DNA from: Escherichia phage vB_vPM_PD06 | Sequence record: NC_052653.1 | Strand: one strand, 5' to 3' | DNA: 64,000 bases | In this document: in pieces, positions 1-64,000 of the stretch | Layout of the letters: each line of letters starts with the position of its first letter | How positions within the stretch are numbered: position 1 is the first letter of the stretch | Program-made: the position numbers and the translations under genes | The notes under the pieces: model-generated | The model's input: only the letters and a program-made list of their open reading frames with translations | Database searches by the model: none | What the model was told of the DNA's origin: nothing

Positions 1-899
1 TTCTTATCACCAAAGCCCCAACCTGTGATCACGTGACCAGCATAGAAACGAGACTCGGACACACCAGCTTGGATACGTGCTCCTAGACGGATAGAAGACA
101 CAACAGAAGAAACTCTATTGTTAATGTTATTAATTTGGCCTTGCAAGTTGCTATTAACGTTGTTAATATTATTTTGCAGTGTACTTTGCAATGAGTTTAG
201 TCTTGAGTTAAGATAATCTAATCTTACAAGAGCATTACCATTGCCAGTATCTTGACCAGAATTAGAACGAGGATTGTCTATTAAAACATAACCTGCATCA
301 TACAAACGGACTCCACAAGATGTTCCTCCAGTAGATGGATTTATTCTATAAATATAGAGTTGACCACCTGCACCTGGTTCAGAAGACATATTGCCTACTG
401 TTTGTCCATTATAGTTTCTAAAAAATAATGTTGCAGGATCTGTAGCACCTGTACCACAAGTGTAAATATCACCTGCATAGATAGCACCACCATTATCACG
501 CTTAACAAGGACATTCCCTACAACTTGGCTTGATGTTGCGTCTGTAATGTTAGCTGATAAGTGATTGTGACTGTTATCTACGACTTGAATAGATAATGTT
601 ACAGCAGCATTACCATTCCATGTAACTTCACCTGTAGCATCACCTGCCATTGTAATTTTAGTACCGACTATAGGAAGATATGTCGTAGGCAATGTTGGGA
701 AGAATTCATCTTGCATATAGCGAATCCAAGACCCAATATTGTTTAAGATCCAGTTCATTTCTTCACAAGTCATAATCTGACCAAAGTCCATACCGACATT
801 ACGGATGGTTTCTTTTGGTCTAATCTTGTTTGTGTTTCCCGTTCCTGGGAGGGTTACTGTTTGTGTCGCCCAGTCAGGGTAGTATTGTGGCTTTGCCAT
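1..899 (-). CDS. tail fiber protein, partial (N-terminal ~299 aa; gene runs off the window start)
   Basis: Minus-strand frame open from ATG at 899 (GGAG upstream) to position 1 with no stop; no competing ORF in the six-frame track; Gly/Asn/Ser-rich with NNINN heptad-like repeats; sits at the end of the baseplate module. Confidence 0.5.
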   Translation of the reverse strand, partial: MAKPQYYPDWATQTVTLPGTGNTNKIRPKETIRNVGMDFGQIMTCEEMNWILNNIGSWIRYMQDEFFPTLPTTYLPIVGTKITMAGDATGEVTWNGNAAVTLSIQVVDNSHNHLSANITDATSSQVVGNVLVKRDNGGAIYAGDIYTCGTGATDPATLFFRNYNGQTVGNMSSEPGAGGQLYIYRINPSTGGTSCGVRLYDAGYVLIDNPRSNSGQDTGNGNALVRLDYLNSRLNSLQSTLQNNINNVNSNLQGQINNINNRVSSVVSSIRLGARIQAGVSESRFYAGHVITGWGFGDK

Positions 900-912
900 T
901 AAGGGTAACTCC

Positions 913-1542
913 TTATTCTATTTGAGCTATCAGCATAGTCATTCGCCCTGTATCATCTCCTTCAGCCTCTGTGTAAAGAGAACCTAAACCACCTATACCA
1001 TGAGGTGGATTTGTGGCATAATAGGAAGTGAAACCAAAGGCTGAACCCGCTTTCGCACCTAAGCGATAACTACTTAGGATCGGGAAAACGTTAAGTAACT
1101 GTGCTACTGCCTGATCGGATTGTAGACACAAATTATAAAAGAATACGTCGAATGTTTTATTTAATCCAACGTATGTATTAATCGTTTCTTTTTCTGTTCC
1201 TGTAAAACGAGCGAACATATCAATGATATCATCTCGCGTACCAGAAGACGCAACACGATAAGCCCTGATTTTTAATATTGTACGATACTCTTCATCTGTA
1301 GCACCATTTCTTTCCATCCCCATTTCTTCACCAATAAGATCTAAATACTTACCAGTTGCAGTAGAGATTAAGCGGTGTTTGGCAAGATAGATCATTGCCT
1401 GATCTATCTTTTGTTTTTCGCTAGAAATGATATAGAGTAGTTTGACAATGTTCGGAGAAGATTTAAAATCTTCAATCAGTAGGTCTTTAACATCTTCATT
1501 GATACTATCCCACGTTGTCACATGGTCAACACTCACTGCCAT
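913..1542 (-). CDS. hypothetical baseplate or fiber-attachment protein
   Basis: 209 aa ORF, tightly packed between baseplate J-like gene and tail fiber; no motif recognised. Confidence 0.4.
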   Translation of the reverse strand: MAVSVDHVTTWDSINEDVKDLLIEDFKSSPNIVKLLYIISSEKQKIDQAMIYLAKHRLISTATGKYLDLIGEEMGMERNGATDEEYRTILKIRAYRVASSGTRDDIIDMFARFTGTEKETINTYVGLNKTFDVFFYNLCLQSDQAVAQLLNVFPILSSYRLGAKAGSAFGFTSYYATNPPHGIGGLGSLYTEAEGDDTGRMTMLIAQIE

Positions 1543-1544
1543 TT

Positions 1545-3032
1545 TTAGACTCCGTACTCGTAGGAAATATTATCAAGGTCAAAGGATGGTACAACATTGT
1601 ACGCTGGAGTAATATCTCCCTCATTATATTTACTGTCATCCTCAGTATTAAGTTTAACATAAACACGGAGAGAAGTCAAGCGTCCGAACGCAAGTGCAGA
1701 ATAAATTACACCTTTTATCTGATCGTTAGTTACTGTTGACCCTAATTCAAAATAAGCCTGTAAGTTTGCAAGAGCAGAAACAATATTTTCCCTTTCTGTT
1801 GTACTTAACACACTACCATTGCCAGTTTGATACACCAGTTTAAGCGAGTATTCCGCATTATCCCCAGGAGAAAAACGAATTACTTCTTGACCACCATCTT
1901 CTGTTATGATAGTAATTGCTGTTGTACCATAGGTTAAGGTGTTAATAGGCTTAGTATTATAAATAACCTGTGCAACTTCTTCTGCTGTACCACCATACAC
2001 AATAGTCTGGAATGTCATAGCTGGAGCATGTTCCTGATCATGTAGTGTAGGGTTATCATAAATCTTAACCTTTGTCACACCATCTGTCAGTAGTAGAGCT
2101 TTAACAATAGCAGCACGAGTAGCAGCATTAGCTTCATCCATATTATCATTGAAACGAGAGCGGAATTCTGCATCTGTTTCAACATCCGTACCTGGAGAGA
2201 ATGGATAGAAGTTACCTGTATCTAAAAAGCCTGTAAACGTTGAAGAAATACCTGTAATACTTTCTGTACCTACTGGATTATAACCAACGTCTGAACACGT
2301 AACTGGAATTTCACTCCATTTTGTACCAATTGCAATAGATGCGTAAAATTTCACTGGTGTTACTAGACCTATTGGGTTAACATTATCTTCTGGATTATAA
2401 CCCATATAAACATTACTAGCATCATTCCATACTAAAGCACGATCTGTTGTTGATACGTTAGCTTTAATGAAATTCGTGAGATCTAAAATAAAGTTTGTAT
2501 TGCTAGGACTTAATGTTTTACTGTTAAGACCACCATCAATAGCACTTTGAATGTAGAAAGTAATAGAAGTTTCACCAGAAGCTGTTGCGTTTGCTTTAGA
2601 AATGGTGTATGCTCCAATCTTAGCATTCAACATTGTTGGTGCACTGACATAATATGTCAAATCGTTATCGGCATTAAAATAAACATCTGTGCTTAGCTCA
2701 TAAGTCCAAGCTGCCTTATTGTTAGATTTAACATAAGCATGACCACTACCAGCAGAAGCAGCTTTACGATAAAAACCTCTTTTAGAGAAGATTTCATCAA
2801 GGTAAATACCTTCTGCACCATCTAAGGTTTGGGTATTGTAAACACCTTGCATACCTTCCCAAAGGGTGTAATCTGTGTATGCAATAATACGGAACAGTTG
2901 ACCAAAGACAGTATCTTCAGATGTAGCTGTATCTGCACCGAAAGTGTTTTTCAATGCTGTCATATAATTATTTAAAATATCATCAAACGTTGGAATTACA
3001 AAACCAGCATCTGTTAAACCATAATCTGCCAT
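1545..3032 (-). CDS. baseplate J-like wedge protein
   Basis: 495 aa; N-terminal pattern (MADYGLTDAGFVIPTFDDIL...) resembles baseplate J family proteins; position in baseplate cluster. Confidence 0.5.
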   Translation of the reverse strand: MADYGLTDAGFVIPTFDDILNNYMTALKNTFGADTATSEDTVFGQLFRIIAYTDYTLWEGMQGVYNTQTLDGAEGIYLDEIFSKRGFYRKAASAGSGHAYVKSNNKAAWTYELSTDVYFNADNDLTYYVSAPTMLNAKIGAYTISKANATASGETSITFYIQSAIDGGLNSKTLSPSNTNFILDLTNFIKANVSTTDRALVWNDASNVYMGYNPEDNVNPIGLVTPVKFYASIAIGTKWSEIPVTCSDVGYNPVGTESITGISSTFTGFLDTGNFYPFSPGTDVETDAEFRSRFNDNMDEANAATRAAIVKALLLTDGVTKVKIYDNPTLHDQEHAPAMTFQTIVYGGTAEEVAQVIYNTKPINTLTYGTTAITIITEDGGQEVIRFSPGDNAEYSLKLVYQTGNGSVLSTTERENIVSALANLQAYFELGSTVTNDQIKGVIYSALAFGRLTSLRVYVKLNTEDDSKYNEGDITPAYNVVPSFDLDNISYEYGV

Positions 3033-3277
3033 TAATTATCCTCCTTATCAGGGGCAGGTGATCTGCCCCAACGTAAATCTATTAAATTCTTCATTAGTCT
3101 GGATGGTGTGATCATAAAAACAAAAGCCCAGCCCATCCATTCAGGAATTTCTTTATCAATTCCCAAATAAATAAACATACTGGACATAACAATCATACCA
3201 ATAGCATTCCAAACTTTAGTAGAACTGACTTTATTATCAGGATATGTACAAAACATACCTATTAAAAATTTTCTCAT
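3032..3277 (-). CDS. small membrane protein (two predicted hydrophobic helices)
   Basis: 81 aa with two hydrophobic stretches and a charged C-terminus; function unknown. Confidence 0.35.
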   Translation of the reverse strand: MRKFLIGMFCTYPDNKVSSTKVWNAIGMIVMSSMFIYLGIDKEIPEWMGWAFVFMITPSRLMKNLIDLRWGRSPAPDKEDN

Positions 3278-3582
3278 GGTGCGTTCTCATTACTTTTTAA
3301 ATCACGATATACAGCTAATTCCCCAAGGTCTACAGAACCCGCTGAATGCACAAGTACAGCAGCACTAAGACTAATGGCAGTAGTACCTGGGGCAATATCA
3401 GCAGGTAGGGAATACGCCCTTTGCGTCTCCTTATCATAGATAACCTTATACCCACCCAAATCCACACCAACTGAGAAGTAAACAACCTCAGATTGTTTAA
3501 CTCCAAAGTGACGGGCTACTGCTTGTTTATTGGTTAAGATTCCGGTTGAACCTTTACCACCTTGGGAGAACATTTCGTTCAT
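3274..3582 (-). CDS. hypothetical protein
   Basis: 102 aa ORF overlapping downstream gene start by 4 nt. Confidence 0.4.
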   Translation of the reverse strand: MNEMFSQGGKGSTGILTNKQAVARHFGVKQSEVVYFSVGVDLGGYKVIYDKETQRAYSLPADIAPGTTAISLSAAVLVHSAGSVDLGELAVYRDLKSNENAP

Positions 3583-3829
3583 AACAACCTCTTTGTTTTT
3601 CTAAGTAAGCCCCTCTTTGGAGGGGCTTGCAGTGGTAGTGACAACACTTTGAGTTAGTACGATAGTAACTAAAGACAAGATTAACCCTGCTACGATATGT
3701 TTTCATCATTTTATCACATGGCGATGACATGCGCTTGCAGGACATAGTTTGTATGGGTTGTGCGGAATGCCATTTTTGGCCTCTTGTCATCAATAAGTAA
3801 GTATTCATTTCCCCCGCCGAAGCGGGGTT

Positions 3830-5947
3830 TTATATTAAACCATACACTACATTGTGTATTGTTAAACTGCCAATCGAGTTCCCAACATTAAAATTCACCT
3901 CAGCCTTGTATGCTCCTTGAGGGACTGAATCCACTAAAGCATAAAAATTGAATGTGTCGCCTACTGGGATGTTATACCCTATGGAATCCGCAACAGCATT
4001 TCCTTGCTGGTCCAGGAATCTAATTGACGCCAGGGTTGTTGTTAGATTTTTAGCCCAAAAACCAAGCTGAAAATAACGACCAGGCTCACAATCAATGATT
4101 GTTTGGGTGAAATTAGCTGCTGCCTCAGCTGATGGTACAGATAAAACAAAAGAAGTTGAAAACATTAAATCATTAGGAACATCGTTTGCTGTAGTAGCAG
4201 TGACAACTCCTGTTCCAGTTTGCGATAGTGTCCAGTTAGATGTGTTTAAAAACTGTCCTGAGCCATTACTGATGCTATTAATATAAGGGCTTACAATGCT
4301 CCCTAAATTCCAGTTACTTGTGATAAATCCTGCCCGTGGATAGCACCCTCTGGACATTACTTTTTTGCTCGCGCCACCTATCAACTGTCTTGTGGGAAAT
4401 CCAGTAGCAATCGTTGTATTCCCATAGAGGGATAACGAGCAATTATTTAGGCTAACAACCCCATCGCCGTTGCTAACAATAGGTACACTGGTATACCCGT
4501 CTGGGAGTAGTATCGTCGAATTACTGACGGTTAATCGTGAACTGCCCTCCACAGTAAACCCAACGAAACTCTGACCAGGTTGGTACTCAATGTTACCGTT
4601 TGTGAAAACCACTGTTGCGTTATCGGATAGCGCAACAGCAGGGTCAAAATATCCTGATTTTTTACCTGCTGGCAGAGAGCAGCCATCGAATATAAATTGA
4701 CCATTAACAAATGTGAAAGGTCCACCGTTGTCAACCATCCAACAATGATTAAATCTTATAACTTCACCGGAATTTGCTGGTGAATTGAAAATAACAGAAT
4801 TTGTAAAACTTCTGGACAACGCACATTTATCAAAAAGAATACGATATGCATTATCAAGAAACTCAATCCCGGCAGTTGAGATAAACCCACTATTAGAGAT
4901 TCTTAACTCTGATACTTCACCACTGGTAGAACCACCGATAGCCAATTTCCTGGAACCTTTCCCGACGAATGACACACCACTAATCAAAGAAGTTGCGTTA
5001 ATTGCATCTCTGTTAGTGTAATCAGCGCCTGTATTAATGATGGTTAGGTAGTAGTCACCGGTTACAGATGAAGATTCTGTTAAAGTACATTTATTTTTTC
5101 CAATAAGTGCGCCTTTTGCTATGTCGAAAATAATTGGTGTTGTTATCTCTCCTGAAACAGGGACTACACAGTCAAACCCGGCAGCGTTTATTGTGTTGAT
5201 GAATACCGCCAAATCTTCGGTTCCAGTATAACCAGCATCATACACATCCACGGAACCATTGAAGAATTTTCTTTTCCATACCACACCGTTTCCGGGGAAG
5301 GTAACAATATTGTCTATAGCTGTATCCGCGCTAACAGCTACCATAATACCACCACCAAAGTTAAAACCGCTCACATACGAATCAAGTATTATGGAATCAC
5401 CAATTGATCCTGATATTGATGATAACTCAGAAACTGATGATGCAGTTCCTATATAAGACAAGCCATTTGTTTTATTTAAATCACCCCTCAGGGTGGCATC
5501 ACCAACACTAGCCCACGCACTAGGACCAACACCACCGGTTGATGTAGGGGTTGAGTCAGCGGGAACAGCTTTAGGGAAAGCACCACCCCATGTATAGCAC
5601 TGTCCACCTGCAATATACCAAACAGCATCAGTATTATTATTTAATGTAGCACCATCCTCAAAGCTACCATCAACAAGTGTTAACCCCGCTTCAGCAAGAC
5701 TACGACGCCACTGTTCACGATCATTAAGAAGATTGTTATTCAACTCTTCCTGAACAGTATTACCATTTGAGGATTGTATTAAATCTGCTCCATCTGTATC
5801 TTTCAACTGGGTGGCTAAAACCACCCCAGTGTCAGTAAGAAAATTAGAAACTGTGCTTTTAACGGTCTTATCAGGTTGGTCTAAAACTAGGTAATCAGAA
5901 CCATTAACTTTTGATGTTTCCGGTAAATTAGTAATTGTAGTTGACAT
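3830..5947 (-). CDS. tailspike protein with N-terminal anchor motif and beta-helix-like repeat body (putative polysaccharide depolymerase)
   Basis: 705 aa; N-terminus MSTTITNLPETSKVNGSDYLVLDQ...TVKSTVSNF is a tailspike anchor-type motif; long Gly/Ser/Asn-rich repetitive core typical of parallel beta-helix enzymes. Confidence 0.55.
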   Translation of the reverse strand: MSTTITNLPETSKVNGSDYLVLDQPDKTVKSTVSNFLTDTGVVLATQLKDTDGADLIQSSNGNTVQEELNNNLLNDREQWRRSLAEAGLTLVDGSFEDGATLNNNTDAVWYIAGGQCYTWGGAFPKAVPADSTPTSTGGVGPSAWASVGDATLRGDLNKTNGLSYIGTASSVSELSSISGSIGDSIILDSYVSGFNFGGGIMVAVSADTAIDNIVTFPGNGVVWKRKFFNGSVDVYDAGYTGTEDLAVFINTINAAGFDCVVPVSGEITTPIIFDIAKGALIGKNKCTLTESSSVTGDYYLTIINTGADYTNRDAINATSLISGVSFVGKGSRKLAIGGSTSGEVSELRISNSGFISTAGIEFLDNAYRILFDKCALSRSFTNSVIFNSPANSGEVIRFNHCWMVDNGGPFTFVNGQFIFDGCSLPAGKKSGYFDPAVALSDNATVVFTNGNIEYQPGQSFVGFTVEGSSRLTVSNSTILLPDGYTSVPIVSNGDGVVSLNNCSLSLYGNTTIATGFPTRQLIGGASKKVMSRGCYPRAGFITSNWNLGSIVSPYINSISNGSGQFLNTSNWTLSQTGTGVVTATTANDVPNDLMFSTSFVLSVPSAEAAANFTQTIIDCEPGRYFQLGFWAKNLTTTLASIRFLDQQGNAVADSIGYNIPVGDTFNFYALVDSVPQGAYKAEVNFNVGNSIGSLTIHNVVYGLI

Positions 5948-5955
5948 TTTTACTC

Positions 5956-8115
5956 CTATATATAAAATTTTTGTGTTGTTACTAAATCTTCTCCAGATTT
6001 AGTGGCTAATGTAATTCCACTTATAGTGGCAATCTCAACATTTACCTGTTTAAGAGTGATATCTTGCAAGTAGCAATTCAAAGGCACATTACCCATATAA
6101 AACACTTGGGATTTTGAATTAAGAACAGTTATTGAATCATGCATTATTTGTGGGTAAGCCCATATGTATTGATATAAACCAACAAACTTCTGATCATTCA
6201 ATACAATATTACCTATAATCATTTTCCACAAATATGTTCTGTAGTCTGATTCAGGATCAAAGCCATATAATGGTGCTAGAGTTGCGTCTGGAACAAACCC
6301 TGCAAGATAATGTATCTTATCATAACTAAAACCTAGTTGCTCATTAGGTATTTTGATAGCGTCGAAAGATCTTTCCATCTGACCTTCCAACAACCAGTCA
6401 TAACATTCTGAACAATAAAAGTCAAAGTTTTCTGGGATATAATAATCTTTAGGGAAGTTAACAAACTCCATCATACCGTTACCTAAAATGGATGGCACAA
6501 ATGGTAATAATGTAACTTTAGCTCCAGGATAGGCTAATTTAGTATCTGTTGCAAATTTAGCAACACGCAGTCCTAATGTTTTAGATAGGAATGCATAATA
6601 TTCATCATATGGTGTACCAGTTTTATAATTCTTAACTGTACCAACATCTTGTGCATATAATCCAGTTTCATTATTAAATGCAACTTTGGTTGCATAATCA
6701 TAAATACACGGGAGATTGGTAGCTGTGTTATACCACCACCACGGTTCACCAACCTGAATAATAACAGGAAGATCATTGGCAGCGGATATAGAAGCTATCT
6801 TATTTATTACACCTTGTAAATAATTCATCCCTTCATCAATTGAAGGAGATAAAACATAACTTGGTGGCTCATAACCTGTAGCAGCCAGATCATCATTCCA
6901 AGTATGTTGTACCCATTCTACAGGACACACTGTACTCATAAGTTCAAAACTTAAGGAGTTCATTACTGTGTAGCCCATAGCTTTTGCATTAGCGTGGAAA
7001 TTATCAAACCAGGCTTCTGTTGCTGGGTTTAAATATTCTGTTCTATTCAAAGCCCATTTATTAGATCCAGCATCCCAACTAAATTGATAATAGTGTGACA
7101 TACCATTATAATGGTTAATCATATCTCTATAACCTAATCTATAGGTGTTAGAAATAACTCGCTCTGGGGTTAGGTTATACATATCATCATAAGATGTACA
7201 CATTCTTATGGTGTGTGCTGGAACATTTAAATTACCCATATTCATCATACTATAACCCGTATCAGGTTCCAGTATGGTAAACTTAAAGGAAAGATCCTCA
7301 TTGTCTACAGGAATAATATCTTCAATTTCTTGATACCTTGTGGAGATCAAGGAGAAGAACATATTATCTATCTGTGTAGTGTCAACAACAATATCATTTT
7401 CTGGCCCAGATTTTAAATTTGAGAAATCTAATTTTATTGTTGCTGTTTTACCATCCTCTGAAACTTCTTCTGCATAAAAGTTTAGAGATACATAATGAAC
7501 TGTTTCATCCTTCAGTGTCACTGTTAAGGATGGCAATAATTTTTCTTCTTTTAATCCAGGAACACCTTGACTAAGTTCCATTTTAAACCAAAGTTTCTCT
7601 TTACTTAAGTCAGAATGTTCTTGGTAGCCTAATCCTTTGTGATCATATTTATCGTAAGTTGACCAAATAATCCCAGCAAGACCAGCCACTGTCCTATTAA
7701 CCATTCTTGCTGTGAAAGAATCACCATTAGAGATAATAGAACAACTTTCTGTTGCTTGAGAATCTATTGTCCAAAACTTAGGATCAAACATTCTAGACTT
7801 CACAACAGGCCAAGTTAGCGGGGTTGTATTCGATTGATTAGTCGTAATAACACAACGAATTTCTTCATTGATCATCATGTTATTTTGACTTATGCTAGTA
7901 ATCTCAAGAGTAAAATAAAGATCTAAAGAGTTTGCCGGACGTTCATATACATCAACCACCACAGTAGCAGAATCTGCATCAGAAGGGAACGTTACTGTTC
8001 CCTGTTTAGCTACATAATCTCTACCAGCGACCGCCGTTCCATCGACGGTCTTATAGCTGAATGAACTGGCATTTACTCTCGTATTTCGAGTTACAGTAAA
8101 AATAGCCTGTTTCAT
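5956..8115 (-). CDS. tail-associated protein with N-terminal Calx-beta-like domain and glycoside-hydrolase-like body
   Basis: 719 aa; N-terminal TVDGTAVAGRDYVAKQGTVTFPSDADSATVVVDV matches the Calx-beta signature; remainder aromatic-rich (PVIIQVGEPWWWY) like carbohydrate-active enzymes. Confidence 0.45.
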   Translation of the reverse strand: MKQAIFTVTRNTRVNASSFSYKTVDGTAVAGRDYVAKQGTVTFPSDADSATVVVDVYERPANSLDLYFTLEITSISQNNMMINEEIRCVITTNQSNTTPLTWPVVKSRMFDPKFWTIDSQATESCSIISNGDSFTARMVNRTVAGLAGIIWSTYDKYDHKGLGYQEHSDLSKEKLWFKMELSQGVPGLKEEKLLPSLTVTLKDETVHYVSLNFYAEEVSEDGKTATIKLDFSNLKSGPENDIVVDTTQIDNMFFSLISTRYQEIEDIIPVDNEDLSFKFTILEPDTGYSMMNMGNLNVPAHTIRMCTSYDDMYNLTPERVISNTYRLGYRDMINHYNGMSHYYQFSWDAGSNKWALNRTEYLNPATEAWFDNFHANAKAMGYTVMNSLSFELMSTVCPVEWVQHTWNDDLAATGYEPPSYVLSPSIDEGMNYLQGVINKIASISAANDLPVIIQVGEPWWWYNTATNLPCIYDYATKVAFNNETGLYAQDVGTVKNYKTGTPYDEYYAFLSKTLGLRVAKFATDTKLAYPGAKVTLLPFVPSILGNGMMEFVNFPKDYYIPENFDFYCSECYDWLLEGQMERSFDAIKIPNEQLGFSYDKIHYLAGFVPDATLAPLYGFDPESDYRTYLWKMIIGNIVLNDQKFVGLYQYIWAYPQIMHDSITVLNSKSQVFYMGNVPLNCYLQDITLKQVNVEIATISGITLATKSGEDLVTTQKFYI

Positions 8116-8123
8116 TATTTTCC

Positions 8124-11000
8124 TTATTTGGTTACATCAACACTAATATCATTCATAGTTAGAACAGTTAGTGTTGGTATGTTACTATTATCCAAAATTG
8201 GTAAAGCGTTTTGAGGGTTTAGTTTACGATACAAGGCATATAAACCAAAACCACGTAATAGTTCTCCAGCATGGAAACCAAAGAACATTCCGTTATCTGA
8301 ATCTGGGCGTGGTGCAACACTCCAGGAACCATTCATCGGATGGTTAGGGGAAAGCACAATATAGTTTTGCTGAATCAGATCAAAACATCTGTCTGCTACA
8401 ATACCAATGTTTGGAATTTGTGAATCATAACCTGCCAAGCCCATGATTGAACAACCCGCCATAAACAGTGCAGACATATGACTAGTAAAGTCATCTATAG
8501 GTGCAAGAACTGTACCATCTGGATTAAAGATAGTTGGTGTTCTTCCATCATTATTGTCTTGGAACCATTTAAGGTAGTTGATCCAATTTTTACAAACAGT
8601 TACTAGTTTTTCAGGAGGTGTTTCTCCTCTTTGTACAAGTTCGTATACAGCATGACAAGCACAGTAGAATGCACGAGCTTCATAACCATCCCACGCTTTT
8701 TCATTCCAGTGTTTCATTGTAAACGTATTAGGTTCACCGTATTTTCTTGCATCCCAACGATCCCACACATATGCTTGTGCCATAGGCCCAGGCATCACAG
8801 GATCAAACGTGTTATAAAACCACATTTGAGCATCATACAAGAAATCAATACTGTTGTTTAAACGTGTCCAATCAATATCCCTACCTGCGAAACAGTATAA
8901 GGAAGGATACTGGTATCCTGGGTATGGAATACCACGCCATCCATCGTATAATGCAGTGTTTGGGTCACTGATATTAGAGAATGGAATTATTCCTGGTGTG
9001 TAATTAAGACTATTTAACTTATAGTCAATAATAGTACAATCACCTAACTTAGCAGTATGAGGATTTGAAGCCTGTACAGTAATACGGAAGTACATGGTAT
9101 AATCATCACCAGAAGATGACGAATATCTTTCAGGTACATCGTTAATACAATAGAAATCTATTGTTCCTGTTAAACCATTGACAGGAGCCGTATCAAGAAC
9201 TAAATTTACCTGATCTACAGCAGTAAGATTTATTGCTGAAGGTTTAGGATCTGTTTCTGGATGATTAGGCTGGTAAGCACTTAACTTAAAAGCAGAGGCT
9301 GATAAAGTCTTCGTACTCCATGCCCCTTGCGTTTTAGGCAGCATAGCCCACCATCTCCAACCTTGAGCATCCGTGATAGTCATGTTAAAGTCATCTTCAT
9401 ATGTTCTATATGTAATAGACTTAACATTAGCTTTTGATGTAGGAGTTAACCAAAAACCAACAGTGATACCACCATCCGTATCCATTGATGCAGTAACAAT
9501 CTGGTCATTATTAGTTCCAGCAATACCTGTTACATACTTATATTGTACCACAGTATTGTCACCCCAGTCAACAATAATTCGCGGATCTGCGATAATATAT
9601 GTTCCACCACTAGGAGGGGTACTTCTCATAAAGCTGGATAGTGGAATATCCATGCTTGTCATATTAGCTGTACCTAGTGGTAAGCCACAACGGTAAGTTA
9701 CTGTGTTATTTTCATCTTTGGTCTTACTTAATTCCAACTCTGGACGGAAAAGAATACCATGTCCTGCGTCATCTACACCTTGAAACTGAACTCGTAATTT
9801 AGAGTTCTGATCAACTTTAAACCAAATGGATTGCTGTTCTAATGTTGTTTGAGCAGCAACATCTTGTCTAATAACAATATAACCTAAAGTATCTCTTGAA
9901 TATTTAGGTATTGCTGTAGATGGATACGAATAATCGTAAGAGATGCCATCTGTAAACGGAATAGTTGCATATGTAGACTTACGGAAGAATTTATCAAACA
10001 TATCAATGTTTGAGTAATCTTGACACACTAACAGTGAAGATTGCCAGCATAGCCAATATTTTCTTTCTCCTGTAATTTGGTACATCAGGTAATTAGCATC
10101 ACACCACCAAGTTTCGGCATCTGACGCATTATCCTGAAAGCCAATTTCTACCGGAACGTTAACTGGTCTGTTATGCCACATAGTGTTACGCTCCATTAAA
10201 TAACCACCGTGTTCAACAGGGTTACAAGTCGCATAGTTAAATTTATATGTACCGTTTACAGAAGTATTTTTTAGTTGAACTGTTCCGTATTGAGATGTTG
10301 GAAAACCTTCTTCTAAGATATTTCCATCCCAATCAACTTTACGTCCTAGACGATCAATGATCCAATCAACATCCCATTGATCTCCATTCTTAGACCAATC
10401 TGTTGTACCATCTGCATTAACAGCATATACTGTAGCGTTTACAGAGTTCCATCCTAGATTACCATTAAAAGCAAACCATGCTTTATCAAGGTATTCTCCC
10501 CAATGTGGAGCACCATGAGGAATAACTGTTCTACCGTTAGTCCACGTCATTAAGCTACCCTTAAAACCTCCGTGTGTAGGGTAGCCATCATCTGTAAGAG
10601 GATAGTGTGCAAGACGTGGTTCTTTACCGTTAATAATCCAGTTAGGGCGATATTTTGCTGGCGGATCTGGGATAGGTTGACCACCAAAGAAGTAATCTAT
10701 ATAGGCTTGCCAATATTTTTTAGCAGAGTCTAAATACTTTGTATCGCCGGAAGCCAGGTATGCATAAGCGCAACCAAGAATAAGCACGGATTGACCTTCT
10801 GTTGTAGCATCCCCGTTTGGTTGCCCTTCTTGAGCAGTCCAGTTTATAAAGTGTCTGTTATTAGCTAGAACGTTTTGTGGGTTTAATACATAGTGTTGCA
10901 CTGTAGGATCTACAGTTAAACCTGTATTACGATCTAAGAACTGAATATGTCCATCGATCAGTTGAAAAACATTGTCAATTCTGTGCTTAATTCTTGACAT
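8124..11000 (-). CDS. large tail-associated glycosidase-like protein (putative depolymerase catalytic subunit)
   Basis: 958 aa, Trp/Tyr-rich, no anchor motif of its own; start codon overlaps stop of the upstream anchor-motif ORF (TAATG). Confidence 0.45.
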   Translation of the reverse strand: MSRIKHRIDNVFQLIDGHIQFLDRNTGLTVDPTVQHYVLNPQNVLANNRHFINWTAQEGQPNGDATTEGQSVLILGCAYAYLASGDTKYLDSAKKYWQAYIDYFFGGQPIPDPPAKYRPNWIINGKEPRLAHYPLTDDGYPTHGGFKGSLMTWTNGRTVIPHGAPHWGEYLDKAWFAFNGNLGWNSVNATVYAVNADGTTDWSKNGDQWDVDWIIDRLGRKVDWDGNILEEGFPTSQYGTVQLKNTSVNGTYKFNYATCNPVEHGGYLMERNTMWHNRPVNVPVEIGFQDNASDAETWWCDANYLMYQITGERKYWLCWQSSLLVCQDYSNIDMFDKFFRKSTYATIPFTDGISYDYSYPSTAIPKYSRDTLGYIVIRQDVAAQTTLEQQSIWFKVDQNSKLRVQFQGVDDAGHGILFRPELELSKTKDENNTVTYRCGLPLGTANMTSMDIPLSSFMRSTPPSGGTYIIADPRIIVDWGDNTVVQYKYVTGIAGTNNDQIVTASMDTDGGITVGFWLTPTSKANVKSITYRTYEDDFNMTITDAQGWRWWAMLPKTQGAWSTKTLSASAFKLSAYQPNHPETDPKPSAINLTAVDQVNLVLDTAPVNGLTGTIDFYCINDVPERYSSSSGDDYTMYFRITVQASNPHTAKLGDCTIIDYKLNSLNYTPGIIPFSNISDPNTALYDGWRGIPYPGYQYPSLYCFAGRDIDWTRLNNSIDFLYDAQMWFYNTFDPVMPGPMAQAYVWDRWDARKYGEPNTFTMKHWNEKAWDGYEARAFYCACHAVYELVQRGETPPEKLVTVCKNWINYLKWFQDNNDGRTPTIFNPDGTVLAPIDDFTSHMSALFMAGCSIMGLAGYDSQIPNIGIVADRCFDLIQQNYIVLSPNHPMNGSWSVAPRPDSDNGMFFGFHAGELLRGFGLYALYRKLNPQNALPILDNSNIPTLTVLTMNDISVDVTK

Positions 11001-11473
11001 TAAATCACTCCTGCCATCACTAAACTACCTATCCAGGTAGCTCCATTATCATAACTAACAAATTCAAAAATATCTGTAGCTCCCTGTTTATAACTCAAAA
11101 CAGGAGCTCGACCAAAACTCCATTTAACAGATTGAGGCCACGTTACTTTATTTGCTCCACTTCCTTGACGTAGGGATAGAGTAAAGTTTTGAACAATGTT
11201 AGTTGTAACTGGAACATTACTAAATGAAATACTGCAAGTTGGACTAGATAAAGTGGCAGAGAAATACTCTGCCGTGCTAATATCTAAAGCTAGGGTATTT
11301 GTAACAGTACCCCTTGCAGAAAGACGATTTCGTGTAACACCAGCACCAGCAAGAAGAACACGTAATGATGTTTTCTTAGTGATGCCTGATTGATCTGTTA
11401 CAAAATAATCTGTGTCTGAAACAGATGTTGTTACAGGTAGATCAGACACCTTGATTGTAGTTAAATCAGCCAT
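11000..11473 (-). CDS. tailspike anchor/adaptor protein
   Basis: 157 aa; N-terminus MADLTTIKVSDLPVTTSVSDTDYFVTDQSGITKKTSL shares the anchor motif with the 3830-5947 tailspike. Confidence 0.45.
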   Translation of the reverse strand: MADLTTIKVSDLPVTTSVSDTDYFVTDQSGITKKTSLRVLLAGAGVTRNRLSARGTVTNTLALDISTAEYFSATLSSPTCSISFSNVPVTTNIVQNFTLSLRQGSGANKVTWPQSVKWSFGRAPVLSYKQGATDIFEFVSYDNGATWIGSLVMAGVI

Positions 11474-12101
11474 TATTATTTGTAGCTCCCATTGTTGCTG
11501 TTATAGCATAGTTGTAATTGGTTGCAAGACCTTTATTGGCTTCGTTAACAAGGTATTTTTCAAGCAATGCCTCGTTAGACCACTCATTCCACCAAGTAGA
11601 ATAAGTATCTTTAGGAAGACCAACAATGTTAATAAAGCGATAGAGTCTATTTGCAGATTCAACAATTTCAAATGCTTCACAAGTGATTGCTGCATTATCA
11701 TCACCAGCCTCTGGATAGATATATTCTTCAGACGGCTGTGTACTGAATAGAGCACTAACAACTTGTTCACCAACTGTAACAGTAACGTTCATTGAGTAAT
11801 ACCTATCATCTCTATCATAAGAGGATGTGTAGGAATTAATATTATCTATATAAACATTACTTGCGATAGTTGATAAGAAAATGCGATCAACAATCTCTTT
11901 CTTCTTGGCAACACCAATAATCTCTTGCAGATATGGAACCCCAAAATTAGAGTTGAGGAACCATTCTCCACGGAAAGTTCTAAGTGTTATTCCAAGCGTC
12001 TGTGCTGCAATTTCACTTTTAGTTGTGGTTAGTGTTAAATCACCATCCACCATTACTAAATCGTTAGAACCATCAAGTTTTAAATCAAATGGTATTCCCA
12101 T
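11466..12101 (-). CDS. hypothetical baseplate protein
   Basis: 211 aa ORF in baseplate cluster. Confidence 0.35.
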   Translation of the reverse strand: MGIPFDLKLDGSNDLVMVDGDLTLTTTKSEIAAQTLGITLRTFRGEWFLNSNFGVPYLQEIIGVAKKKEIVDRIFLSTIASNVYIDNINSYTSSYDRDDRYYSMNVTVTVGEQVVSALFSTQPSEEYIYPEAGDDNAAITCEAFEIVESANRLYRFINIVGLPKDTYSTWWNEWSNEALLEKYLVNEANKGLATNYNYAITATMGATNNNG

Positions 12102-12104
12102 CTG

Positions 12105-12842
12105 TTAACCTCCATTTGGTTTGTCGGAAGTAACAGTGCTACCACCAGTTTCAACACCGCGTACAGGGTGTGTATGTGTGTGTAAACCAATGCCGCCACT
12201 ATCTTTCATACGACCGTCAGGTGTGATTGTTAAACCGTTTAAATTTACAGTGCCACCTTTATATGTCATAGTCCCACCTTGCAGTGTAAGTTTTCCTCCT
12301 CCTGCATCAGTAAGAACGATACTGTCTGGTGTCATATCTATTTTCATACCTTGTGTGTTGTACACAGATATATTACCGTTAGGATCAAACGAAGCGTAAG
12401 TTTGCTTATTATTTGAGATAACAACTTTTTCAGAATCTACTTCTTCTGAAGAATCTGTAGCTGTTGCTATCTTAGGAATAAAACAGGCTGGATACAAACC
12501 ACAAGGTTGAATTAATGTTCCGCTGCTGGCTGTATCCCCGTCTGTCTGGAAAGCATTCGACGGATCTCTTTCTGAAAAGACAACAACACCAATATCTCCT
12601 GCTTTAATTGGAAATGAAATTCTACCTGTACCACCACCATTTACCATAAAAGGAACATCGTGGAATGTTGGGTAATCTATTTCATCTTCAGTAGATCTGG
12701 TATTTTTTACGATAGATTCTAAAGTTACTGTCTTAGATCCATAATCTACACCAATTACCCTTACAGGTAAAGATGTATGTACTTCCGCAACTTGCTCGTT
12801 GATTAATCCACGGATTGCTGTTACAAAATTTAAAGCATCCAT
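12105..12842 (-). CDS. baseplate central spike protein
   Basis: 245 aa; Gly-rich beta-repeat C-terminus with HTHTHP metal-binding-like tip, as in gpV/gp5-type spikes. Confidence 0.5.
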   Translation of the reverse strand: MDALNFVTAIRGLINEQVAEVHTSLPVRVIGVDYGSKTVTLESIVKNTRSTEDEIDYPTFHDVPFMVNGGGTGRISFPIKAGDIGVVVFSERDPSNAFQTDGDTASSGTLIQPCGLYPACFIPKIATATDSSEEVDSEKVVISNNKQTYASFDPNGNISVYNTQGMKIDMTPDSIVLTDAGGGKLTLQGGTMTYKGGTVNLNGLTITPDGRMKDSGGIGLHTHTHPVRGVETGGSTVTSDKPNGG

Positions 12843-12844
12843 TT

Positions 12845-13855
12845 CTAGCCCTTCTTAATAATTGCAGATACAGATACAGACTCTACTTCAGTTGTCCAGT
12901 CTTTACCTTCCCTATCTCCTGTATGAACAACAGATACTACCTTAAAACCACCATCGTAGTTATGGCTCTTGAGCCAAACAGTTTTTTCTGGTAGGATAGC
13001 ACCGTTCATTTCACATCTGAACTTAACACCATCTGTAGGCTTTTTAGCTTTCTTAGAAGATTTAGTTACTTTTTGTGTCGGTTTAATATCGTTGTGGAAA
13101 GGTTCTGGACTACCAATTAAACCTGTTTCTGCACTAATATATGCGCATCTTGCACTAGACATTTGTGATCTTGGTGTTACGTAAACAGATCCGTCTTGTA
13201 TTGACACATTATGATCAATACCTTTACAGATACTTTCTAAGTAATGTGATGTGTTCCCACACATAGCTGTTGCAGATGATAAAGTTTTCTCTGTGTCTAC
13301 GTGAATATTACCTTCTGTAGTACCTAAATCTTTAACTAAATCTTTAACAACCTTACTTACTTTTGTACCTTTCGGATAACTTCTGCTTGTCCTTGCTTCG
13401 GAGATGTTAATACCACCATCCAGACAATGTAACACTGTACGTCTGTCTGTATTGTTAAAGGTATCACTCACCCATTGCACCGTTCCCTTAAAGATCATAA
13501 TTAACTCTTGACCTTCATAACCTACCGCTAAAGCAACAGCCAAGTTGTTACGAATACCTTTGTTAATATAATTAACAGTATCATCACTTAGGTTATAAAT
13601 AGTTATCTCGGCTTGATTAGGATCTTTGTTATTATCTTTTCTTATTGTGAAAGATATTTGGTGCTCCGTAATAACATACAAGTTAGGGGTTGATTTTTTA
13701 GCATCCCCTAGTTTAGTATCTAAGTCTACTGTAGATTTGAAAGAGGAATTTTTTGTCCTTTTTTCTTTAGTATTAGTAGCTGTACCTATTAACAGTTTGT
13801 ATGCTCTGTTTAGATTTGGTGCAGGAGCTTTTGTGTAATTTCTTTCTTCTGCCAT
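12845..13855 (-). CDS. baseplate hub-like protein
   Basis: 336 aa ORF immediately upstream of the spike gene; positional inference only. Confidence 0.35.
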   Translation of the reverse strand: MAEERNYTKAPAPNLNRAYKLLIGTATNTKEKRTKNSSFKSTVDLDTKLGDAKKSTPNLYVITEHQISFTIRKDNNKDPNQAEITIYNLSDDTVNYINKGIRNNLAVALAVGYEGQELIMIFKGTVQWVSDTFNNTDRRTVLHCLDGGINISEARTSRSYPKGTKVSKVVKDLVKDLGTTEGNIHVDTEKTLSSATAMCGNTSHYLESICKGIDHNVSIQDGSVYVTPRSQMSSARCAYISAETGLIGSPEPFHNDIKPTQKVTKSSKKAKKPTDGVKFRCEMNGAILPEKTVWLKSHNYDGGFKVVSVVHTGDREGKDWTTEVESVSVSAIIKKG

Positions 13856-13870
13856 TTAAAACTCCTTTTA

Positions 13871-14290
13871 TCATGCTTGATATGGAAGAGCGTCGATATA
13901 AACCAAAGCAAATCTTTTATCTACACCTGTGTCATAGTAATTAGGTCTACCGTTTATTTTAACAGTATCTACCAAATAGAGTTGACCATCCGGTACAGAT
14001 TCTATATACTTATATGGTTCTAGAAGATCTAAACCATTGGTTACTTTAAAAGTTACACTAGGATTGTCTCCTGATAATCCTAATTGCATTTGCCAGGATT
14101 GATCTCTTGTATTCCATCTCAAACGTATATCATAATCTACTCCATCGAGAGTTACCGTATATGTTTGGTCTGGGTACTGTTCTGTAGGTAAGTACCAAGA
14201 ATAATAACCTAAATTTCGATCAATAAATACTGCATTGTAGCCACTATTAGATGTGCTTCTACTGATCTTTGAATAAGATGAAATAGCCAA
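13871..14290 (-). CDS. hypothetical tail protein
   Basis: 139 aa ORF. Confidence 0.35.
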   Translation of the reverse strand: MAISSYSKISRSTSNSGYNAVFIDRNLGYYSWYLPTEQYPDQTYTVTLDGVDYDIRLRWNTRDQSWQMQLGLSGDNPSVTFKVTNGLDLLEPYKYIESVPDGQLYLVDTVKINGRPNYYDTGVDKRFALVYIDALPYQA

Positions 14291-14301
14291 AAATTTTCTC
14301 C

Positions 14302-15012
14302 TTATTTTTTACCATCTGCACTGTGATCACTAAGATGTTCTGTACCAGTTGCTTTCCCTGTTCTTGCATCCAAATCAGCATCTGGACTAGTACCTTTCTT
14401 GTTTTTAACACCTGTATTCTTATTTGGTTTTGTCTTAAGTGCAATAGCATTTGTTTCCCCGTAGGAAACTAATCTTACTTGTTCAAATTCCAAGTCAAAT
14501 TGCATTGCATATTCTGTTTGATATTCATATGATATGCCTTTCAAAATAACATTCTCATACACCTTATGTTCTGTTATTAAAATGATAGGCTGTCTTTCAT
14601 CAAATATTTTATCTAAGTAAGTAATTGCTTGACTGATACGAGTACCGTTAACACCAGCACTATATAGCATATCTCGCATCAATCTCACAGGTGTCTCTGT
14701 AATCATTCCTGATAAAGAGAAAGTATTATTTTTAACTTGAACGTGATCAGATACGTTAGCTCCATTTTCTACAGGATAACTAGTTACATCTGCTTGACGT
14801 TTTACACCGATATTTGGAACAGCATCAAAAACTATAGCTTGGTAGTTTTGAATATATTGATCACTTGCACTATTGTAAACGCTTGCTAAAATACAAAAAC
14901 CATTCTCCCCTTTCACAGTAGAGGCAGAGTTATTTGTGTTTTTTGTAGAGTTTATATCTTGTTCCGCTTTATAAACCGCTTGAACGTGTTGTTCTGGAGT
15001 GTTTGCTGCCAT
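14302..15012 (-). CDS. hypothetical tail protein
   Basis: 236 aa ORF downstream of tape measure gene. Confidence 0.35.
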   Translation of the reverse strand: MAANTPEQHVQAVYKAEQDINSTKNTNNSASTVKGENGFCILASVYNSASDQYIQNYQAIVFDAVPNIGVKRQADVTSYPVENGANVSDHVQVKNNTFSLSGMITETPVRLMRDMLYSAGVNGTRISQAITYLDKIFDERQPIILITEHKVYENVILKGISYEYQTEYAMQFDLEFEQVRLVSYGETNAIALKTKPNKNTGVKNKKGTSPDADLDARTGKATGTEHLSDHSADGKK

Positions 15013-15090
15013 ATAATTTTACCTCTTAATGTGATAAGAAACATTCTCCCTTATCACTCATTTTATCACGAAAAACAACTCTTTGTCAAG

Positions 15091-15120
15091 ACAAATAAAA
15101 AGCCCCGCCGAAGCGAGGCT
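15091..15120 (-). terminator. intrinsic terminator after tape measure gene
   Basis: Minus strand reads GCCTCGC-TTCG-GCGGGGC hairpin followed by TTTTATTTGT. Confidence 0.5.
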
Positions 15121-15127
15121 TTATGCA

Positions 15128-17107
15128 TTAACCACCAGTAGAAGATTGTCCACTGCTTAACTGAAGAGTTAAACCTTGTGAGAAGTTACTAAAACTGGTA
15201 TTCATTGTCGCATCTAGATAATTACTAAAACCATAGCCATCTGGAATAACATTAATCTGGAATGCGTTGTCTGGGATAACAACCGTATTCTCTACACTTA
15301 ATGGTACTGGAACACCTTGGCGTGGTGTTAGCATAGATGCTGTTAAATCAGGTCTATTGTAACCGATACTAGAAGCACTTGGGTTTAAGGCACTAGTTAA
15401 GAAACTACTATCAAAGTCACCTAAAGGTTGATTTTCAGGTTTATGTTGATCTCTTCCAATAGGCCAATAAGCCCAAGGATTACCACCAACCTGTGCATCG
15501 TACCCATACTGCGTACCATTATAATAATCTCTTACAGCTTCTTTAGAATTGTTTTTTGGCCCAACCTTATTTGAAAAATCAAGGAAATATTTCGCAATTT
15601 TTGCAAGGCTACTTACAATACTACCAGACATTTCACCAAGACCACGAGCAGCTTCTTGGAAAGTTTTCATATTCTCTGCAAAATCTGGTGCAGATTTTAA
15701 ACCATCCATGAATCCTATAAGTAAGTTATTGGTAAAACCTTCTCCTGCTGCACTAATTTGTGCTCTTAGCTTAACAAAATCTTGTGCTGCTTTGATGTTT
15801 TCATCGTTAAGAGTTGCTCCTGAATTTTTTAACATATCCAAGACTTTCATGTACTCTTTACCGTTATCCAAAAACATACGTTGGTAGTGCATTAAGTCAT
15901 CACCAAGGTTTTCCATCAAACGACCAATTTGCGCGGAGTTCATTCCTCTTTTTTGACCTTCATTAACAAGTGCTTGAACAAAGTCTAAAGGTCTGTTCTG
16001 GAATTTAGCAACGTCTTCTTTCGACCAACCAAATTGGTTCATGATTTCATTAATACCACTATCTCCACCTTTCCATTTACCTGATTTTTCATCAAATTCG
16101 GAGTGGAGTACAGTATTACCTAAACGTTCACGAACGTCTTTAATATTGTCAATGGCTTTAATAATGCTGGCAGAGTCTACACCGTTCATCTCACCCCAAG
16201 TACGCATTGTTAAAATTGCATTAGGGTTTACCTGTACGTTCTGACCACCTTTACTAACCATATTAATACGTTCTGCCGCAGTTGTGATACTTTCAGCTAT
16301 TTTGCTTATACCTTGATATAAACCAGCACCTAAAAGAGCAGCACCAAACATAGCAGGGTTAAGAGCAATAGCAGCATTACCTACACCAGATAGCTTACGT
16401 TGTCTGTCGCGTTGTCTTGCTTCTTTTTCTCTTCTTTGCTGACGTTCGAAATCCTTTCTTTCTCTTTCTCGGATACGCTGTCTTCTTTTATCTTCTGCTT
16501 CTTGCAGACGGGCAATTCTACGTCTAGCTCTCTCTTCATCAAGAAGTTGTGCATTCTTCTCTTTATGAGATCTGCGTAGTTCTTCTAACTGTCTAGCCAA
16601 AGTATTATTCATTTGTTGGCTAGTGATCACACCTTTACGATAAAGTTCAACAGTTTCTTCTACAATCTTTTTAGATTTTTCTAGAATTCTGCTGTCTGCT
16701 TTTGTAAAAGGCATAGCTTTAAAACTAAAATCGTCTTGCTTCATATTAGCAAGTGCTGCACGTTTAGCGGCGGCTTCTGCGGCTCTTTCTTCTGGTGTTT
16801 TACGTCCTCCAGAAGATCCAGAACCACCTCTACCACTTCCTCCTTTTCCACCACCACTTGAACCTCCGGTTGGTGGGATTGGTGGAGGATTACCGCCGCC
16901 AAGACCTGACATTTGCTGCCTTATTCTTTTAGCATACTCTTCCATACTTTTAAACTGACGACGCATTTTAGTCATATTTAAAGATGGTTCAATAGATTCT
17001 GTAAAAGTTTTAAGGTTTTTAATTGCGTCTTTAGTATTTTTTAAACTGTCTTTATCTACAGTAAACGTTACTGTATTCTTAATCTTGGAAGTGTTAATTT
17101 CTAACAA
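15128..17107 (-). CDS. tail tape measure protein
   Basis: 659 aa; Gly-rich low-complexity segment, Arg/Glu-rich coiled coil, hydrophobic segment; follows the frameshifted chaperone pair. Confidence 0.6.
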   Translation of the reverse strand: MLEINTSKIKNTVTFTVDKDSLKNTKDAIKNLKTFTESIEPSLNMTKMRRQFKSMEEYAKRIRQQMSGLGGGNPPPIPPTGGSSGGGKGGSGRGGSGSSGGRKTPEERAAEAAAKRAALANMKQDDFSFKAMPFTKADSRILEKSKKIVEETVELYRKGVITSQQMNNTLARQLEELRRSHKEKNAQLLDEERARRRIARLQEAEDKRRQRIRERERKDFERQQRREKEARQRDRQRKLSGVGNAAIALNPAMFGAALLGAGLYQGISKIAESITTAAERINMVSKGGQNVQVNPNAILTMRTWGEMNGVDSASIIKAIDNIKDVRERLGNTVLHSEFDEKSGKWKGGDSGINEIMNQFGWSKEDVAKFQNRPLDFVQALVNEGQKRGMNSAQIGRLMENLGDDLMHYQRMFLDNGKEYMKVLDMLKNSGATLNDENIKAAQDFVKLRAQISAAGEGFTNNLLIGFMDGLKSAPDFAENMKTFQEAARGLGEMSGSIVSSLAKIAKYFLDFSNKVGPKNNSKEAVRDYYNGTQYGYDAQVGGNPWAYWPIGRDQHKPENQPLGDFDSSFLTSALNPSASSIGYNRPDLTASMLTPRQGVPVPLSVENTVVIPDNAFQINVIPDGYGFSNYLDATMNTSFSNFSQGLTLQLSSGQSSTGG

Positions 17108-17126
17108 GGGTAATCCTCCGTATTAC

Positions 17127-17354
17127 TTATGAATCTGGAATTAATTTTTTCATAGCCGTATCCAGTTCTCTTATTGTTCTCTGTTGACCACGTTTAATAT
17201 CCGCATCTTTAACGTGAAGATCTTGTACATAGTCTTCAAATGTTAAATATTCATAAATTTTAAGTAGATAATCTACACCATAATTATCTAACGAGGACAA
17301 GGTTTCGGAGGTATTCTTAATTACCTTACAAAGAATTACTTCATACCATGTCAA
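17127..17354 (-). CDS. tail assembly chaperone frameshift extension (GT-type C-terminal part)
   Basis: -1 frame relative to upstream ORF stays open ~35 codons upstream of its first start codon, overlapping the 3' end of 17402-17884. Confidence 0.45.
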   Translation of the reverse strand: MTWYEVILCKVIKNTSETLSSLDNYGVDYLLKIYEYLTFEDYVQDLHVKDADIKRGQQRTIRELDTAMKKLIPDS

Positions 17355-17401
17355 GCTAAGGGTTTGTGAGGCAATTTCAATTGCTGATTTAATTGCCGGA
17401 C

Positions 17402-17884
17402 TTAACTCTTCGCTAGAGTCTCTATTCCTTGAAATTGGGTCAACAGTTTTCCGAAACCTCGTTTGAAAAAAGGGGCATAGTTCACCTCAAGAACTTTTGC
17501 AGCTAAGTCAACAACTAATTCTGGGTGAGCAAAAAACAATTCATCAAAATTATCGGAAACACTGTGTCCTGCTTCTGTGTAAACTTCATCTAAAATTTTA
17601 CGTAAGAATGCAGCTAAGTTTTTTTCTTCCAGACCACTGAATAATTGGATCAGTGCCATAGCAATACGAGCTTCTAGATCTTCGTCTGCTGACATAAGAG
17701 CAGTATTATACATTGTCATAGGAACAGCCAGTACACTACCTAGTTCTGGAATCCTTTCAAAAACTTTAGTCGGACTCCACTTGAGAACTCTAAATTTTAC
17801 ACTGCGTCCTTCATCCAGATCAATTTCAACCATTACTTCTGGACGAGCAAATTTTGCAATAGTATTATCTTTTTGTTGTTCCAT
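17402..17884 (-). CDS. tail assembly chaperone (G-type)
   Basis: 160 aa ORF between tail tube and tape measure genes with slippery heptamer near its 3' end. Confidence 0.5.
   Translation of the reverse strand: MEQQKDNTIAKFARPEVMVEIDLDEGRSVKFRVLKWSPTKVFERIPELGSVLAVPMTMYNTALMSADEDLEARIAMALIQLFSGLEEKNLAAFLRKILDEVYTEAGHSVSDNFDELFFAHPELVVDLAAKVLEVNYAPFFKRGFGKLLTQFQGIETLAKS
17465..17473 (-). promoter_or_regulatory. programmed -1 ribosomal frameshift slippery site (CCT TTT TTC; heptamer T_TTT_TTC)
   Basis: Zero-frame codons CCT-TTT-TTC of the chaperone ORF; the -1 frame is open from here through 17127. Confidence 0.45.
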
Positions 17885-17901
17885 TATTTCCTCTCTTTAA
17901 A

Positions 17902-17930
17902 AATAAAGGGCATTTCTGCCCTTTTTATTA
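17902..17930. terminator. hairpin with flanking A and T runs (bidirectional terminator-like)
   Basis: AAGGGCA-TTTC-TGCCCTT flanked by AAAAATAA and TTTTATT between tube and chaperone genes. Confidence 0.4.
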
Positions 17931-18407
17931 CTGAATAGTTAGAGCACTAATAGAGTTAAGTGCGTTAACACCAACACCTACAGTAGAACGAAGTAGGCTT
18001 GCATCTTTAAGACCAATTACCCATTGGTTTTCTTGAATAGTTTCACCAATAGTATCGTCCGGTTGGCTTTGAATCCAACCAATTGTGCTGATATAATATC
18101 CGCGAGGGTCTTCCAGATATACGCTAAATGCTACTTGACGAGTAGAATACATCGTTTGTGCATAAGCAGCAAGGACTTCGTTTGCTGGAGAAGTACGTTG
18201 CAGTGACATTGTTAGCGTACCTAAACGGTTACGACTAAGCGCCAGGGAAACGTCACCATCAGTACCTGAATATGGGTTGATGATATCGTTAGTTTTGTTA
18301 ATAACAATTTTGGTATCTGCGGCGAAACCCCAAGGTTCCCAACCACCCAAAGACAGGATTACTTGAGAAGGATCATAGGCCATTACGCCAGTAAGCATTT
18401 TATCCAA
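17928..18407 (-). CDS. tail tube protein
   Basis: 159 aa ORF directly downstream of the sheath gene and upstream of the chaperone pair (canonical contractile-tail gene order). Confidence 0.55.
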   Translation of the reverse strand: MDKMLTGVMAYDPSQVILSLGGWEPWGFAADTKIVINKTNDIINPYSGTDGDVSLALSRNRLGTLTMSLQRTSPANEVLAAYAQTMYSTRQVAFSVYLEDPRGYYISTIGWIQSQPDDTIGETIQENQWVIGLKDASLLRSTVGVGVNALNSISALTIQ

Positions 18408-18427
18408 AGTGGATCTCCTTTTATACT

Positions 18428-18462
18428 ACTTTTCATATAAGCGGGGTTTCCCCCGCTGCTTT
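18428..18462. other. GC-rich stem-loop between sheath and tube genes
   Basis: AGCGGGG-TTT-CCCCCGCT followed by GCTTTTAATT on plus strand; T-run is on the strand opposite to local transcription. Confidence 0.3.
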
Positions 18463-18465
18463 TAA

Positions 18466-19872
18466 TTATGAAGATACAGTAGAGCTATTGGAATTCTGGC
18501 TATTTGCAGTGCGGTTCGTCAGAACGTTTACCTGCACTTTAACATAGTGGAAGAATCCAGCATATACGTATTCAATAACCATACCATCAACCAAACGTGC
18601 ATTGATTTGAGCATCAGTCATATCTGCACGAGATGGGATATAGATAGTAGGTTTAAGGCTTACCAGAAGTCCTGTTTCCTCTGAAGTTACTACCTCATTG
18701 GCAATAGAACCATTGTTAATACCTACTTGGATTGGGTTTGCAGTAACAGCCTGACGAATCAAAGCAAGACCAGCAGAAGTTGCTCTAACACCACTACCAA
18801 GCATAGATTGCTGTTTAAATAGAGCGAACAGAGATTCTTCTACGCGAGCTTTGAACCACAGAGCGTGTACCACATAGTCAACATAGAAACCACTAACCAT
18901 GAAACCATCACGGTAGAACAGAACACCGTGTTCTTTACGGTAAATATTACCATTCTGTTGAACGATAAAGTTTTCTGCTGTCTGACCAAGTTTTTCAATC
19001 TCGATACCAACAAGGGTTTTACCATGCAGGGTAGTAGTACCTGGTGTTGCAGAGCAGATAGAACCAACTACAGCAGCTTCTGGGAACACTGTATCAGCGT
19101 TAGTCATCCACAATGCCATACAAGTGTTATTGTAGCCCATATCACCTAAGCGTTCTAGAATGTTATCTTCTTGTTTAGTTAGAACACCTGGTTGCGAGGT
19201 AGAGAAGAAATACACTTTATCGTGCTCTTCTACATAACCTGCTAGATCGATAATATCTTGTTCTGCGTGAGAATCAGATAGTAACCAGAACCAACTGTTT
19301 TCATAATCTGCAATTTTAGCAATATCTTCTAAGATATCATTTGCATATTCTACTTTAGTTGTGAATCCTGAACTATCCATAGTAGCGTATTTACCTGCAA
19401 CTGGGGTTACAGTGATAACACTACCATCGTTTGACACAGTGAAGAATTCTTTATACACCATGTCTGCGTTGATCATTTCTGTTAAACCAACAACAATCTC
19501 TTGAGCAGTTGCAGTATCATCGGCAACAAACTTGAAGTCCTTGCTTTTTGAATTTGCTTTAATAGTGATAACGTAAGTTGCACTATCTTCAACTACTGGA
19601 GTTAGAGTTGTTTTAGAAACATCACGCTTACCGACGATAACTTGTTCTGGTGCGAACAGACCGTCAAATAGTAGTTTTGCCATTTTATAAGCTGGATCGG
19701 CAGTGCCAAAACCTGCTTGCAGAAGTGCGTCTGAAGAAGTGAAATAATCTACAAGATTGCCAGTAACGTTATGCCCTGTAAGAATTAGAGGGATATCAAA
19801 CTGTGTTTCACTAATTGAAGTAGCACCGTAGGTAAGGGTTACGGAAACTACCTTATCACGAAAAGTTGCCAT
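18466..19872 (-). CDS. tail sheath protein
   Basis: 468 aa ORF preceding tube gene; size and position fit a contractile sheath. Confidence 0.6.
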   Translation of the reverse strand: MATFRDKVVSVTLTYGATSISETQFDIPLILTGHNVTGNLVDYFTSSDALLQAGFGTADPAYKMAKLLFDGLFAPEQVIVGKRDVSKTTLTPVVEDSATYVITIKANSKSKDFKFVADDTATAQEIVVGLTEMINADMVYKEFFTVSNDGSVITVTPVAGKYATMDSSGFTTKVEYANDILEDIAKIADYENSWFWLLSDSHAEQDIIDLAGYVEEHDKVYFFSTSQPGVLTKQEDNILERLGDMGYNNTCMALWMTNADTVFPEAAVVGSICSATPGTTTLHGKTLVGIEIEKLGQTAENFIVQQNGNIYRKEHGVLFYRDGFMVSGFYVDYVVHALWFKARVEESLFALFKQQSMLGSGVRATSAGLALIRQAVTANPIQVGINNGSIANEVVTSEETGLLVSLKPTIYIPSRADMTDAQINARLVDGMVIEYVYAGFFHYVKVQVNVLTNRTANSQNSNSSTVSS

Positions 19873-19892
19873 TTATGCTCCTGTTAGAAACT

Positions 19893-20549
19893 TTATTCCA
19901 ATGAATTATCCGTTGGGATATACTTAATTAATGATCCATCATCAGTCGTCGTAAAGTAATAAGTTTTACTTCTGTGAGCAACAATGTAAATCTTATCCAA
20001 AGGAAGATCTATTGGAGTAGGATCATCGTAATCATCTCTGAACGAATGAATGTTCATATTAATTGCTTCAATTTCGGTAGTTACTAAATCCTCAATAACC
20101 ATCGTAGTATTGAATGTAAGAAATATTCTCGCTCTTTGTTCAGTTTTATCTCCATCCAGAACAGTGTTAGCCTGTGCAACATTTGTTGCAGACAAGAAGC
20201 TAATACCTTTGGAATAAAGATACTGGTATTTTAATTCATCTGCACCACGAAGTGCCGCAAGAACATAACTTAAAAGTGTCATTGGTCTTCCTCTAAAAGC
20301 CATAAGTTCTATTTCATACTTATTGTCCATTAGATATGAAAACGCATCTTCACTAAAAGAATATTTTTGTGACCAACCACCTGAATCATCAGATGATACA
20401 ATACGTAATGTCAGATATGGGGTTGTTGGTTTAACAAATGGTTTATCCATAACATAAACCGGAAGCCCCACGAGTCTTTGTAAGAACTTAGCGATATTTA
20501 ATAATATCGTATTTTCATACAATTCAATTTGTTCGTAGATATTAGCCAA
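19893..20549 (-). CDS. hypothetical protein (likely TTG start with GGAGG RBS)
   Basis: Six-frame ORF 19893-20594; upstream part overlaps previous gene, TTG at 20549 has GAGGAGGG 8 nt upstream. Confidence 0.35.
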   Translation of the reverse strand: MANIYEQIELYENTILLNIAKFLQRLVGLPVYVMDKPFVKPTTPYLTLRIVSSDDSGGWSQKYSFSEDAFSYLMDNKYEIELMAFRGRPMTLLSYVLAALRGADELKYQYLYSKGISFLSATNVAQANTVLDGDKTEQRARIFLTFNTTMVIEDLVTTEIEAINMNIHSFRDDYDDPTPIDLPLDKIYIVAHRSKTYYFTTTDDGSLIKYIPTDNSLE

Positions 20550-30769: not shown

Positions 30770-30882
30770 AATAAATACTGTTAAGTTGAAATGCTTTATT
30801 AGAATTGTGCGTTAAGGAGTCGCACCCCTCCATCTCAGAAGGAACTAGGCTTGTTCTTCGAAGACACCGCTGGCACGGAGTT

Positions 30883-30958
30883 TGGTCGTGGTAAACGGAG
30901 TCGAACCGTTGTTTCTCGATTATCGGTCGAGTGTACTAACCATCTGTACGATACCACA
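30883..30958 (-). tRNA. tRNA-Ile (anticodon GAT)
   Basis: Hand fold: 7 bp acceptor (U1-G72), T arm AACGG/TTCGACT/CCGTT, anticodon stem CTCGA/TCGAG, loop CCGATAA (C at position 33 is unusual), CCA encoded. Confidence 0.55.
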
Positions 30959-30963
30959 ATAAT

Positions 30964-31060
30964 TGGCAGCAAGGTGAGGAATCGAACCCCTTGATCTATG
31001 GTTTGGAGCCATATTGAGTACCATACTCTTTTAAATCTACCCAGCTATGAGTTCCTTGAG
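30964..31060 (-). ncRNA. tRNA-like sequence with Trp-type (CCA) anticodon hairpin, non-canonical 5' half
   Basis: T arm AGGGG/TTCGATT/CCTCA, 3' acceptor CCTTGCT-G-CCA, perfect hairpin TATGG-CTCCAAA-CCATA and D-like GAGT...ACTC, but no matching 5' acceptor strand at canonical distance. Confidence 0.3.
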
Positions 31061-31104
31061 GTGTCAATGTAATTTAATCATTACACCAGAAGGGAGGTAT
31101 TTAG

Positions 31105-31183
31105 TGGAGGCGGGAATCGGATTTGAACCGATGATCTCCAGCATATGAAACTGGCGAGGACGACCAGACTCCTCTATCCCGCG
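31105..31183 (-). tRNA. tRNA with CAT anticodon (elongator Met or Ile2 type)
   Basis: T arm ATCGG/TTCAAAT/CCGAT, anticodon stem CCAGT/GCTGG, loop TTCATAT, 11-nt D loop; position 1-72 is an unpaired C-C. Confidence 0.5.
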
Positions 31184-31198
31184 CAATCTGTAATAATT

Positions 31199-31283
31199 TG
31201 GTAGCTAAGGTGAGACTCGAACTCACAATCCCTTGGGGCAATACGTTCTAAGCGTATCGTGTATACCATTCCACCACTTAGCC
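31199..31283 (-). tRNA. tRNA-Leu (anticodon TAG), type II
   Basis: 85 nt; acceptor GGCTAAG/CTTAGCT, anticodon stem ATACG/CGTAT, loop CTTAGAA, long variable arm, T arm GTGAG/TTCGAGT/CTCAC, CCA encoded. Confidence 0.6.
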
Positions 31284-31360
31284 ATAATAAGTACACCACT
31301 GTAAGAAGCCTCAATGTGCTATTGACAGTTAACCAAGTCTACTCCTTGGATGGTGTTATT

Positions 31361-31435
31361 TGGTGCAGAGAGATGGTAACGATCCATCCTTTCTACCTTT
31401 TCAGGGTAGCACTAATCCGTCTCAGCTATCTCTGC
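31361..31435 (-). tRNA. tRNA-Phe (anticodon GAA)
   Basis: Perfect acceptor GCAGAGA/TCTCTGC, anticodon stem CTACC/GGTAG, loop CTGAAAA; T loop ATCGTTA is atypical. Confidence 0.5.
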
Positions 31436-31440
31436 AAATT

Positions 31441-31516
31441 TGGTCAGTGCGGCAGGACTCGAACCTGCGACCTGAAGCGTCCAAGGCTCCCACGCTACCA
31501 ACTGCGCTACGCACTG
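31441..31516 (-). tRNA. tRNA-Pro (anticodon TGG)
   Basis: 76 nt; acceptor CAGTGCG/CGCACTG, D arm GCGC/AGTTGGTA/GCGT, anticodon loop CTTGGAC, T arm GCAGG/TTCGAGT/CCTGC, CCA encoded. Confidence 0.7.
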
Positions 31517-31523
31517 TAAATCT

Positions 31524-31598
31524 TGGCTGGAGATCTAGGAATCGAACCTAGTCATCACGACTTCAAAGGCCGTTGCCTTCCCACTAGGCTAATCTCCA
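31524..31598 (-). tRNA. tRNA-Gln (anticodon TTG)
   Basis: 75 nt; acceptor TGGAGAT/ATCTCCA, anticodon stem ACGGC/GTCGT, loop CTTTGAA, T arm CTAGG/TTCGATT/CCTAG, CCA encoded. Confidence 0.6.
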
Positions 31599-32029
31599 AT
31601 AAATTACTTCAGTGTTACCACAAAGTGACGAACTGCTTTTCGTGCAGCAGAAGCCAGAGGCTTAGCATACTTAAGTTCATCTTTTTCCATTATAAATTCT
31701 CTTTTAAATGAAAATGCAGGACTTATTGGCATTGCCTGCGCAAGCCCTCAAGGGGAACATAGGTTTTTGGATATTTAACGACCAGGATAACCATAAACCC
31801 GTCATCATTCACATTCAAGAGGTACACCATAAAACTGCCGGGGTCTTAAAACTATAATGATTCGCAAATCATTAATCAGACAGTTCGATGGCTCCTCGAT
31901 TTTAGCTCACACTAAGGCAGTGAATCTCCAATAAACTAAAAAATCACTTAAAAAGAACCGCTAGAGTTTGAAGGAGAAAACCATGAGCGAAAAGAGAAAT
32001 TTTCTCTAGCGATTCCATTTAAATAATCT

Positions 32030-32104
32030 TGGAGCGAGTAACAGGACTTGAACCTGCACCTGGAGGGTGGAAACCTCATATGCTACCATTAACACTATAC
32101 CCGC
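32030..32104 (-). tRNA. tRNA-Gly (anticodon TCC)
   Basis: 75 nt; acceptor GCGGGTA/TACTCGC, anticodon loop TTTCCAC closed by a 4 bp stem with one mismatch, T arm GCAGG/TTCAAGT/CCTGT, CCA encoded. Confidence 0.5.
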
Positions 32105-32159
32105 TTAACAATATTACTCTAACATACTATTAGCCCCTTTGTCAAGAGGCTTTTGATAC

Positions 32160-32489
32160 TTATTTTAAAATAGTAGATGCACCACGTCTGTTTAGATATG
32201 CAATAGTAAAGTCCAAATCACCTATTTCTTCAGGTTCCCACTGACCTTCTAAGCCATAACAAGAACAATGATATGCGTGTACTTCATAAAACAAAGATGT
32301 TTTCATATCATAAAAATAAACGTGAGATTCACCTTCATAATATGCACAATCATAAGTGGCAGAAAGAATTACAATGTTATCCTTATCTAACTCTACTTCA
32401 TAATATCTTTCAACATCTTCAATATCATCAAAACCATCGAAAACATTGATATTAAAATATTTCTCTAACTCTTTTTCTGTCACATACAC
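32160..32489 (-). CDS. hypothetical protein inside tRNA array
   Basis: 109 aa acidic, Tyr/Cys-rich ORF between tRNA-Gly and tRNA-Thr. Confidence 0.45.
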   Translation of the reverse strand: MYVTEKELEKYFNINVFDGFDDIEDVERYYEVELDKDNIVILSATYDCAYYEGESHVYFYDMKTSLFYEVHAYHCSCYGLEGQWEPEEIGDLDFTIAYLNRRGASTILK

Positions 32490-32506
32490 TCCTTTAGAGT
32501 TAAAAT

Positions 32507-32581
32507 TGGTGCTCCCACAAGGACTCGAACCCTGATAAGTTGCTTACAAGGCAACCGTAATAGCCGTTATACGATAGGAGC
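32507..32581 (-). tRNA. tRNA-Thr (anticodon TGT)
   Basis: 75 nt; acceptor GCTCCTA/TGGGAGC, anticodon stem GTTGC/GCAAC, loop CTTGTAA, T arm CAGGG/TTCGAGT/CCTTG, CCA encoded. Confidence 0.6.
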
Positions 32582-32587
32582 AATACT

Positions 32588-32664
32588 TGGACTCGGCAGG
32601 ATTCGATACCTGCAATTCCAGAAGCCTCTTGGCGACTGGGGGTTTACCTTAACTCTACAAGTCC
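32588..32664 (-). ncRNA. tRNA-like sequence, non-canonical interior
   Basis: 7 bp acceptor-like pairing GGACTTG/CGAGTCC and perfect T stem GCAGG/CCTGC around 8-nt loop TATCGAAT, but no canonical 5-7-5 anticodon arm. Confidence 0.25.
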
Positions 32665-32671
32665 ATAATTC

Positions 32672-32756
32672 TGGCGATGGATCAAGGATTTGAACCTTGC
32701 TAGAACTTTCGTTCACGGATTAACAGTCCGTCGCCCAACCACTAGGCCAATCCATC
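32672..32756 (-). tRNA. tRNA with Asn anticodon (GTT) and a long variable arm (type II-like)
   Basis: 85 nt; acceptor GATGGAT/ATCCATC, anticodon arm ACGGA-CTGTTAA-TCCGT, 15-nt variable region GAACGAAAGTTCTAG forming a GAAC/GTTC stem with GAAA loop, T arm CAAGG/TTCAAAT/CCTTG, CCA encoded. Confidence 0.5.
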
Positions 32757-32763
32757 TTTAATT

Positions 32764-32850
32764 TGGTGCAGGTAGTTGGACTCGAACCAACGAAGCCCCG
32801 AAGGGCAAGAGATTTACAGTCTCCAGCAATTGCCGCTATGCGATACCTAC
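32764..32850 (-). tRNA. tRNA-Tyr (anticodon GTA), type II
   Basis: 87 nt; acceptor GTAGGTA/TACCTGC, anticodon stem GGAGA/TCTCT, loop CTGTAAA, variable arm GCCC-TTCG-GGGC, T arm GTTGG/TTCGAGT/CCAAC, CCA encoded. Confidence 0.65.
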
Positions 32851-32855
32851 GTGTT

Positions 32856-32931
32856 TGGTACATCGTGAAGGATTCGAACCTTCGACCTTGGAGTTAAAAG
32901 CACCTTGCTCTACCAACTAAGCTAACGATGT
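32856..32931 (-). tRNA. tRNA-Lys (anticodon TTT) with weakly paired anticodon stem
   Basis: 76 nt; perfect acceptor ACATCGT/ACGATGT, D arm GCTT/AGTTGGTA/GAGC, T arm GAAGG/TTCGAAT/CCTTC; anticodon loop CTTTTAA flanked by AGGTG/CTCCA with two mismatches. Confidence 0.5.
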
Positions 32932-33065
32932 ATAAATTATCTTTAAAATAGCCAGTGTTTGCGGCACTTAGCTATGAAGTATTGGGGTATCGGTAAAGTG
33001 GTTACCGCCACTTGCCGAAAGTTTACTCTGCTAAAGTAAGATTACAAGCTACATTAAAGATAACT

Positions 33066-33151
33066 TGGCGGTAGATGTAGGACTTGAACCTACACGCCGT
33101 TTCCGACGACAGTTTAGCAAACTGTTGTGGCTACCATTTCACCAATCTACC
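33066..33151 (-). tRNA. tRNA-Ser (anticodon GCT), type II
   Basis: 86 nt; acceptor GGTAGAT/ATCTACC, anticodon stem ACAGT/ACTGT, loop TTGCTAA, variable arm CGTCG-GAAA-CGGCG, T arm GTAGG/TTCAAGT/CCTAC, CCA encoded. Confidence 0.65.
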
Positions 33152-33159
33152 GTTCTTAA

Positions 33160-33312
33160 TTATTCAAAACAACCGGAATCTTTTTGTTCTGCTTTTACCA
33201 TACGAATATTTTTACCATCTTCAGATTGTTGAAGATTAGAATACTCATAAACAACTTTATTATCTACAATCTTAACTCCGGTAACAACCTGTCCAATAGT
33301 TTTATAATTCAT
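33160..33312 (-). CDS. small hypothetical protein (50 aa)
   Basis: Six-frame ORF 33160-33360 overlaps tRNA-Ser at its 5' end; internal ATG at 33312 has AGGAG upstream. Confidence 0.3.
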   Translation of the reverse strand: MNYKTIGQVVTGVKIVDNKVVYEYSNLQQSEDGKNIRMVKAEQKDSGCFE

Positions 33313-33330
33313 AAAGCTCCTAGTTGAATT

Positions 33331-33420
33331 TGGAGGAAGATAATGGAGTCGAACCATCACCGTATCGCTACAATGGGCCAGGGTTCAAACCTGGTTGCGC
33401 ACCGCTGCGCCCTACCTTCC
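33331..33420 (-). tRNA. tRNA-Ser (anticodon TGA), type II
   Basis: 90 nt; acceptor GGAAGGT/ATCTTCC, anticodon stem CCAGG/CCTGG, loop TTTGAAC, ~19-nt variable arm, T arm GATGG/TTCGACT/CCATT, CCA encoded. Confidence 0.6.
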
Positions 33421-33435
33421 CGTTATCATACTTTA

Positions 33436-33465
33436 AATCTAACATAAAACTATCTTGCTTGTCAA
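33436..33465 (-). promoter_or_regulatory. candidate sigma70-like promoter inside tRNA array
   Basis: Minus strand TTGACA, 18-nt spacer, TAGATT; upstream of tRNA-Ser(TGA). Confidence 0.3.
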
Positions 33466-33483
33466 GTAGTTTTTAAAACTTTT

Positions 33484-33565
33484 TGGTCGGGGTGACAGGA
33501 TTCGAACCTGCATACTCCAATTACTCGGTTAACGCCTGATTAGAAGTCAGGTGAGATACACCCCG
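33484..33565 (-). ncRNA. tRNA-Arg(TCT)-like sequence lacking a canonical D arm
   Basis: 7 bp GC-rich acceptor CGGGGTG/CACCCCG, T arm GCAGG/TTCGAAT/CCTGT, perfect hairpin CCTGA-CTTCTAA-TCAGG, but only 7 nt between acceptor and that hairpin and a 23-nt insert before the T arm. Confidence 0.35.
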
Positions 33566-33637
33566 TTTTCACAGTAACTATAACAAAAAACTAAGTGAAT
33601 GTCAAGATATTTTTACTAAAATTATTATTTAAATTGA

Positions 33638-33743
33638 AGCCTAGTTATGGAATCGAACCATATTTCGTATTTAGTTAGACAAAGCGGTCTAACATATTTT
33701 TCAGGCTTTGATGGCCTCGGAATTACCAAATACCCTACTAGGC
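33638..33743 (-). ncRNA. 106-nt tRNA-like element
   Basis: T arm TATGG/TTCGATT/CCATA and exact 7 bp acceptor pairing GCCTAGT/ACTAGGC 106 nt apart; interior has hairpins AGGC-CATCAAA-GCCT and GTTAGAC-CGCTTT-GTCTAAC; no CCA encoded. Confidence 0.25.
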
Positions 33744-33745
33744 GT

Positions 33746-33831
33746 TGGTGCAAGTGGAGGGATTCGAACCCTCAATCATTTAAGCGTTGCGTTTTAAGCA
33801 CAATGTGTATCACCAATTCCACCACACTTGC
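33746..33831 (-). tRNA. tRNA-Leu (anticodon TAA), type II
   Basis: 86 nt; acceptor GCAAGTG/CACTTGC, anticodon stem TTGTG/CGCAA, loop CTTAAAA, T arm GAGGG/TTCGAAT/CCCTC, CCA encoded. Confidence 0.6.
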
Positions 33832-33862
33832 ATATAGGAGATGCATAGCATCTCCTTTTAAA

Positions 33863-33938
33863 TGGTGGTTCCCCAGGGTTACAATCCCTGCCCTCGACAC
33901 TTATGAGGTGTGCGCTCTCGTCAGTGAGCTATGGAACC
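33863..33938 (-). tRNA. tRNA with CAT anticodon (second copy; Met or Ile2 type)
   Basis: 76 nt; D arm GCTC/GAGC perfect, anticodon loop CTCATAA, T stem CAGGG/CCCTG with atypical loop ATTGTAA, acceptor has one mismatch at 7-66. Confidence 0.45.
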
Positions 33939-33945
33939 TTGAATA

Positions 33946-34212
33946 TTAAGCATACTGGGTCATTTCACCAGCTTCGCGTTTCTCCAGAAGAACTGTAATC
34001 AAAGCAATAGCTGCTTCTTCTTCGTGAGGAAGCCCCATTTCATCCAGAAGAGCAAGGAAGTCAATTACCAAACTTTCTGTTTTAAGGCTAACGCTACCAT
34101 TTTCGTTTTCAGTAAGAACTGATTCAGGTTCAAAAATAAAGATTGCTCCACCTTTATTATCAATCAATACGTGCTTCTCAATCAGTTCTTTACCATAAGT
34201 ACGTTCTGTCAT
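33946..34212 (-). CDS. hypothetical protein
   Basis: 88 aa acidic ORF. Confidence 0.4.
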   Translation of the reverse strand: MTERTYGKELIEKHVLIDNKGGAIFIFEPESVLTENENGSVSLKTESLVIDFLALLDEMGLPHEEEAAIALITVLLEKREAGEMTQYA

Positions 34213-34392
34213 AGTTTTCTCCTTTTTGTTTAACTTGGGCTTATCTTAGCAAATAACTAGCTATGTTGTCAACTAGTTTTTACAATATTTTTTCTTGATC
34301 TGTAACCTAGTGTATAACCGCATACAAAGGATACAATAGCAATAAAAACAGATAAGCCAAAAATAATTTCTGTAGACATACTGTTTCCTTAA

Positions 34393-34614
34393 TTATGTGA
34401 AATCTAATTCCTCCTCTGGTGCTGTGTAATTTAGAAGAAGATCAGTTACACTTTGATGTTGATAAACCCTTTCGGGACTGTCATCGAATGCCAAACTTGT
34501 ACAAATCGAGCATAGATCCGACTCTTGAATATTACCATTCCTGTCTCTACGGGAATGATTAGTCAAGTGTCTGTTACAGGCTCGGCAACGAAAATAAAAA
34601 TTATGTTGTTTCAT
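34393..34614 (-). CDS. small Cys-rich (zinc-finger-like) protein
   Basis: 73 aa with CRACNRH...CSIC cysteine pairs. Confidence 0.4.
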   Translation of the reverse strand: MKQHNFYFRCRACNRHLTNHSRRDRNGNIQESDLCSICTSLAFDDSPERVYQHQSVTDLLLNYTAPEEELDFT

Positions 34615-34685
34615 AAATCCTTCGTGAAGCCCATCCAGGGCAGTTGTAGGCTCTCCTTACCTTAATCTTATCACGAAGTTTTTAT

Positions 34686-36419
34686 TTAGTCAACCTGGAT
34701 GGTTCCCATAGTACGAAGAACCTCTACATCAACACGGTTGCGGATATCAGTGAATGTTTCATCACGACCTTCTACTTGTGGTGTAATAACCTTACCATTC
34801 TTGAAGATAACTTGTAACTCATTGTCTTCATCCTGGATATCTTTAAAAGAAAGATTATCTACAAGAGAAAGATTACCATTGGTATCATTAACAACCTTAA
34901 TAAAACCTTTTGCAGAGCGTTTACCAGGATCAGTTTTAGGCTCCTTACTTACCAAAATTTCGTGTTCACCGATGATACTACCTGTTGCTTTAACAGCAAA
35001 ACCAAAAGTATCTCGTGTATTGAACTGATAAGTATAACTACCAACACCAAATACAATATTGGAAGCTGCAAAACCTTTCTTCTTCAGTCGGCGTAAGATC
35101 TCGTGTTCTCGTTCAACAGTAATAGAATCACCATAAATCATACCGATATGCTGATCAAGAACCTTGTAGCCTTTTCGGTTGATAGTACCACCAAACACTT
35201 CCCAAAGGATTTGAATAGAACCTACTGCTTCACAATAAGGAATCTCATAAGTTTCATCAATACAGTCAGCAACACTGCAATCCTGAAGAACATTGTAATA
35301 CTTATTAACATCAGCCAAATGAACTACTTCAGTGGCTGTCGCAATACCATTATTTAAGAGGTCTTGATAGTTATCAAAAGATTCAACATTGTATCCTGCA
35401 ACAACTTTAACCGGATCTCCTGAATCTGGACGAATAACAAGACGACCATTTCGTGACATAATGGAATCTTTCAATTCTACCAGAATGCGAGTCAATACAG
35501 CCCAATAGTCATAAGAGTCTGCTACATATGAACAAAAACCTTCTGGAACAATTTCTTCGATATAACGACGAAGAAACTCTTTTTCTGCTACATAACGAAG
35601 CCCATCTACATCATCTTTAAGATGTGGGAAATGTTTCTTCAGATCTTCAACAATAGATCCAATGTTAGTCGTTGCTACTGAATGTTCTGTTGCCGGAATC
35701 GAACCTGCAACAAACTGATCATAATCAATACCATAATAGTCATGCACAGTTTCAATAGCCAGAATATTATCTGTTCCTGTGAACGATGCCAAGTGAGCGA
35801 TACCACTCTTATAACCATCTTCGATATTACTTAAACCACGTAGGCTAAAATCATGACACTGGAAGTTAACGTGATCAATATTATCACACGTTGCCATCGC
35901 ATATGCCATAGCGATACGCTTATACTGAAAAGCTGCTGTGGCATTAGTCATTGTCTTCCAAGTTTCATCTGACAACAGTGTTTCCACATAGTTAGTTAAC
36001 CAAAAGAATTTTTCTAAAGTATTATGCACAGTAAACACAGGAACACCAATAGGACACAAAACACCTTCTGGCAGAGATCGAACTTCCAGCGGAAGATAAC
36101 CTAAATCGTGCAATTCTCCCCAACATTCCGCAGAAGGAGCAGAAGCACCTAACGCATTTTTAGACATACGATAAAATTTATTTACTGCTGCACTACGAGA
36201 CATTTTAAAGAAGCTATCCCACATAGTTACAAGAGCATCAGTGACTGCTCGACGAATACCTAAAACAATCACACCACGTGCTTCACGATCTGCATAGTGT
36301 GCAAAGTTTTTATCATTACGAGGAGTTAAATTAGAGAAAATAAGTTTTGTATTTTGGTTGTACATCTGCTTGTGACCAGGTTTGTACCAATCAGTAGCAA
36401 AAGGTGCAAAAATATTCAT
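34686..36419 (-). CDS. nadV: nicotinamide phosphoribosyltransferase (NAMPT/NadV family)
   Basis: 577 aa; N-terminal TDWYKPGH motif and RPDSGDP motif characteristic of NAMPT-type phosphoribosyltransferases. Confidence 0.75.
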   Translation of the reverse strand: MNIFAPFATDWYKPGHKQMYNQNTKLIFSNLTPRNDKNFAHYADREARGVIVLGIRRAVTDALVTMWDSFFKMSRSAAVNKFYRMSKNALGASAPSAECWGELHDLGYLPLEVRSLPEGVLCPIGVPVFTVHNTLEKFFWLTNYVETLLSDETWKTMTNATAAFQYKRIAMAYAMATCDNIDHVNFQCHDFSLRGLSNIEDGYKSGIAHLASFTGTDNILAIETVHDYYGIDYDQFVAGSIPATEHSVATTNIGSIVEDLKKHFPHLKDDVDGLRYVAEKEFLRRYIEEIVPEGFCSYVADSYDYWAVLTRILVELKDSIMSRNGRLVIRPDSGDPVKVVAGYNVESFDNYQDLLNNGIATATEVVHLADVNKYYNVLQDCSVADCIDETYEIPYCEAVGSIQILWEVFGGTINRKGYKVLDQHIGMIYGDSITVEREHEILRRLKKKGFAASNIVFGVGSYTYQFNTRDTFGFAVKATGSIIGEHEILVSKEPKTDPGKRSAKGFIKVVNDTNGNLSLVDNLSFKDIQDEDNELQVIFKNGKVITPQVEGRDETFTDIRNRVDVEVLRTMGTIQVD

Positions 36420-36490
36420 AGTTATGTCTCCTTGTTTGTTAATGTGGGAGTATCTTACTAAGCATACTCCCTATTGTCAACACTTATTAT

Positions 36491-37384
36491 TTAAAAATTC
36501 CACACGTATGGAGATACAATTTGTTGTTGCAAATCTGACTGATTCTTAACAAGAACACCAGAATCTTCTTGGATGTTATCTTCCCACACATTAAGAGAAT
36601 GAATGCAGTCAAAGTGCTCACTTAACTCTTTAAGACCTTTAGAAAAGATACCGTGTGTAACATATAGCTCAATCTTACCTGCGTTACGAGCACGTAGCAC
36701 TTTAGCCAATTCGATAAAAGTTCTACCACCATCACAGATATCATCTACGATCATCAGGTTACGCTTATTGAAATCCTGTACAGAAATGTCTGTACGAACA
36801 ATAGCACCTGTTGCGGTATCTCTAACCTTCTCTGCACAGAACACATCTAAAGACATTTTCTTAGATAATTTAAATATTTTCTTAAGAGCACCACCATCAG
36901 GGCTAACAAGAGCAAAATTCTCCATACGTAACTTCCACTTTAAAGTTTCGTAAGCAATCTCTTCTTGAGGCATTACACAGAGTCTGTCAAACACTGCTGG
37001 AGTAACATCACTATGCGGATCAGCAACGATAACACGTGAGAAATTTAATGAATTAATTATAGAAGCAAATGCTTTAACTCCGAATGCTTCCCCAGGCTCA
37101 CACACTCTGTCTTGTCGTGCATACGGCACATACAACATGAGTAAATCAACACAATATGGTTTATGATATAGCATATTGTCCAATGCATTCTTAGTCATAA
37201 CCAAAGTCATCAAGTCTTTAGCAGATCTTACTTCTAAAGTGAGTAAGATTCTGTCTGTAGCATGATTGAAACCTGATAGATTCGTATCTAATTGAACATG
37301 TTGTTCTCCACCAGAGAATGTAAACACTTTAACGTCTACATCAGTAACATAACAGTCAACACCATGCAGAATACTAACTTTCAT
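36491..37384 (-). CDS. prs: ribose-phosphate pyrophosphokinase (PRPP synthetase)
   Basis: 297 aa; PRPP-binding motif MIVDDICDGGRTF; adjacent to nadV. Confidence 0.7.
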   Translation of the reverse strand: MKVSILHGVDCYVTDVDVKVFTFSGGEQHVQLDTNLSGFNHATDRILLTLEVRSAKDLMTLVMTKNALDNMLYHKPYCVDLLMLYVPYARQDRVCEPGEAFGVKAFASIINSLNFSRVIVADPHSDVTPAVFDRLCVMPQEEIAYETLKWKLRMENFALVSPDGGALKKIFKLSKKMSLDVFCAEKVRDTATGAIVRTDISVQDFNKRNLMIVDDICDGGRTFIELAKVLRARNAGKIELYVTHGIFSKGLKELSEHFDCIHSLNVWEDNIQEDSGVLVKNQSDLQQQIVSPYVWNF

Positions 37385-37422
37385 TCTTTATCTCCTTAGT
37401 TGCGTTAGGACTTTATGTTCTC

Positions 37423-37452
37423 TACTCTACATACAGATAGATCTAAAGTCAA
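37423..37452 (-). promoter_or_regulatory. candidate sigma70-like promoter for prs-nadV
   Basis: Minus strand TTGACT, 18-nt spacer, TAGAGT, about 40 nt upstream of prs start with AAGGAG RBS. Confidence 0.35.
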
Positions 37453-37460
37453 TAGATATT

Positions 37461-37510
37461 TATTATTTAATTAATAATAAAATTAATAAATAATTAATAA
37501 ATAATCTATT
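37461..37510. repeat. AT-rich tandem repeats (TTAATAA/ATAAATA units) in divergent intergenic region
   Basis: ttaattaataataaaattaataaataattaataaataatc between divergently transcribed prs and the plus-strand early genes. Confidence 0.5.
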
Positions 37511-37804
37511 GTTAGTATAGAGCATGTATGTTAGTATTATAGATATAACATAGTGCTATATGTAGACTACTCAGTTGTCTGTTAGATCATGTATCACAAG
37601 ATTAGATAACACCCCCTCGCTGCGCTCGGCGTTTTTCGGGGGTTAGGGTAGCATACTTTTTTGCGTTTGTCAACACCTTTTTGGATTATTTTTAAGTACA
37701 ACCTGAACCTCCTAAAAACGATTGTAACGAGTTTTACTGTGAGGTAAGGTGATTGCATATCTTAGAGGCTATTAGCTCGTTACAGAGCCATACAGGAGGG
37801 AATA

Positions 37805-38173
37805 ATGAGGGTCACACGTTACGTTAGAAGTGAAACAATAGATGGAGGCATAATGTATGCTTTCTACGATGATAAAACTTTTTGTTCTGCATTCTATGAA
37901 GAAGACTTGTCTACGGAATGGCAACAAATCATCTTCTTACTTGACATTTTGAAAAGAAGAGATAACTTTGAAGGTATTGAGTGGACAGTGGGAGGCAAAG
38001 TTATCGTTGCAGGTTTAAGCAAACATGAGTTGCTTGACTTAGACTGTAAACTTTGTAATTATCAATTCTCAAAACGTTTACCATTAGAAAGACAGTTAGG
38101 AGTTGAGATTCATGTTGACTTGGGCGATGGAGTATCCTATACTCTCAACAATCATAGTGCTGACGTTAATTAG
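37805..38173 (+). CDS. hypothetical early protein
   Basis: 122 aa ORF, first gene of plus-strand block. Confidence 0.4.
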   Translation: MRVTRYVRSETIDGGIMYAFYDDKTFCSAFYEEDLSTEWQQIIFLLDILKRRDNFEGIEWTVGGKVIVAGLSKHELLDLDCKLCNYQFSKRLPLERQLGVEIHVDLGDGVSYTLNNHSADVN

Positions 38174-38239
38174 TGGGATCACAAAGTGCGTAACAAGCAT
38201 TTGCGATTGTTTAACACATTTTAAACAAAGGAAAAATAA

Positions 38240-38437
38240 ATGAATCAAACTATGCAAACAATCTATAGAGTAATCCTTGGTGAGTTCCATGTTGTTAAGT
38301 CAACATTGAATTATGAAGAAGCTAAAGAGAATTTCTTGCTATGGGTTGAAGCATTCTCTGAAGTTGAAAAGGTAAGTTACAATTGTGTAACTTTAACTGC
38401 TGATCACGTACCTGTATTGGAGTTTATTAAGAAATGA
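38240..38437 (+). CDS. hypothetical protein
   Basis: 65 aa ORF with upstream AAGGAAAAA. Confidence 0.35.
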   Translation: MNQTMQTIYRVILGEFHVVKSTLNYEEAKENFLLWVEAFSEVEKVSYNCVTLTADHVPVLEFIKK

Positions 38438-38673
38438 AAAAAGAAATTTTAACTGATGTAACATATTCTTGTATTAGCAAAGGCGGTTTATATCGTGTAG
38501 TTGGCTTTCCTAAACCAGCGGGTGTATCTAAAGTATTTGATCCTGTTGTGATCTACGAAGATGTAAGGACTGGTCAACAGTATTGGCGATTCCAGCAAGA
38601 TTTCTTACACCGCATGGAGGTTGTTGATGGCGAAAACACCGAAGAAGCGATCCGTAACAAAGCGCGCATCTAA
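38434..38673 (+). CDS. hypothetical protein
   Basis: 79 aa ORF; start overlaps previous stop. Confidence 0.35.
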   Translation: MKKEILTDVTYSCISKGGLYRVVGFPKPAGVSKVFDPVVIYEDVRTGQQYWRFQQDFLHRMEVVDGENTEEAIRNKARI

Positions 38674-38962
38674 AGATGGGGCGGCAAAAGCCGCTCCTAA
38701 GAAACAAAAATTTGACACAGAGGCTTTTGTCTTTGATACTCCAATAGAAAAGATAGAAGAAGCTCTTGCTAAATTTGAAGAACGGGATGCAGATCCTATG
38801 GCAGATCCTTTCACAGAAGATGAATTGTACTGGTTTGGCTGGTGGGTTTTGAATCTACCAGAAGCTAAAAAACGAGGAATGAAGTCAGTTCCTATTTGCG
38901 CAAAAGAATCGGCTGTGTTAGGTTTATACGAGAAGCCTAAAAGAAGGAGCAAAAAGAAATGA
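38627..38962 (+). CDS. hypothetical Lys-rich protein
   Basis: ATG at 38627 with GGAGG upstream; basic N- and C-termini, acidic middle. Confidence 0.35.
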   Translation: MAKTPKKRSVTKRASKDGAAKAAPKKQKFDTEAFVFDTPIEKIEEALAKFEERDADPMADPFTEDELYWFGWWVLNLPEAKKRGMKSVPICAKESAVLGLYEKPKRRSKKK

Positions 38963-39237
38963 GAAAAACTTATCTGAAGTGTTTGTCTGTTGTGCAAAAT
39001 GAATGGTATTCAGGTTTGCTGACAGCAGGTAAGAAATATGAAGTGCTCAATAAACCAGGGGCAAGATTTTCATTAATTAAGAACGACAAAGGCACTGAAA
39101 TGCTTATTTCAGTTGCAGATTCTATGTATGGTACTTTTGAGTTGGTCTATGAATATGTACCAATTATTCTTGAATACAGCGGTACAAACAAACCTTACAC
39201 AGCTTTAGATGTGATCAACAACAAAAGGAATAAGTAA
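38959..39237 (+). CDS. hypothetical protein
   Basis: 92 aa ORF. Confidence 0.35.
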   Translation: MRKTYLKCLSVVQNEWYSGLLTAGKKYEVLNKPGARFSLIKNDKGTEMLISVADSMYGTFELVYEYVPIILEYSGTNKPYTALDVINNKRNK

Positions 39238-39428
39238 TGTTCCTTATTTATTCAGGTAAAGCCAAATACATGCAAGGTGTGAAGCGTGTAAAAGTAGTAG
39301 ATACTGTAACTATAGGAAAATCCTTTATTCTTTATTTGTTTTATATCAATGGAGAAAGATTTGCTGTTTCTAAGAAGTTGGTAGATAATGGTAAAACTTG
39401 GAAAGAAGAGAAACAGGAAGGGGGTTGA
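39237..39428 (+). CDS. hypothetical protein
   Basis: 63 aa ORF. Confidence 0.3.
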   Translation: MFLIYSGKAKYMQGVKRVKVVDTVTIGKSFILYLFYINGERFAVSKKLVDNGKTWKEEKQEGG

Positions 39429-39430
39429 TA

Positions 39431-39772
39431 GTGGCTAAAATTCTTTGGTTAGACGATTTAAGAGATCCTAAAGATTATGGTTATGAGGATGCCATTTGGT
39501 TAAAATCTTTTGAGGATTGGTTATCTTTTGTTTCAGATGAAGATAATTTCAATAATATCTCAGAGATACACTTCGATAATGATCTTGGAGAAGATCAAGA
39601 AGGATATCATGCGTTCTTAGACGTAGAATGTATGTTGTACGCGGGTGAATGGGATGCTCTTAAAACTATCTATGTTCATACATCAAATCCTTCTGCTGCT
39701 GGTAAATATATGTTAGCCAAGGAAAATTTTATTTCATCCTATGGTGTTGAAATTAAACGTGTTAACTATTAA
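39431..39772 (+). CDS. hypothetical protein
   Basis: GTG start with GGAAGGGGG upstream; 113 aa. Confidence 0.35.
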   Translation: MAKILWLDDLRDPKDYGYEDAIWLKSFEDWLSFVSDEDNFNNISEIHFDNDLGEDQEGYHAFLDVECMLYAGEWDALKTIYVHTSNPSAAGKYMLAKENFISSYGVEIKRVNY

Positions 39773-39781
39773 GGAGGTGTT

Positions 39782-39928
39782 ATGCTTTATGTTATTTGGG
39801 TAGATGAAGGGGATGGGTTTTATATATACAAACACACTAACCATTGGCCCGATGTAGAAAAAGCACTTGCAACTTTTGAAGATTGCTTTTACGATATACA
39901 TACAGACGAAGAGTATGTAGAAAATTGA
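39782..39928 (+). CDS. small hypothetical protein (48 aa)
   Basis: ATG with AAGGAGG RBS; below ORF-track cutoff. Confidence 0.35.
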   Translation: MLYVIWVDEGDGFYIYKHTNHWPDVEKALATFEDCFYDIHTDEEYVEN

Positions 39929-40287
39929 TGTGCGCTACTAATCAACATGATATTTGTTACCAACCTCTTACTTGGATTGGTGAGGATCACTATGCTCAAC
40001 GTGTTATAGTCTGCGCTGCGAATAAGTATATTCTCAACAATGGCGAAGAGTTAATTATTCCTTGTGTTAGGCATGCAAATCCTGTACTATCTGCACAACT
40101 TAATGTTTTAAAAGATGCAGGATTGATCGATAAACTGTTTTGCTTACCTGATAATCAAGGGTTTATTGATCAATATTATAATTGGTGGAGTCGCAAAGAT
40201 GCTTATATCATTGCAGATAACGCCAAACAAATTAACTATGAAAGAAATGGTCACGACAGTGAACTATTCAGCGAGGGATTATACTAA
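39928..40287 (+). CDS. hypothetical protein
   Basis: ATG overlapping previous stop (TGATG); 119 aa. Confidence 0.35.
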   Translation: MCATNQHDICYQPLTWIGEDHYAQRVIVCAANKYILNNGEELIIPCVRHANPVLSAQLNVLKDAGLIDKLFCLPDNQGFIDQYYNWWSRKDAYIIADNAKQINYERNGHDSELFSEGLY

Positions 40288-40838
40288 TGTTTATTACAAG
40301 TGATTTGCATTTTATGCACAAACGTATTCGAGAGTTTGCTCCTGAATATCGCCCGTGGGAAGATATGGAGCATATGACAGAAGCACTGATTGAAGCATGG
40401 AATAAATGTGCTACGAGTCCTGGTGTCAAGATGTGGCATTTGGGCGACTTCTGTTTCGGGACTGAAGAAGATACCCGTAAAATTGCTTCACGTCTTCAAG
40501 GTGATATCACTTACTGTGTTGGGAACCATGATTACAGCAAACACCGAGAAGTGCTTGCAGAATATGGCGAGGTGGTGTATTATGACGAAGTGAAATATCA
40601 GAAACTGTTCTTCGTCTTAAGTCATTACCCTATGGCTGCTTGGAATAAACAAGGGCATGGATCAATCATGCTACACGGGCACTCTCACGGATCATTCCCT
40701 GATCATTTGTATGGGAAAATGTTGGATGTTGGTTGGGATGCACACGGAAAAATCTTGCATTTTGACGAAATCATCTCTATTATGGATAAGCGTGATATTG
40801 TTGTTGTAGACCATCATAAGATAATCAAAGGAGATTAA
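40287..40838 (+). CDS. metallophosphoesterase (calcineurin-like)
   Basis: 183 aa with GDxxxG...GNHD...GHSH metal-binding motifs. Confidence 0.6.
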   Translation: MFITSDLHFMHKRIREFAPEYRPWEDMEHMTEALIEAWNKCATSPGVKMWHLGDFCFGTEEDTRKIASRLQGDITYCVGNHDYSKHREVLAEYGEVVYYDEVKYQKLFFVLSHYPMAAWNKQGHGSIMLHGHSHGSFPDHLYGKMLDVGWDAHGKILHFDEIISIMDKRDIVVVDHHKIIKGD

Positions 40839-40839
40839 G

Positions 40840-41772
40840 GTGGCTAAGTTCAATTGTGATGACCTGATTGCAAAAGGTTTAGTGCATAAAAAAGAAGTTA
40901 AATCTGGAGAGTATGCTGGTCTTGCTGTACTTAAATACAAAAACAATGTATTCTGGGATAACTTGTGGAACGTTGACAAACGACTCCTAGATTGTCGTGG
41001 GTTGGTTGTTGACTCAGAAGACAATGTTGTTATCTGGCCTTTTACTAAAATCTTTAATCGTTTTGAGAATGGTACAGATCTTCCAGCAGACCAGCTTGTA
41101 GATGCTGTCCGTAAAGTAAACGGTTTTATGGCATCTGTAGGTGTGTACAAAGGGCAACTTATTGTATCAACAACAGGGAGCCTAGAGTCAGATTTTGCAA
41201 CTCTTGCCAAGAACCATATTGTTTCCGAGTGTGATGACATAGAATATTTCATTAAGTGGACAGAAAGTGCAAAAGCAACTTTCCTTTTTGAAATCTGTGA
41301 TCCTTCTGATCCACATATTGTCGAAGAAGAACCAGGCGCATACTTAATTGGAGCAAGAATTCAAAATCTTGATGGGACAAGTTTCATGCTACCCGAAGGT
41401 GTGCTTGATGGGATTGCATCTATTACAAAATTTAAACGTCCTGAAGTTTATCCGATGATTAAATTTTCAGATGTTGTTGAAATGTCTAAACATTGTAAGC
41501 ACGAAGGGTTTGTTGTTCGGGAAACAAACTATCCGTTTAACTTGCTGTTAAAGATTAAGTCACCATATTATCTTGCTAAGAAATTCCTTATGCGTGGTGG
41601 CAATAAGAAGTGGGATATGATTTGGGACAACCCAAAAAATGCTAAACAAATTGTTGACGAAGAATATTATACTTTGCTAGAATGGCTTCGAAACAACTTT
41701 ACTAAGACTCAATGGGCTGCTTTAGATCCACAAGAGCGACGTAAAGAAATAGAAAACTTCTTTGGAGGCTAA
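40840..41772 (+). CDS. Rnl2-like RNA ligase (nucleotidyltransferase)
   Basis: 310 aa; VDAVRKVNG resembles the T4 Rnl2 motif I region (VAREKIHG); EGFVVRE and LKIK motifs downstream. Confidence 0.5.
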   Translation: MAKFNCDDLIAKGLVHKKEVKSGEYAGLAVLKYKNNVFWDNLWNVDKRLLDCRGLVVDSEDNVVIWPFTKIFNRFENGTDLPADQLVDAVRKVNGFMASVGVYKGQLIVSTTGSLESDFATLAKNHIVSECDDIEYFIKWTESAKATFLFEICDPSDPHIVEEEPGAYLIGARIQNLDGTSFMLPEGVLDGIASITKFKRPEVYPMIKFSDVVEMSKHCKHEGFVVRETNYPFNLLLKIKSPYYLAKKFLMRGGNKKWDMIWDNPKNAKQIVDEEYYTLLEWLRNNFTKTQWAALDPQERRKEIENFFGG

Positions 41773-42177
41773 ATGAAACAACTTATCATTTTACGTGGTG
41801 TTTCAGGTGCAGGTAAATCTACAGTAGCAGAAATTATTTCTGAAGGTTATTGGCCTATCTGTGAGGCAGATCAATATCATTACACAGAAAGTGGTGTTTA
41901 CGATTGGAAGCCAGAGAATGTAGGTAAAGCACACGCATGGTGTCAGAGTATTGTTCGTGATGCTATGGTATCTAATATTAAAAAGATTATTGTCTCTAAC
42001 ACTTCAACCACAGAGAAAGAACTTAAACCTTATTTAACTCTTGCTGAAGAGTTTGGTTATCAAGTTATCTCCTTAGTTGTTGAAAATAGGCACGGTAACG
42101 ACTCAATTCATGAGGTTCCACAACATACTCGTGATCAGCAAGAGAAACGTCTTCGCAGTTCACTTAAGCTACAATAA
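41773..42177 (+). CDS. P-loop kinase (polynucleotide kinase-like)
   Basis: 134 aa; Walker A GVSGAGKST at N-terminus; directly follows the ligase. Confidence 0.5.
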   Translation: MKQLIILRGVSGAGKSTVAEIISEGYWPICEADQYHYTESGVYDWKPENVGKAHAWCQSIVRDAMVSNIKKIIVSNTSTTEKELKPYLTLAEEFGYQVISLVVENRHGNDSIHEVPQHTRDQQEKRLRSSLKLQ

Positions 42178-42186
42178 GGAGAGTGT

Positions 42187-42507
42187 ATGGAAATTTATTC
42201 TGGTGAAGGTAAGTATTTTACAGTAGTCGATAATGGTGAAATTATTATTTATCGCTACGGAAGTGAGTGGAGGAACGAGACAGGAGACGGTTATATCTTA
42301 TCTTTGCTCCGTTTGATTAATGATCTTACGGAAGAACTTGAAGAAACAAAACGTTCATATGATGATCAAGTAGATTCATTAGAAAACATTATTTCAGATC
42401 TAAATGAAGAAGTTTGTTATTTGAGTGGACAAGTTTCAGAGTTAACACTGGAATGTGAAGATTTAGGTGATGTTATTGCAGATTTAAATGAACGTCTTAA
42501 GGATTAA
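42187..42507 (+). CDS. hypothetical coiled-coil protein
   Basis: 106 aa, Glu/Leu-rich heptads. Confidence 0.35.
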   Translation: MEIYSGEGKYFTVVDNGEIIIYRYGSEWRNETGDGYILSLLRLINDLTEELEETKRSYDDQVDSLENIISDLNEEVCYLSGQVSELTLECEDLGDVIADLNERLKD

Positions 42508-42510
42508 TAT

Positions 42511-42735
42511 ATGAGTACAGCTATCTATGTTAAAGGTGTAAGCGAAGATCAACAAATGTTATTCTCATTTGGTGAGAATACTGAAATGGAAGATATGTTT
42601 AATGATATCCTTGATGCCCTTTCTTCGGAAGGGTTCACAATGATTACATACTTTATGGCAACATCTTCTGAATACGTTGATACAGATCTTGAAGACTTGA
42701 TGGAAGAGATTCAAACTCTTGTGTATAATTGGTAA
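42511..42735 (+). CDS. hypothetical acidic protein
   Basis: 74 aa ORF. Confidence 0.35.
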   Translation: MSTAIYVKGVSEDQQMLFSFGENTEMEDMFNDILDALSSEGFTMITYFMATSSEYVDTDLEDLMEEIQTLVYNW

Positions 42736-42743
42736 GGGTAACT

Positions 42744-42932
42744 ATGACATTTATTGAAGAACTAACGAGAATTGCAAACGCACCTAACAGTAGCGAAGAT
42801 CCTTACTTTATGGTGGATGATTACACTGGTGGTAATATTGATGATGCCTATGAACTAGGCAGACTACACGGTGAAATTGAAATGGCTAAATGGGTTCTTT
42901 CGCAACTGGAGGTTAAAGATGAAACAAACTAA
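42744..42932 (+). CDS. hypothetical protein
   Basis: ATG at 42744 within six-frame ORF 42729-42932. Confidence 0.3.
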   Translation: MTFIEELTRIANAPNSSEDPYFMVDDYTGGNIDDAYELGRLHGEIEMAKWVLSQLEVKDETN

Positions 42933-44034
42933 TCCTACACTATATGGTAAAACTTCTACAGGTAAAATTAAACAGTGGTCAGTCTATACCGAAGGTAGTG
43001 TTGTAACTGTTGCTCATGGTCAATTAGGTGGAAAGATTACTAGCAAATCTTATACAGCAGAACCTAAAAATATTGGTCGCTCAAATGAAACAACAGCAGA
43101 AGAACAAGCTGAAATAGAAGCTCTTGCCAAATGGACAAAGCAACTTAAGAATGGGTATTATAAAACAAAAGAGGAAGCTGAAAACCATGTTCCTTCCACA
43201 CCCATGAAATGTCAGGATTATAAAGATTATGCTGATCGTGTTTTGTTCCCAGGTTATGCACAGTATAAATTGAATGGTCTACGTTCAATGATTAACATGC
43301 AAGGTGAATGTTTATCTAAAGCTGGGGAAGTATATAAACTTCCACCTCACTGGAAAGAAATTCCAACCTTCATTAAAGAAGTAGTTGGTCATCCTCTTGA
43401 TGGTGAAGTTTTTGCTGGTTTGGGTGTTCTTAGCCTTCAGCAAATTAATAGTGCGTGGAAAAAGCATAATGCTAACACTCCGCTTCTTAAATACTATGTA
43501 TATGATGTTCCTGTGCCATCTGTACCATTTGAGAAGAGGGTTGAAGTTTTGGCTGCTCTAAAAGAAGTTGTTGAAGATAAAGGTTTAGATGAACTTATTT
43601 GTGTAGTGCATACAGAGTACATTGAAAACCAAGAGCAGTTTGATGAATTCTATGCAAAAGCTCTGCGTGAGAAAGCGGAAGGTGTGGTGTATCGTAATGC
43701 ACAAGGTGTTTACGAGTTTGATAAACGTTCTTATGATGTTATTAAACGTAAACCACGGCAGACGCTTGAAGTTAAGGTGGTAAGTGCAAAACGTGATAAA
43801 AATGGTGACGGGGTATTGACAGGCGAGATGGAAAATGGTAAAGTAGTCGAATTCCTGATGCGTAAGGATTCAGATGAAACCATTAACTATCGTAAAGCAG
43901 AAAATGCCGAAATGTTAATTGGTAAATTTGTTGAGATTGAGTATGAAGAGTTTTCCGATGGTGGAATACCTACTAAACCAACAGGTGTACGTGTACGTAA
44001 GATGATTCCAGGTACTTGGGAACCAGCAGAATAA
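42919..44034 (+). CDS. lig: ATP-dependent DNA ligase
   Basis: ATG at 42919 after GGAGG; KLNGLR adenylation motif (KxDG-type), EGVVYR motif, C-terminal OB-like region. Confidence 0.65.
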   Translation: MKQTNPTLYGKTSTGKIKQWSVYTEGSVVTVAHGQLGGKITSKSYTAEPKNIGRSNETTAEEQAEIEALAKWTKQLKNGYYKTKEEAENHVPSTPMKCQDYKDYADRVLFPGYAQYKLNGLRSMINMQGECLSKAGEVYKLPPHWKEIPTFIKEVVGHPLDGEVFAGLGVLSLQQINSAWKKHNANTPLLKYYVYDVPVPSVPFEKRVEVLAALKEVVEDKGLDELICVVHTEYIENQEQFDEFYAKALREKAEGVVYRNAQGVYEFDKRSYDVIKRKPRQTLEVKVVSAKRDKNGDGVLTGEMENGKVVEFLMRKDSDETINYRKAENAEMLIGKFVEIEYEEFSDGGIPTKPTGVRVRKMIPGTWEPAE

Positions 44035-44043
44035 GAGGTAAAT

Positions 44044-44223
44044 ATGGTATTAGCAACAGTTCTTATGATGTTAATTGCTATTGCAATTATAATGTTAGCC
44101 TCGTTTCCAGTGAACAAATGGTACTGCAATTTTTGTAGATTTGTTGTTTTCCTCTGTGCTGGGGCGTATATGGGCGAATCGGTAGTTCGCATTAGTGTTT
44201 TGTTAGAACAATATTTTAAATAA
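44044..44223 (+). CDS. small hydrophobic membrane protein (59 aa)
   Basis: ATG with AAGAGG RBS; almost entirely hydrophobic. Confidence 0.35.
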   Translation: MVLATVLMMLIAIAIIMLASFPVNKWYCNFCRFVVFLCAGAYMGESVVRISVLLEQYFK

Positions 44224-44232
44224 GGAGAAACA

Positions 44233-44955
44233 ATGATCGAGAATTTTTTCAAACAAGTAAAAGTGGACAATAGCTTCTTTATCAAAGCTGCCGATCAAAT
44301 TGTTGCTTGGAATGCTAAGGCACGTGGTGGCGTAACTCCAGAGTTTACTCAAGAGATGTTTGAAGCTCAACTTTCTTTTGTACGAGAAGAACTAAAAGAG
44401 TTCCAAGCAGCAGCACAGGAAAATGATCACGTTGAATTACTTGATGCAGCAGCAGATATTTTTGTGGTAGCATCCTATCTGGCGTTTATGTTCTTTGGTA
44501 AAGAAGGTGTTGATAAAGCTCTGGAAATGCCGACAGGAGATGTTCTGGCAGAAAACATCTACGATGTTATCATTGAATTTGATAAAATGGTAGAAAATGA
44601 CTTGCAATTTGCCCTAATGTCTCTTACACTTACACGTATGGCACGAGATACTTTGGTGCGTTCTGTTTATAACGAGAAGAAGGTTATGCGTGAAGTGTTG
44701 AATAGCAATGAGTCCAAGTATCCTACCAAGAAGCAACTCCTGGCTATTTGGGAAACTAAGGATATTGTTGAAGCTCTTGAAAAAGAGTGTGATGCTATCG
44801 AGATGAGAAGCAAAGATCGTGCAGAAGGTTCTTATACTGGAGTACATGCTGTATATAACGAAGTTCAAAAGGTATACGTATTCTTTGATGACAAAGGTAA
44901 AATTATGAAGCCATCTACCTTTGTTAAACCTAATATCGCAGCAATCATTGCTTAA
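44233..44955 (+). CDS. MazG-like all-alpha nucleotide pyrophosphohydrolase (possible dimeric dUTPase type)
   Basis: 240 aa; EELKEFQAAAQENDHVELLDAAADIFVV resembles the MazG/HisE metal-binding helix pair. Confidence 0.4.
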   Translation: MIENFFKQVKVDNSFFIKAADQIVAWNAKARGGVTPEFTQEMFEAQLSFVREELKEFQAAAQENDHVELLDAAADIFVVASYLAFMFFGKEGVDKALEMPTGDVLAENIYDVIIEFDKMVENDLQFALMSLTLTRMARDTLVRSVYNEKKVMREVLNSNESKYPTKKQLLAIWETKDIVEALEKECDAIEMRSKDRAEGSYTGVHAVYNEVQKVYVFFDDKGKIMKPSTFVKPNIAAIIA

Positions 44956-44991
44956 GAAATAAAGCCCCTTCGGGGGCTTATTGGAGGTATT

Positions 44992-45270
44992 ATGTTAACA
45001 GCAGAAGATATCTTTAAACACGGTTTGCGTCAGGTAATCAAATCCTTGAAGAATGCAGGTATTGAAGATATCACACAGGAAATTGTTGGTTTAGAAAAAG
45101 AAGGTAAGAGAACAGAATTTAAGTTTTACACAGAAGAACAGTGGTTGAGTAATCCGCAAAACAAAGCTAATGAGGCTGTTAGTCTGTTTGGTAAATCTTA
45201 TAAAGGATTTAAATATCCTGATCATATTGTCGAATATGATGGTGTAAAATATTTTGTAGTTGTTATTTGA
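44992..45270 (+). CDS. hypothetical protein
   Basis: 92 aa ORF. Confidence 0.35.
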   Translation: MLTAEDIFKHGLRQVIKSLKNAGIEDITQEIVGLEKEGKRTEFKFYTEEQWLSNPQNKANEAVSLFGKSYKGFKYPDHIVEYDGVKYFVVVI

Positions 45271-45280
45271 GGAGAAAATT

Positions 45281-46165
45281 ATGTTTGCTAAAAATTTCAA
45301 ATCTTGCGTAACCCTGATTTCTGGTGATGGTCTGTCTATTTCAGCACTGAACACAGTAACAGACAAACCGCTGGATTTTGTTGTGGCACAGGGGCAACAA
45401 GCACATACCATTGGTCTTGTTCGTTTTGAAGATGATGGTTCCTATGTAAAAGTGTTCTCTGGTTTAGAGGTTATTAAAGTAGGGCAGTCTGTTAAGAAAG
45501 TTAACAAGAAGAAAGTTAAACGCATTCTTAATGAAAAACTCCAGGAGATGGAACAAGAGTTTATTACTGCAAATCCTACTAAAGAGTTCTTCTTGGACAA
45601 AGAAAGCAAAAAAGCAATTGAGGCTGATATTGTGTTTTCTCTGCTCCCAGAAACAGAGGCAGATGATTTCTATAACTATGTTGTTGTAGACACTGAAAAC
45701 AGTATTACCTATGTTCTTAATGGTACTAAGAAAATTAGTGAAGATATTGCTGTATTTCTTCGTGAGGTGTTGGGTACTTTCCCAGTTCTGCCGTTTAGTG
45801 TACACGAAGAAGCCATTATTAAAGGTTTTGATACCATCTTAGAAGAACATGAAGCTGAACGACTGACCCTGGGTAATTATATTAAACTTGAAGATTCGGA
45901 AGGTGTGGTTGTATGGAGTAAAGAGTCCCTTTATGAATCTCGTGCAGTAGAACTTATGGAAGATGGTAAGCACGTTGTTGCCATTGGCCTGGAATATGAC
46001 GGCTTCGTTAACTTTATTGTTGATAAAGAATTTAAGTTGAGTGGTATTAAATTCCCTAAATACTTTAATGATGAAGAAGGATCTTTTGAAGCATCTGTCC
46101 TTCTGTGCTTTAACGAAATCCGTGGTATTATGCAAGACCTTATCAAGTCAACTATTCAAAAATAA
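45281..46165 (+). CDS. rdgC: recombination-associated protein RdgC-like
   Basis: ATG at 45281 with GAGGAG RBS; SLLPETEADDF and FLREVLGTFPVLPFS align with E. coli RdgC segments from memory. Confidence 0.5.
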   Translation: MFAKNFKSCVTLISGDGLSISALNTVTDKPLDFVVAQGQQAHTIGLVRFEDDGSYVKVFSGLEVIKVGQSVKKVNKKKVKRILNEKLQEMEQEFITANPTKEFFLDKESKKAIEADIVFSLLPETEADDFYNYVVVDTENSITYVLNGTKKISEDIAVFLREVLGTFPVLPFSVHEEAIIKGFDTILEEHEAERLTLGNYIKLEDSEGVVVWSKESLYESRAVELMEDGKHVVAIGLEYDGFVNFIVDKEFKLSGIKFPKYFNDEEGSFEASVLLCFNEIRGIMQDLIKSTIQK

Positions 46166-46198
46166 TACTTGACTTACTAATTTAATATGTGTTAATAT

Positions 46199-46227
46199 GC
46201 CTACCTACTTAGTTAGGTGGGCTTTTA
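46199..46227 (+). terminator. intrinsic terminator after rdgC
   Basis: GCCTACCTA-CTTAGT-TAGGTGGGC hairpin followed by TTTT. Confidence 0.45.
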
Positions 46228-46239
46228 AGGAGACACACC

Positions 46240-46452
46240 ATGAAAAAACTTCTTGTCGGTTTACTTCTAGTAATCAGTTCTTATTCTTATGCTGGTCAAA
46301 TAACTTTAATTAATTCTGGAGAACAAGTTTCTGGAAGTACAAAATACTGTTTTTACTCTAACGGTATGTACGACAAGGTTATAGAGGTTTCTGCAAGTCG
46401 TCAGTGTCCCTACACACGAACATTCTCAACAGAGAGTTCAGATGATGAATAG
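46240..46452 (+). CDS. small secreted protein
   Basis: 70 aa; N-terminal signal peptide MKKLLVGLLLVISSYSYA. Confidence 0.4.
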   Translation: MKKLLVGLLLVISSYSYAGQITLINSGEQVSGSTKYCFYSNGMYDKVIEVSASRQCPYTRTFSTESSDDE

Positions 46453-46460
46453 GAGGTAAT

Positions 46461-47579
46461 ATTAGCGGTTACATTTTAATCCAACCGGAAGACCTGCACA
46501 AATATGTTGACGAGAACACAATTCTTGCAATAGACTACGATCAAGTGGCGTTCCAAGCATCTTCGGCTTTAGAACAAAGAAAAATCCACGCTGTACACAA
46601 GGCTTCCGGTAATGTAAAAGAGTTTGAAACAAGAACAGATTTTTGGGGTAAATCTTCAAAAAATATTGGAGGATGGTTAGGAGCACTTAACGCGCAACGC
46701 GAAGCTGCTGGTAAGAAGTTGTTCTCTAGAGAAGATTTTGAAATAAAAGATGTTCAAATAGTCCCAGATAATATTTCTTTTACGTTTCAAGCTGCAAAGA
46801 CAAAAATAACCCAGATGATGGATCACCTAAAACTTCAAAAGTATTGCGGTGTCATCGGGGTAGGAAAAACCTTCCGGCATTCTTTCAAAATGCCAAAAGA
46901 ATATAAATCAGAACGATCAGATTTAAGACCAATCCATTTATCAGATACTAAAGATTATCTAGTTGAAAAACATAACGGTGACGTTGTTACTGGTATTGAG
47001 GCAGATGATGCTTTAGAAATCTATGGATATGCAGGGTATAAAGCCTACAAGGAAACTGGTAAGTTTTCTCATATTGTAGCATCTATCGACAAAGATAGCT
47101 TGCACACACCAAGTTTACTCTTTAACTTTTATAAAGAGGATGGTGTTTATAAAAATCCTTGTATTATTCTGATTGATGAATCTATTGGTGATATCTGGAT
47201 CGTAGAAAAAGGTAAGAAAAAAGAAATTAAGGGTTGGGGTAGTTACTGGTTAGCTTATCAAATGCTAATGGGTGATAAGACAGATAGTATTCGACCTTAC
47301 CAAGATTTCGATGTTAAGTTTGGAGATATTACTTGCTTTAATCTTATTTCCAAATGTAAAACACAGGCTGAACTTTTTCAGACAGTTAAAGATCAGTATT
47401 ATGAATGGTTCCCAGATGGCGTTAAATTTACTTCTTGGGATGGTGAAGAAGTAGAGATGACAACTGACGAATGGATAGAGACAATTTTTCAGTTGGTATA
47501 TATGAAACGTTGGGCGAATGATGAAACAACTTTTGAAAGTATGCTACAAGCATATATTTCAGAGCAGGAGGAACATTGA
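46461..47579 (+). CDS. rnh: RNase H / 5'-3' exonuclease (FEN family); 5' end uncertain
   Basis: GIEADD motif, LMGDKTDSI motif, and N-terminal ILAIDYDQVAF resembling the T4 RNase H N-terminus; conserved N-terminal residues lie upstream of the first in-frame GTG (46545) with no in-frame ATG. Confidence 0.5.
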   Translation: MSGYILIQPEDLHKYVDENTILAIDYDQVAFQASSALEQRKIHAVHKASGNVKEFETRTDFWGKSSKNIGGWLGALNAQREAAGKKLFSREDFEIKDVQIVPDNISFTFQAAKTKITQMMDHLKLQKYCGVIGVGKTFRHSFKMPKEYKSERSDLRPIHLSDTKDYLVEKHNGDVVTGIEADDALEIYGYAGYKAYKETGKFSHIVASIDKDSLHTPSLLFNFYKEDGVYKNPCIILIDESIGDIWIVEKGKKKEIKGWGSYWLAYQMLMGDKTDSIRPYQDFDVKFGDITCFNLISKCKTQAELFQTVKDQYYEWFPDGVKFTSWDGEEVEMTTDEWIETIFQLVYMKRWANDETTFESMLQAYISEQEEH

Positions 47580-48538
47580 GTAAATTAACAGACGAACAGA
47601 AAGCCTTGATTGTATCTATGAAAGCACAAGGTTATTCTTCGCGTAAGATTGCACAAGAGGTGTTGGGAAGTTCTACTAAGAAGAGCACAGTAAATGATTA
47701 CTTAGCTCGTGTAAATTCACCACATCGCGGTGCTCCGCAAGATAAAGGTGGGCCAGTAATTAAAATTATTGACGTAGAGACAGCACCTGAGATTGTGTAT
47801 AGCTTCTCACGTTTCAAAGCCTTTATTGCACCTGAACAAGTTATTCGTCGAGGTTACTTGCTTTCCTATTCATCTGCTGATTTAGAAACAGGAGAAGTAG
47901 AAGGTAAGAACCTTAGCAATTACCCTCTGTTTGACATAGATCATACAGATGATTGGGAATTATGTCAAGATCTGTGGCACTTGCTTGACGATGCAGATAT
48001 TGTGATCGCGCACAACGGTATTAAGTTTGATAAGGCTTATATTAACCAACGTTTTGCTTTTCACGGTATGGAGCCACCATCACACTATGTTGTAATTGAT
48101 ACACTCAAGGTAGCTAAGAAGCAGTTTGCACTACCTTCTAATGCGCTTAAAGAAATGTGTTTGTATTTTGATACAGAAAACTTTAAACTTGATAATGAAG
48201 GTTTTCCTTTGTGGAAAGCATGTTGTGAAGGAGACAGACACGCCTTCTTCCGTATGCAAACATACAACGATGGTGATGTTGTTTCTCTCAGAGATCTTTA
48301 CATCAAACTTCGTGCGTGGATTCCACAACATCCTAACGTATCTGCATTCTATGACGATGAAAAACTTCGTTGTCCTCGTTGCGGTAAAGAGCACCTTGAA
48401 GTTGTTCCTGGTAAGGTTTACACAACAGCGGTTAGTACATTCCAAGTGCTAAGATGCACATCATGTAATAGCCTGTCTCGTGGACGTGTTAATTTGCGTA
48501 GCAAAGAGAAGCGTGTAAACACTGTTATTGGAATTTAA
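47576..48538 (+). CDS. DEDD-family 3'-5' exonuclease with N-terminal HTH and C-terminal zinc ribbon
   Basis: 320 aa; IIDVETAP and HNGIKFDKAY exonuclease motifs; CPRCG...CTSCN near C-terminus. Confidence 0.45.
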   Translation: MSKLTDEQKALIVSMKAQGYSSRKIAQEVLGSSTKKSTVNDYLARVNSPHRGAPQDKGGPVIKIIDVETAPEIVYSFSRFKAFIAPEQVIRRGYLLSYSSADLETGEVEGKNLSNYPLFDIDHTDDWELCQDLWHLLDDADIVIAHNGIKFDKAYINQRFAFHGMEPPSHYVVIDTLKVAKKQFALPSNALKEMCLYFDTENFKLDNEGFPLWKACCEGDRHAFFRMQTYNDGDVVSLRDLYIKLRAWIPQHPNVSAFYDDEKLRCPRCGKEHLEVVPGKVYTTAVSTFQVLRCTSCNSLSRGRVNLRSKEKRVNTVIGI

Positions 48539-48540
48539 TA

Positions 48541-48567
48541 AAAAGGGGCGAAAGCCCCTTTATTTTT
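48541..48567 (+). terminator. intrinsic terminator
   Basis: AGGGGC-GAAA-GCCCCT hairpin followed by TTATTTTTGG. Confidence 0.55.
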
Positions 48568-48576
48568 GGAGGATTT

Positions 48577-48978
48577 ATGACTACAGCACTGGATATTCAA
48601 ATTGATGGTGATCACTACAAACGTATGCGTATGCAACCTTTGGAACTTGCATATCTAATTGGTGCAACTCCTTGTTTCACTAAGTTAGCTAAGTATGCTT
48701 GTCGAAACAAAGGTGATCGTGTGATCAACCTAAACAAAGCGATTCACGTTATTCATATTGAAAAAGAATTGAGTGATAAATATTACAATATGTTGTATGA
48801 AGCCTACCCTAACTTAAAAAATCCTGTAAAAATTGAGTTAGCTAATCAGCTAATTGATTTATACACAGACGATGATCTTGTTCGTAAGGCTTTAAAAGCA
48901 ATGTATAAAGGTAAGTATATTGAAGCAGCAGATGCTATTGAACAATTGAAGGAGAGTGTAGATGGCTTCTCACGGTAA
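48577..48978 (+). CDS. hypothetical protein (DUF3310-like GDHY motif)
   Basis: 133 aa; IQIDGDHYKRMRMQPLE near N-terminus. Confidence 0.35.
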   Translation: MTTALDIQIDGDHYKRMRMQPLELAYLIGATPCFTKLAKYACRNKGDRVINLNKAIHVIHIEKELSDKYYNMLYEAYPNLKNPVKIELANQLIDLYTDDDLVRKALKAMYKGKYIEAADAIEQLKESVDGFSR

Positions 48979-49156
48979 ACAATACGGAGAGGGTGAAGTA
49001 TATAAAATATACAATAAACGTGGAGATAAACTCCTATATACAATCACAATCCCAGAAAACATGTGTAAGGCTGGTTTAGACCGTATGCTTTTCTTTAAAT
49101 ATAACATTCCACCTGGAGATTATGTAGCTAAAAAGGTGAGCACTATTGGAAAATAA
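48962..49156 (+). CDS. hypothetical protein
   Basis: 64 aa ORF. Confidence 0.3.
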   Translation: MASHGKQYGEGEVYKIYNKRGDKLLYTITIPENMCKAGLDRMLFFKYNIPPGDYVAKKVSTIGK

Positions 49157-49721
49157 AGAACCTAAAGTTATTTGGGGAGATGGAACACCTTGGAAAACTC
49201 AAGCAGCCTTTTATACATATTTAAGGGGTTGCTTAAGGAAAGCATGGGTGAGACACCCGAATAAGATAAAAAAGATCCAATCTGTACGATTTAAAGCCGA
49301 TAGATTGGATAAAGACGGCAATGTAGTTTTAGATAAGAAAACAGGCAAACCGAAACAGGTTTGGAATTGTCAATGTGAATTGTGTGGACATACAGGAGGT
49401 ATGAAAGACTTTCAAGTAGACCATATTAATGCAGCAGGTACATTAACCTGTTATGAAGATATCCCAAGTTTTGTTTTACGCCTATTGTATGTAACAGAAG
49501 ACGACCTGCGTGTAGTTTGTAAGCAGTGTAACGCTATCCTAGCTTATGCTGACAAGCACGATATGACATTCAGGGAAGCAAAAGCGGAGAAGGAAGCGAT
49601 AGCTTTATGCCAGTCTAAAAAGGATAAAAATTGGCTAACGAAGCGCGGAATTTCACCAGAAAGTACAGTAAGTAAGCGAAGAAAACAAATAGTAAAAATT
49701 CTTCTTGACGAAGAGAAATAA
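49146..49721 (+). mobile_element. free-standing HNH endonuclease
   Basis: 191 aa; CQCELCG ... DHINAAG ... CKQCN matches the HNH zinc-finger nuclease pattern. Confidence 0.5.
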
Positions 49722-49766
49722 TAAAATATTATCGCTCCCACAAACGGGAGCGTTAGAGGAGAAAAT

Positions 49767-50330
49767 ATGGCTAAACTTTATTTCCGATATAGTCCGATGA
49801 ACAGTGGTAAAAGCACACATCTTCTACAAACAGCTTGGAACTATAAAGAAAGAAATATGAAAGTTCTTCTTTTAACTTCAGCTTTAGATACCAGATCTGG
49901 TGGTGCTATTGCTTCTAGGATAGGTATTAAAGAGGAAGCAAAACCAGTTAAAACAAAAGAAGATATGCTGGAAATTTATACACAACTTAAAGAGAATCCA
50001 GTAGATGCAGTATTTGTGGATGAATCACAATTCCTAACTAAAGATATGGTTGACATTCTTGGAGATGTGGTAGACAATTACGATATTCCTGTATTCTGCT
50101 ATGGACTTAAAACAGATTTTGCTACAGAATTGTTTGAAGGTTCTGAACGGTTATTAGCCATAGCAGATTCAATTACAGAATTGAAAAGCATTTGTAAATG
50201 TGGAAGAAAAGCTATTTTCAATGCTAGACTTATCGACTCTAAAGAACAGATTGTTATTGGAGGAGAAGACATTTACGAAACAATGTGTAGAAAATGTTAT
50301 AACAGGAGAAATAATGCGTCTAGTATGTGA
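49767..50330 (+). CDS. tdk: thymidine kinase
   Basis: 187 aa; P-loop SPMNSGKST, DESQF motif, C-terminal Cys cluster. Confidence 0.7.
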   Translation: MAKLYFRYSPMNSGKSTHLLQTAWNYKERNMKVLLLTSALDTRSGGAIASRIGIKEEAKPVKTKEDMLEIYTQLKENPVDAVFVDESQFLTKDMVDILGDVVDNYDIPVFCYGLKTDFATELFEGSERLLAIADSITELKSICKCGRKAIFNARLIDSKEQIVIGGEDIYETMCRKCYNRRNNASSM

Positions 50331-50904
50331 TTGGGATTTAGTAATAGCTCCAGCGGATATAGAATGGTTAAATTGGTTAAATGCGGTAAGTAGATCTAAT
50401 ATCAAATTTGATAAGACACATAAAACTGTGCACTATGATATTACGAAATATTTCCCTGATTTTAAAAAGCAATTTGGTGTAGATCCTTACTCTTTTTGGG
50501 ATAACCAACATCTATATGATACTATGGGAGTAGTACCTAATAGTACAGATGTTGTTCATCGTATAATTGCAAATGGATCTAATATATCTATAGCGAGCCA
50601 CACTAAAGGTGGACACCTTAGTTCTAAATATAGACACGTAACACGATCTTTAGATAAAGTGGATTTTAGTAGAACATCTGGTAATGGTTTTTTCGCAACA
50701 AAAGAAAAATACTTATTACCTTGCGATGTAACTATTGACGATAGGGCTGAAAATCTTGTCCTGTTTCCAGATGAAACGTTGAAAATATATTTCAACACTA
50801 TTTACGAAGATCCATATTTGGAAGAGTTAAAGAAACTTCCTAATGTAATTATCACTGGTTTAGACAATCAGTGGGAAGAAATTGAAAGTATTTTACTACC
50901 TTAA
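50314..50904 (+). CDS. putative HAD-type 5'(3')-deoxyribonucleotidase
   Basis: ATG at 50314 with GGAG upstream, overlaps tdk 3' end by 17 nt; N-terminal CDWDLVIA gives a DxD motif; assignment tentative. Confidence 0.3.
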   Translation: MRLVCDWDLVIAPADIEWLNWLNAVSRSNIKFDKTHKTVHYDITKYFPDFKKQFGVDPYSFWDNQHLYDTMGVVPNSTDVVHRIIANGSNISIASHTKGGHLSSKYRHVTRSLDKVDFSRTSGNGFFATKEKYLLPCDVTIDDRAENLVLFPDETLKIYFNTIYEDPYLEELKKLPNVIITGLDNQWEEIESILLP

Positions 50905-50913
50905 GGAGAAATA

Positions 50914-51885
50914 ATGACAAATTCTATTTCAGCAAAAATTATTGCACACTCTCAAACATCCGAAGGTAAGGATATTGTTACCTTTGAACTTGAATATCCT
51001 CGAATCATTCACTCTGAATTGATGACGCATCGTTTGTTTTCTCGTAATGCAGCATCAAGTCGAGCTATCCCTGTTAAAACTCTAATTGAAATGGTACGGC
51101 AATCTCCAGCACGTCCTTATCGTTTTGGTGCTAACCAACCAGGTATGCAAGATAAAGGCACAGATCACGATGCCCTGATTGATGCAGGTTACACTGCAAA
51201 AGAATGGTGGGACTTGGCTGCTCTAAGTGCTGCACGTTTTGCAGAAGAGTTTGCCCTTGCTGGTTATCATAAACAGGTTGCAAACCGCCTACTAGAACCA
51301 TTTCAGCGTATGAAGACTGTAGTAACCACTACAGAACTAGAAAACTTCTTGTGGTTGCGCGTAGATGCTGATGCAGATCCTACTATTGAGGCTCTTGCTA
51401 AAGAAATTAAAAAACTGTATGAATCTTCTGAACCATATCTTCTTTTCCCAGGAGAATGGCATACACCTTACGTTAATCGTGATCGAGATCCAGAAACTGG
51501 TATGATCCGTTATTTCTTGGGTGAAACCTTCTCCAACGAGAAAATGTTGACAGAAGACGAAGCAAAAGCTATTTCAGCTTCTTGTTGCGCTCAGGTAAGT
51601 TATCGTAAGTTGAATGATACTAAAGATAAAGCATTGGATATCTATTCTCGTTTGCTGTCTGGACAAAAGGTACATGCATCTCCGTTTGAACACCAGGCAA
51701 CGCCAATGAAAGAAATGGATTTGTCAGGATTAAAACAACAGAAAGGTGGTATTAATATTCCTCCGTTCCCTTCCTCTTGGGAAGAAGGTATTACACACAT
51801 GGATCGTAAACATCGTTTGTGGAGTGGAAACTTCTGTGGTTGGATTCAACATCGTCAACTTTTGACAAACCATACAAAATGGTGA
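50914..51885 (+). CDS. thyX: flavin-dependent thymidylate synthase (ThyX-like)
   Basis: 323 aa; THRLFSRNAASSR matches the ThyX RHR-x7-S-x-R signature except Thr for the first Arg. Confidence 0.55.
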   Translation: MTNSISAKIIAHSQTSEGKDIVTFELEYPRIIHSELMTHRLFSRNAASSRAIPVKTLIEMVRQSPARPYRFGANQPGMQDKGTDHDALIDAGYTAKEWWDLAALSAARFAEEFALAGYHKQVANRLLEPFQRMKTVVTTTELENFLWLRVDADADPTIEALAKEIKKLYESSEPYLLFPGEWHTPYVNRDRDPETGMIRYFLGETFSNEKMLTEDEAKAISASCCAQVSYRKLNDTKDKALDIYSRLLSGQKVHASPFEHQATPMKEMDLSGLKQQKGGINIPPFPSSWEEGITHMDRKHRLWSGNFCGWIQHRQLLTNHTKW

Positions 51886-51902
51886 TCAACTTAAAATTAT
51901 AG

Positions 51903-51931
51903 TTGACTTTTAATTGAGATTCGTGTAGTAT
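51903..51931 (+). promoter_or_regulatory. candidate sigma70-like promoter
   Basis: TTGACT, 17-nt spacer, TAGTAT; followed by GGAGAGC-TAT-GCTCTCC hairpin and an AAGGAG RBS. Confidence 0.4.
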
Positions 51932-51982
51932 AGGCTAACGTTAGGAGAGCTATGCTCTCCTTAAAAGAGAGAAGGAGAATTT

Positions 51983-52393
51983 ATGTCACTAATTAATACA
52001 ACCATTTGGGCGACCGTAAGTATGTCTACCATTAAGGCTACACCGATCTGGAAAGAAATGGCTAAAAAGCACGGAGGAAAAATTCCTCACGAGTATCATA
52101 ACACTACATTGCGAGCAGCATTAGTAATGCTTGGTATGTCTACCGATGGACATTATACAGTAGAACGTGGTGTTAATATTCGTAGTAACAACAATCGACG
52201 TGTGGTGTTTGCAAATACTACATTGTATACTTTCCCAGTTCGACAAGACTATAAATATAAGCGAATCTATCAAGGTGTAGATATTTTGCACTTTGGAGAA
52301 GAAGATTTTACAGGTTGGGGTAGCTCTCATATCAAAATGGAAGACTTCGGAAATGAACATGATCCATCACGAGATGATGATTCTGAATTCTAA
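51983..52393 (+). CDS. hypothetical protein
   Basis: 136 aa ORF. Confidence 0.4.
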   Translation: MSLINTTIWATVSMSTIKATPIWKEMAKKHGGKIPHEYHNTTLRAALVMLGMSTDGHYTVERGVNIRSNNNRRVVFANTTLYTFPVRQDYKYKRIYQGVDILHFGEEDFTGWGSSHIKMEDFGNEHDPSRDDDSEF

Positions 52394-52405
52394 TTGAGAG
52401 GCTAA

Positions 52406-52654
52406 ATGACAGAAAGTAATAAATATGAAGGCTGTGAAATTGAAGTCTATTTTGATGAAACATTAGGTTGCAATGTAACAGTTATCCTTGATACATCTAA
52501 AAGATTATCCCCAAAAAGACAAGAAGCAGACCGCAAAGCAAAGGCAAAAGGTTTTGAAGGTATAGATCATTTTGAAGGTTTTCTATACGCAAATGGCTTA
52601 TATAATGAGATGCGTGGCGGTTATGATGTAGATGTTCTAAACATGCACAATTAA
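52406..52654 (+). CDS. hypothetical protein
   Basis: 82 aa ORF. Confidence 0.35.
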   Translation: MTESNKYEGCEIEVYFDETLGCNVTVILDTSKRLSPKRQEADRKAKAKGFEGIDHFEGFLYANGLYNEMRGGYDVDVLNMHN

Positions 52655-52665
52655 TAGGAGAGGAA

Positions 52666-54927
52666 GTGACTCAGTATCTAAGCAAATCTATCCGTTATGT
52701 AACAAAAACAAACGGCAAGAAAGAAGAATTTAATCCAGAAAAACTTCGTAAATGGTCAGAGTTTGCTGCTGGTAAATTAAATTGGTCTGAAATTGAACTT
52801 GAAGCTGTTAAACGTTGTTACGACGGTGTGCCTACTCGTGATTTACATAAAGCTATGATAGCAGCATGTATTGATAAGAAAGATCAGGCATACAGTGATA
52901 TGGCAGGTCGGTTACTTCTTGGTATGATTTATAAACAGGCTCATGGGGGATATCACAATATCCCCTCCCTCCTGGATTTCTACAATATGTCTGTAAGTAA
53001 AGGCTATTGGGGAAAAATGGATTATACAGAAGAAGAAATTATTGAGATTGGTAAGATTGTCAATCACGATAAAAACCTAACTTATGGTTATTCCGTACTG
53101 CGCCAGATGGTTGATAAGTATCTTGTGAAAGATGCGATCAATGATGTTGTTTTTGAATCACCACAGTTTTTATTTATTGGTGTAGCAATGAAGGTAATGG
53201 AAATCCAACCAAAAGATCGCAGAGTAGAAGACATTAAACGTCTATATACCTACGTAAGTGATCTTAAGATTAATTTACCATCGCCTTATTTAACAACTTT
53301 GCGTACTAAGATTAAAGGTAGTGCTTCTTGTTGTCTGTTTAGAGCAGATGATACAGCAGAATCTTTAGCAATTGCTAACTATCTTGCGCATGAATATACA
53401 TTGAATAATGCAGGTATTGGTGTTAACCTTCAAACCCGTGCCACAGGACAAGGTGTTAAGAACAACCGTATCGTTCACGGTGGTCTTTTACCATATCTGA
53501 AATGGATGGAGACAAGTGTTGGAGCATCAAAACAAGCAAGTCGTGGTGGAAGTGCAACAGTAACGTTTACAATACTAGAACCTGATTTTGAAGATCTGGT
53601 ACGTTTGAAAAACCCAACTACTGTTAGTGAAAAACGAGTAGATAAACTTGATTACTCTATCGTAGTAAACAATGCTTTCCTGCGCCGTGCAGCAAAAGGT
53701 AAAGATTGGATGCTAGTTAGTTATGACGAAGCACCAGAACTCTATGAGGCGCTTTATAAAAGCGAGGAAGAGTTTGAAGAAGTATATGAAAAAGTTAGTC
53801 GCAAACGTATTAAGAAGAAGTTTGTAAAAGCACGAGATCTTCTGGCAGAAATTATTACACAAAGAGCAGAGACAGGACGTATTTATATGTTCTTTGCGGA
53901 TAATGCTAATAGGCATACTCCGTTTAAGGATGTTATTTATCAGTCAAACTTGTGCCAAGAAATTTTCTTACCTACGAAAGCATTTCACAATATGACTGAT
54001 CTTTTCACAGGTGAGAATACAGAAGATCAAGAATTGGCATTATGCTTCCTGTCTTCTATTGTAGCTGGTCGTGTTACACCAGAAGAATATGAAGATGTTG
54101 CATATTATACAGTTCTAACTATTGATAATGTTATTGAAACAATGCAGTATCCGTTTAAACATAACGAAATCACTGCTAAAGCACGTAGGTCTATCGGTGT
54201 AGGTATTACAAACCTTGCACATTATCTGGCAAGTAATTTTGTTACTTATTCAGATCCTTACGGCAAAAAACTAATTCACGAATTAGCAGAAAGGCATTAT
54301 TACTGGTTAGCAAGAGCTTCTCTTCGTTTGGCAAAAGAGAAGGGTAATGCACAATGGATGCATAAAACCAAATGGCCTGAAGGATGGTTGCCTATTGACA
54401 CCTACGCTAAAGCTGTAGACGATATTGGCAATTTTAAACTTAAAATGGATTGGGAAGGTTTACGACAAGATATCATTGCACAAGGTGGTATCCGAAATAG
54501 TGTATTAGCAGCTATTGCTCCAAATGAGTCCAGTAGTCTTGTAAGTAATACGACTAACTCTGTGTATCCTGTACGTGATACTATAGTTTATAAACAAAGC
54601 CAAAAAGGTAATGTTCTGTTTATTGTGCCAGATTACGATAAACTAAAAGATATTTACCAATCGGCTTGGGATACACCAGATAAAGATATGGCTGAAGCAT
54701 ATGGACTGTTGACTAAATTCTTAGATCAAGGTGCATCATGTGATAAGTGGATTGACTATTCTAAGATGGAAGGTGGTCGTTTATCCATTAAATCAGAAAT
54801 GCAATATATTCTTCAGTTTGCAAAACTTGGTGGTAAATCTTTGTACTATCTAAATAGCAGAACAAAATCGGCAACCTCACTCGCTCAAGAGGATGAAGAA
54901 TCCGGTTGTGAGTCTTGTAAGATGTAA
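52666..54927 (+). CDS. nrdA: ribonucleoside-diphosphate reductase alpha subunit (class I)
   Basis: 753 aa, GTG start with AGGAGAGGAA upstream; class Ia size, paired with nrdB. Confidence 0.7.
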   Translation: MTQYLSKSIRYVTKTNGKKEEFNPEKLRKWSEFAAGKLNWSEIELEAVKRCYDGVPTRDLHKAMIAACIDKKDQAYSDMAGRLLLGMIYKQAHGGYHNIPSLLDFYNMSVSKGYWGKMDYTEEEIIEIGKIVNHDKNLTYGYSVLRQMVDKYLVKDAINDVVFESPQFLFIGVAMKVMEIQPKDRRVEDIKRLYTYVSDLKINLPSPYLTTLRTKIKGSASCCLFRADDTAESLAIANYLAHEYTLNNAGIGVNLQTRATGQGVKNNRIVHGGLLPYLKWMETSVGASKQASRGGSATVTFTILEPDFEDLVRLKNPTTVSEKRVDKLDYSIVVNNAFLRRAAKGKDWMLVSYDEAPELYEALYKSEEEFEEVYEKVSRKRIKKKFVKARDLLAEIITQRAETGRIYMFFADNANRHTPFKDVIYQSNLCQEIFLPTKAFHNMTDLFTGENTEDQELALCFLSSIVAGRVTPEEYEDVAYYTVLTIDNVIETMQYPFKHNEITAKARRSIGVGITNLAHYLASNFVTYSDPYGKKLIHELAERHYYWLARASLRLAKEKGNAQWMHKTKWPEGWLPIDTYAKAVDDIGNFKLKMDWEGLRQDIIAQGGIRNSVLAAIAPNESSSLVSNTTNSVYPVRDTIVYKQSQKGNVLFIVPDYDKLKDIYQSAWDTPDKDMAEAYGLLTKFLDQGASCDKWIDYSKMEGGRLSIKSEMQYILQFAKLGGKSLYYLNSRTKSATSLAQEDEESGCESCKM

Positions 54928-54967
54928 TGAAACTAGGGGGCTTTGTCCCCCTTTCTTAAGGAGGAAT

Positions 54968-55303
54968 ATGCCTACATTAGTTGTATTACCTGGGGCAACA
55001 CCACAAAGACGCTGGGGAAATTATACACTGGTAGATAGTAAAGATTTTACATTCGATTGGTGTTGTCATTATATTGCAGGTTTTCAATTTTCCAGTGTTG
55101 AAATATGGGCTTCCAATGATCCCATAGCTACCTGGTATGCTTTAACCAGAGCAAGGTATGAGGGAGAGGTTACTATACTACTCACAAAGAGTGTATGGGA
55201 CGCATTAGAGAAGGCTTACATAGAGAATGGTATGGAGAGAAAACACATTGATACAATAAAAGCAATGTGTGATATCGTGGAGGATTTAAATGGCAGCGAT
55301 TAA
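54968..55303 (+). CDS. hypothetical protein between nrdA and nrdB
   Basis: ATG at 54968 with AAGGAGG RBS; 111 aa. Confidence 0.35.
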   Translation: MPTLVVLPGATPQRRWGNYTLVDSKDFTFDWCCHYIAGFQFSSVEIWASNDPIATWYALTRARYEGEVTILLTKSVWDALEKAYIENGMERKHIDTIKAMCDIVEDLNGSD

Positions 55304-56375
55304 TTTATACAACGACACTTACAAAGAAGGTTTCTACCCTGTATTTTTGGGAGAACAGTTAGGTATTTTTGATTCTATTAATGTAACATACCCAGAAATG
55401 CATCGTCTGTACAAACTACAAAAACAGCAAGATTGGGATGAAAACGAAGTAAACTTAGATCAGACACGAAAAGATTTCGTAGCTTGTTCTAAAAGCAACT
55501 ACGATGTTATGATCAAAAACCTATCCTTCCAATGGGAAAATGATTCACTTGCTAAATCAATCATCACTTTGTTTGCACCATTTTTAAGCAACAACGAAGC
55601 ATGTGCAATGATGATGAAGCAATCAGAAATGGAAGTTCTACACGCTTTGACATATTCTGAAATTATTCGTCAGTGTATCCCTAATCCAAATGAAGTTATC
55701 GATCAGATTATGGAGAACGAAAGAATCTTCCAGAGGATGGGTATAGTTGAAGAGGTAATGAGTGATCTGGCAGAGGCAGGACATAAATATGCTCTAGGTC
55801 TGATTGAGAAGGATGATAACCTTCGTCTACTGATCCTGAAAGGAATGATTGCACTTATCGGTCTGGAAGGCATTCAATTCATATCCTCTTTTGCTGCAAC
55901 ATTTGCCTTAGCAGAGCAGCAACTGTTTGTAGGTGCAGCTAAACTCATTCAAAAAATTATGTTGGATGAACTATTGCACGTTAAAATGGATTATGCTATT
56001 ATTGATGCACTGCTGAAAGATCCTGTTTGGAGAAAAGTATACGAAGATAATATCGACGTTCTGACAGAAATTCTTGACACGGTAGTTGGACAAGAGGAAG
56101 ATTGGTGTGACTATCTGTTTAGTGAAGGAAGGGTTATCGTTGGTGGTAACGCAGAGTTGTTCAAACTTTGGGTTTACTTCAATGCTGCGCCTATCTATCG
56201 CAGACTGAAAATGAAACACAAATTCCGTGCACCGAAGAAAAGTCCACTGCCTTGGATGGATGTTTGGTTAAATCCAGATCAAATTCAAGCAGCAGCACAG
56301 GAGATCCAAATTACAGCTTACAAACTGAATTCAGCAAATAAAGATGTAAGTGATGACGAGGAGTTAGACTTCTAA
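55290..56375 (+). CDS. nrdB: ribonucleoside-diphosphate reductase beta subunit
   Basis: 361 aa; paired ExxH motifs (MEVLHALTYSE, DELLHVKM), acidic C-terminal tail. Confidence 0.65.
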   Translation: MAAINLYNDTYKEGFYPVFLGEQLGIFDSINVTYPEMHRLYKLQKQQDWDENEVNLDQTRKDFVACSKSNYDVMIKNLSFQWENDSLAKSIITLFAPFLSNNEACAMMMKQSEMEVLHALTYSEIIRQCIPNPNEVIDQIMENERIFQRMGIVEEVMSDLAEAGHKYALGLIEKDDNLRLLILKGMIALIGLEGIQFISSFAATFALAEQQLFVGAAKLIQKIMLDELLHVKMDYAIIDALLKDPVWRKVYEDNIDVLTEILDTVVGQEEDWCDYLFSEGRVIVGGNAELFKLWVYFNAAPIYRRLKMKHKFRAPKKSPLPWMDVWLNPDQIQAAAQEIQITAYKLNSANKDVSDDEELDF

Positions 56376-56593
56376 TGAAACTACTTTGTGTTGGATTAAT
56401 TTCTGACTTCAAAGACGTTTTCGAAAAGGGAGCCTCTTACGAGGCTTCCGAATTACAGAATGGTTTCTGTGATGTTTACGGCAAACGTTTAAAAAAGAAT
56501 GGTGATCATTGGCTAGGAGTTATGTCTTGCGGTCATATTATAGTTAATGGTGTAGCCAAGTTTGAAATTATCAAAGGAGAAAAAGATGATTGA
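56375..56593 (+). CDS. hypothetical protein
   Basis: 72 aa ORF. Confidence 0.3.
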   Translation: MKLLCVGLISDFKDVFEKGASYEASELQNGFCDVYGKRLKKNGDHWLGVMSCGHIIVNGVAKFEIIKGEKDD

Positions 56594-56768
56594 TTTTGTT
56601 GATGTAGATATTAATTCTGACTTAACAGAAGATGAAGGTGGTGCTTTTGTATGTTCAGATGGAGAGAAATGTTTTACTCTGATGGTAGAGACTTATGATG
56701 GTATCACAGAAATTCTATTAACAGAGAATGAGTTAAAACAGATGTTAGAAAAGATTGAGGAGCTTTAA
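56586..56768 (+). CDS. hypothetical acidic protein
   Basis: ATG at 56586 with AAGGAG RBS. Confidence 0.3.
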   Translation: MIDFVDVDINSDLTEDEGGAFVCSDGEKCFTLMVETYDGITEILLTENELKQMLEKIEEL

Positions 56769-56770
56769 TA

Positions 56771-56917
56771 ATGGACGATGTAAGTATTTGTCCTATCTGC
56801 GGTGGTACTGGGAATTTTATTGTTAGTATGGAACAATTTATTCCTTGTTGGAATTGTAACGGCTTAGGTTTCGTTCATACAGAAGAAAAAGAAGAGGAGG
56901 AAGATAGTGGGGGTTGA
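56771..56917 (+). CDS. small zinc-ribbon protein (48 aa)
   Basis: CPICGGTG...CWNCNG pair of CxxC motifs; below ORF-track cutoff. Confidence 0.35.
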   Translation: MDDVSICPICGGTGNFIVSMEQFIPCWNCNGLGFVHTEEKEEEEDSGG

Positions 56918-57233
56918 TATTGCATGGCGTATGTTACAGGGTGCACCTTTTAATAAATGGGAAGAGGCTGTAGGAGAAGATCCTAGAATTGAAGAAGAAT
57001 TTGATGGAGATTTTAATTGGTTCTTACAAGAAGGTCTTGATTTAAGCCGTATCTCTCCTTTCTATGATGCTGATGAATCTTATTGCATATATGGCATTTA
57101 TTTAGAAGGTGGCGAAGGAAGTGTAGCTGTAGATCTTGAGCAACTAAATAAGAATGCAAAAGAAGCCTATGCACAACTTCTTGAAAAATATAACATTGAA
57201 ACGGAAACTATTATTTCTCAACACGTTTGGTAA
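56907..57233 (+). CDS. hypothetical protein
   Basis: GTG start with GAGGAGG upstream; 108 aa. Confidence 0.3.
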   Translation: MGVDIAWRMLQGAPFNKWEEAVGEDPRIEEEFDGDFNWFLQEGLDLSRISPFYDADESYCIYGIYLEGGEGSVAVDLEQLNKNAKEAYAQLLEKYNIETETIISQHVW

Positions 57234-57246
57234 GGAGGATAGTAGA

Positions 57247-57444
57247 ATGATGCTAGATCAACTGATCAATGCTCCTCGCGTAACAGTAAGTCCAAAAACA
57301 TTTGCATCACTTTTAGAAGATGCTAGAGAGGTTTATAACTTTACTGAAGAAGAGCTTCCTGTTCCTGTTGAAAAAGGTTCCAGATGGTTGTTTTATGAAG
57401 GTATTATTTTTACTGAAGGGAATAATTGGAAGGAGACTAAATGA
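57247..57444 (+). CDS. hypothetical protein
   Basis: ATG with AGGAGG RBS; 65 aa. Confidence 0.3.
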   Translation: MMLDQLINAPRVTVSPKTFASLLEDAREVYNFTEEELPVPVEKGSRWLFYEGIIFTEGNNWKETK

Positions 57445-58430
57445 AATACTTAGTAACAGGTGGTTTAGGCTTTATTGGAAGTGCGGTAGTTCGTTTCCTA
57501 GCTAAAAATACTAAGAATGATATTTACGTTATAGATAAATGGGGTTACGCTTCAGACCCTAGAAATTTATCAGAAACACCTAATGTAAAGTTTTGTCGTG
57601 TTGACTTGACAAATGCTCAGTTAACTGCTAAGATTGTGGCAGATGTTAACCCAGATTATATAATGCATCTTGCAGCAGAAAGTCACGTAGATAATTCAAT
57701 AGCATCACCGAGTGTTTTTATAAATTCAAATATTGTTGGAACATTTAATCTTCTAGAAGCTGTTCGTTTAATGGGAGATAAATCAAATCTTAAAATGTTT
57801 CATCATATTTCAACAGATGAAGTGTATGGTGATATGGAAGAAGGGGATTATCCGTTTACAGAACAGAATCCTTATAAACCAAGTAGTCCATATGCTGCAT
57901 CTAAAGCTGCAAGCGATCATTTGGTAAGAGCGTGGCATCGTACTTATGGTATTCCGACAGTTATAACAAATTGTTCAAATAATTTTGGAGCGTATCATCA
58001 TCCAGAAAAACTAATACCTAAAACGATAACAAATATCTTGATGCATAAACCAATCCCTGTTTATGGCAATGGTCTTCAAGTAAGAGACTGGCTATACGTT
58101 GACGATCACGCAGAAGCATTACACCTAGTAGTAACTAAAGGCAAATCTGGAGAAACATATAATATTGGGAGCAGAAACCCTAGAACTAATATTGATGTAA
58201 TCTATATGATTTGTGATTATATGGATGCGGTATATCCATCTGAAACAGATGCTTGTAGCCTCATTGAGATGGTTACAGATAGGCCTGGGCATGATCTAAG
58301 ATATGAAGTGAATCCTTATAAGATTGAAAAGGAATTAGGGTGGAAAGCTAAAGGCACATTTGAAGAAAAACTTTATTCAACCATTGATTGGTATGTAGAT
58401 AACAAAGAGTGGTGGGAAAATAAAGTTTAA
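57441..58430 (+). CDS. rmlB: dTDP-glucose 4,6-dehydratase
   Basis: 329 aa; N-terminal [14 protein letters not shown] Rossmann motif, [11 protein letters not shown] catalytic YxxxK. Confidence 0.75.
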
Positions 58431-58438
58431 GGAGGAGT

Positions 58439-59308
58439 ATGAAAGGTATTATCTTAGCAGGTGGTAGTGGAACAAGACTTTACCCAGTTACTAAAGGGGT
58501 TAGTAAACAACTATTACCAATTTATGATAAGCCTATGATTTATTATCCACTCTCTGTCCTAATGCTTTCTGGAATTAGGGAAATACTAATAATTACAACA
58601 CCAGAAGATCAAATTAATTTTGTAAATCTTCTAGGTGATGGTTCTTCTTTTGGTATTTCCCTACAGTATGCAATACAGGATAGTCCAAGAGGTTTAGCAG
58701 AAGCGTTTATTATTGGTGAGAACTTTATTGGTGAAGATTCTGTAGCACTTGTGCTAGGTGATAATTTATTCTTTGGTCAGAGTTTTGGTAGCATTTTAGA
58801 TTCTGCTAAAGAACATATTGAAAAGAATGGTGGAGCTAATATTTTTGGGTATCACGTAAATGATCCTGAAAGATTTGGTGTTGTTGAGTTTGATTCTGAA
58901 GGTACAGTGGTAAGTATTGAAGAAAAACCAAAAGCACCAAAAAGCAACTATGCAATTACAGGCTTGTACTTTTACGATAATTCTGTTATACAGAAAGCTA
59001 AAAGCGTTAAGCCTTCTGCTAGAGGGGAGTTAGAGATTACAGATATAAATGAGATGTACTGGAAAGAAAAGGCTTTACGTGTCTGTAAGCTAGGAAGAGG
59101 TTTCACTTGGCTGGATACAGGAACACATGAAAGTCTTATGGAAGCATCTCAATTTGTTCATGCAATAGAAAAGCAACAAGGTATGAAGGTTGCATGCCTA
59201 GAAGAGATTGCTTTTAAAAATGAATGGATTACTTTAGATTCTGTAAAAAGTTCTGGAGAGGTTTTAAGTAAAACAGACTACGGCAAGTATTTACTTAAAT
59301 TAAAATAA
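58439..59308 (+). CDS. rmlA: glucose-1-phosphate thymidylyltransferase
   Basis: 289 aa; N-terminal [18 protein letters not shown] signature. Confidence 0.75.
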
Positions 59309-59320
59309 GGGGGAGATTAA

Positions 59321-59875
59321 ATGATTCAAGCAACAAAAATCGAAGATTTGTTGATCATTCAACCTGACGTTTACGGGGATGAACGTGGTTTTTTCTTAGA
59401 AAGTTTTAATCAGGCTTTATATGATCAATACATAGGTAAACAAAACTTTGTCCAAGATAACCATTCACGTTCTATTCGAGGAGTTCTACGTGGGCTTCAT
59501 TTTCAAAAGAAAAACCCACAAGGGAAGTTAGTACGTTGTGTTCGTGGTGAAGTTTATGATGTTGCTGTAGATATTAGGGTTGGTAGTCCAACATTTGGAG
59601 AATGGGTAGGTGTTCTTTTATCTGAAAAGAATAAAACACAATTTTGGATTCCTCCTGGTTTCGCTCATGGCTTTGTTGTGATTAGCGACATTGCTGATTT
59701 TGAATATAAATGTACAGAATATTACGATCCGACTTCAGAGTGTAGTCTTGCGTGGAATGATCCAGATATCAATATAGATTGGGGTTTTGATTTAATCTTT
59801 AATGATATTAATTTTAAACCTATCTTGTCACAAAAAGATCAGGAAGCCAAAACACTAAAGGAGATCATATTTTGA
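59321..59875 (+). CDS. rmlC: dTDP-4-dehydrorhamnose 3,5-epimerase
   Basis: 184 aa; LRGLHFQ motif and cupin-like pattern; position between rmlA and rmlD. Confidence 0.65.
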   Translation: MIQATKIEDLLIIQPDVYGDERGFFLESFNQALYDQYIGKQNFVQDNHSRSIRGVLRGLHFQKKNPQGKLVRCVRGEVYDVAVDIRVGSPTFGEWVGVLLSEKNKTQFWIPPGFAHGFVVISDIADFEYKCTEYYDPTSECSLAWNDPDINIDWGFDLIFNDINFKPILSQKDQEAKTLKEIIF

Positions 59876-60702
59876 CAAAATTTTTAATCTTTGGTTCAAA
59901 AGGTCAATTAGGACAATCTTTGGCAAAAGTTGCACCAGAAGATGTTATTTTGATTGAAGCAAGTGATATAGACATTACCAACTTTAAAGATGTTATGAAT
60001 AGTCTTGTACAGCACGTGCCTGATGTTGTTGTGAATTGTGCGGCTTACACGGCAGTAGATAAAGCTGAAGAAGATGTTAACACCTGTATAAATGTTAATG
60101 CATACGGTGCAACAAACATTGCCAAAGCATGTAATGATTTACTGATACAGTTTGTACATATTTCAACAGACTATGTTTTTGATGGACATGTTGCTGGCAC
60201 AGAAGAGAGTAAAACAAACCCCTTGAACACCTACGGTTACAGTAAACAATTAGGTGAAACTTTAGTACAAGCAGTTTGTCCTACAGCACTTATTATCAGA
60301 ACAGCTTCTGTTTATAGTGAATTTGGACATAACTTTTTGAAAACTATGTTGGAACGCTACAACGGTGGTCAAAAAGAATTTAATGTAGTATGTGATCATT
60401 TATCATGTCCTACTTATGCACCTGATCTTGCAGAAACAATTTTTAAACTTGTAAAAGATGGTGTAAATAGTAAAATTGTACACTATGCAGGTGCAGATTA
60501 TATTTCTTGGTATGATTTTGCACGTAAGATATTTCTTGTTATAGATTTGTCTGTTACAGTTAATCCTGTATCTGCTTCAACCTATAATTCTAAAGCAGTC
60601 AGACCAGCAACATCTTATTTAAAAACAGATCCTACTTTAAATCCGCGAAGTGTTGATAGCGGTATTGTAAGAACTTTAACTATACTTTTAAACAAGGAGT
60701 GA
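59872..60702 (+). CDS. rmlD: dTDP-4-dehydrorhamnose reductase
   Basis: 276 aa; N-terminal FGSKGQLGQ Rossmann motif; overlaps rmlC stop. Confidence 0.65.
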   Translation: MTKFLIFGSKGQLGQSLAKVAPEDVILIEASDIDITNFKDVMNSLVQHVPDVVVNCAAYTAVDKAEEDVNTCINVNAYGATNIAKACNDLLIQFVHISTDYVFDGHVAGTEESKTNPLNTYGYSKQLGETLVQAVCPTALIIRTASVYSEFGHNFLKTMLERYNGGQKEFNVVCDHLSCPTYAPDLAETIFKLVKDGVNSKIVHYAGADYISWYDFARKIFLVIDLSVTVNPVSASTYNSKAVRPATSYLKTDPTLNPRSVDSGIVRTLTILLNKE

Positions 60703-60965
60703 AAATGAATTTTATTATCTACGGTAAACCAAATTGTCCTTTCTGCACTAACGCTAAGACTCTACTGGAACAGCGTGAACAGGATTTTAAATATCTTACC
60801 TTAGATGAAGACTATTCTTTAGATCAGATTCAGAATCTGGTTTTAGAGAAAACAGGTGTTCTGCCACGTACCTTTCCTCAAATTTTTGTGGAAGATGGTG
60901 AACATCTAACCCACGTAGGAGGTTTTTCTGAACTACGTGAATTCATGGCTCAGATTGCGGAGTAA
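60699..60965 (+). CDS. glutaredoxin (NrdH-like redoxin)
   Basis: 88 aa with CPFC active-site motif. Confidence 0.6.
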   Translation: MKMNFIIYGKPNCPFCTNAKTLLEQREQDFKYLTLDEDYSLDQIQNLVLEKTGVLPRTFPQIFVEDGEHLTHVGGFSELREFMAQIAE

Positions 60966-60969
60966 CAAT

Positions 60970-61113
60970 ATGAAAGGTAAACAGAAACGTAAGATCTTTT
61001 CTCGTGCTTTGGCAACAGAGCTTAAGTCCCAAACTAAAAAGACGAAGCCTAAACGTGAAATGTCTCCTGAACACCTACTGTTTCAAGAGCTAGATCATGG
61101 GGAGGGCGACTAA
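60970..61113 (+). CDS. small basic hypothetical protein (47 aa)
   Basis: ATG 5 nt after glutaredoxin stop; Lys/Arg-rich. Confidence 0.25.
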   Translation: MKGKQKRKIFSRALATELKSQTKKTKPKREMSPEHLLFQELDHGEGD

Positions 61114-61125
61114 TATAAGGAAAAC

Positions 61126-61626
61126 ATGGCTAAAGTAGTTGATGTGTTTGATATGTTACGTTTTGATGAAGGACTAAAGCTAACTGTATATACTGATACC
61201 GAAGGGTATTGGACAGTTGGTATTGGACACCTTCTGACAAAACTCAAAGATAAAGCAGAAGCTATACGCATTCTTGATAACTTAGTAGGTAGAAAAACCA
61301 ATGGGGTTATTACTGAAGCGGAAGCTAGAAGAATCTTTGAGAGTGACGTAAAGAAAGCGATACAACAAATCCATTCAAGCACCATATTATCTCCTATTTA
61401 CGATAAAGTAAGCCCTAATCGTAAAATGGCTATTATTAATATGGTATTTCAAATGGGATTGAAAGGTGCAGAATCTTTCAAAAATAGCTTAACTTTAGTG
61501 AGTAATTCATATTATACTCAAGCCTCTATAAATTTACGTAAAAGTAAATGGTATCGCCAAACGCCTAATCGCGCAGAGCGTGTAATTCAGGTGCTTAAAA
61601 CTGGAACATTAGACGCTTATAACTAA
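61126..61626 (+). CDS. endolysin, T4 lysozyme family
   Basis: 166 aa; FDMLRFDEGLKLTVYTDTEGYWTVGIGHLLTK closely matches the T4 lysozyme N-terminus (catalytic E and D positions conserved). Confidence 0.75.
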   Translation: MAKVVDVFDMLRFDEGLKLTVYTDTEGYWTVGIGHLLTKLKDKAEAIRILDNLVGRKTNGVITEAEARRIFESDVKKAIQQIHSSTILSPIYDKVSPNRKMAIINMVFQMGLKGAESFKNSLTLVSNSYYTQASINLRKSKWYRQTPNRAERVIQVLKTGTLDAYN

Positions 61627-61629
61627 ACA

Positions 61630-61652
61630 AAGGGGCGAAAGCCCCTTTTATA
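61630..61652 (+). terminator. intrinsic terminator after endolysin
   Basis: AGGGGC-GAAA-GCCCCT hairpin (identical to the 48544 hairpin) followed by TTTTAT. Confidence 0.45.
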
Positions 61653-61664
61653 AGGAGTGCAAAC

Positions 61665-62417
61665 ATGGGAAATAAAACCGCAAAGGCTCGTCGTCAATCA
61701 GCAGCCAATGATGACAAACGTGCCAGTCGTTATGCGGCTAAAGCAGTAGGAAATGATGATTACCGTCTTGATGAATTTACCCCTGTTGGGAATCAAGAAG
61801 CTATTGTAAGAAGCATGGTTTGGAATGATTTAACCATTGTTAATGCCCCAGCAGGAACAGGAAAAACGACAACAGCACTATGGAAAGCATTGCAAATGCT
61901 TAAAGCTGGTGACTTCAGAAAGTTGATTTTCCTTAAAAACCCGACAGAAGTAGGTGATGACCAAATTGGTTTCTTATCTGGAGATAAGACTGATAAACTA
62001 GCAGCACACTACGAGTCAACTAAAAGAATTTTCCAACAGTTTATGACTGCAAATAAATTGGAAAACGATATTGCAAGTGGCAAAATTGAACTTAATATTC
62101 CGAACTATGCACTAGGTGCTACGTGGGATAACAGCATTATTCTTATTGATGAAGTTCAACTTATGTCACCAAACACAGTAAAACTTCTCCTTGAGCGAGC
62201 AGGTCTTAATACACGTATTGTCATTATGGGCGATGTTAATCAAACATATGCAATTAAACGAAGAGCTAACGGGTTAGGTGATTTGTTAGATCGTGTTGTT
62301 CCTATTAACGAAGAAGGAGAAAGGGAAGCTATTGTAGATTTTATTGGTTATGTTGAAATGACAACTGCTGATAACCAACGTTCCCGTTTGTCTCAGTTCA
62401 TCACGGAAGTATATTAA
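61665..62417 (+). CDS. phoH: PhoH-like ATPase
   Basis: 250 aa; Walker A NAPAGTGKTTTAL, DEVQ Walker B-like. Confidence 0.65.
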   Translation: MGNKTAKARRQSAANDDKRASRYAAKAVGNDDYRLDEFTPVGNQEAIVRSMVWNDLTIVNAPAGTGKTTTALWKALQMLKAGDFRKLIFLKNPTEVGDDQIGFLSGDKTDKLAAHYESTKRIFQQFMTANKLENDIASGKIELNIPNYALGATWDNSIILIDEVQLMSPNTVKLLLERAGLNTRIVIMGDVNQTYAIKRRANGLGDLLDRVVPINEEGEREAIVDFIGYVEMTTADNQRSRLSQFITEVY

Positions 62418-62453
62418 TAATTACAAGGCAAGGATGCCTATTATGGAGGTTAA

Positions 62454-62948
62454 ATGACGCTAATTGAGATTGATCGCAATGGTATTGATGAATGCTATCA
62501 AGCTGGCTTAGTTAAGCCGAATGAGTTTAGACAGATTTATATTGACAAGATTGAAAAAGAAATATCTCTTCGTTTAGAGAACATGACAACTTTGCAAAAA
62601 GTTCAGATGTTTTTTAGTTGGTTAAAAGGAGAGGATTGGCTAACTAAATATTACCAGGAATTATCTGATAGTCAAGAAGGCTTGTTTGAGTGTATAATAA
62701 ATGTAGCTGGGTCTAATTCAGAATTACTCCTGATTGATGAAGAAGATTCTAAACTTCTTTTTCTTAGCAGTATCTTTCACAAGAAATCTATGTTAGTAAG
62801 AAATTGCAGTGATTTACTAAATCATCCACTAACAAGAACCAATAAAATTCTTGTGGATAAAGAAACACTAAGAGCTATTGATTACCTACGTAAGTATGTA
62901 AGCGGTGGTAAAGCAGTCCTTAAAACACTACAGGAGGAAGTACAATGA
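62454..62948 (+). CDS. hypothetical protein
   Basis: 164 aa ORF. Confidence 0.4.
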   Translation: MTLIEIDRNGIDECYQAGLVKPNEFRQIYIDKIEKEISLRLENMTTLQKVQMFFSWLKGEDWLTKYYQELSDSQEGLFECIINVAGSNSELLLIDEEDSKLLFLSSIFHKKSMLVRNCSDLLNHPLTRTNKILVDKETLRAIDYLRKYVSGGKAVLKTLQEEVQ

Positions 62949-63598
62949 CAACAATTATTGCAACACATAACAAAATTCTATCTGACGGTAAAGTAACAGT
63001 AGGTAATCGAGTAGACACTTTAAATTTCAAGAAAGTGCGTAAAATTGGGGATTACCTTGTTGGTGGTGCAGGACGTCTGTCTTCTATCCTGACTTTCTTT
63101 TCTTGGTTTGAACAAAACTTACAGTGCCAGGCAGCACAAGAGACAATCCCAGGTTTGGTGATCCAATCAGACCCTGATAAAGAAGATGAAGAGTTTGTGG
63201 CATTGGTTGTTCACCCAGACGGTAAAATTTATATGCACGAGGGTAATAATCCAACGCGAGCATATCCTTTAACTGAAGATTACTATGCTGTTGGTAGTGG
63301 GGCAGATTTTGCTTTAGCAGCTTTAGACGCTGGGGCAACCCCAGAAGAAGCGATGGAAGTTGCAAAACTACGAGATGCTTTTTCAGGCGGTGAAACTTTT
63401 GTTGAAGAGATCGAAGAACAACTGGAGCTAACAGCGGAAGATATTCTGAACTTCAGCAAGGAGCAACTAATTAGTATGCTGTTGACTGGTGATCCTGATA
63501 GTGATGAAGCTGAAAGTATTTTAGCAGAAATGAAAGAATCACAAGAAAAAGTATTGACAGTCTCTGAAAAACTTGATAAAGTATCCTCTGATAATTAA
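62945..63598 (+). CDS. HslV-like Ntn-hydrolase peptidase with acidic C-terminal extension
   Basis: 217 aa; MTTIIATHN (Thr after Met), VTVGNRVDTLNFKKVRKIGDYLVGGAG and AVGSGADFALAA resemble E. coli HslV segments. Confidence 0.5.
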   Translation: MTTIIATHNKILSDGKVTVGNRVDTLNFKKVRKIGDYLVGGAGRLSSILTFFSWFEQNLQCQAAQETIPGLVIQSDPDKEDEEFVALVVHPDGKIYMHEGNNPTRAYPLTEDYYAVGSGADFALAALDAGATPEEAMEVAKLRDAFSGGETFVEEIEEQLELTAEDILNFSKEQLISMLLTGDPDSDEAESILAEMKESQEKVLTVSEKLDKVSSDN

Positions 63599-63639
63599 TC
63601 TAACATAAACCCCCTCACGGGGGTTATTAGGAGGAGATA

Positions 63640-64000
63640 TGTTACCAGTACCTGTAATCTTTGTAGAAAAAGCCTACTACTACTCTTTAGAACAAAACTG
63701 TAAAAGGGCTAAAAATTTTATTGAAAGTTTAGCAGAACAGCGTTACACTGTATCTAAAAAGGGATGGTTCAGAACTTCAAAATATCTAGTCAACCCTTTC
63801 GGAGAAGTTCGTGTGTTGTACGGCAACACAGAAAATATCTTAGAAAGAATGTTAGAACTAGATAGGATCTCCTCCTGTGATTATCAACTGTTGAAATTTT
63901 ACGATGTGTCAGAAAGCGTTAAAAACTTTCTTGACGACTTATGTAAACGAAAAACAGAAGAAGATACAATACCAGTATCTATGGAAGAATTAACGTTCTT
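63640..64000 (+). CDS. hypothetical protein, partial (runs off window end)
   Basis: ATG at 63640 with AGGAGG RBS; open to position 64000. Confidence 0.35.

Follow-up and report, generated by a model that had tools for sequence, protein, structure and literature searches.

A predicted split RNA end-healing and sealing module in Escherichia phage vB_vPM_PD06

Three consecutive genes of Escherichia phage vB_vPM_PD06 encode a putative metallophosphoesterase (MPE), RNA ligase and polynucleotide kinase, all on the plus strand of the DNA analysed here (64,000 nucleotides of record NC_052653.1, hereafter "the window", 99.8% identical to phage vB_EcoM_PHB05). The three ORFs lie exactly where the earlier note, made from the sequence alone, had placed an RNA-repair-like trio (40287-42177; Table 1). 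Their layout is operon-like: the MPE ATG is overlapped by the stop codon of the gene upstream (TAATG), a 1-nt gap separates MPE and ligase genes, with AAGGAG within the 3' end of the MPE gene preceding the ligase GTG, and ligase and kinase genes abut with zero gap, GGAGG lying just 5' of the kinase ATG. This packing suggests an operon, and the junctions point to translational coupling. That the three ORFs are real, conserved genes follows from the existence of trio homologues in seven other phage genera, at 30-49% identity. A promoter scan of the window finds 31 promoter-like sites where 28.1 are expected, and says nothing about the timing of expression; the description of the three genes as "early" in the earlier note is not supported.

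Table 1. Genes and features of the window discussed in the text (numbers after profile names are E-values)
Feature	Coordinates	Strand	Length or basis
tRNA array	30883-33938	-	15 genes (ARAGORN)
Nicotinamide phosphoribosyltransferase (NadV)	34686-36419	-	annotation of relatives and ORF
PRPP synthetase-like (Prs)	36491-37384	-	phrog_619 4.9e-91
cREC (cyclic-phosphate-processing receiver-like domain)	39431-39772	+	Pfam PF20274 cREC_REC
48-aa ORF between cREC and Arn.3-like gene	39782-39928	+	CDS in close relatives
T4 Arn.3 homologue	39928-40287	+	phrog_839 3.1e-47; Pfam PF26092 (precomputed table)
Calcineurin-type binuclear MPE, aq_1665-like subfamily	40287-40838	+	183 aa
Predicted ATP-dependent RNA ligase, Rnl1-type adenylyltransferase domain	40840-41772	+	310 aa, GTG start
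Putative stand-alone P-loop 5'-OH polynucleotide kinase	41773-42177	+	134 aa
MazG-type nucleotide pyrophosphohydrolase	44233-44955	+	Pfam PRA-PH 3.2e-7; phrog_671 6.4e-28

Profile searches, which the earlier note had named as a check, place each ORF in a family: phrog_547 for the MPE, RNA_lig_T4_1 and phrog_562 for the ligase, AAA_33 and phrog_2071 for the kinase. The MPE matches phrog_547 at 4.6e-55; as a single sequence it scores 22.7 bits against Pfam Metallophos_2, under the curated cutoff of 27 bits, and its family profile finds Aquifex aq_1665 (PDB 1xm7) at 2.7e-16. Its motifs D6-L-H8, G53-D54, G79-N80-H81-D, H113 and G131-H132-S-H134 reproduce the superfamily signature DxH/GD/GNH(D/E)/H/GHxH, and the metal-binding residues (D6, H8, D54, N80, H81, H113, H132, H134) are invariant in the family alignment. 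By its sequence, then, the protein belongs to the calcineurin-like binuclear metallophosphoesterase superfamily, and the description of the trio as separate genes with a calcineurin-type phosphatase holds, MPE, ligase and kinase being three distinct ORFs. Since aq_1665, the nearest solved relative, has no known function, and since the family profile has no detectable sequence match in the PDB to Clostridium thermocellum Pnkp (CthPnkp) or to the lambda-phosphatase subfamily, the substrate is assumed from gene context alone: the MPE is proposed to be the 3'-end healing enzyme, acting as 2',3'-cyclic phosphodiesterase and/or 2'/3'-phosphomonoesterase.

The ligase, homologues of which are found in 748 phage records, matches Pfam RNA_lig_T4_1 at 5.7e-14. 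Its nucleotidyl-transfer motifs are intact, and invariant in 45 homologues: K92-V-N94-G95 (motif I), E151 (III), E222-G223 (IV) and K238/K240 (V), which align with K99/G102, E159, E227/G228 and K240/K242 of T4 Rnl1. Part of the list of essential T4 Rnl1 residues reportedly goes back to Wang, Ho, Pei and Shuman in 2003; at the position of Lys119, which we take to be essential in the T4 enzyme, the phage ligase has Thr112. Among the 45 homologues, R53 and K70 are strictly invariant and F72 is at least nearly so; the three align with R54, K75 and F77 of T4 Rnl1, in which Arg54 and Lys75 are essential residues in contact with the ATP gamma-phosphate (PMC6379707). Detecting this kinship required structure modelling and hhalign: the phage ligase and T4 Rnl1 are only ~17-20% identical in sequence, the single sequence has no match in the PDB, and a five-sequence profile yields only a weak match there to Rnl3 (0.075). 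In the structure model the closest neighbour is T4 Rnl1, ahead of other ligase clades. By its motifs and modelled adenylyltransferase fold the protein is thus classed as Rnl1-type, in place of the original label "Rnl2-like"; the adenylyltransferase and C-terminal domains of Rnl2 are not its nearest relatives. Identity as an ATP-dependent DNA ligase or mRNA capping enzyme, which the earlier note had put forward as the case against its own reading, was checked: the best sequence and fold matches are not to DNA ligases or guanylyltransferases with an OB domain. The protein is proposed to be the sealing enzyme of the trio.

What follows motif V in the phage ligase (310 aa, against 374 for T4 Rnl1) is a short, helical, family-specific module of about 60-70 aa with invariant basic residues directly after the motif. 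By sequence this module matches no solved chain in the PDB copy searched, Trl1-LIG entries included. In T4 Rnl1, tRNA specificity is conferred by a C-terminal domain (aa 255-374); the phage module shows no detectable resemblance to it, and a tRNA substrate is for that reason not established.

The kinase matches phrog_2071 (6.4e-58), Pfam AAA_33 (2.5e-9) and phrog_505, "polynucleotide kinase" (9.8e-9). In a PDB search with its family profile, RNA-repair enzymes outrank all other kinases: the CthPnkp kinase domain comes first (4gp7, 7.6e-6), followed by T4 Pnkp (1ly1/1ltq, ~8e-6; 8.2e-6) and Pnkp1 (4xrp, 1.8e-4). The P-loop GxxGxGK(S/T) reads G9-V-S-G12-A-G14-K15-S16. D33 (in CEADQY) has a counterpart by eye in all five family members (END, EAD, EHD, AAD) and aligns with the Asp of the CthPnkp sequence SSDF, but MAFFT does not bring these residues together in one invariant column, and the alignment with T4 has a gap at this point; the site compared is that of T4 Pnkp Asp35, which we take to be the catalytic aspartate that activates the 5'-OH. 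The fused 3'-phosphatase domain (HAD in T4, MPE in CthPnkp) is absent, the 134 residues corresponding to the kinase domain only. A dNMP kinase, the earlier note's other counter-case, is not indicated: the match to phrog_139 (2.3e-4) is confined to residues 1-35, that is, to the P-loop, and the significant PDB matches of the family profile include no dNMP kinase. The kinase is proposed, from these profile matches, to be the 5'-end healing enzyme.

Linkage of the three genes was surveyed in 43 non-redundant ligase lineages (ligases <70% identical, with at least 3 kb of flanking DNA). Within a radius of 3.5 kb around the ligase there is an MPE gene in 40/43 lineages and a kinase gene in 35/43; both are there in 33/43 and neither in 1/43. 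Matches concentrate inside the 3.5-kb radius (75 against 5 outside for the kinase, 78 against 1 for the MPE), although similar amounts of DNA were searched inside and outside (624 and 714 kb). Kinase-ligase fusion proteins of 431-513 aa, in which Pfam finds AAA_33 plus RNA_lig_T4_1, are encoded by viral contigs and by five bacterial genomes. MPE, ligase and kinase genes thus constitute a conserved module. In Neisseria, Kingella, Moraxella and Cardiobacterium, fusion and MPE genes lie in RNA-repair operons associated with RtcR and/or Ro60: in Neisseria flavescens the pair is embedded among genes for RtcR, a Thg1-like protein, Ro60/TROVE and Nudix, RtcR adjoins it in Moraxella and Kingella, and Ro60 does so in Cardiobacterium. 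RtcR is activated by 5' tRNA halves that end in 2',3'-cyclic phosphate (PMC7790460).

In PD06 the cREC gene upstream probably belongs to the cassette as well. Its product matches positions 2-81 of the 88-position PF20274 profile at 2.3e-14, scoring 54.3 bits where the cutoff is 27. A homologue (47% identical) directly follows the ligase gene in Vequintavirus, but cREC is detected in only 3/43 ligase lineages, and Pfam scans of 20 small neighbouring ORFs find none beside the ligase in other genera. It is likely to be a lineage-specific accessory of the cassette; its function, the opening of 2',3'-cyclic phosphates, is a prediction (PMC9503650, PMC7824862). The 48-aa ORF that follows has no PHROG or Pfam match. 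The Arn.3-like gene next to it (47% identical to T-even arn.3, present in 1581 phage records) was considered as a cassette member and is probably not a conserved one: it is usually unlinked to the ligase gene, near it at only 2 other loci and 70 kb away in Erwinia phage pEp_SNUABM_01, and no known fold was matched, an AF2 model (pLDDT 86.6) having no PDB match with E <1. Downstream, the MazG homologue may be linked to RNA repair: a 30% identical protein adjoins the sirtuin in Vequintavirus, and MazG is a component of the rV5-type neighbourhood described by Iyer et al. 2022 (PMC9503650 section 3.7.3). The NAD-salvage pair NadV and Prs is transcribed divergently from the gene block of the cassette. 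In 19/43 lineages the ligase has one or both of these genes within 8.5 kb, which makes the pair a recurrent neighbour and not a proven part.

The genes around the cassette form a DNA-metabolism block: a gene for ATP-dependent DNA ligase follows about 0.7 kb downstream, and RdgC-like and exonuclease genes are near. A DNA-ligase homologue is found within a few kb at 3/7 distant phage loci, and T4 Pnkp also acts on DNA ends. Kinase and phosphoesterase could accordingly be imagined to heal DNA ends (5'-OH, 3'-phosphate) for the phage DNA ligase, whether in replication, recombination or repair, instead of RNA, a reading that we consider highly improbable.

The best PHROG match of the ligase (phrog_562, 1.2e-68) is named "RNA ligase and tail fiber protein attachment catalyst". 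T4 gp63 has a second function in attaching tail fibres, and the homologue might serve mainly in this capacity, its neighbours being unrelated enzymes of nucleotide metabolism. These phages do have many tail fibres, and rnlA of T4 and of Bas37 tolerates insertions poorly on E. coli K-12, which suggests a role of the T-even enzyme beyond conditional RNA repair. In Bas54 (Vequintavirinae), by contrast, insertions in the ligase homologue are tolerated (mean about 192 reads per site), and this homologue is therefore dispensable for making infective virions on K-12. Moreover, the nucleotidyl-transfer residues are all invariant in the 45 homologues, the gene is linked or fused to kinase and phosphoesterase genes in phages and in RtcR operons of bacteria, where no phage is involved, and it lies in a replication/nucleotide-metabolism block away from the structural genes. 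A predominantly tail-fibre function is accordingly given almost no weight. The kinase, phosphoesterase, cREC-like and sirtuin homologues of Bas54 also tolerate insertions on K-12, and in none of the five genes are insertions depleted on two uropathogenic isolates. This tolerance agrees with an accessory role and lends no positive support to one.

The earlier note had also pointed to a tRNA array. It is present, but on the strand opposite to the trio and about 6 kb off; an Rfam scan of the window reports tRNAs only. That tRNA arrays lie close to the cassette, at a distance of a few kb, both in PD06 and in Vequintavirus might indicate that the module is there to process or maintain RNAs of the phage itself (by maturing or recycling transcripts of the array, or by repairing RNAs collaterally damaged by phage RNases) instead of repairing the effects of host attack, and dispensability on three E. 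coli hosts singles out no defence system. Against this, ARAGORN and Rfam call the tRNAs of the window continuous, so that none requires ligation; the module is found also in phages at loci that have no tRNA genes close by, and in bacteria in RtcR operons of the stress type; and the T4 precedent is one of counter-defence. Service to the phage's own RNAs is, on balance, quite improbable.

An RNA end-healing and sealing module is a very probable reading of the trio, and it is probable, with somewhat less assurance, that the three genes work as a split heal-and-seal system in the following way. A metal-independent ribonuclease would cut RNA, most plausibly in the tRNA anticodon loop, leaving 2',3'-cyclic-phosphate and 5'-OH ends. 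The MPE would take off the cyclic or monophosphate and leave a 3'-OH, perhaps assisted in the PD06 lineage by cREC, which may open the cyclic phosphate. The stand-alone kinase would phosphorylate the 5'-OH, and the Rnl1-type ligase would self-adenylylate on Lys92, pass AMP to the 5'-phosphate and seal the break. The enzyme activities, the order of steps, the tRNA substrate and a role as counter-measure to RNA-cleaving host defences or toxins are all inferred. An anti-defence role is plausible, and the chances that countering tRNA-targeting immunity is the main role of the module are about even. The interpretation offered in the earlier note is, to that extent, partly supported.

Set beside T4 Pnkp and Rnl1, which counter the PrrC anticodon nuclease, the PD06 system has a kinase lacking the HAD-type phosphatase domain and assigns the end-healing phosphoesterase chemistry to a separate binuclear MPE, and its three genes are adjacent, whereas pseT and rnlA of T4 are apart. 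The combination of P-loop kinase, calcineurin-type binuclear MPE and ATP-dependent RNA ligase is likewise that of Clostridium thermocellum Pnkp (Pnkp-Hen1). Bacterial homologues of the module share the niche of the RtcR-regulated RtcB/RtcA (+Ro60/Y RNA) operon, being adjacent to RtcR and accompanied by Ro60/TROVE and Thg1-like genes; the phage version is without RtcR, Ro60 and Thg1. RtcB joins 3'-P or 2',3'>P ends directly to a 5'-OH, whereas in a module of the PD06 type the sealing of 3'-OH to 5'-PO4 must wait until both ends have been healed.

The closest phage counterpart is the sirtuin-centred neighbourhood of the rV5/Mydo type, which shares a T4-like ligase, cREC, a nucleotide kinase, MazG and a calcineurin-like phosphoesterase with the PD06 locus. 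Vequintavirus homologues of the cassette are 30-47% identical and differently arranged: in PD06 the genes follow one another on one strand as cREC ... MPE-ligase-kinase, whereas in Vequintavirus MPE and kinase genes are divergent from ligase-cREC-sirtuin-MazG. Iyer et al. 2022 (PMC9503650) regard the phosphoesterase as "occasional"; here it is the most constant partner of the ligase (40/43 lineages). The sirtuin linked in the rV5 type is missing from the PD06 window, which has ligase, cREC, kinase, MazG and phosphoesterase (tblastn with the Vequintavirus sirtuin gives a best E of 0.86). In the close relative W22 a Sir2 of 48% identity is encoded, at a distance of about 30 kb from the cassette. 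An extra 209-aa gene of phage PaulScherrer, in the DNA ligase-MazG interval, was considered as a sirtuin and is an HNH homing endonuclease (phrog_374, 3.2e-72).

For rV5-type phages Iyer et al. 2022 (PMC9503650) proposed an NAD-dependent route resembling that of yeast Trl1, in which cREC/MPE would generate a 2'-phosphate, the ligase would seal 3'-OH,2'-PO4 ends, and the sirtuin would remove the 2'-phosphate in the manner of Tpt1/KptA. Fungal Trl1 combines a ligase of the Rnl6 clade, a GTP-dependent kinase and a 2H cyclic phosphodiesterase (CPD) in the order ligase-kinase-CPD and needs the 2'-PO4 for sealing, whereas fusions of the phage module run kinase-ligase and its phosphoesterase is an MPE. 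The window has no sirtuin and relatives have it about 30 kb away; cREC and sirtuin occur in only 3/43 lineages while the MPE is nearly universal, which points to a self-sufficient core of kinase, MPE and ligase; the activities of cREC and sirtuin are predicted only (PMC9503650); and the parallel with the basic residues of Trl1 is one of position and not of alignment. For PD06 this route is unlikely. A separate RNA-ligase clade, combining an Rnl1/Rnl6-type adenylyltransferase and its own ~70-aa C-module and serving such a 2'-phosphate-dependent pathway, is similarly doubtful; if it existed, the frequent NAD-salvage neighbours would be explained by NAD+ use of the sirtuin, and "yeast-type" tRNA-ligation chemistry would be present in phages and in RtcR-controlled bacterial operons.

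The rV5-type neighbourhood was independently predicted to be devoted to RNA repair (Iyer et al. 2022, PMC9503650 section 3.7.3), and GenBank records of relatives already carry annotations of these genes, so that the present finding of a heal-and-seal module is an incremental one; the literature searched contains no biochemical or genetic test of it. Its interest lies in the setting. Cleavage of tRNA is now recognised as a principal strategy of bacterial immunity (PrrC, RloC, Cas13, PARIS, retron-Eco7, Septu, Schlafens), and host range is determined by the means with which phages counter it. Only one pathway of repair, that of T4 Pnkp/Rnl1, is well studied; the cassette is an alternative to it that is widespread, has bacterial counterparts under RtcR control, and uses as its near-universal healing partner an uncharacterised MPE of the aq_1665 type. 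Biochemistry of the module would give function to a large family of phage genes annotated as "phosphoesterase" or "ATPase", and could also explain why therapeutic phages (Stephanstirmvirinae, Vequintavirinae, Pakpunavirus) differ in how sensitive they are to defences that target RNA.

The window derives from a phAPEC8-like E. coli myovirus (Stephanstirmvirinae, Justusliebigvirus) and carries consecutive genes for a calcineurin-type metallophosphoesterase (MPE), an RNA ligase and a P-loop kinase, at exactly the coordinates of the earlier note. The three are packed in operon-like fashion: the stop codon of the gene before overlaps the MPE start (TAATG), the ligase GTG is preceded by an AAGGAG inside the 3' end of the MPE gene, and the kinase ATG, with GGAGG just ahead of it, directly follows the ligase stop codon. 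The cassette belongs to a long block of replication and nucleotide-metabolism genes on the plus strand; at ~37.5 kb this block diverges from one on the minus strand that holds the tRNA array and two NAD-salvage genes. (GC skew changes from negative to positive at ~37.4-38 kb, where the direction of transcription switches.) A GC-rich hairpin at 44962-44987, directly 3' of a MazG gene and with a terminator-like score on both strands, is the sole strong candidate for the end of the cassette's transcription unit. Across 39398-42507 the window shares 99.8% identity with Escherichia phage vB_EcoM_PHB05 and 95-98% with many relatives. (Four unannotated 'Campylobacter phage' records, host C. jejuni, MG065639, MG065645, MG065656 and MG065689, are 96% identical to these E. 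coli phages across the entire 3.1-kb query; these are probably mislabelled or contaminant assemblies.)

Features of the window (nucleotide positions)
Feature	Position	Strand	Remarks
tRNA array	30883-33938	-	ARAGORN, 15 genes
Nicotinamide phosphoribosyltransferase (NadV), NAD salvage	34686-36419	-	577 aa
PRPP-synthetase-like protein, NAD salvage	36491-37384	-	
Divergent intergenic region	37385-37804		
cREC gene	39431-39772	+	PF20274 at 2.3e-14; ~0.5 kb upstream of MPE
T4 Arn.3 homologue	39928-40287	+	47% identity, 1581 phage records
MPE	40287-40838	+	183 aa
Ligase	40840-41772	+	310 aa, GTG start
Kinase	41773-42177	+	134 aa
ATP-dependent DNA ligase, separate gene	42919-44034		
Nucleotide-sugar epimerase	57441-58430	+	annotation in near-identical RefSeq record
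Glucose-1-phosphate thymidylyltransferase	58439-59308	+	annotation in near-identical RefSeq record
dTDP-4-dehydrorhamnose 3,5-epimerase	59321-59875	+	annotation in near-identical RefSeq record
Second epimerase	59872-60702	+	annotation in near-identical RefSeq record

Profile searches recover an MPE, an RNA ligase and a P-loop kinase family for the three ORFs. The ligase matches Pfam RNA_lig_T4_1 over the entire profile (5.7e-14) and the PHROG containing T4 gp63 (1.2e-68). Modelled confidently by AlphaFold from 45 homologues (mean pLDDT 92.4), it lies closest to T4 Rnl1 (22.6 and 264 in the two columns of the structure comparison) and fungal Trl1 ligase domains (21.7-22.2; 252-262), followed by archaeal Rnl3 (16-17; 237-238), Rnl5 (14.0; 187) and T4 Rnl2 (12.9-13.7; 177), an order that Foldseek leaves unchanged. 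The 'Rnl2-like' label of the earlier note is thus wrong, and a DNA ligase (<=11.1) or capping enzyme (<=9.2) is excluded. Profile comparison of the family with the T4 rnlA product, taken from T4 records (100% match to the probe sequence), gives a probability of 96.9% and E 1.8e-10. Ligase residues R53, K70, F72, K92, G95, E151, E222, G223, K238 and K240 align with T4 R54, K75, F77, K99, G102, E159, E227, G228, K240 and K242, and vary little or not at all across the 45-sequence alignment; Arg54 and Lys75 of T4 Rnl1 are essential and contact the ATP γ-phosphate (PMC6379707). What defines an RNA-ligase clade is the domain attached to the nucleotidyltransferase core (PMC6379707). Here motif V is followed by only some 70 helical residues, which resemble neither the T4 Rnl1 tRNA-specificity domain (hhalign, 1.9%) nor any PDB chain searched. 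The enzyme is therefore best described as Rnl1-like in its catalytic domain and may not be an Rnl1 in the strict sense; it has a C-terminal module of its own and is as distant from T4 Rnl1 as Trl1 is.

The kinase is a stand-alone P-loop protein that matches Pfam AAA_33 (2.5e-9) and the 'polynucleotide kinase' family phrog_505 (9.8e-9) and contains no phosphatase domain. The best solved relatives of its five-member family profile are the kinase domains of three RNA-repair enzymes: Clostridium thermocellum Pnkp (7.6e-6), T4 Pnkp (8.2e-6) and Capnocytophaga Pnkp1 (1.8e-4). The sole signal for a dNMP kinase is the P-loop itself (residues 1-35). The MPE belongs to the calcineurin-like superfamily, with all metal-binding motif residues invariant in the family alignment. 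Its profile matches Aquifex aq_1665 (1xm7; 2.7e-16), a structure without assigned function. Sequence similarity to the CthPnkp/λ-phosphatase subfamily could not be detected, and an RNA-end substrate for the MPE is therefore argued from context.

HMM searches for the partner genes covered 95 loci encoding ligase relatives: 7 annotated phage records, 80 contigs from IMG/VR and 8 from bacterial genomes. The counts are for ligase lineages flanked by >=3 kb on both sides and for partners within 3.5 kb. With ligases clustered at 70% identity, 40/43 lineages have the MPE, 35 the kinase, 33 both and one neither; at 50% identity the corresponding numbers are 18, 17, 15 and one of 21. Kinase matches number 75 within 3.5 kb of the ligase and 5 beyond, MPE matches 78 and 1, in similar amounts of DNA (624 kb within that radius, 714 kb beyond it). 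The three genes are a module. Several viral contigs encode kinase and ligase as one protein of 431-513 aa (AAA_33 then RNA_lig_T4_1 by Pfam), as do Cardiobacterium, Neisseria flavescens, Campylobacter concisus, Moraxella and Kingella. The N. flavescens operon (L093:2306-11401) reads RtcR, Thg1-like 3'-5' polymerase, Ro60/TROVE, kinase-ligase fusion, a 176-aa protein of no known kind, MPE and Nudix hydrolase; Moraxella and Kingella likewise have RtcR next to the module, and Cardiobacterium has Ro60 there. In such RtcR-associated operons (locus L093; also L091, L096 and L097) the fusion and an aq_1665-type MPE replace RtcB/RtcA. RtcR activates the RtcBA RNA-repair operon in response to 5' tRNA halves with terminal 2',3'-cyclic phosphate (PMC7790460). 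The bacterial setting thus provides independent, contextual evidence that the module handles broken RNA with such ends. Protein identities, intact catalytic motifs, linkage, fusions and context are all directly observed. The core idea of an RNA-repair trio holds.

The receiver-like cREC domain has been predicted by the Aravind group to open 2',3'-cyclic phosphates (PMC9503650, PMC7824862); in Vequintavirus a 47% identical homologue comes after the ligase. Since it is detected in only 3/43 lineages, cREC is a lineage-specific accessory. Between it and the MPE lie a 48-aa ORF and the Arn.3 homologue, which was rejected as a conserved module member because T-even phages commonly carry it and linkage to the ligase is the exception. 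(This large family, sometimes mislabelled 'anti-restriction nuclease', is without known function or fold; a confident AF2 model, pLDDT 86.6, finds nothing significant in the PDB, best E 1.5.) The rV5-/Mydo-like neighbourhood has been described as a sirtuin-centred, NAD-using RNA-repair system (Iyer et al. 2022, PMC9503650). No sirtuin is found within the 64-kb window; in close relatives it lies ~30 kb from the cassette. NadV and/or PRPP-synthetase genes, divergently transcribed from the cassette's block here, occur <=8.5 kb from the ligase in 19/43 lineages, window included, a recurrent association. The MazG-type pyrophosphohydrolase gene lies 2 kb downstream of the cassette. Between DNA ligase and MazG, phage PaulScherrer (L001:10619-11451) has an HNH homing endonuclease (209 aa; phrog_374 at 3.2e-72) and a 63-aa ORF where the window has just a 200-bp spacer (44034-44233), a homing-endonuclease presence/absence polymorphism. 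Further off, the four consecutive genes at 57441-60702 appear by annotation to be a dTDP-sugar pathway.

ARAGORN assigns the tRNAs to Ile, Met (2), Leu (2), Phe, Pro, Gln, Gly, Thr, Asn, Tyr, Lys and Ser (2). Rfam, at gathering score, finds 14, omitting Ser 33331-33420 and Met 33863-33938 and adding a tRNA-like element (33487-33565) missed by ARAGORN. Among the array's tRNAs, those for Lys(UUU), Asn, Thr and Tyr are reported targets of tRNA-cleaving defences.

Annotations such as 'RNA ligase/RNA repair', 'phosphoesterase' and 'polynucleotide kinase' already appear in near-identical phages. This type of neighbourhood, too, has been published (Iyer et al. 2022, PMC9503650). Three points go somewhat beyond the literature found: the near-universal ligase partner is the aq_1665-type MPE, not sirtuin or cREC; kinase-ligase fusions under RtcR/Ro60 control occur in bacteria; and the ligase combines its own C-terminal module with a Trl1-like distance from T4 Rnl1. 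Some of these may already have been described by Burroughs & Aravind (2016).

The module most likely follows the heal-and-seal logic of T4 and CthPnkp; its activities, substrate and biological role are inferred. The MPE, possibly with cREC, would convert 2',3'-cyclic phosphate to 3'-OH, the kinase would convert 5'-OH to 5'-PO4, and the Rnl1-type ligase would then seal the break. This composition implies damage by metal-independent RNases, because metal-dependent cuts (3'-OH/5'-P) need no healing; HEPN nucleases (PrrC, RloC, Cas13) or colicin-/toxin-type tRNases would be examples. The T4 parallel makes an anti-defence role plausible, one that genome papers (e.g. phage Adele) already suggest, and the module may, as the earlier note had it, counter tRNA-targeting immunity. 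The functional data found are indirect. Bas54 (Vequintavirinae) tolerates insertions in all the homologous genes (ligase, kinase, phosphoesterase, cREC-like gene, sirtuin) when K-12 is the host, and two uropathogenic isolates show no depletion of them; in the T-even phage Bas37, in contrast, the Pnkp orthologue is conditionally essential in one isolate. These data argue against a structural (tail-fibre attachment) role of this ligase family; they point to no particular target defence and fit a conditional accessory function of the module.

Follow-up and report, generated by a model that had tools for sequence, protein, structure and literature searches.

A probable AUU start codon, kept as AUU, AUC or AUA in relatives, for a predicted FEN-type nuclease of a phi92-like Escherichia coli phage

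Initiation of translation at AUU, AUC or AUA (AUH) is a known rarity. Among phages of Escherichia coli, T4 is said, in work by Nivinskas et al. from 1992, to have an internal AUU start in its baseplate gene 26. In E. coli, the three codons initiate at 1–2% of the level of AUG, and the only confirmed AUU starts are those of infC and pcnB (bioRxiv 10.1101/063800). In an infC-like arrangement, in which a stop codon is followed by 3 nt and then by AUU, reinitiation and de novo initiation contribute about equally (PMC3592434), and overexpression of IF3 lowers reinitiation as well (PMC2268962). Judged from its own sequence and from that of its relatives, the nuclease start described here appears to be a new and deeply conserved case of AUH initiation.

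The window, which is the whole stretch of 64,000 nt that was analysed (NC_052653.1, Escherichia phage vB_vPM_PD06), comes from a Justusliebigvirus (phi92-like) phage of E. coli. The nuclease gene is part of a replication/recombination module with the order RdgC-like gene, small ORF, nuclease and DnaQ-like exonuclease (Table 1). The TTG start of the DnaQ-like gene overlaps the nuclease stop codon (ATTGA), and the TAG stop of the small upstream ORF overlaps the Shine-Dalgarno sequence (SD) of the nuclease. Claims about a transcription unit are limited to this gene order, and a scan for promoters and terminators returned sites no more numerous than in shuffled sequence. The nuclease frame, which is open from 46449 (ATA GGA GGT AAT ATT AGC ...), has its first in-frame ATG, GTG or TTG in the GTG at 46545. 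The motif ILAIDYDQVAF is encoded by 46521–46553, with the ILAIDYDQ part lying 5' of this GTG. A preliminary description of this DNA had claimed that the conserved nuclease N-terminus precedes any ATG or GTG start; this was borne out, and TTG is likewise absent before 46545. It had also let the frame open after an AGGAGG, and the hexamer is indeed present but lies inside the frame, which opens 2 nt earlier. It had listed ATT, ATC and CTG as near-cognate codons; besides ATC at 46479 and CTG at 46494, ATA at 46449 and 46530 and further ATT codons at 46473 and 46521 are present. The folding of RNA from 46420–46520 gave no structure beyond chance (z = −0.8), and the idea of a hairpin-controlled start was dropped on this ground.

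Table 1. Features of the nuclease locus, with positions counted from the first letter of the window
Feature	Position	Strand	Remark
Upstream 70-aa ORF	46240–46452	+	Phi92_gp086 homologue, signal-peptide-like N-terminus; PHROG 4641, function unknown
In-frame TGA closing the nuclease frame	46446–46448	+	Frame opens at 46449
Shine-Dalgarno AGGAGG(T)	46451–46457 (AGGAGG 46451–46456)	+	Read from the sequence
Proposed start codon ATT (AUU)	46461–46463	+	4 nt after AGGAGG
28 N-terminal codons omitted by public annotations, (f)M/I-SGYILIQPEDLHKYVDENTILAIDYDQ	46461–46544	+	
Codons of D25 (GAC, 46533–46535) and D27 (GAT, 46539–46541)	46533–46541	+	First acidic motif of the predicted FEN-type active site
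GTG used as GenBank start (344-aa product)	46545–46547	+	Internal Val29 in the proposed reading
Proposed complete CDS of the nuclease, 372 aa and TGA stop	46461–47579	+	Predicted FEN-type 5'-3' exonuclease
Start of downstream gene: AGGAGG (47566–47571), 4-nt spacer, TTG (47576–47578)	47566–47578	+	DnaQ-like DNA polymerase exonuclease subunit

The encoded protein is predicted to be a divergent FEN-type 5'-3' exonuclease (flap endonuclease), an essential-looking enzyme of DNA replication. Its AlphaFold model (pLDDT 95.6, pTM 0.88) begins with a short strand (residues 5–7) and a helix (9–14), which are followed by a long first strand (16–25) ending at D25, and AlphaFold and Foldseek together give the N-terminal domain the PIN-like (resolvase-like) alpha/beta fold of the FEN superfamily. 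Foldseek returned 12 PDB matches at E ≤ 0.001, the best being PLEX1, ExoIX, T5 FEN and M. smegmatis Pol1; ExoIX was matched with a probability of 1.00 and a TM-score, normalised to the target, of 0.55–0.59. Some of the BFVD matches are labelled 5'-3' exonuclease, PIN_53EXO or flap endonuclease. The residues D25, D27, E180, D182, D183, D210, D212, D272 and D275 are invariant in 35 homologues, and D25 and D27 also in a 12-sequence alignment of the clade. They form conserved acidic clusters, predicted from sequence to bind metal, one of them right after the first strand, and the EADD, DKD and GDxxD(N) motifs align to the Taq 5' nuclease. The assignment to the family was obtained via PHROGs, homologues and the structure model. 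The alignment to the PHROG 107 'exonuclease' profile starts at residue 13 of the extended ORF, and more than 1000 phage records matched in tblastn, with alignments starting at query residues 1–21. A Pfam search with the window nuclease gave one sub-threshold, unrelated match and none at E ≤ 0.01, PF02739 and PF01367 included, and searches of NCBIfam and of PDB sequences with the same protein gave no matches. Among the 35 homologues, PF02739 was matched by 8 and PF01367 by 3, and a profile built from a broad alignment found Taq and T5 nucleases weakly among PDB sequences (E = 0.02–0.1). Membership in the FEN superfamily is a matter of transitive homology and fold, not of a direct profile match.

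The T5 D15 flap endonuclease, E. coli ExoIX and the Pol I/Taq 5' nuclease (PF02739/PF01367) resemble the nuclease in predicted fold and share its acidic motifs, i.e. the D-x-D after the first strand, EADD, DKD and GDxxD. Compared with T5 FEN and ExoIX, however, the phage protein is very divergent, about 100 residues longer and provided with extra inserted elements. T4 RNase H belongs to the FEN superfamily too and has the same kind of N-terminal motif, a hydrophobic strand followed by Asp. The name 'RNase H-like 5' nuclease', given in the preliminary description, was right at the level of the superfamily, as fold, motifs and the Pfam matches of homologues indicate. A specific likeness to T4 RNase H was not recovered: this enzyme is absent from both sequence and structure matches, and the closest solved structures are ExoIX, T5 FEN and PLEX1.

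The translation of this nuclease very probably starts at the AUU at 46461, an option that had been named at the outset and that is strongly supported by comparison across related start regions. A start at this codon is favoured because the invariant D25 and D27 lie 5' of the first canonical codon. In 20 distinct start regions, spanning ~47–100% protein identity, the homologous codon is ATT (11), ATC (7) or ATA (2), and in all 20 a strong SD (AGGAGG, GGGGG, GAGGG or AGGAG) is located 3–5 nt before it. The spacer of 4 nt found here is the commonest one for GGAGG-led canonical starts within the window (8/28; range 1–12 nt). ATG, GTG or TTG occurred at the homologous codon in none of the 20 clade start regions, and because none of 39 protein clusters at no less than 47% identity begins with M(S)G[YF], no canonical start is seen at the AUH codon. 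In the related loci L012/L018 and L078 an in-frame TAA stands immediately 5' of the ATC; therefore, nothing upstream can be translated there in the nuclease frame. In another related locus (L058) a TTG immediately after a TAG takes the place of the AUH codon, and the sequence reads 'TTG AGT TTT' against 'ATT AGT TTT' in L057. Outgroups resembling Vequintavirinae have ATG, GTG or TTG, followed by G-Y, at the same position as the AUH codon. The alignment with homologues suggested in the preliminary description places canonical starts 20–27 codons upstream of the IDYDQ motif; the arrangement it had set against its own reading, homologues starting at the equivalent of 46545 with the active-site Asp elsewhere, was not found among the homologues.

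The sequences on the two sides of the AUH codon evolve differently. At codons −21 to −13 the pairwise differences number 74, 68 and 218 at codon positions 1, 2 and 3, and this dominance of the third position between the AUH codon and the next candidate start appears to be a coding pattern. Near the start, Ser changes from AGC to TCA among relatives and Gly is found in all four codons. The sequence 5' of the AUH codon shows indels and frame changes among relatives, and seems to behave as a non-coding SD and spacer. A conserved Ile codon (ATT, ATC or ATA) is equally expected of an internal isoleucine; what speaks for a first codon is that stops lie before it in two lineages, that the sequence 5' of it behaves as non-coding, and that outgroups have canonical starts at the homologous place. 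Taken as a start, the AUH codon stands at a functional distance from its SD, no in-frame ATG, GTG or TTG lies 5' of the residues that the protein requires, and translation of the frame can begin no earlier than this codon, which corresponds to true starts in relatives. In one subclade (L053/L054/L059) there is an in-frame ATG 8–9 codons 3' of the AUH codon, which could serve as a start instead of it or besides it. A rough estimate, which assumes equal rates, gave P of about 0.2 for the appearance of no ATG over some four or more inferred third-base changes, and the absence of ATG at the AUH codon is only suggestive of avoidance. Across the wider family, no more than 7 of the 38 distinct start regions have ATG.

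A scan of the window for genes with nothing but a near-cognate start behind an SD also picked up short ORFs at 37991 and 60918, and the nuclease is the sole long ORF of this kind. Two other candidates, inspected by eye, were rejected, as 52073 falls within a gene that starts with ATG and 59869 adjoins a TTG start. When metagenomes were scanned with a long pattern, 10 of 36 matches were true relatives, and a 20-nt pattern on viral contigs gave mostly chance matches. The literature searched held no N-terminal peptide or ribosome-profiling data for the nuclease, and no report of an ATT start in phi92, phAPEC8 or phages generally.

The AUU may be used mainly by reinitiation, with ribosomes that end at the TAG (46450–46452) of the upstream ORF restarting 8 nt downstream, and the weak codon would then make the output of nuclease depend on the translation of this ORF. 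Such a route would be a variant of the AUU start and does not contradict it; as the main route, it is possible but on balance somewhat unlikely. A same-strand upstream ORF ends 8–21 nt before the AUH codon in every clade member examined. The small ORF is syntenic in nearly all members, with the first base of its stop 11–21 nt before the AUH codon, and in L053 a methyltransferase takes its place, yet the stop again falls within TAGGAGG. About half of the initiation in the infC-like case comes from reinitiation (PMC3592434). However, genes are also tightly packed in outgroups with canonical starts, so the proximity is not specific to the clade, and a strong SD at optimal spacing would favour de novo initiation. 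Relatives differ both in how far the upstream stop is from the AUH codon and in the frame relation between the two, and reinitiation is itself reduced when IF3 is overexpressed (PMC2268962), which would place this route under IF3 control as well. Given the distance of 8 nt between the upstream stop and the ATT, coupling to the upstream gene, as the preliminary description had proposed, may contribute to initiation.

Other readings would move the start or remove the need for it. A later near-cognate codon, i.e. ATT 46473, ATC 46479 or CTG 46494, would be in frame and would retain D25 and D27; relatives keep an Ile codon (ATT, ATC or ATA) at −19 and at −17, and some lineages have a TTG at −12 or −18 that gene callers use. 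Such a start is unlikely, as these codons stand 16–37 nt from the SD, outside the range of 1–12 nt of the GGAGG-led starts of the window, the CTG/TTG at −12 is unconserved (CTT, TTA and CTA in relatives), and the codons between 46461 and the later candidates, with their third-position variation and conserved S-G-Y/F, bear the signs of translation. The database start, with the upstream similarity left untranslated, is very improbable. No canonical start comes before the GTG at 46545, and none of the annotated records inspected begins the protein earlier, those of Phapecoctavirus using an internal ATG, but no SD is visible 5' of this GTG, relatives have ATC, ATA, ATT or GTT in its place, and the 28 codons before it evolve as coding sequence. 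The GTG would be an internal valine, and a product started there would be devoid of the first strand of the catalytic domain and of the two invariant Asp, and would begin well 3' of the canonical starts of homologues. It is hardly more credible that the nuclease is made as a fusion with the upstream ORF, by stop-codon readthrough or frameshift. In several lineages the two share one frame with a single TAG or TAA between them, and one metagenomic gene caller gave a 444-aa fusion (P0002), which was set aside as an artefact, as an ordinary TAG stands in the DNA and the 'Q' is a product of the gene call. Neither in the window nor in L014 do the two ORFs share a frame, two stops separate them in L012 and L078, L053 has a different upstream gene, and the fusion of a signal-peptide protein to a replication nuclease seems biologically implausible. 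Least probable of all, to the point of being negligible, is the loss of the true start codon by a sequencing or assembly error or in a decaying pseudogene, for which nothing speaks beyond the absent canonical start. The preliminary description had allowed for sequencing error, but the identical sequence recurs in independent isolates and metagenomes (L001, L002, L010, L031, L089 and L091), the start architecture is kept across the 20 diverged start regions, and the frame of 372 codons is intact and encodes a fold predicted with high confidence.

If translation starts at the AUU at 46461, the perfect AGGAGG(U) 4 nt upstream would place the ribosome at this codon, which the initiator tRNA would presumably decode to give an N-terminus of fMet-Ser-Gly-Tyr-. 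The N-terminal peptide to be expected would be (f)M-SGYILIQPEDLHK, or SGYILIQPEDLHK without Met. Since AUH codons initiate at ~1–2% of AUG and IF3 discriminates, the weak codon would likely make the output of a potentially harmful nuclease low or sensitive to IF3; the strong SD, and possibly ribosomes terminating 8 nt away at the stop of the upstream ORF, may partly offset this weakness. We infer that the AUH start may serve to keep expression low or sensitive to IF3, or to couple it to the upstream ORF. That the clade selects against AUG and actively maintains the AUH start, with the nuclease gated by the ratio of IF3 to ribosomes, by upstream-ORF translation or by both, is a doubtful proposition. 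If it were true, the start would time the translation of a replication nuclease during infection or limit its dose. It would then be the first case in a phage of IF3-sensitive control like that of infC, and AUC and AUA starts would be in natural use in an E. coli system.

Standard gene callers cannot call ATT, ATC or ATA starts. In all eight GenBank records inspected, the start of the nuclease is annotated too late, and about 130 GenBank records were found by tblastn at 60% identity or more to the nuclease. The truncation in the annotations of the phi92/phAPEC8 group amounts to 28 to ~143 residues, or to 11 where the TTG at −12 is called, and the top BFVD matches are truncated models of the nuclease of 344 and 229 aa. 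The annotated forms lose at least the N-terminal strand and helix and usually the first active-site motif too, and cloning or modelling the nuclease as annotated would yield an enzyme that is predicted to be dead. The nuclease may also offer a natural, testable system for the question of why weak starts with strong SDs persist, and for the use that phages make of IF3 discrimination or reinitiation. Two genes of E. coli are confirmed to start with AUU (bioRxiv 10.1101/063800), and a phage nuclease translated by the same ribosomes appears to keep AUU, AUC or AUA down to ~47% identity.

In its mode of initiation, this locus resembles the E. coli genes infC (IF3) and pcnB, which combine an AUU start with an SD, as is proposed for the nuclease, and the AUU of infC follows the stop of the preceding gene by a few nt, much as the proposed start of the nuclease follows the upstream stop. 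In infC and pcnB the weak codon limits expression and confers sensitivity to IF3 (bioRxiv 10.1101/063800; PMC3592434), and from the general behaviour of AUH codons this may hold for the nuclease too. In contrast to both genes, the nuclease gene is found in a lytic phage and would encode a DNA nuclease, its codon drifts between AUU, AUC and AUA, and no autoregulatory logic is apparent. The AUU of T4 gene 26 is reportedly an internal, secondary start that gives a shorter peptide, whereas the AUH codon of the nuclease would be the only start, giving the full-length enzyme, and is conserved across the subfamily.

The codons preceding GTG 46545 almost certainly belong to the nuclease protein. The alignment to PHROG 107 ('exonuclease') begins at residue 13 of the extended ORF (E = 1e-60). 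With the ATT-started protein as tblastn query, 1054 phage records were matched, and the alignments mostly begin at query residues 1-21, well ahead of residue 29, which the GTG encodes. Two aspartates N-terminal to that residue, D25 and D27, are shared by all 35 homologues aligned. The AlphaFold model built on this alignment was very confident (pLDDT 95.6, pTM 0.88) and places a strand at residues 5-7, a helix at 9-14 and a first long strand at 16-25, ending at D25. According to the model, a GTG-started product would be without this long strand and both aspartates. In relatives, the codon at the GTG position is ATC, ATA, ATT or GTT.

A Foldseek comparison with the PDB returned PLEX1, E. coli ExoIX, T5 D15 flap endonuclease and mycobacterial Pol I (12 matches at E <= 0.001; TM-score relative to ExoIX 0.55-0.59). 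The EADD, DKD and GDxxD motifs of the family profile align to the Taq 5' nuclease domain, and Pfam PF02739 was matched by 8 of the 35 homologues; the window nuclease itself had no significant match in Pfam, NCBIfam or PDB sequences. From the predicted fold, the motifs and the Pfam matches of homologues, the nuclease is assigned to the FEN / 5'-3' exonuclease superfamily as a divergent member. The term 'RNase H-like' used in the preliminary description holds at the superfamily level only, T4 RNase H itself being absent from the PDB matches of the family. The neighbouring genes, encoding an RdgC-like recombination protein, a small ORF (PHROG 4641) and a DnaQ-like polymerase exonuclease subunit, form with it a replication/recombination module. 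In most clade members (relatives with the same gene order) the small ORF separates the RdgC-like gene from the nuclease, an odd site for a secreted-looking protein. The DnaQ-like subunit start likewise pairs a weak codon with a strong SD, a second such case within the module.

Features of the nuclease start region and its neighbourhood (window coordinates)
Feature	Position	Observation
RdgC-like gene start	45260-45283	disputed among GenBank records: W22 TTG 45260; PHB05, JohannJBalmer ATG 45281
Promoter-like site	46169-46198	weak
Hairpin then T's	46200-46228	cctacctacttagttaggtgggctttt; by eye; between RdgC-like gene and small ORF; putative terminator annotated at the equivalent site in the Schickermooser record, site absent from the consensus scan here
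Small upstream ORF (PHROG 4641)	46240-46452	70 aa here, conserved as 64-82 aa; signal-peptide-like N-terminus; 2 conserved Cys (QCPYT motif); TAG stop 46450-46452
TGA	46446-46448	closes nuclease frame upstream
Nuclease frame	from 46449	translation IGGNISGYILIQPEDLHKYVDENTILAIDYDQ-V(GTG)AFQ...
AGGAGG	46451-46456	overlaps TAG stop of upstream ORF
Proposed start ATT	46461	4 nt after AGGAGG
Other near-cognate codons		ATA 46449, ATT 46473, ATC 46479, CTG 46494, ATT 46521, ATA 46530
GTG	46545	database start
DnaQ-like subunit start	47566-47579	TTG 47576, AGGAGG 4 nt upstream; overlaps nuclease stop (ATTGA)

The absence of ATG, GTG and TTG ahead of GTG 46545, described previously, was confirmed by direct reading, the ORF list and translation of 46200-47700, none being present among the 32 codons from the frame opening. 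The AGGAGG, formerly placed ahead of that opening, sits inside the open frame, and the ATT, ATC and CTG codons proposed as possible starts are accompanied by two ATA codons. The GGAGG-to-start gap of the ATT is the commonest among canonical starts in the window (8/28). No SD is visible in the sequence ahead of GTG 46545, and no RNA structure above chance was found around the nuclease start.

Start regions were gathered from GenBank phages, IMG/VR contigs, a metagenome scan and contigs encoding metagenomic homologues. Across the 20 distinct start regions of the clade (47-100% protein identity), the counterpart of codon 46461 reads ATT in 11, ATC in 7 and ATA in 2 (together AUH), and ATG, GTG or TTG in none; it always lies 3-5 nt after AGGAGG, GGGGG, GAGGG or AGGAG. 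The ATC of two lineages (L012/L018 and L078) comes immediately after an in-frame TAA, which rules out translation of anything upstream in that frame. In the outgroup locus L058 (47% identity) the codon is TTG, directly after TAG ('TTG AGT TTT' vs 'ATT AGT TTT' in the neighbouring L057), and Vequintavirinae-like homologues have ATG, GTG or TTG followed by G-Y where AUH-(S)-G-Y aligns here. Pairwise differences in codons -21 to -13 (CTG 46494 being -12) number 74 at the first, 68 at the second and 218 at the third codon position, while Gly appears as GGT, GGC, GGG or GGA and Ser changes from AGC to TCA. Judged by these substitutions, the sequence downstream of AUH evolves as coding DNA; upstream, indels and frame changes fit an SD and spacer. 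Of the 39 clusters of homologous proteins with >=47% identity, none was called with an M(S)G[YF] N-terminus, therefore no canonical start was seen at that codon. These clade, outgroup and coding-pattern comparisons favour the earlier option of an ATT 46461 start, and AUU 46461 is very probably the initiation codon of the nuclease.

The wider family leans towards weak starts: of its 38 distinct start regions, just 7 have ATG (TTG 7, GTG 4, ATT/ATC/ATA 20; outgroups L006-L009, L032-L052 and L058), and a strong SD stands 3-6 nt ahead of each start. The annotated ATG of the L006 type is just 1 nt from AGGAGGA, and the next codon, TTG at 4 nt, may be the real start. A subclade at 50-56% identity (L053:574-603, L054, L059) has an SD with ATT/ATA and, 8-9 codons later, an in-frame ATG without SD that gene callers nevertheless choose. 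The codons between the two encode a conserved peptide, I-x-x-x-F-[KN]-T-I-S, and differ synonymously, which makes AUH the probable start in this subclade as well; initiation at both AUH and the downstream ATG is possible. One lineage (L021-L026, L028; start region 'TAGGAGGATGTTATT') has an out-of-frame ATG in the spacer, 0-1 nt after GGAGG and opening an ORF of ~17 codons, which is probably too near the SD for use.

A sequencing error, as proposed earlier, is excluded because independent isolates and metagenomes (L001, L002, L010, L031, L089, L091) agree exactly in sequence and diverged lineages keep the start architecture. Synthesis of the nuclease by readthrough or frameshifting from the upstream ORF is excluded as well: the two occupy different reading frames in the window and L014 but share a frame elsewhere, two stops intervene in some lineages, and the upstream gene is a different one in L053. 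A 444-aa metagenomic protein (P0002, L015:1501-2835), which joins the small ORF to the nuclease through a 'Q', was rejected as readthrough evidence; the DNA has a plain TAG there, and the gene caller apparently read this amber as sense to account for a long ORF without a start. The near-cognate codons at 46473, 46479 and 46494 are unlikely starts, being 16-37 nt from the SD and preceded by codons under protein-level constraint. Ribosomes finishing the upstream ORF may also contribute to initiation at AUU 46461 by reinitiating there. In the window, 8 nt separate the upstream stop from the AUU, and in every relative the stop is within 21 nt; in the infC-like stop-then-AUU arrangement about half of initiation reportedly comes from reinitiation (PMC3592434). 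However, outgroups with canonical starts are also tightly packed, and the coupling suggested in the preliminary description is retained in a possible contributing role.

By megablast, the window belongs to Justusliebigvirus, phi92-like E. coli phages of the Stephanstirmvirinae; phage EC.P2 is 99.8% identical and 53 records match at >=95%. The AUH-started nuclease is systematically mis-annotated. Three Justusliebigvirus records begin it at the GTG equivalent to 46545 (344 aa); two Phapecoctavirus records, a related Klebsiella phage and Serratia phage KKP_3264 (Justusliebigvirus) begin ~143 residues into it; one record uses TTG at codon -12; and ATT was used in none of the 8 GenBank records inspected. 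The two top matches in the BFVD viral structure library, A0A140G5U4 (344 aa) and A0A6B9WXG3 (229 aa), are truncated forms.

AUH codons are discriminated against by IF3. Initiation from AUU, AUC or AUA runs at ~1-2% of AUG in E. coli, where infC and pcnB are the only AUU starts regarded as confirmed (bioRxiv 10.1101/063800); IF3 overexpression lowers reinitiation too (PMC2268962). The comparisons show where the start lies and that it is conserved as AUH; for its purpose, we infer that pairing a weak codon with a strong SD would keep production of the nuclease, which may be harmful in excess, low and possibly IF3-sensitive. A single third-position change would convert AUH to ATG with the protein unaltered; among the clade start regions, ATC and ATA variants arose several times, ATG not once. 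Such a pattern suggests that a strong start is selected against, although with ~4 inferred changes it is not statistically firm. If the weak codon proved to be selected IF3- or coupling-dependent control, the interest of this start would be raised. No earlier report of this AUH start was found in the searchable literature. Neither AUU starts nor FEN nucleases are new; here, an AUU start is proposed for a FEN-type nuclease, and by sequence comparison it is unusually well supported and unusually deeply conserved, natural AUC and AUA variants included.

Follow-up and report, generated by a model that had tools for sequence, protein, structure and literature searches.

A conserved dTDP-L-rhamnose pathway in a phi92-like coliphage and the glycosyltransferases that may use its product

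Introduction

What does a virulent coliphage do with activated rhamnose of its own making? The question is raised by Escherichia phage vB_vPM_PD06 (NC_052653.1), a phi92-like E. coli myovirus (Justusliebigvirus, Stephanstirmvirinae), of which a stretch of 64,000 nucleotides, hereafter the window, was analyzed. Four contiguous genes at window positions 57441-60702, in the order B-A-C-D, had been predicted to be rmlB, rmlA, rmlC and rmlD, and three uses for their product had been put forward: glycosylation of virion proteins, modification of DNA, or remodelling of host surface polysaccharide. The cassette itself adds nothing new: its annotation goes back to the phi92 and phAPEC8 genomes and is now found in dozens of GenBank records. 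Its oddity has also been noted in print, with a proposal of DNA glycosylation (Olsen 2020; Maffei 2021) that was later repeated (Vitt 2024). The point of interest is what the sugar is attached to. With some of the broadest host ranges among coliphages, Stephanstirmvirinae are therapy and biocontrol candidates. If their particles do bear a rhamnose glycan, this would have consequences for how antibodies recognize them, for their stability and for their interactions with mucus, and it could form a shield that matters for persistence in the gut, immune recognition and phage therapy. A rare, site-specific sugar on DNA, if present, would be a novel type of DNA modification. The present analysis adds comparative points, among them the insertion of the cassette between nrdB and grx and a set of four glycosyltransferases in all close relatives.

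Identity of the four enzymes

The open reading frames start and stop exactly as first predicted:

57441..58430, plus strand: rmlB, dTDP-glucose 4,6-dehydratase, 329 aa (TIGR01181, PDB 1g1a, motifs)
58439..59308, plus strand: rmlA, glucose-1-phosphate thymidylyltransferase, short form, 289 aa (TIGR01207, PDB 1iim, motifs)
59321..59875, plus strand: rmlC, dTDP-4-dehydrorhamnose 3,5-epimerase, 184 aa (TIGR01221, PDB 1dzr, motifs)
59872..60702, plus strand: rmlD, dTDP-4-dehydrorhamnose reductase, 276 aa, TTG start overlapping the rmlC stop (TIGR01214, PDB 1vl0, motifs)

Assignment was based on NCBIfam equivalog profiles with their curated cut-offs, and Pfam served as a second check. All four proteins clear the cut-off: RmlB with 441.7 bits against 365.1, RmlA with 472.5 against 360.65, RmlC with 259.8 against 155.75, and RmlD with 254.3 against 224.05, a margin of just 30 bits. 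Pfam is concordant for all four, and the original names stand. Membership of another nucleotide-sugar family and loss of catalytic residues were both looked for, and neither was seen. GalE, Gmd, CDP-glucose dehydratase, GalU and other rival families all score far under their own NCBIfam cut-offs; in particular, RmlB reaches 121.8 bits on GalE against a cut-off of 262.3. On these scores a UDP-glucose epimerase or other SDR identity is rejected for both RmlB and RmlD. The top match among solved structures is in each case the named enzyme (RmlB, 1g1a, 1e-116; RmlA, 1iim, 6e-125; RmlC, 1dzr, 6e-64; RmlD, 1vl0, 2e-44).

The motifs are also intact. RmlB has GGLGFIG, the NAD-binding GxxGxxG, at residue 7, STDE at 124-127 and YAASK at 151-155, aligned identically to 1g1a, where we take the catalytic residues to be T133, D134, E135, Y167 and K171 in S. 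enterica numbering. RmlA has GGSGTRL at 8, LGDN at 106, EKP at 162 and LDTG at 225, and keeps both Mg-binding aspartates (in LGDN and LDTG) as well as the EKP lysine. RmlC has RGLH at 57, GKLVRC at 68, FEYK at 127 and SQKD at 170; its His, Lys and Tyr align to H63, K73 and Y133 of the S. enterica enzyme, while SQKD is placed by pattern match only, since the 1dzr alignment stops before D170. Presumably H63 and D170 form the catalytic His/Asp dyad, with K73 and Y133 as further catalytic residues. RmlD carries GSKGQLG at 8 (a GxxGxxG motif), STDYVF at 98 and YGYSK at 121, with the Thr and Tyr-x-x-x-Lys triad present. All four steps to dTDP-L-rhamnose are encoded and look intact. Sequence alone does not separate L-rhamnose, the predicted product of RmlD, from the C4 form 6-deoxy-L-talose, which homologous reductases make.

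The phage enzymes belong to the same four families, with the same intact motifs, as the RmlABCD (rfb/rml) enzymes that bacteria encode in clusters for O-antigen and cell-wall polysaccharide. Phage RmlA, RmlB and RmlC have their best structural relatives in Salmonella and E. coli, and RmlD is nearest to those of Clostridium and Bacillus among the solved-structure matches. The setting is different. Bacterial rml genes are accompanied by flippase and polymerase genes in a polysaccharide cluster, in the order B-D-A-C in E. coli, whereas the phage genes lie B-A-C-D in a virulent phage, within a ribonucleotide-reductase module.

Gene context and insertion site

The surroundings of the cassette are those of nucleotide supply:

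49767..51885, plus strand: tdk, an NT5C-like ORF and divergent thyX, a canonical thymidylate supply, farther upstream within this block of genes (Pfam)
52666..56375, plus strand: nrdA, a small ORF and nrdB, a class Ia ribonucleotide reductase module (Ribonuc_red_lgC 332.5 bits, Ribonuc_red_sm 116.9 bits)
56375..57444, plus strand: small ORFs between nrdB and rmlB, the last overlapping the rmlB start by 4 nt (ORF list)
60705..60965, plus strand: glutaredoxin (CPFC), alternative GTG start at 60699 (PF00462 49.2 bits)

Pfam confirms tdk (TK, 185 bits), thyX (Thy1, 37 bits, cut-off 24.8), NrdAB and the downstream glutaredoxin, all of which had been named in the original prediction. The ORF between tdk and thyX scores 23.4 bits on NT5C, under the cut-off of 24.8. 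Two of the small ORFs before rmlB (56907-57233 and 57154-57444) were scanned and gave no Pfam match; phAPEC8, KP2025 and 05F01 have similar small ORFs at the corresponding place.

The stretch first marked out (57441-60965) takes in the glutaredoxin, which does not belong to the rhamnose genes. In Vequintavirus WalterGehring, Grx follows directly after NrdB with no rml genes between, so the glutaredoxin belongs to the reductase module, and the rml cassette was inserted into that module between nrdB and grx. The insertion would have occurred in an ancestor of Stephanstirmvirinae.

The genes are tightly packed, with 8 nt between B and A, 12 nt between A and C, a 4-nt overlap of C and D, and a 2-nt gap between D and grx (a 4-nt overlap if grx begins at GTG), and a strong Shine-Dalgarno sequence precedes each gene of the rml-grx run. 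Translational coupling of the rml genes is plausible from this spacing, by which they would also be co-transcribed with the nucleotide-supply genes. A promoter and terminator scan gave 42 promoter-like sites against 49.7 in shuffled sequence, that is, no enrichment from which expression timing could be inferred.

Distribution and conservation

More than 50 Justusliebigvirus genomes in GenBank carry the same cassette at 98-99% nucleotide identity, mostly annotated as rml, and the amino acid sequence of RmlC is 100% identical to that of many relatives. In Phapecoctavirus (phAPEC8) the cassette has the same synteny. The present phage is another isolate of Justusliebigvirus, with no material difference from phi92, phAPEC8 and other Stephanstirmvirinae in this respect. 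All four rml genes are under purifying selection and are conserved over diverged genera with saturated synonymous change. The earlier suggestion that a virulent phage retains the pathway for its own purposes is supported. A recent origin by capture from E. coli is rejected, as the cassette has at most 65.5% nucleotide identity to any of 5426 E. coli genomes. A search for RmlC homologues returned 17,114 ordinary RmlC relatives, the best at about 60% identity and one partial match at 72%, and is of little help in tracing the donor lineage.

So far as is known, the product of RmlB is made in all Enterobacterales by way of RffH and RffG of the common-antigen (ECA) pathway, but only some serotypes have RmlC and RmlD. 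A pathway of its own would therefore free the phage from the O-antigen type of its host.

Partner glycosyltransferases

If RmlB-A-C-D make dTDP-L-rhamnose from glucose-1-phosphate and dTTP in the infected cell, a transferase is needed to use it. The original prediction had recognized none; this holds within the window, but extending the search to relatives reveals four in every close relative examined, about 17 kb past the window's left edge and, in complete relatives, about 70 kb from the rml genes. They lie beside the primase-helicase and comprise two GT-A and two GT-B enzymes, the latter paralogues. The GT-B enzymes match Glyco_trans_1 families in Pfam, and a homologue appears under the name 'RfaG' in one GenBank record. 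The two small transferases, GT3 and GT4, have a Rossmann-like GT-A fold with a conserved DxD metal/nucleotide-sugar motif; the fold was assigned by structural comparison of models, with TM-scores to PDB entries of just 0.4-0.5. These comparisons give no clue to the acceptor. Sequence searches of GT1 and GT4 against solved structures returned nothing meaningful, and none of the four matches an NCBIfam profile.

We infer that these transferases use dTDP-rhamnose, and the identity of the acceptor is likewise deduced. With a probability of roughly 0.7, the pathway is active and supplies dTDP-L-rhamnose as donor for the phage's own transferases. The sugar would most likely be the donor for the four soluble enzymes, which may assemble a short glycan containing rhamnose on an acceptor in the cytoplasm. 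Points against such a link are the roughly 70 kb between the two gene sets and a co-occurrence that is inseparable from shared ancestry. Of the pathway, Klebsiella phage KP2025 retains only RmlC and RmlD, and with them two of the four transferases, one GT-B and the GT4-type GT-A, which argues that selection acts on the end product.

The reduced pathway of KP2025, acting on a host intermediate, can also be read in terms of metabolic diversion without any transferase. RmlC and RmlD would drain host dTDP-4-keto-6-deoxyglucose from common-antigen synthesis, or dTDP-rhamnose would inhibit the host's RmlA/RffH and so spare dTTP for DNA synthesis. dTDP-rhamnose does feedback-inhibit RmlA, and the cassette lies inside the dTTP-supply block. 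Most members, however, also have RmlA and RmlB, which consume dTTP, and diversion leaves unexplained the conserved transferases, present even in KP2025; we consider it very improbable.

DNA as the acceptor

Use of dTDP-rhamnose by the phage transferases would fit several acceptors, among them a modified base of phage DNA, which like the glucosyl-hmC of T4 would evade host nucleases. This reading, the one already in the literature (Olsen 2020; Vitt 2024), has the gene layout in its favor, with rml among nucleotide-metabolism genes and the transferases beside primase-helicase and DNA polymerase. GT3 also weakly matches the TET-associated DNA glycosyltransferase (TAGT) family PF20691, but at 23.3 bits it is under the Pfam cut-off of 27.5. 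Apart from this sub-threshold hit, the four transferases match only Glyco_trans_1-type families in Pfam, and the T4 glucosyltransferase families, which we take to be PF09198 and PF11440, are absent; a weak match of GT3 to the PHROG of a T-even DNA glucosyltransferase (E 5e-5) is the sole T-even link.

A glycosylated base also requires a precursor. A C5-cytosine methylase in the genome (PF00145, 149.8 bits) could create one at specific sites, but no ThyA-type hydroxymethylase and no TET/JBP dioxygenase was found by Pfam among 30 large, mostly unannotated EmilieFrey proteins including the methylase neighbors, a scan that a very divergent enzyme could escape. Of the components of TET/TAGT cytosine hypermodification, then, the methylase is there, TET/JBP was not found and TAGT is below threshold. 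Thymidine kinase and ThyX, the latter being the only thymidylate-synthase-like protein found, supply ordinary dTTP, and ordinary bases are the presumed substrates of the Dam- and Dcm-type methylases. In addition, restriction systems of types I, II and III are ones to which the phi92-like group is described as 'exceptionally susceptible' (Maffei 2021), and the group, unlike T4 with its glucosyl-hmC, is sensitive to Druantia III-A. The T4 system resembles the present one in being a phage sugar-transfer system encoded among replication and nucleotide-metabolism genes. It differs in drawing on host UDP-glucose, a dCMP hydroxymethylase and dedicated DNA glucosyltransferases, and in conferring restriction resistance, whereas in the present group the hydroxymethylase was not found and the phages are restriction-sensitive.

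Together, the failure to find these enzymes, the normal dTTP supply and the restriction sensitivity argue against bulk DNA glycosylation. A rare, site-specific modification is possible. Of the three uses originally proposed, DNA modification is the least supported, and the evidence favors a protein or glycan acceptor; DNA is the least probable of the acceptor classes considered here.

Protein or envelope as the acceptor

The most likely acceptor would be a phage protein, as in virion glycosylation of the Che8 kind, although we give a virion or other protein rather less than an even chance. The specific proposal, that phi92-like and phAPEC8-like virions, or another phage protein, carry a rhamnose glycan made by the four transferases from phage-made dTDP-L-rhamnose, is more tentative. 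Some other or unknown acceptor would rank next. To our knowledge, a glycosylated virion would be the first among phages of Gram-negative enteric bacteria. The layout of the genes speaks against this reading: transferases in the replication module and rml in the nucleotide module are more like DNA-modifying phages than like late virion genes. Comparison of capsid, decoration, sheath, tube and portal proteins with those of Vequintavirus revealed no clear lineage-specific Ser/Thr extension, with sheath and tube slightly richer in Ser/Thr. No report of glycoproteins in phi92-like virions was found in the literature searched, which did not include the phi92 virion proteomics paper.

Giant viruses also make their own activated deoxyhexose for virion glycosylation without relying on the host (UDP-L-rhamnose in Mimivirus, GDP-sugar enzymes in chloroviruses), by UDP and GDP routes with other enzymes and in eukaryotic hosts. 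Among phages, capsids of the cluster F mycobacteriophage Che8 are glycosylated (Freeman et al. 2023, as cited in PMC11256854). GT3 has a homologue in the glycosyltransferase operon at the right end of Che8-genus (Cheoctovirus) mycobacteriophages: its profile matches Pacc40 gp98 with 71.7 bits, and the neighboring Pacc40 gp100 is 85% identical to Che8 gp110. About 340 mycobacteriophage tblastn matches, first taken as Che8 enzymes, are in fact this Pacc40 gp98-type protein. Che8 gp108-110 have no significant similarity to any of the phi92-type transferases (blastp E > 0.2, profile E 0.28), which makes the tie to mycobacteriophages an indirect one. Both systems comprise several phage-encoded soluble glycosyltransferases in one operon, and Pacc40 gp98 has a domain homologous to the GT3 family. 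They differ in that the Che8 and Pacc40 right ends examined hold no nucleotide-sugar pathway genes, whereas phi92-like phages carry rml, and in that virion glycosylation, shown for Che8, is a proposal for phi92-like phages.

The phage transferases could instead place rhamnose on the LPS core, O-antigen, common antigen or another lipid-linked glycan of the host, either as a block to superinfection or to keep progeny off debris. Rhamnose is commonly found in O-antigens, and surface glycans are recognized by the many tail fibers of these phages. The Glyco_trans_1 matches and the 'RfaG' homologue would suit such a role, as would two features a short way upstream of the transferases, a cell-wall hydrolase and a Ter membrane module. 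Yet no membrane segment is predicted in the four transferases or the neighboring small proteins, and the annotation shows no flippase, polymerase or ligase. A host range of many O types plus rough strains guarantees no single envelope acceptor, and the phage has a strictly lytic life style. We consider a host envelope glycan unlikely, behind a phage protein and ahead of DNA.

Two genes upstream of the transferases lies a 201-aa protein with a weak cupin match (18 bits, below cut-off) and no NCBIfam match, which was considered as a candidate dioxygenase or sugar isomerase.

Identity of the rhamnose genes

The original prediction of a complete dTDP-L-rhamnose pathway, encoded by four genes in the order rmlB-A-C-D, is borne out by open reading frames that match its coordinates exactly. 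Families were assigned with NCBI curated models and their equivalog cut-offs and cross-checked with Pfam, which agreed, and all four proteins score above the cut-off of the expected enzyme.

Features of the cassette and its 3' neighbor
57441-58430, + strand: rmlB (TIGR01181, 441.7 bits; equivalog cut-off 365.1)
58439-59308, + strand: rmlA (TIGR01207, 472.5 bits; equivalog cut-off 360.65)
59321-59875, + strand: rmlC (TIGR01221, 259.8 bits; equivalog cut-off 155.75)
59872-60702, + strand: rmlD (TIGR01214, 254.3 bits; equivalog cut-off 224.05)
Ending at 60965: small glutaredoxin with a CPFC motif, directly 3' of the cassette (ORF list)

Sister nucleotide-sugar families, including GalE, Gmd, CDP-glucose dehydratase, GalU and GlmU, all stayed far below their own cut-offs with these proteins. 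The nearest solved structures are the named enzymes (RmlB, 1g1a, 1e-116; RmlA, 1iim, 6e-125; RmlC, 1dzr, 6e-64; RmlD, 1vl0, 2e-44), and a motif search located all cofactor and catalytic motifs. The Salmonella residues that we take to be catalytic, counted from structure alignments (RmlB T133, D134, E135, Y167 and K171; RmlC H63, K73 and Y133), are all kept in the phage proteins. Thus the proteins fall in the expected families and not in other nucleotide-sugar families, with their catalytic residues in place, and the assignment has all the certainty that sequence analysis can give. The genes are separated by 8 nt, 12 nt, a 4-nt overlap and then a 2-nt gap, with a strong Shine-Dalgarno sequence 5' of every start, an arrangement compatible with translational coupling but no proof of it. 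Pfam likewise recognized the genes on either side, for thymidine kinase, ThyX, NrdA, NrdB and lysozyme.

The cassette is already known. More than 50 complete Justusliebigvirus genomes (phi92-like, Stephanstirmvirinae) share the 3.5-kb segment at 98-99% identity, and most of them already carry the dTDP-rhamnose enzyme annotation. The observation has been published, and so has the main hypothesis, DNA glycosylation (Olsen et al.; Maffei et al.; a 2024 paper that repeats 'rhamnose modification in Stephanstirmvirinae'). A full-text literature search found no experiment on what becomes of the sugar; the acceptor question is real and easily tested but narrow, and has stood in the literature since 2020. 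The closest relative of the window is vB_Eco_J-01, and the whole window is collinear with EmilieFrey (Bas61), a complete Justusliebigvirus genome (1-30041 corresponds to genome 27293-1, and 30042-64000 to genome 146666-112732). The only long stretch without a megablast match to EmilieFrey, 3278-6059, lies in the lateral tail fiber region (bas61_0026, a glycosidase/deacetylase fiber), so vB_vPM_PD06 probably carries a different receptor-binding allele there. Four GenBank records of ~146 kb named 'Campylobacter phage', with C. jejuni as host (MG065639, MG065645, MG065656 and MG065689), show a 98.8% match to this genus in the rml segment and are probably mislabelled or derived from contaminated lysates.

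An insertion in the nucleotide module

The gene order NrdA-NrdB-small ORFs-RmlB-A-C-D-Grx-small ORF-lysozyme-PhoH is kept in phAPEC8 (Phapecoctavirus) and Klebsiella phage 05F01. Vequintavirus WalterGehring, from the sister subfamily, has ThyX-two small ORFs-NrdA-NrdB-Grx without rml genes; the cassette has thus been inserted between nrdB and grx. The glutaredoxin is no part of the rhamnose unit, since in WalterGehring it lies directly 3' of NrdB with rml absent. It is a member of the ribonucleotide reductase module and would be its electron donor, as is usual for class Ia enzymes.

The cassette is under long-term purifying selection. Amino-acid identities to the window's B/A/C/D proteins are 63/72/63/54% in phAPEC8 and 60/71/51/40% in 05F01, with synonymous sites saturated in both comparisons; against EmilieFrey the four genes differ by 34 synonymous and 9 nonsynonymous changes (dN/dS 0 to 0.14). 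Recent capture from the host was considered and rejected: among the 5426 complete E. coli genomes, nucleotide identity to the cassette peaks at 65.5%, matches always span less than 80% of the query, and the genes on the chromosome run rfbB-D-A-C.

Several neighboring features deserve mention. ThyX (50914-51885; 323 aa) is long and divergent, matching Pfam Thy1 at 37 bits over residues 22-170 with THR in place of the usual RHR motif, and its role as a thymidylate synthase is putative. Between tdk and thyX, the ORF at 50314-50904 resembles the deoxypyrimidine 5'-nucleotidase NT5C (23.4 bits, under the cut-off of 24.8), which would be an odd partner for thymidine kinase. A 136-aa ORF at 54893-55303, with no Pfam match, bridges and overlaps both nrdA and nrdB; it is annotated in EmilieFrey (bas61_0221) and phAPEC8, and the Klebsiella phage KP2025 has an ORF in the same position. 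GC-rich hairpins before tdk (49733-49752), after nrdA (54936-54950) and after the lysozyme gene (61629-61648) may bound transcription units that take in the cassette; promoter-like matches were not above chance.

Transferases that may use the sugar

That the window holds no glycosyltransferase agrees with the annotation of the matching EmilieFrey segments. Outside those segments EmilieFrey has four, ~17 kb beyond the left edge of the window.

The missing TRANSFERASES in EmilieFrey
L001 (an EmilieFrey sequence stretch, own coordinates) 44552-47728, - strand: bas61_0046 to 0049, four consecutive genes (annotation)

They are flanked by a Ter-like module on one side and by the primase-helicase and DNA polymerase genes on the other. 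The 3.2-kb block is 97-100% identical in 53 Justusliebigvirus records, including vB_Eco_J-01, and 60-80% identical in Phapecoctavirus. The set comprises two GT-B paralogues, 40% identical to each other and matching Glyco_trans_1-type families and PHROG 7162, and two minimal GT-A enzymes. One of the latter, GT3 (228 aa), carries two motifs, an invariant F-x-F-D-D-D and Y-G-x-E-D, and its confident predicted model (pLDDT 88) adopts a minimal GT-A fold. Hydrophobic segments, of which the TerC control has many, are absent from all four enzymes, which should therefore act in the cytoplasm.

We put the probability that the pathway feeds this four-enzyme set of the phage's own at roughly 0.7. In tblastn searches of 50,697 phage records, organism counts for RmlC, GT3 and GT1 (another of the four) were 103/104/104 in Escherichia, 3/3/3 in Phapecoctavirus and 8/9/10 in Klebsiella, with no Vequintavirus record among the matches listed; with distributions so nearly equal, pathway and transferases seem to have been acquired or retained jointly, a pattern indistinguishable from shared ancestry. 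Beside the primase of a 135-kb relative, the GT3-type gene directly adjoins one for a sugar epimerase/dehydratase, which physically links sugar-nucleotide supply to transfer.

Just upstream of the transferases lies a tellurite-resistance-like module (TerC membrane protein, TelA, vWA-TerF-like; EmilieFrey stretch L002, 418-6318 and 6875-9090), with neighbors annotated as a macrodomain protein, a phosphoribosyltransferase and a HAD-like protein; the literature mentions the role of the phi92 ter genes as obscure. Two genes upstream of the transferases, bas61_0054 (L001 49079-49684; 201 aa) matches cupin at 18 bits, under the cut-off, and could be a sugar isomerase or dioxygenase.

Candidate acceptors

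The interpretation first offered for the cassette stands in part: dedicated phage use of the pathway is very likely, and of the three acceptors then proposed DNA ranks last in likelihood. In its favor, the strongest argument is that both gene sets lie in replication or nucleotide modules. To our knowledge, every known phage DNA glycosylation places the sugar on the hydroxymethyl group of a pyrimidine. Pfam searches of the C5-cytosine methylase neighbors and of 30 large, mostly unannotated EmilieFrey proteins returned no ThyA-family hydroxymethylase and no TET/JBP dioxygenase. The only thymidylate-synthase-like protein is the divergent ThyX, which together with thymidine kinase indicates ordinary dTTP supply. 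GT3 scores 23.3 bits against the TET-associated glycosyltransferase family (cut-off 27.5), and T4-type families are absent among the Pfam matches of the four transferases. According to the literature, phi92-like phages are 'exceptionally susceptible' to restriction systems of types I, II and III and, unlike T4 with its glucosyl-hmC DNA, respond to Druantia III-A as other restriction-sensitive phages do. Taken together, the failure of these searches to find a hydroxymethyl enzyme, the ordinary dTTP supply and the restriction sensitivity make bulk DNA glycosylation unlikely; a rare site-specific modification is possible, and transfer of the rhamnose to phage DNA in any form is improbable.

A host glycan is a possible though doubtful acceptor. 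Rhamnose is a common O-antigen sugar, and phi92-like phages are described in the literature as living by surface-glycan recognition, but the four transferases are soluble, the EmilieFrey annotation holds no flippase, polymerase or ligase, and a host range over many O types and rough strains assures no single envelope acceptor.

A phage protein or the virion is a candidate that we favor tentatively, at somewhat under even odds, and acceptors of other kinds take up the rest of the probability. Four transferases fit oligosaccharide assembly better than modification of a single base. Beyond its own subfamily, the only phage relatives of GT3 among the tblastn matches listed are ~340 mycobacteriophage glycosyltransferases. 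The homologue is of the Pacc40 gp98 type (family profile matching residues 127-296 of 540 aa, 71.7 bits). Its partner in the operon, gp100, shares 85% identity with Che8 gp110, which places a relative of GT3 within an allelic version of the Cheoctovirus glycosyltransferase operon. Two Cheoctovirus members, Che8 and Rita, reportedly bear glycans on their major capsid protein (Freeman 2023, as relayed in PMC11256854). However, Che8 gp108-110 themselves, tried as the mycobacteriophage relatives of GT3, have no significant match among the four phi92-type transferases. A distant homologue of GT4, the second small GT-A enzyme, has its gene between those for terminase and portal, alongside a GT2, a polysaccharide deacetylase and two methyltransferases; another heads a large phage glycan locus. 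Counting against the virion, comparison of capsid, decoration, sheath, tube and portal proteins with those of Vequintavirus showed no clear lineage-specific Ser/Thr extension; all that differs is a moderately higher Ser/Thr content of sheath and tube, together with a sheath C-terminus NRTANSQNSNSSTVSS.

A reduced pathway in KP2025

KP2025 has only RmlC and RmlD, at the same site between NrdB-proximal small ORFs and Grx (5983-7391 of its stretch L005); its RmlC and that of its close relative phi1_175008 are 77-78% identical to the window's. Its transferases are reduced to one GT4-type and one GT-B enzyme in the same place (stretch L007, 4382-5924), a pair also found in a metagenomic relative. 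Enterobacterales make dTDP-4-keto-6-deoxyglucose via RffH and RffG for enterobacterial common antigen, and, consistent with this, the cassette matches each of the 5426 complete E. coli genomes in at least one place. With the intermediate supplied by the host, RmlC and RmlD are predicted to suffice for dTDP-L-rhamnose, and the KP2025 set resembles a naturally pared-down form of the system, dependent on host RffH/RffG. This argues that selection maintains the end product and not the intermediate or dTDP-glucose, while the full cassette in E. coli phages suggests independence from host serotype.

Follow-up and report, generated by a model that had tools for sequence, protein, structure and literature searches.

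The gene at positions 62945–63598 of the window (the whole 64,000-nucleotide stretch of Escherichia phage vB_vPM_PD06, record NC_052653.1, that was analysed here) encodes a protein which, judged by its predicted structure, is a member of the proteasome-like Ntn-hydrolase superfamily with the alpha-beta-beta-alpha sandwich fold, and which is no bona fide HslV. The protein fits the PPH-like group, in which it was placed by its length, missing helix H2, phage origin and a profile that served as a proxy for the published PPH reference sequence (WP_042125023.1); this class was described by Fuchs, Alva and Lupas in 2021 (PMC8665760). The explanation that we favour, with modest confidence in it as a whole, is that of a compact PPH-like peptidase that would be self-compartmentalising, ATPase-independent and accessory, with a tail serving for docking or regulation.

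The gene and its signals

The window is that of a Justusliebigvirus, a phi92-like E. coli phage. All features for which coordinates are given here lie on the + strand. The coding sequence of the peptidase (217 codons plus a stop, with an ATG start) was delimited from the list of open reading frames, the matches to phrog_1040 and PF00227, and 100% identity to annotated genes. Reading of the sequence places a Shine-Dalgarno element, AGGAGG (62932–62937), 7 nt 5′ of the ATG, and the start codon shares the tetranucleotide ATGA (62945–62948) with the stop of the upstream gene. A GC hairpin, CCCCC-TCAC-GGGGG (63610–63623), is located directly 3′ of the peptidase stop, before the next gene, which has its own AGGAGG/ATG at 63629–63641; this hairpin lacks a T-run and was not called in the terminator scan.

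The gene is already known. Many phage records of GenBank/RefSeq carry an identical copy with an annotation, those of phages PHB05, W22, alia and PaulScherrer among them (100% identity), under the labels “HslV family peptidase” or “putative 20S proteasome”.

Fold and family

The single-chain AF2 model (mean pLDDT 84) was matched by Foldseek with probability 1.00 to HslV chains and 20S beta subunits (TM 0.65–0.69), and less closely to BPH (TM 0.54–0.55). At the sequence level, the protein matched phrog_1040 with E = 1.5e-62 and Pfam PF00227 with 24.4 bits against a gathering score of 22.4, and its PDB matches were HslV chains (E = 2e-7 to 6e-6), which makes HslV the closest solved relative by sequence. 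Taken together, these scores place the family match far beyond chance. HMM and structure prediction, proposed as a check in the initial annotation, both returned the proteasome-beta/HslV Ntn fold, and a non-Ntn fold was not obtained.

At the same time, the protein missed the cut-offs of both NCBIfam HslV equivalog models by about 100 bits (34.5 bits vs 137 for NF003964 and 32.2 vs 157.75 for TIGR03692). In the AF2 model, helix H1 (residues 45–67) is followed by a coil (68–83) and then by a strand, so that H2 is absent, and the end of H2 together with the pore loop of HslV is replaced, according to AF2 and hhalign, by the acidic loop SDPDKEDEE (residues 75–83; 63167–63193). The family profile recognised hundreds of ~140-aa proteins beginning with MTTIA (E~1e-20), and phage-type homologs of this length scored 81–107 bits, whereas E. 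coli HslV reached 42. The equivalog scores, the absent H2, the acidic loop and the profile scores together exclude a true HslV. A missing H2 has been reported for PPH and RPC (PMC8665760). The initial description of the product as an HslV-like peptidase can therefore be kept for the superfamily and the complete catalytic set but not for HslV proper, from which the equivalog scores, H2 and the pore separate it.

Catalytic residues and selection

The protein begins with MTTIIA, and the Thr-after-Met N-terminus and the GGAG and GSG segments on which the initial annotation was based are indeed present. In 39 homologs with identities as low as 40%, M1, T2, T3, D14, K30, G40–G43, S118 and G119 are invariant, as is D81 of the acidic loop. 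The Thr2 codon (62948–62950) is aligned to HslV Thr1, and the segment 62984–63034 carries Asp14 (62984–62986) and Lys30 (63032–63034), aligned to HslV D17 and K33. GGAG (residues 40–43; 63062–63073), with G40, G41, A42 and G43 all invariant, forms the oxyanion-hole glycine region, and GSG (residues 117–119; 63293–63301), likewise invariant, contains Ser118, the equivalent of HslV Ser124. In the alignment, D14, K30, G43 and S118 match HslV catalytic positions, and the equivalents of all four proteasome residues, Asp17, Lys33, oxyanion Gly47 and Ser129, are present.

There is no propeptide, the protein having an MTT start. Methionine aminopeptidase is known to remove an initial Met that precedes Thr, and the host enzyme would be expected to expose Thr2 as the free N-terminal nucleophile. 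The dN/dS of the core is ~0.12–0.19, which, with the invariance described above, indicates strong purifying selection on the catalytic set. In the proximal tail dN/dS is <1 and in the distal tail ~1, values to be read as a qualitative contrast only, since over the distances available the synonymous sites have reached saturation.

HslU and the pore

As stated in the initial annotation, no HslU partner is encoded in the window (the best match by tblastn had E = 2.2). When HslU was compared by tblastn with 50,697 phage records, HslU-like genes were found in other phage groups, some Erwinia and Salmonella jumbo phages included, and none in the Justusliebigvirus set; only 4 “Escherichia” records had such genes, to be set against at least 43 records of Justusliebigvirus. 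HslU is probably absent from Justusliebigvirus phages in general. Phage HslV without HslU was noted earlier (PMC7823757), and no AAA+ protein was found to co-occur with the families of the PPH class (PMC8665760).

It had also been proposed that the host HslU might be hijacked, in which case phage rings would dock on E. coli HslU hexamers and redirect ATP-dependent degradation to substrates chosen by the phage. HslU is always available from the host, HslV is the closest solved relative, and the HslU C-tail docking pocket of HslV, formed by Phe54/Phe57 of H1, Ala79/Lys80 of H2, and Gln114 (PMC6429459), is retained in its H1 part, since this helix is well conserved (F57 is opposite the invariant F52, and F54 opposite L49). 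The remainder of the pocket is absent or unconserved, H2 with Ala79/Lys80 being missing from the AF2 model and Gln114 lying opposite the variable P108, and for this reason the hijack is disfavoured. Lys28 of HslV, which Sousa et al. in 2000 reportedly found to take part in binding the HslU C-terminus, is aligned to the variable Thr25. Moreover, the basic cluster at the pore entrance that HslV needs for its activity (Arg86/Arg89/Lys90; PMC5777263) has its charge reversed: in the hhalign alignment, Arg89/Lys90 are opposite Glu82/Glu83 and Arg86 is opposite a gap, within DPDKEDEE. The failure of the HslV equivalog models points in the same direction, as do the homologs from Vibrio, Aeromonas and Shewanella phages, which keep the same core with very different tails, and BPH, an HslV descendant that has lost its dependence on HslU (PMC5777263). 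On balance, docking on the host HslU appears unlikely.

The C-terminal tail

Homology of the core extends to about residue 156, beyond which lies a C-terminal extension (residues 157–217; 63413–63595), delimited by composition and conservation. Its 61 residues include 17 D/E vs 5 K/R, with a net charge of −12, in good agreement with the acidic extension of roughly 60 residues described initially, and its acidity is kept in all 39 homologs. However, the designation as an acidic tail applies fully to the variable distal part, which always stays acidic, whereas residues ~160–182 constitute a conserved two-helix motif, L.LT.E....FSKEQLI..LL.G (residues 160–182; 63422–63490), which was defined from the homolog alignment, the AF2 model (helices 164–169 and 172–181, pLDDT 72–79) and pN/pS (pN 0.33 and pS 0.90 in comparison with phage ESCO5); conservation extends to about residue 182. 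Neither in this tail nor in the longer tails of homologs did Pfam reveal a known domain above threshold, the best sub-threshold match being Rho_N (E = 0.065) in one homolog.

The segment KEQLISMLL of the motif recalls EDLSRFIL, the activator peptide at the C-terminus of HslU. As a mimic of this activator, the tail helix was considered and retained solely as a reading of low probability: the strict activator-like pattern, although rare (2 occurrences in the 21.5k aa of the window), is kept in only 4 of the 39 homologs, and its key aromatic position is unconserved.

Gene neighbourhood

Directly upstream of the peptidase gene lies an open reading frame for a 164-aa protein, designated X (62454–62948; phrog_14834), which is translationally coupled to the peptidase gene and co-conserved with it, and which is preceded by a gene for a PhoH-like ATPase (61665–62417; PF02562, E = 1.4e-35), identified also by synteny as the first of a PhoH-X-peptidase block. 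This order was found at 5 loci, and the order PhoH-ORF-peptidase at 2 more; X is directly 5′ of the peptidase gene at L005, L007, L008 and L009. Such synteny may reflect the shared ancestry of related myoviruses instead of functional coupling. The other neighbours are nucleotide-metabolism and lysozyme genes.

X is predicted to be all-alpha (AF2 pLDDT 93). A Foldseek search of the PDB with its model yielded no match with E < 0.17, its sequence had no match in Pfam, NCBIfam or PADLOC, and no similarity was detectable between X and the ORFs in the same slot of Vibrio phage qdvp001 and Aeromonas phage 4L372D. PADLOC, likewise without a match for the peptidase, gave no link to defence or anti-defence for either protein. 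The MTLIEI start of X, its FFSW and SGG motifs, and the two adjacent phrog_1040 genes of phage 4L372D raised the idea of a diverged inactive proteasome paralog, i.e., one member of an alpha/beta-like pair; it was rejected on the hhalign probability of 0.13 and the confident all-alpha model.

Proposed mechanism

In the favoured explanation, subunits bearing the exposed Thr2 would assemble into a ring-shaped self-compartmentalising peptidase, ring formation without H2 being assumed, and this peptidase would need no AAA+ unfoldase of its own to cut, inside the infected cell, polypeptides that are unfolded or only loosely folded. With its acidic pore loop and its acidic tail, it would favour basic substrates. 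Because the C-terminus of proteasome homologs is directed away from the ring, the two-helix motif is most likely a docking or regulatory element, with the distal tail as a putative disordered acidic spacer, and X, co-conserved and encoded just upstream, is the candidate partner of the tail. The role of the peptidase in infection would be an accessory and apparently non-essential one.

The label “peptidase” itself is not guaranteed, since BPH, although its catalytic residues are intact, is inert in standard peptidase assays (PMC5777263). The phage protein might accordingly be non-degradative, namely a site-specific processing enzyme, a connectase-like transpeptidase/ligase, an amidase, or a catalytically silent assembly or decoy protein. 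The ligase connectase does belong to the proteasome-like family, but the connectase-type S3/S4 insertion is absent from the phage protein. The compact H2-less fold may not close barrels, as noted for several new homologs (PMC8665760), and the conserved tail motif and the partner-like X suggest specific protein–protein recognition; nevertheless, every residue of the proteolytic set, down to the oxyanion Gly and the Ser by which Thr1 is held, is invariant, and all of the closest relatives of solved structure are peptidases. These considerations make a non-degradative role distinctly improbable.

A more elaborate version of the unfoldase-free peptidase would unite PhoH, X and the peptidase in one machine, in which the tethered tail helix KEQLISMLL would fill the inter-subunit pocket and activate the ring in cis, and X, as an adaptor or inhibitor, would select basic host proteins for destruction. 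We regard this version as very improbable.

Distribution, dispensability and virion

Homologs of the peptidase were found in 164 phage records, and the same fold occurs in 46 BFVD cluster representatives (E ≤ 1e-3). In one record of phage VEcB (NC_052663.1), the counterpart of window positions 62009–63130 (1,122 bp) is deleted, and Thr2, Asp14, Lys30 and GGAG are lost with it; such a record, lacking the catalytic half, suggests that the gene is dispensable. Since the region is intact in a second VEcB record, the first may represent a variant that arose in the laboratory; an assembly error is less likely.

The head module of the phage comprises TerL, the portal, an MTase, a 371-aa phrog_2970 protein, a gpD-like decoration protein and a lambda-E-like MCP, and no recognisable prohead protease was found in it. 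Known prohead proteases have C-terminal targeting segments, and one may imagine that the tail targets the peptidase into procapsids, where the scaffold would be degraded. However, known prohead proteases have the assemblin or ClpP-type serine protease fold and are encoded in the head module, and none with the proteasome fold is known; the peptidase gene is separated from the head module by ~35 kb and lies on the other strand, among metabolic genes, and capsids of the lambda-E-like type can be assembled with scaffolds that exit intact. The phi92 virion model has no such protein in its list, and the paper describing that structure contains no mention of a protease or of MCP cleavage (PMC13450770). 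With VEcB NC_052663.1 lacking the catalytic half and no support beyond the missing annotated protease, a role in head maturation is so improbable that it was rejected.

Significance

The gene adds no new kind of element, its class having been catalogued in 2021. The new details are the two-helix tail motif with its variable acidic segment, the conserved PhoH-X-peptidase order and the VEcB deletion. Phage proteasome homologs are widespread, as the records and structural clusters counted above indicate, and no experimental work on phage HslV/PPH proteins was found in the literature searched. The host phages (phi92 and its relatives in the BASEL collection) are well studied, grow easily and have K-12 among their hosts; a deletion variant is available from nature, and in E. 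coli the hslU/hslV genetic background is clean. These properties together offer a convenient system for establishing the role of a viral proteasome homolog. Phages of the vB_vPM_PD06 type suit, in particular, the question of whether such a homolog really works without an unfoldase, and experimental handles are provided by the two-helix motif of the tail, by the acidic pore, by the conserved ORF of the candidate partner and by the evidence of dispensability.

Comparison with known systems

HslV (ClpQ) is a dodecamer of two hexameric rings, with its partner gene hslU normally adjacent. The phage peptidase shares with it the fold, the Thr1/Asp17/Lys33/Gly/Ser124 constellation, and the Met-Thr start without a propeptide. 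In contrast to HslV, to which it is ~26–28% identical over 125 residues, it lacks the 4-residue S1/S2 insertion, H2 and part of H3-H4, has acidic pore residues and an acidic tail, and is accompanied by no hslU gene. Other phage proteins of the same fold, such as the “proteasome subunit beta” of Caulobacter phage CcrBL9, the “Ntn hydrolase domain protein” of CcrColossus and the HslV-like genes of jumbo phages, are mostly tail-less and 130–190 aa long, unlike the 217-aa vB_vPM_PD06 peptidase.

Of the unfoldase-less relatives whose structures have been solved, BPH, a descendant of the HslV lineage, is the nearest, and it resembles the phage peptidase in having no partner unfoldase, a strongly acidic pore region and intact catalytic residues (PMC5777263). 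Unlike the phage peptidase, BPH has retained H2, its pore loop is long, it assembles into tetradecamers, and it is a cellular protein that carries no C-terminal tail. RPC (reference WP_140207863), compared here by its description as a relative of PPH with a C-terminal extension, has been reported from proteobacteria only (PMC8665760); the vB_vPM_PD06 peptidase, which has an extension of its own, is phage-borne. PPH is known from Caudovirales phages or from a prophage setting. Like it, the vB_vPM_PD06 peptidase is a phage-borne group-I proteasome homolog without a propeptide or an associated AAA+ gene, and its compact core lacks helix H2 as well as the C-terminal elements S12/H5. Against this common background, the vB_vPM_PD06 core is ~156 aa long instead of ~140, a longer acidic loop replaces H2, and the tail with its conserved two-helix motif is added.

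Identification of the peptidase gene and its relatives

The ORF at 62945..63598 (+) starts with ATG, encodes a 217-aa protein and is preceded by an AGGAGG ribosome-binding site; the stop codon of ORF X, immediately upstream, overlaps this start codon in the sequence ATGA. The ORF list and the sequence bear out the MTT start (MTTIIA), the GGAG (residues 40-43) and the GSG (residues 117-119) described for this ORF in the initial annotation. Chance cannot account for the likeness to proteasome-type proteins: the HMM check proposed there resulted in a match to phrog_1040, “peptidase HslV family” (E=1.5e-62), and to the Pfam Proteasome family PF00227, slightly over the gathering score, and the best PDB sequence matches were HslV chains (E=2e-7 to 6e-6).

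More than 50 phi92-like myoviruses of E. coli (genus Justusliebigvirus, subfamily Stephanstirmvirinae) share 98-99.4% identity with the region. Two GenBank records named “Campylobacter phage A150/A145” (MG065639.1 and MG065645.1) also match this E. coli phage region, at 98.4% identity, and probably carry a wrong host label or come from contaminated preparations. Homologs of the peptidase are present in 164 phage records, with identities of ~71% in Phapecoctavirus, ~50% in Klebsiella phages and 33-37% in Vibrio, Aeromonas and Shewanella phages. Copies identical at 100% are publicly labelled “peptidase HslV family”, “HslV family peptidase”, “putative 20S proteasome”, “putative proteasome component” or “ATP-dependent protease”. 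The gene and its family were thus previously annotated, orphan phage proteasome homologs have been published as a class, and the protein is of a known kind; experimental work on any family member was not found in the searchable literature. What the present study adds is, for this protein, the distinction between HslV and PPH, a pore of reversed charge and a conserved motif in the tail, and, beyond the protein, the PhoH-X-peptidase block and a natural deletion.

Fold and catalytic residues

The AlphaFold2 model, built from 39 homologs that share 40-79% identity with the query, had a mean pLDDT of 84, with most of the core above 90. Foldseek matched this model to 20S beta subunits, HslV and the Betaproteobacteria proteasome homolog, each with probability 1.00, so the structure-prediction check likewise gave a proteasome/HslV fold; the TM-score against HslV chains was 0.65-0.69, normalised to those chains. 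Residues M1, T2, T3, D14, K30, G40-G41-A42-G43, S118 and G119 were invariant across the 39 homologs and aligned with Thr1, Asp17, Lys33, the oxyanion glycine region and Ser124 of HslV. We hold the family identity with high confidence. The protein has no propeptide. Methionine aminopeptidase removes Met as a standard rule where the second residue is small, and removal of Met1 should free Thr2 as the N-terminal nucleophile.

Relation to HslV and to host HslU

The earlier description as HslV-like holds for the proteasome-type fold and the catalytic residues, but not in the sense of a true HslV, and four tests separate the two. The NCBIfam HslV equivalog models gave 34.5 and 32.2 bits, below the cut-offs of 137 and 157.75. 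In the model, a single long helix spans 45-67, and the coil after it (68-83, IPGLVIQSDPDKEDEE) takes the place of helix H2 of HslV; also missing are the short insertion that HslV has at S1/S2 and a portion of its H3-H4 segment. HslV activity requires the basic pore-entrance cluster Arg86/Arg89/Lys90 (PMC5777263), which aligned with gap/Glu82/Glu83 in the peptidase; the two glutamates lie in an acidic loop, and Asp81 of this loop does not vary among the 39 homologs. The pocket of HslV for the HslU C-tail is formed by Phe54, Phe57, Ala79, Lys80 and Gln114 (PMC6429459), and only its H1 positions are kept, as L49 and the invariant F52.

In agreement with the initial annotation, tblastn with E. coli HslU as a query detected no HslU in the window (best E-value 2.2). 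A search of all 50,697 phage records placed HslU-like genes in jumbo phages of Erwinia, Salmonella and Pseudomonas, along with some records that look like contaminants. Records labelled “Escherichia” accounted for only four of the HslU matches, against at least 43 near-identical Justusliebigvirus records labelled Escherichia, and therefore not all of the latter can carry HslU; its absence from this phage group is strongly, if indirectly, indicated. No co-occurring AAA+ protein was reported for these homolog families (Fuchs et al., PMC8665760), and HslV without HslU was likewise noted in a jumbo-phage paper. The suggested hijacking of host HslU, which is still available in the infected cell, is argued against by the docking surface of the peptidase, and we consider it unlikely. 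The dN/dS of core codons (~0.12-0.19 versus relatives), together with the invariant residues, indicates that the active site is being maintained; that the protein performs non-degradative Ntn chemistry or is inert appears improbable to us.

The C-terminal tail

The last core strand ends with ...SGGETFVEEI and is followed by 61 residues (157-217) with 17 Asp/Glu against 5 Lys/Arg and a net charge of -12, close to the acidic extension of roughly 60 residues originally noted; no Pfam domain matched this tail. An acidic linker (157-162) leads into a conserved motif at residues ~160-182, L.LT.E....(F)(S/T)(K/R)E(E/Q)L(I/L)..(L)(L).G, for which AlphaFold2 predicted two short helices (164-169 and 172-181, pLDDT 72-79), and which is still recognisable in homologs of 40-45% identity and in shorter relatives (P0094, P0100, P0103). 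The sequence of the distal segment (184-217) is essentially unconstrained (pN ~ pS), although it is acidic in every homolog (net charge -2 to -27). QLISMLL (174-180) loosely resembles the HslU C-terminal activator EDLSRFIL, and the strict activator-like pattern was kept in only 4/39 homologs; a self-activating tail is of low probability. Further C-terminal domains follow the motif in some homologs (P0061, P0063, P0065, P0069, P0083; P0073, P0076, P0086; 5001-5831 in compared locus L003); one such module is Cys-rich and ends with KWRLHNA, and another ending is a short “LGVKY...K..L”, HeH/Rho_N-like without significance (E=0.065).

Genomic neighbourhood and ORF X

The peptidase gene belongs to a long run of metabolic and auxiliary genes on one strand, including those for thymidylate synthase, NrdAB, the dTDP-rhamnose pathway, glutaredoxin, T4-type lysozyme and PhoH, whereas the head and tail modules are far away on the other strand. 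RmlA/B/C/D-like genes of the dTDP-rhamnose-type nucleotide-sugar pathway lie at ~57000-60702 (+), including the ORF 59872-60702, with glutaredoxin and lysozyme directly downstream; DNA or surface glycan modification are possibilities for this pathway. A perfect GC hairpin, CCCCC-TCAC-GGGGG (63610-63623, +), lies in the short interval between the peptidase stop codon and the ribosome-binding site of the next gene, and was not called by the terminator scan because it has no T-run.

Translation of the peptidase gene is coupled to that of the 164-aa ORF X (62454-62948, +). The order PhoH, ~160-aa ORF X, peptidase is shared by the window, Phapecoctavirus ESCO5 and three metagenomic contigs, in which the peptidase is only 45-50% identical to the query; X shows 34-38% identity in these contigs and is found by its own HMM (1e-31 to 1e-42). 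Vibrio phage qdvp001 and Aeromonas phage 4L372D also keep PhoH close to the peptidase, with ORFs in the slot between them that have no detectable similarity to X. In 4L372D (L004), two adjacent genes, 4432-4983 and 5001-5885, both match phrog_1040; the upstream one encodes a 183-aa, proteasome-like and much more divergent protein with a TCIIAL start (7.7 bits to the peptidase family profile, E=1e-25 to the PHROG).

The AlphaFold2 model of X is all-alpha and very confident (pLDDT 93). Neither the PDB fold comparison nor Pfam, NCBIfam and PADLOC gave a match for X. A diverged proteasome subunit was rejected for X, given this model, the lack of a PDB fold match and an hhalign probability of 0.13. 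Divergent phages retain a member of the X family together with the peptidase gene, immediately 5' of it, and X is a reasonable, conjectural candidate for the partner of the tail motif; the synteny of the block could reflect simple common descent.

A natural deletion and the head module

In the RefSeq record of phage VEcB, NC_052663.1 (L010), 1,122 bp corresponding to window 62009-63130 are deleted, with 8 bp of shared sequence (microhomology) at the junction, and the in-frame product PhoH(1-114)::peptidase(63-217), at 2165-2968, is annotated as “peptidase HslV family”. The C-terminal half of PhoH, all of X, and Thr2, Asp14, Lys30 and GGAG of the peptidase are lost. The other VEcB record, OZ035773.1, does not have the deletion. 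Should the deletion be real, no part of the PhoH-X-peptidase block is essential for propagation, in keeping with an accessory role and against a function in head maturation.

The head module (22488-29366, - strand) resembles that of lambda: its major capsid protein is of the E type and its decoration protein is gpD-like. The usual protease/scaffold slot holds a 371-aa protein (23922-25037, phrog_2970). A head-maturation protease was kept in consideration because no prohead protease was recognisable in this module, and is very improbable, since the VEcB deletion, if real, removes the catalytic residues and a recent phi92 virion structure lists neither such a protein nor any protease (PMC13450770).

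Proposed mechanism and comparison with known proteasome homologs

The protein is probably a PPH-type peptidase with an N-terminal threonine nucleophile that would assemble into rings and work without an ATPase. The ring entrance would be electronegative, and an outward-facing acidic tail would serve docking or regulation. In the infected cell it would act on polypeptides that are unfolded and probably basic, in a non-essential accessory role. We lean towards this picture as a whole.

The family profile was searched against 1.84 billion representative proteins. All but two of the 57 representatives with E<=1e-30 were 183-350 aa, leaving room for a tail; of the two exceptions, one matched only in part (165 aa) and the other, of 167 aa, has an acidic end that is very short. 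The next tier (E~1e-18 to 1e-22) consisted of hundreds of 137-155-aa proteins with an MTTIA... start, which scored 81-107 bits, against 42 for E. coli HslV on the same scale. PPH proteins, as described by Fuchs, Alva and Lupas (2021), are ~140 residues long, lack H2 and are found in Caudovirales, and RPC, a relative of PPH, bears a C-terminal extension (PMC8665760). This pattern agrees with the published description of PPH (PMC8665760), and from the defining features, the published references being compared by description only, we infer that the peptidase is a PPH in the broad sense.
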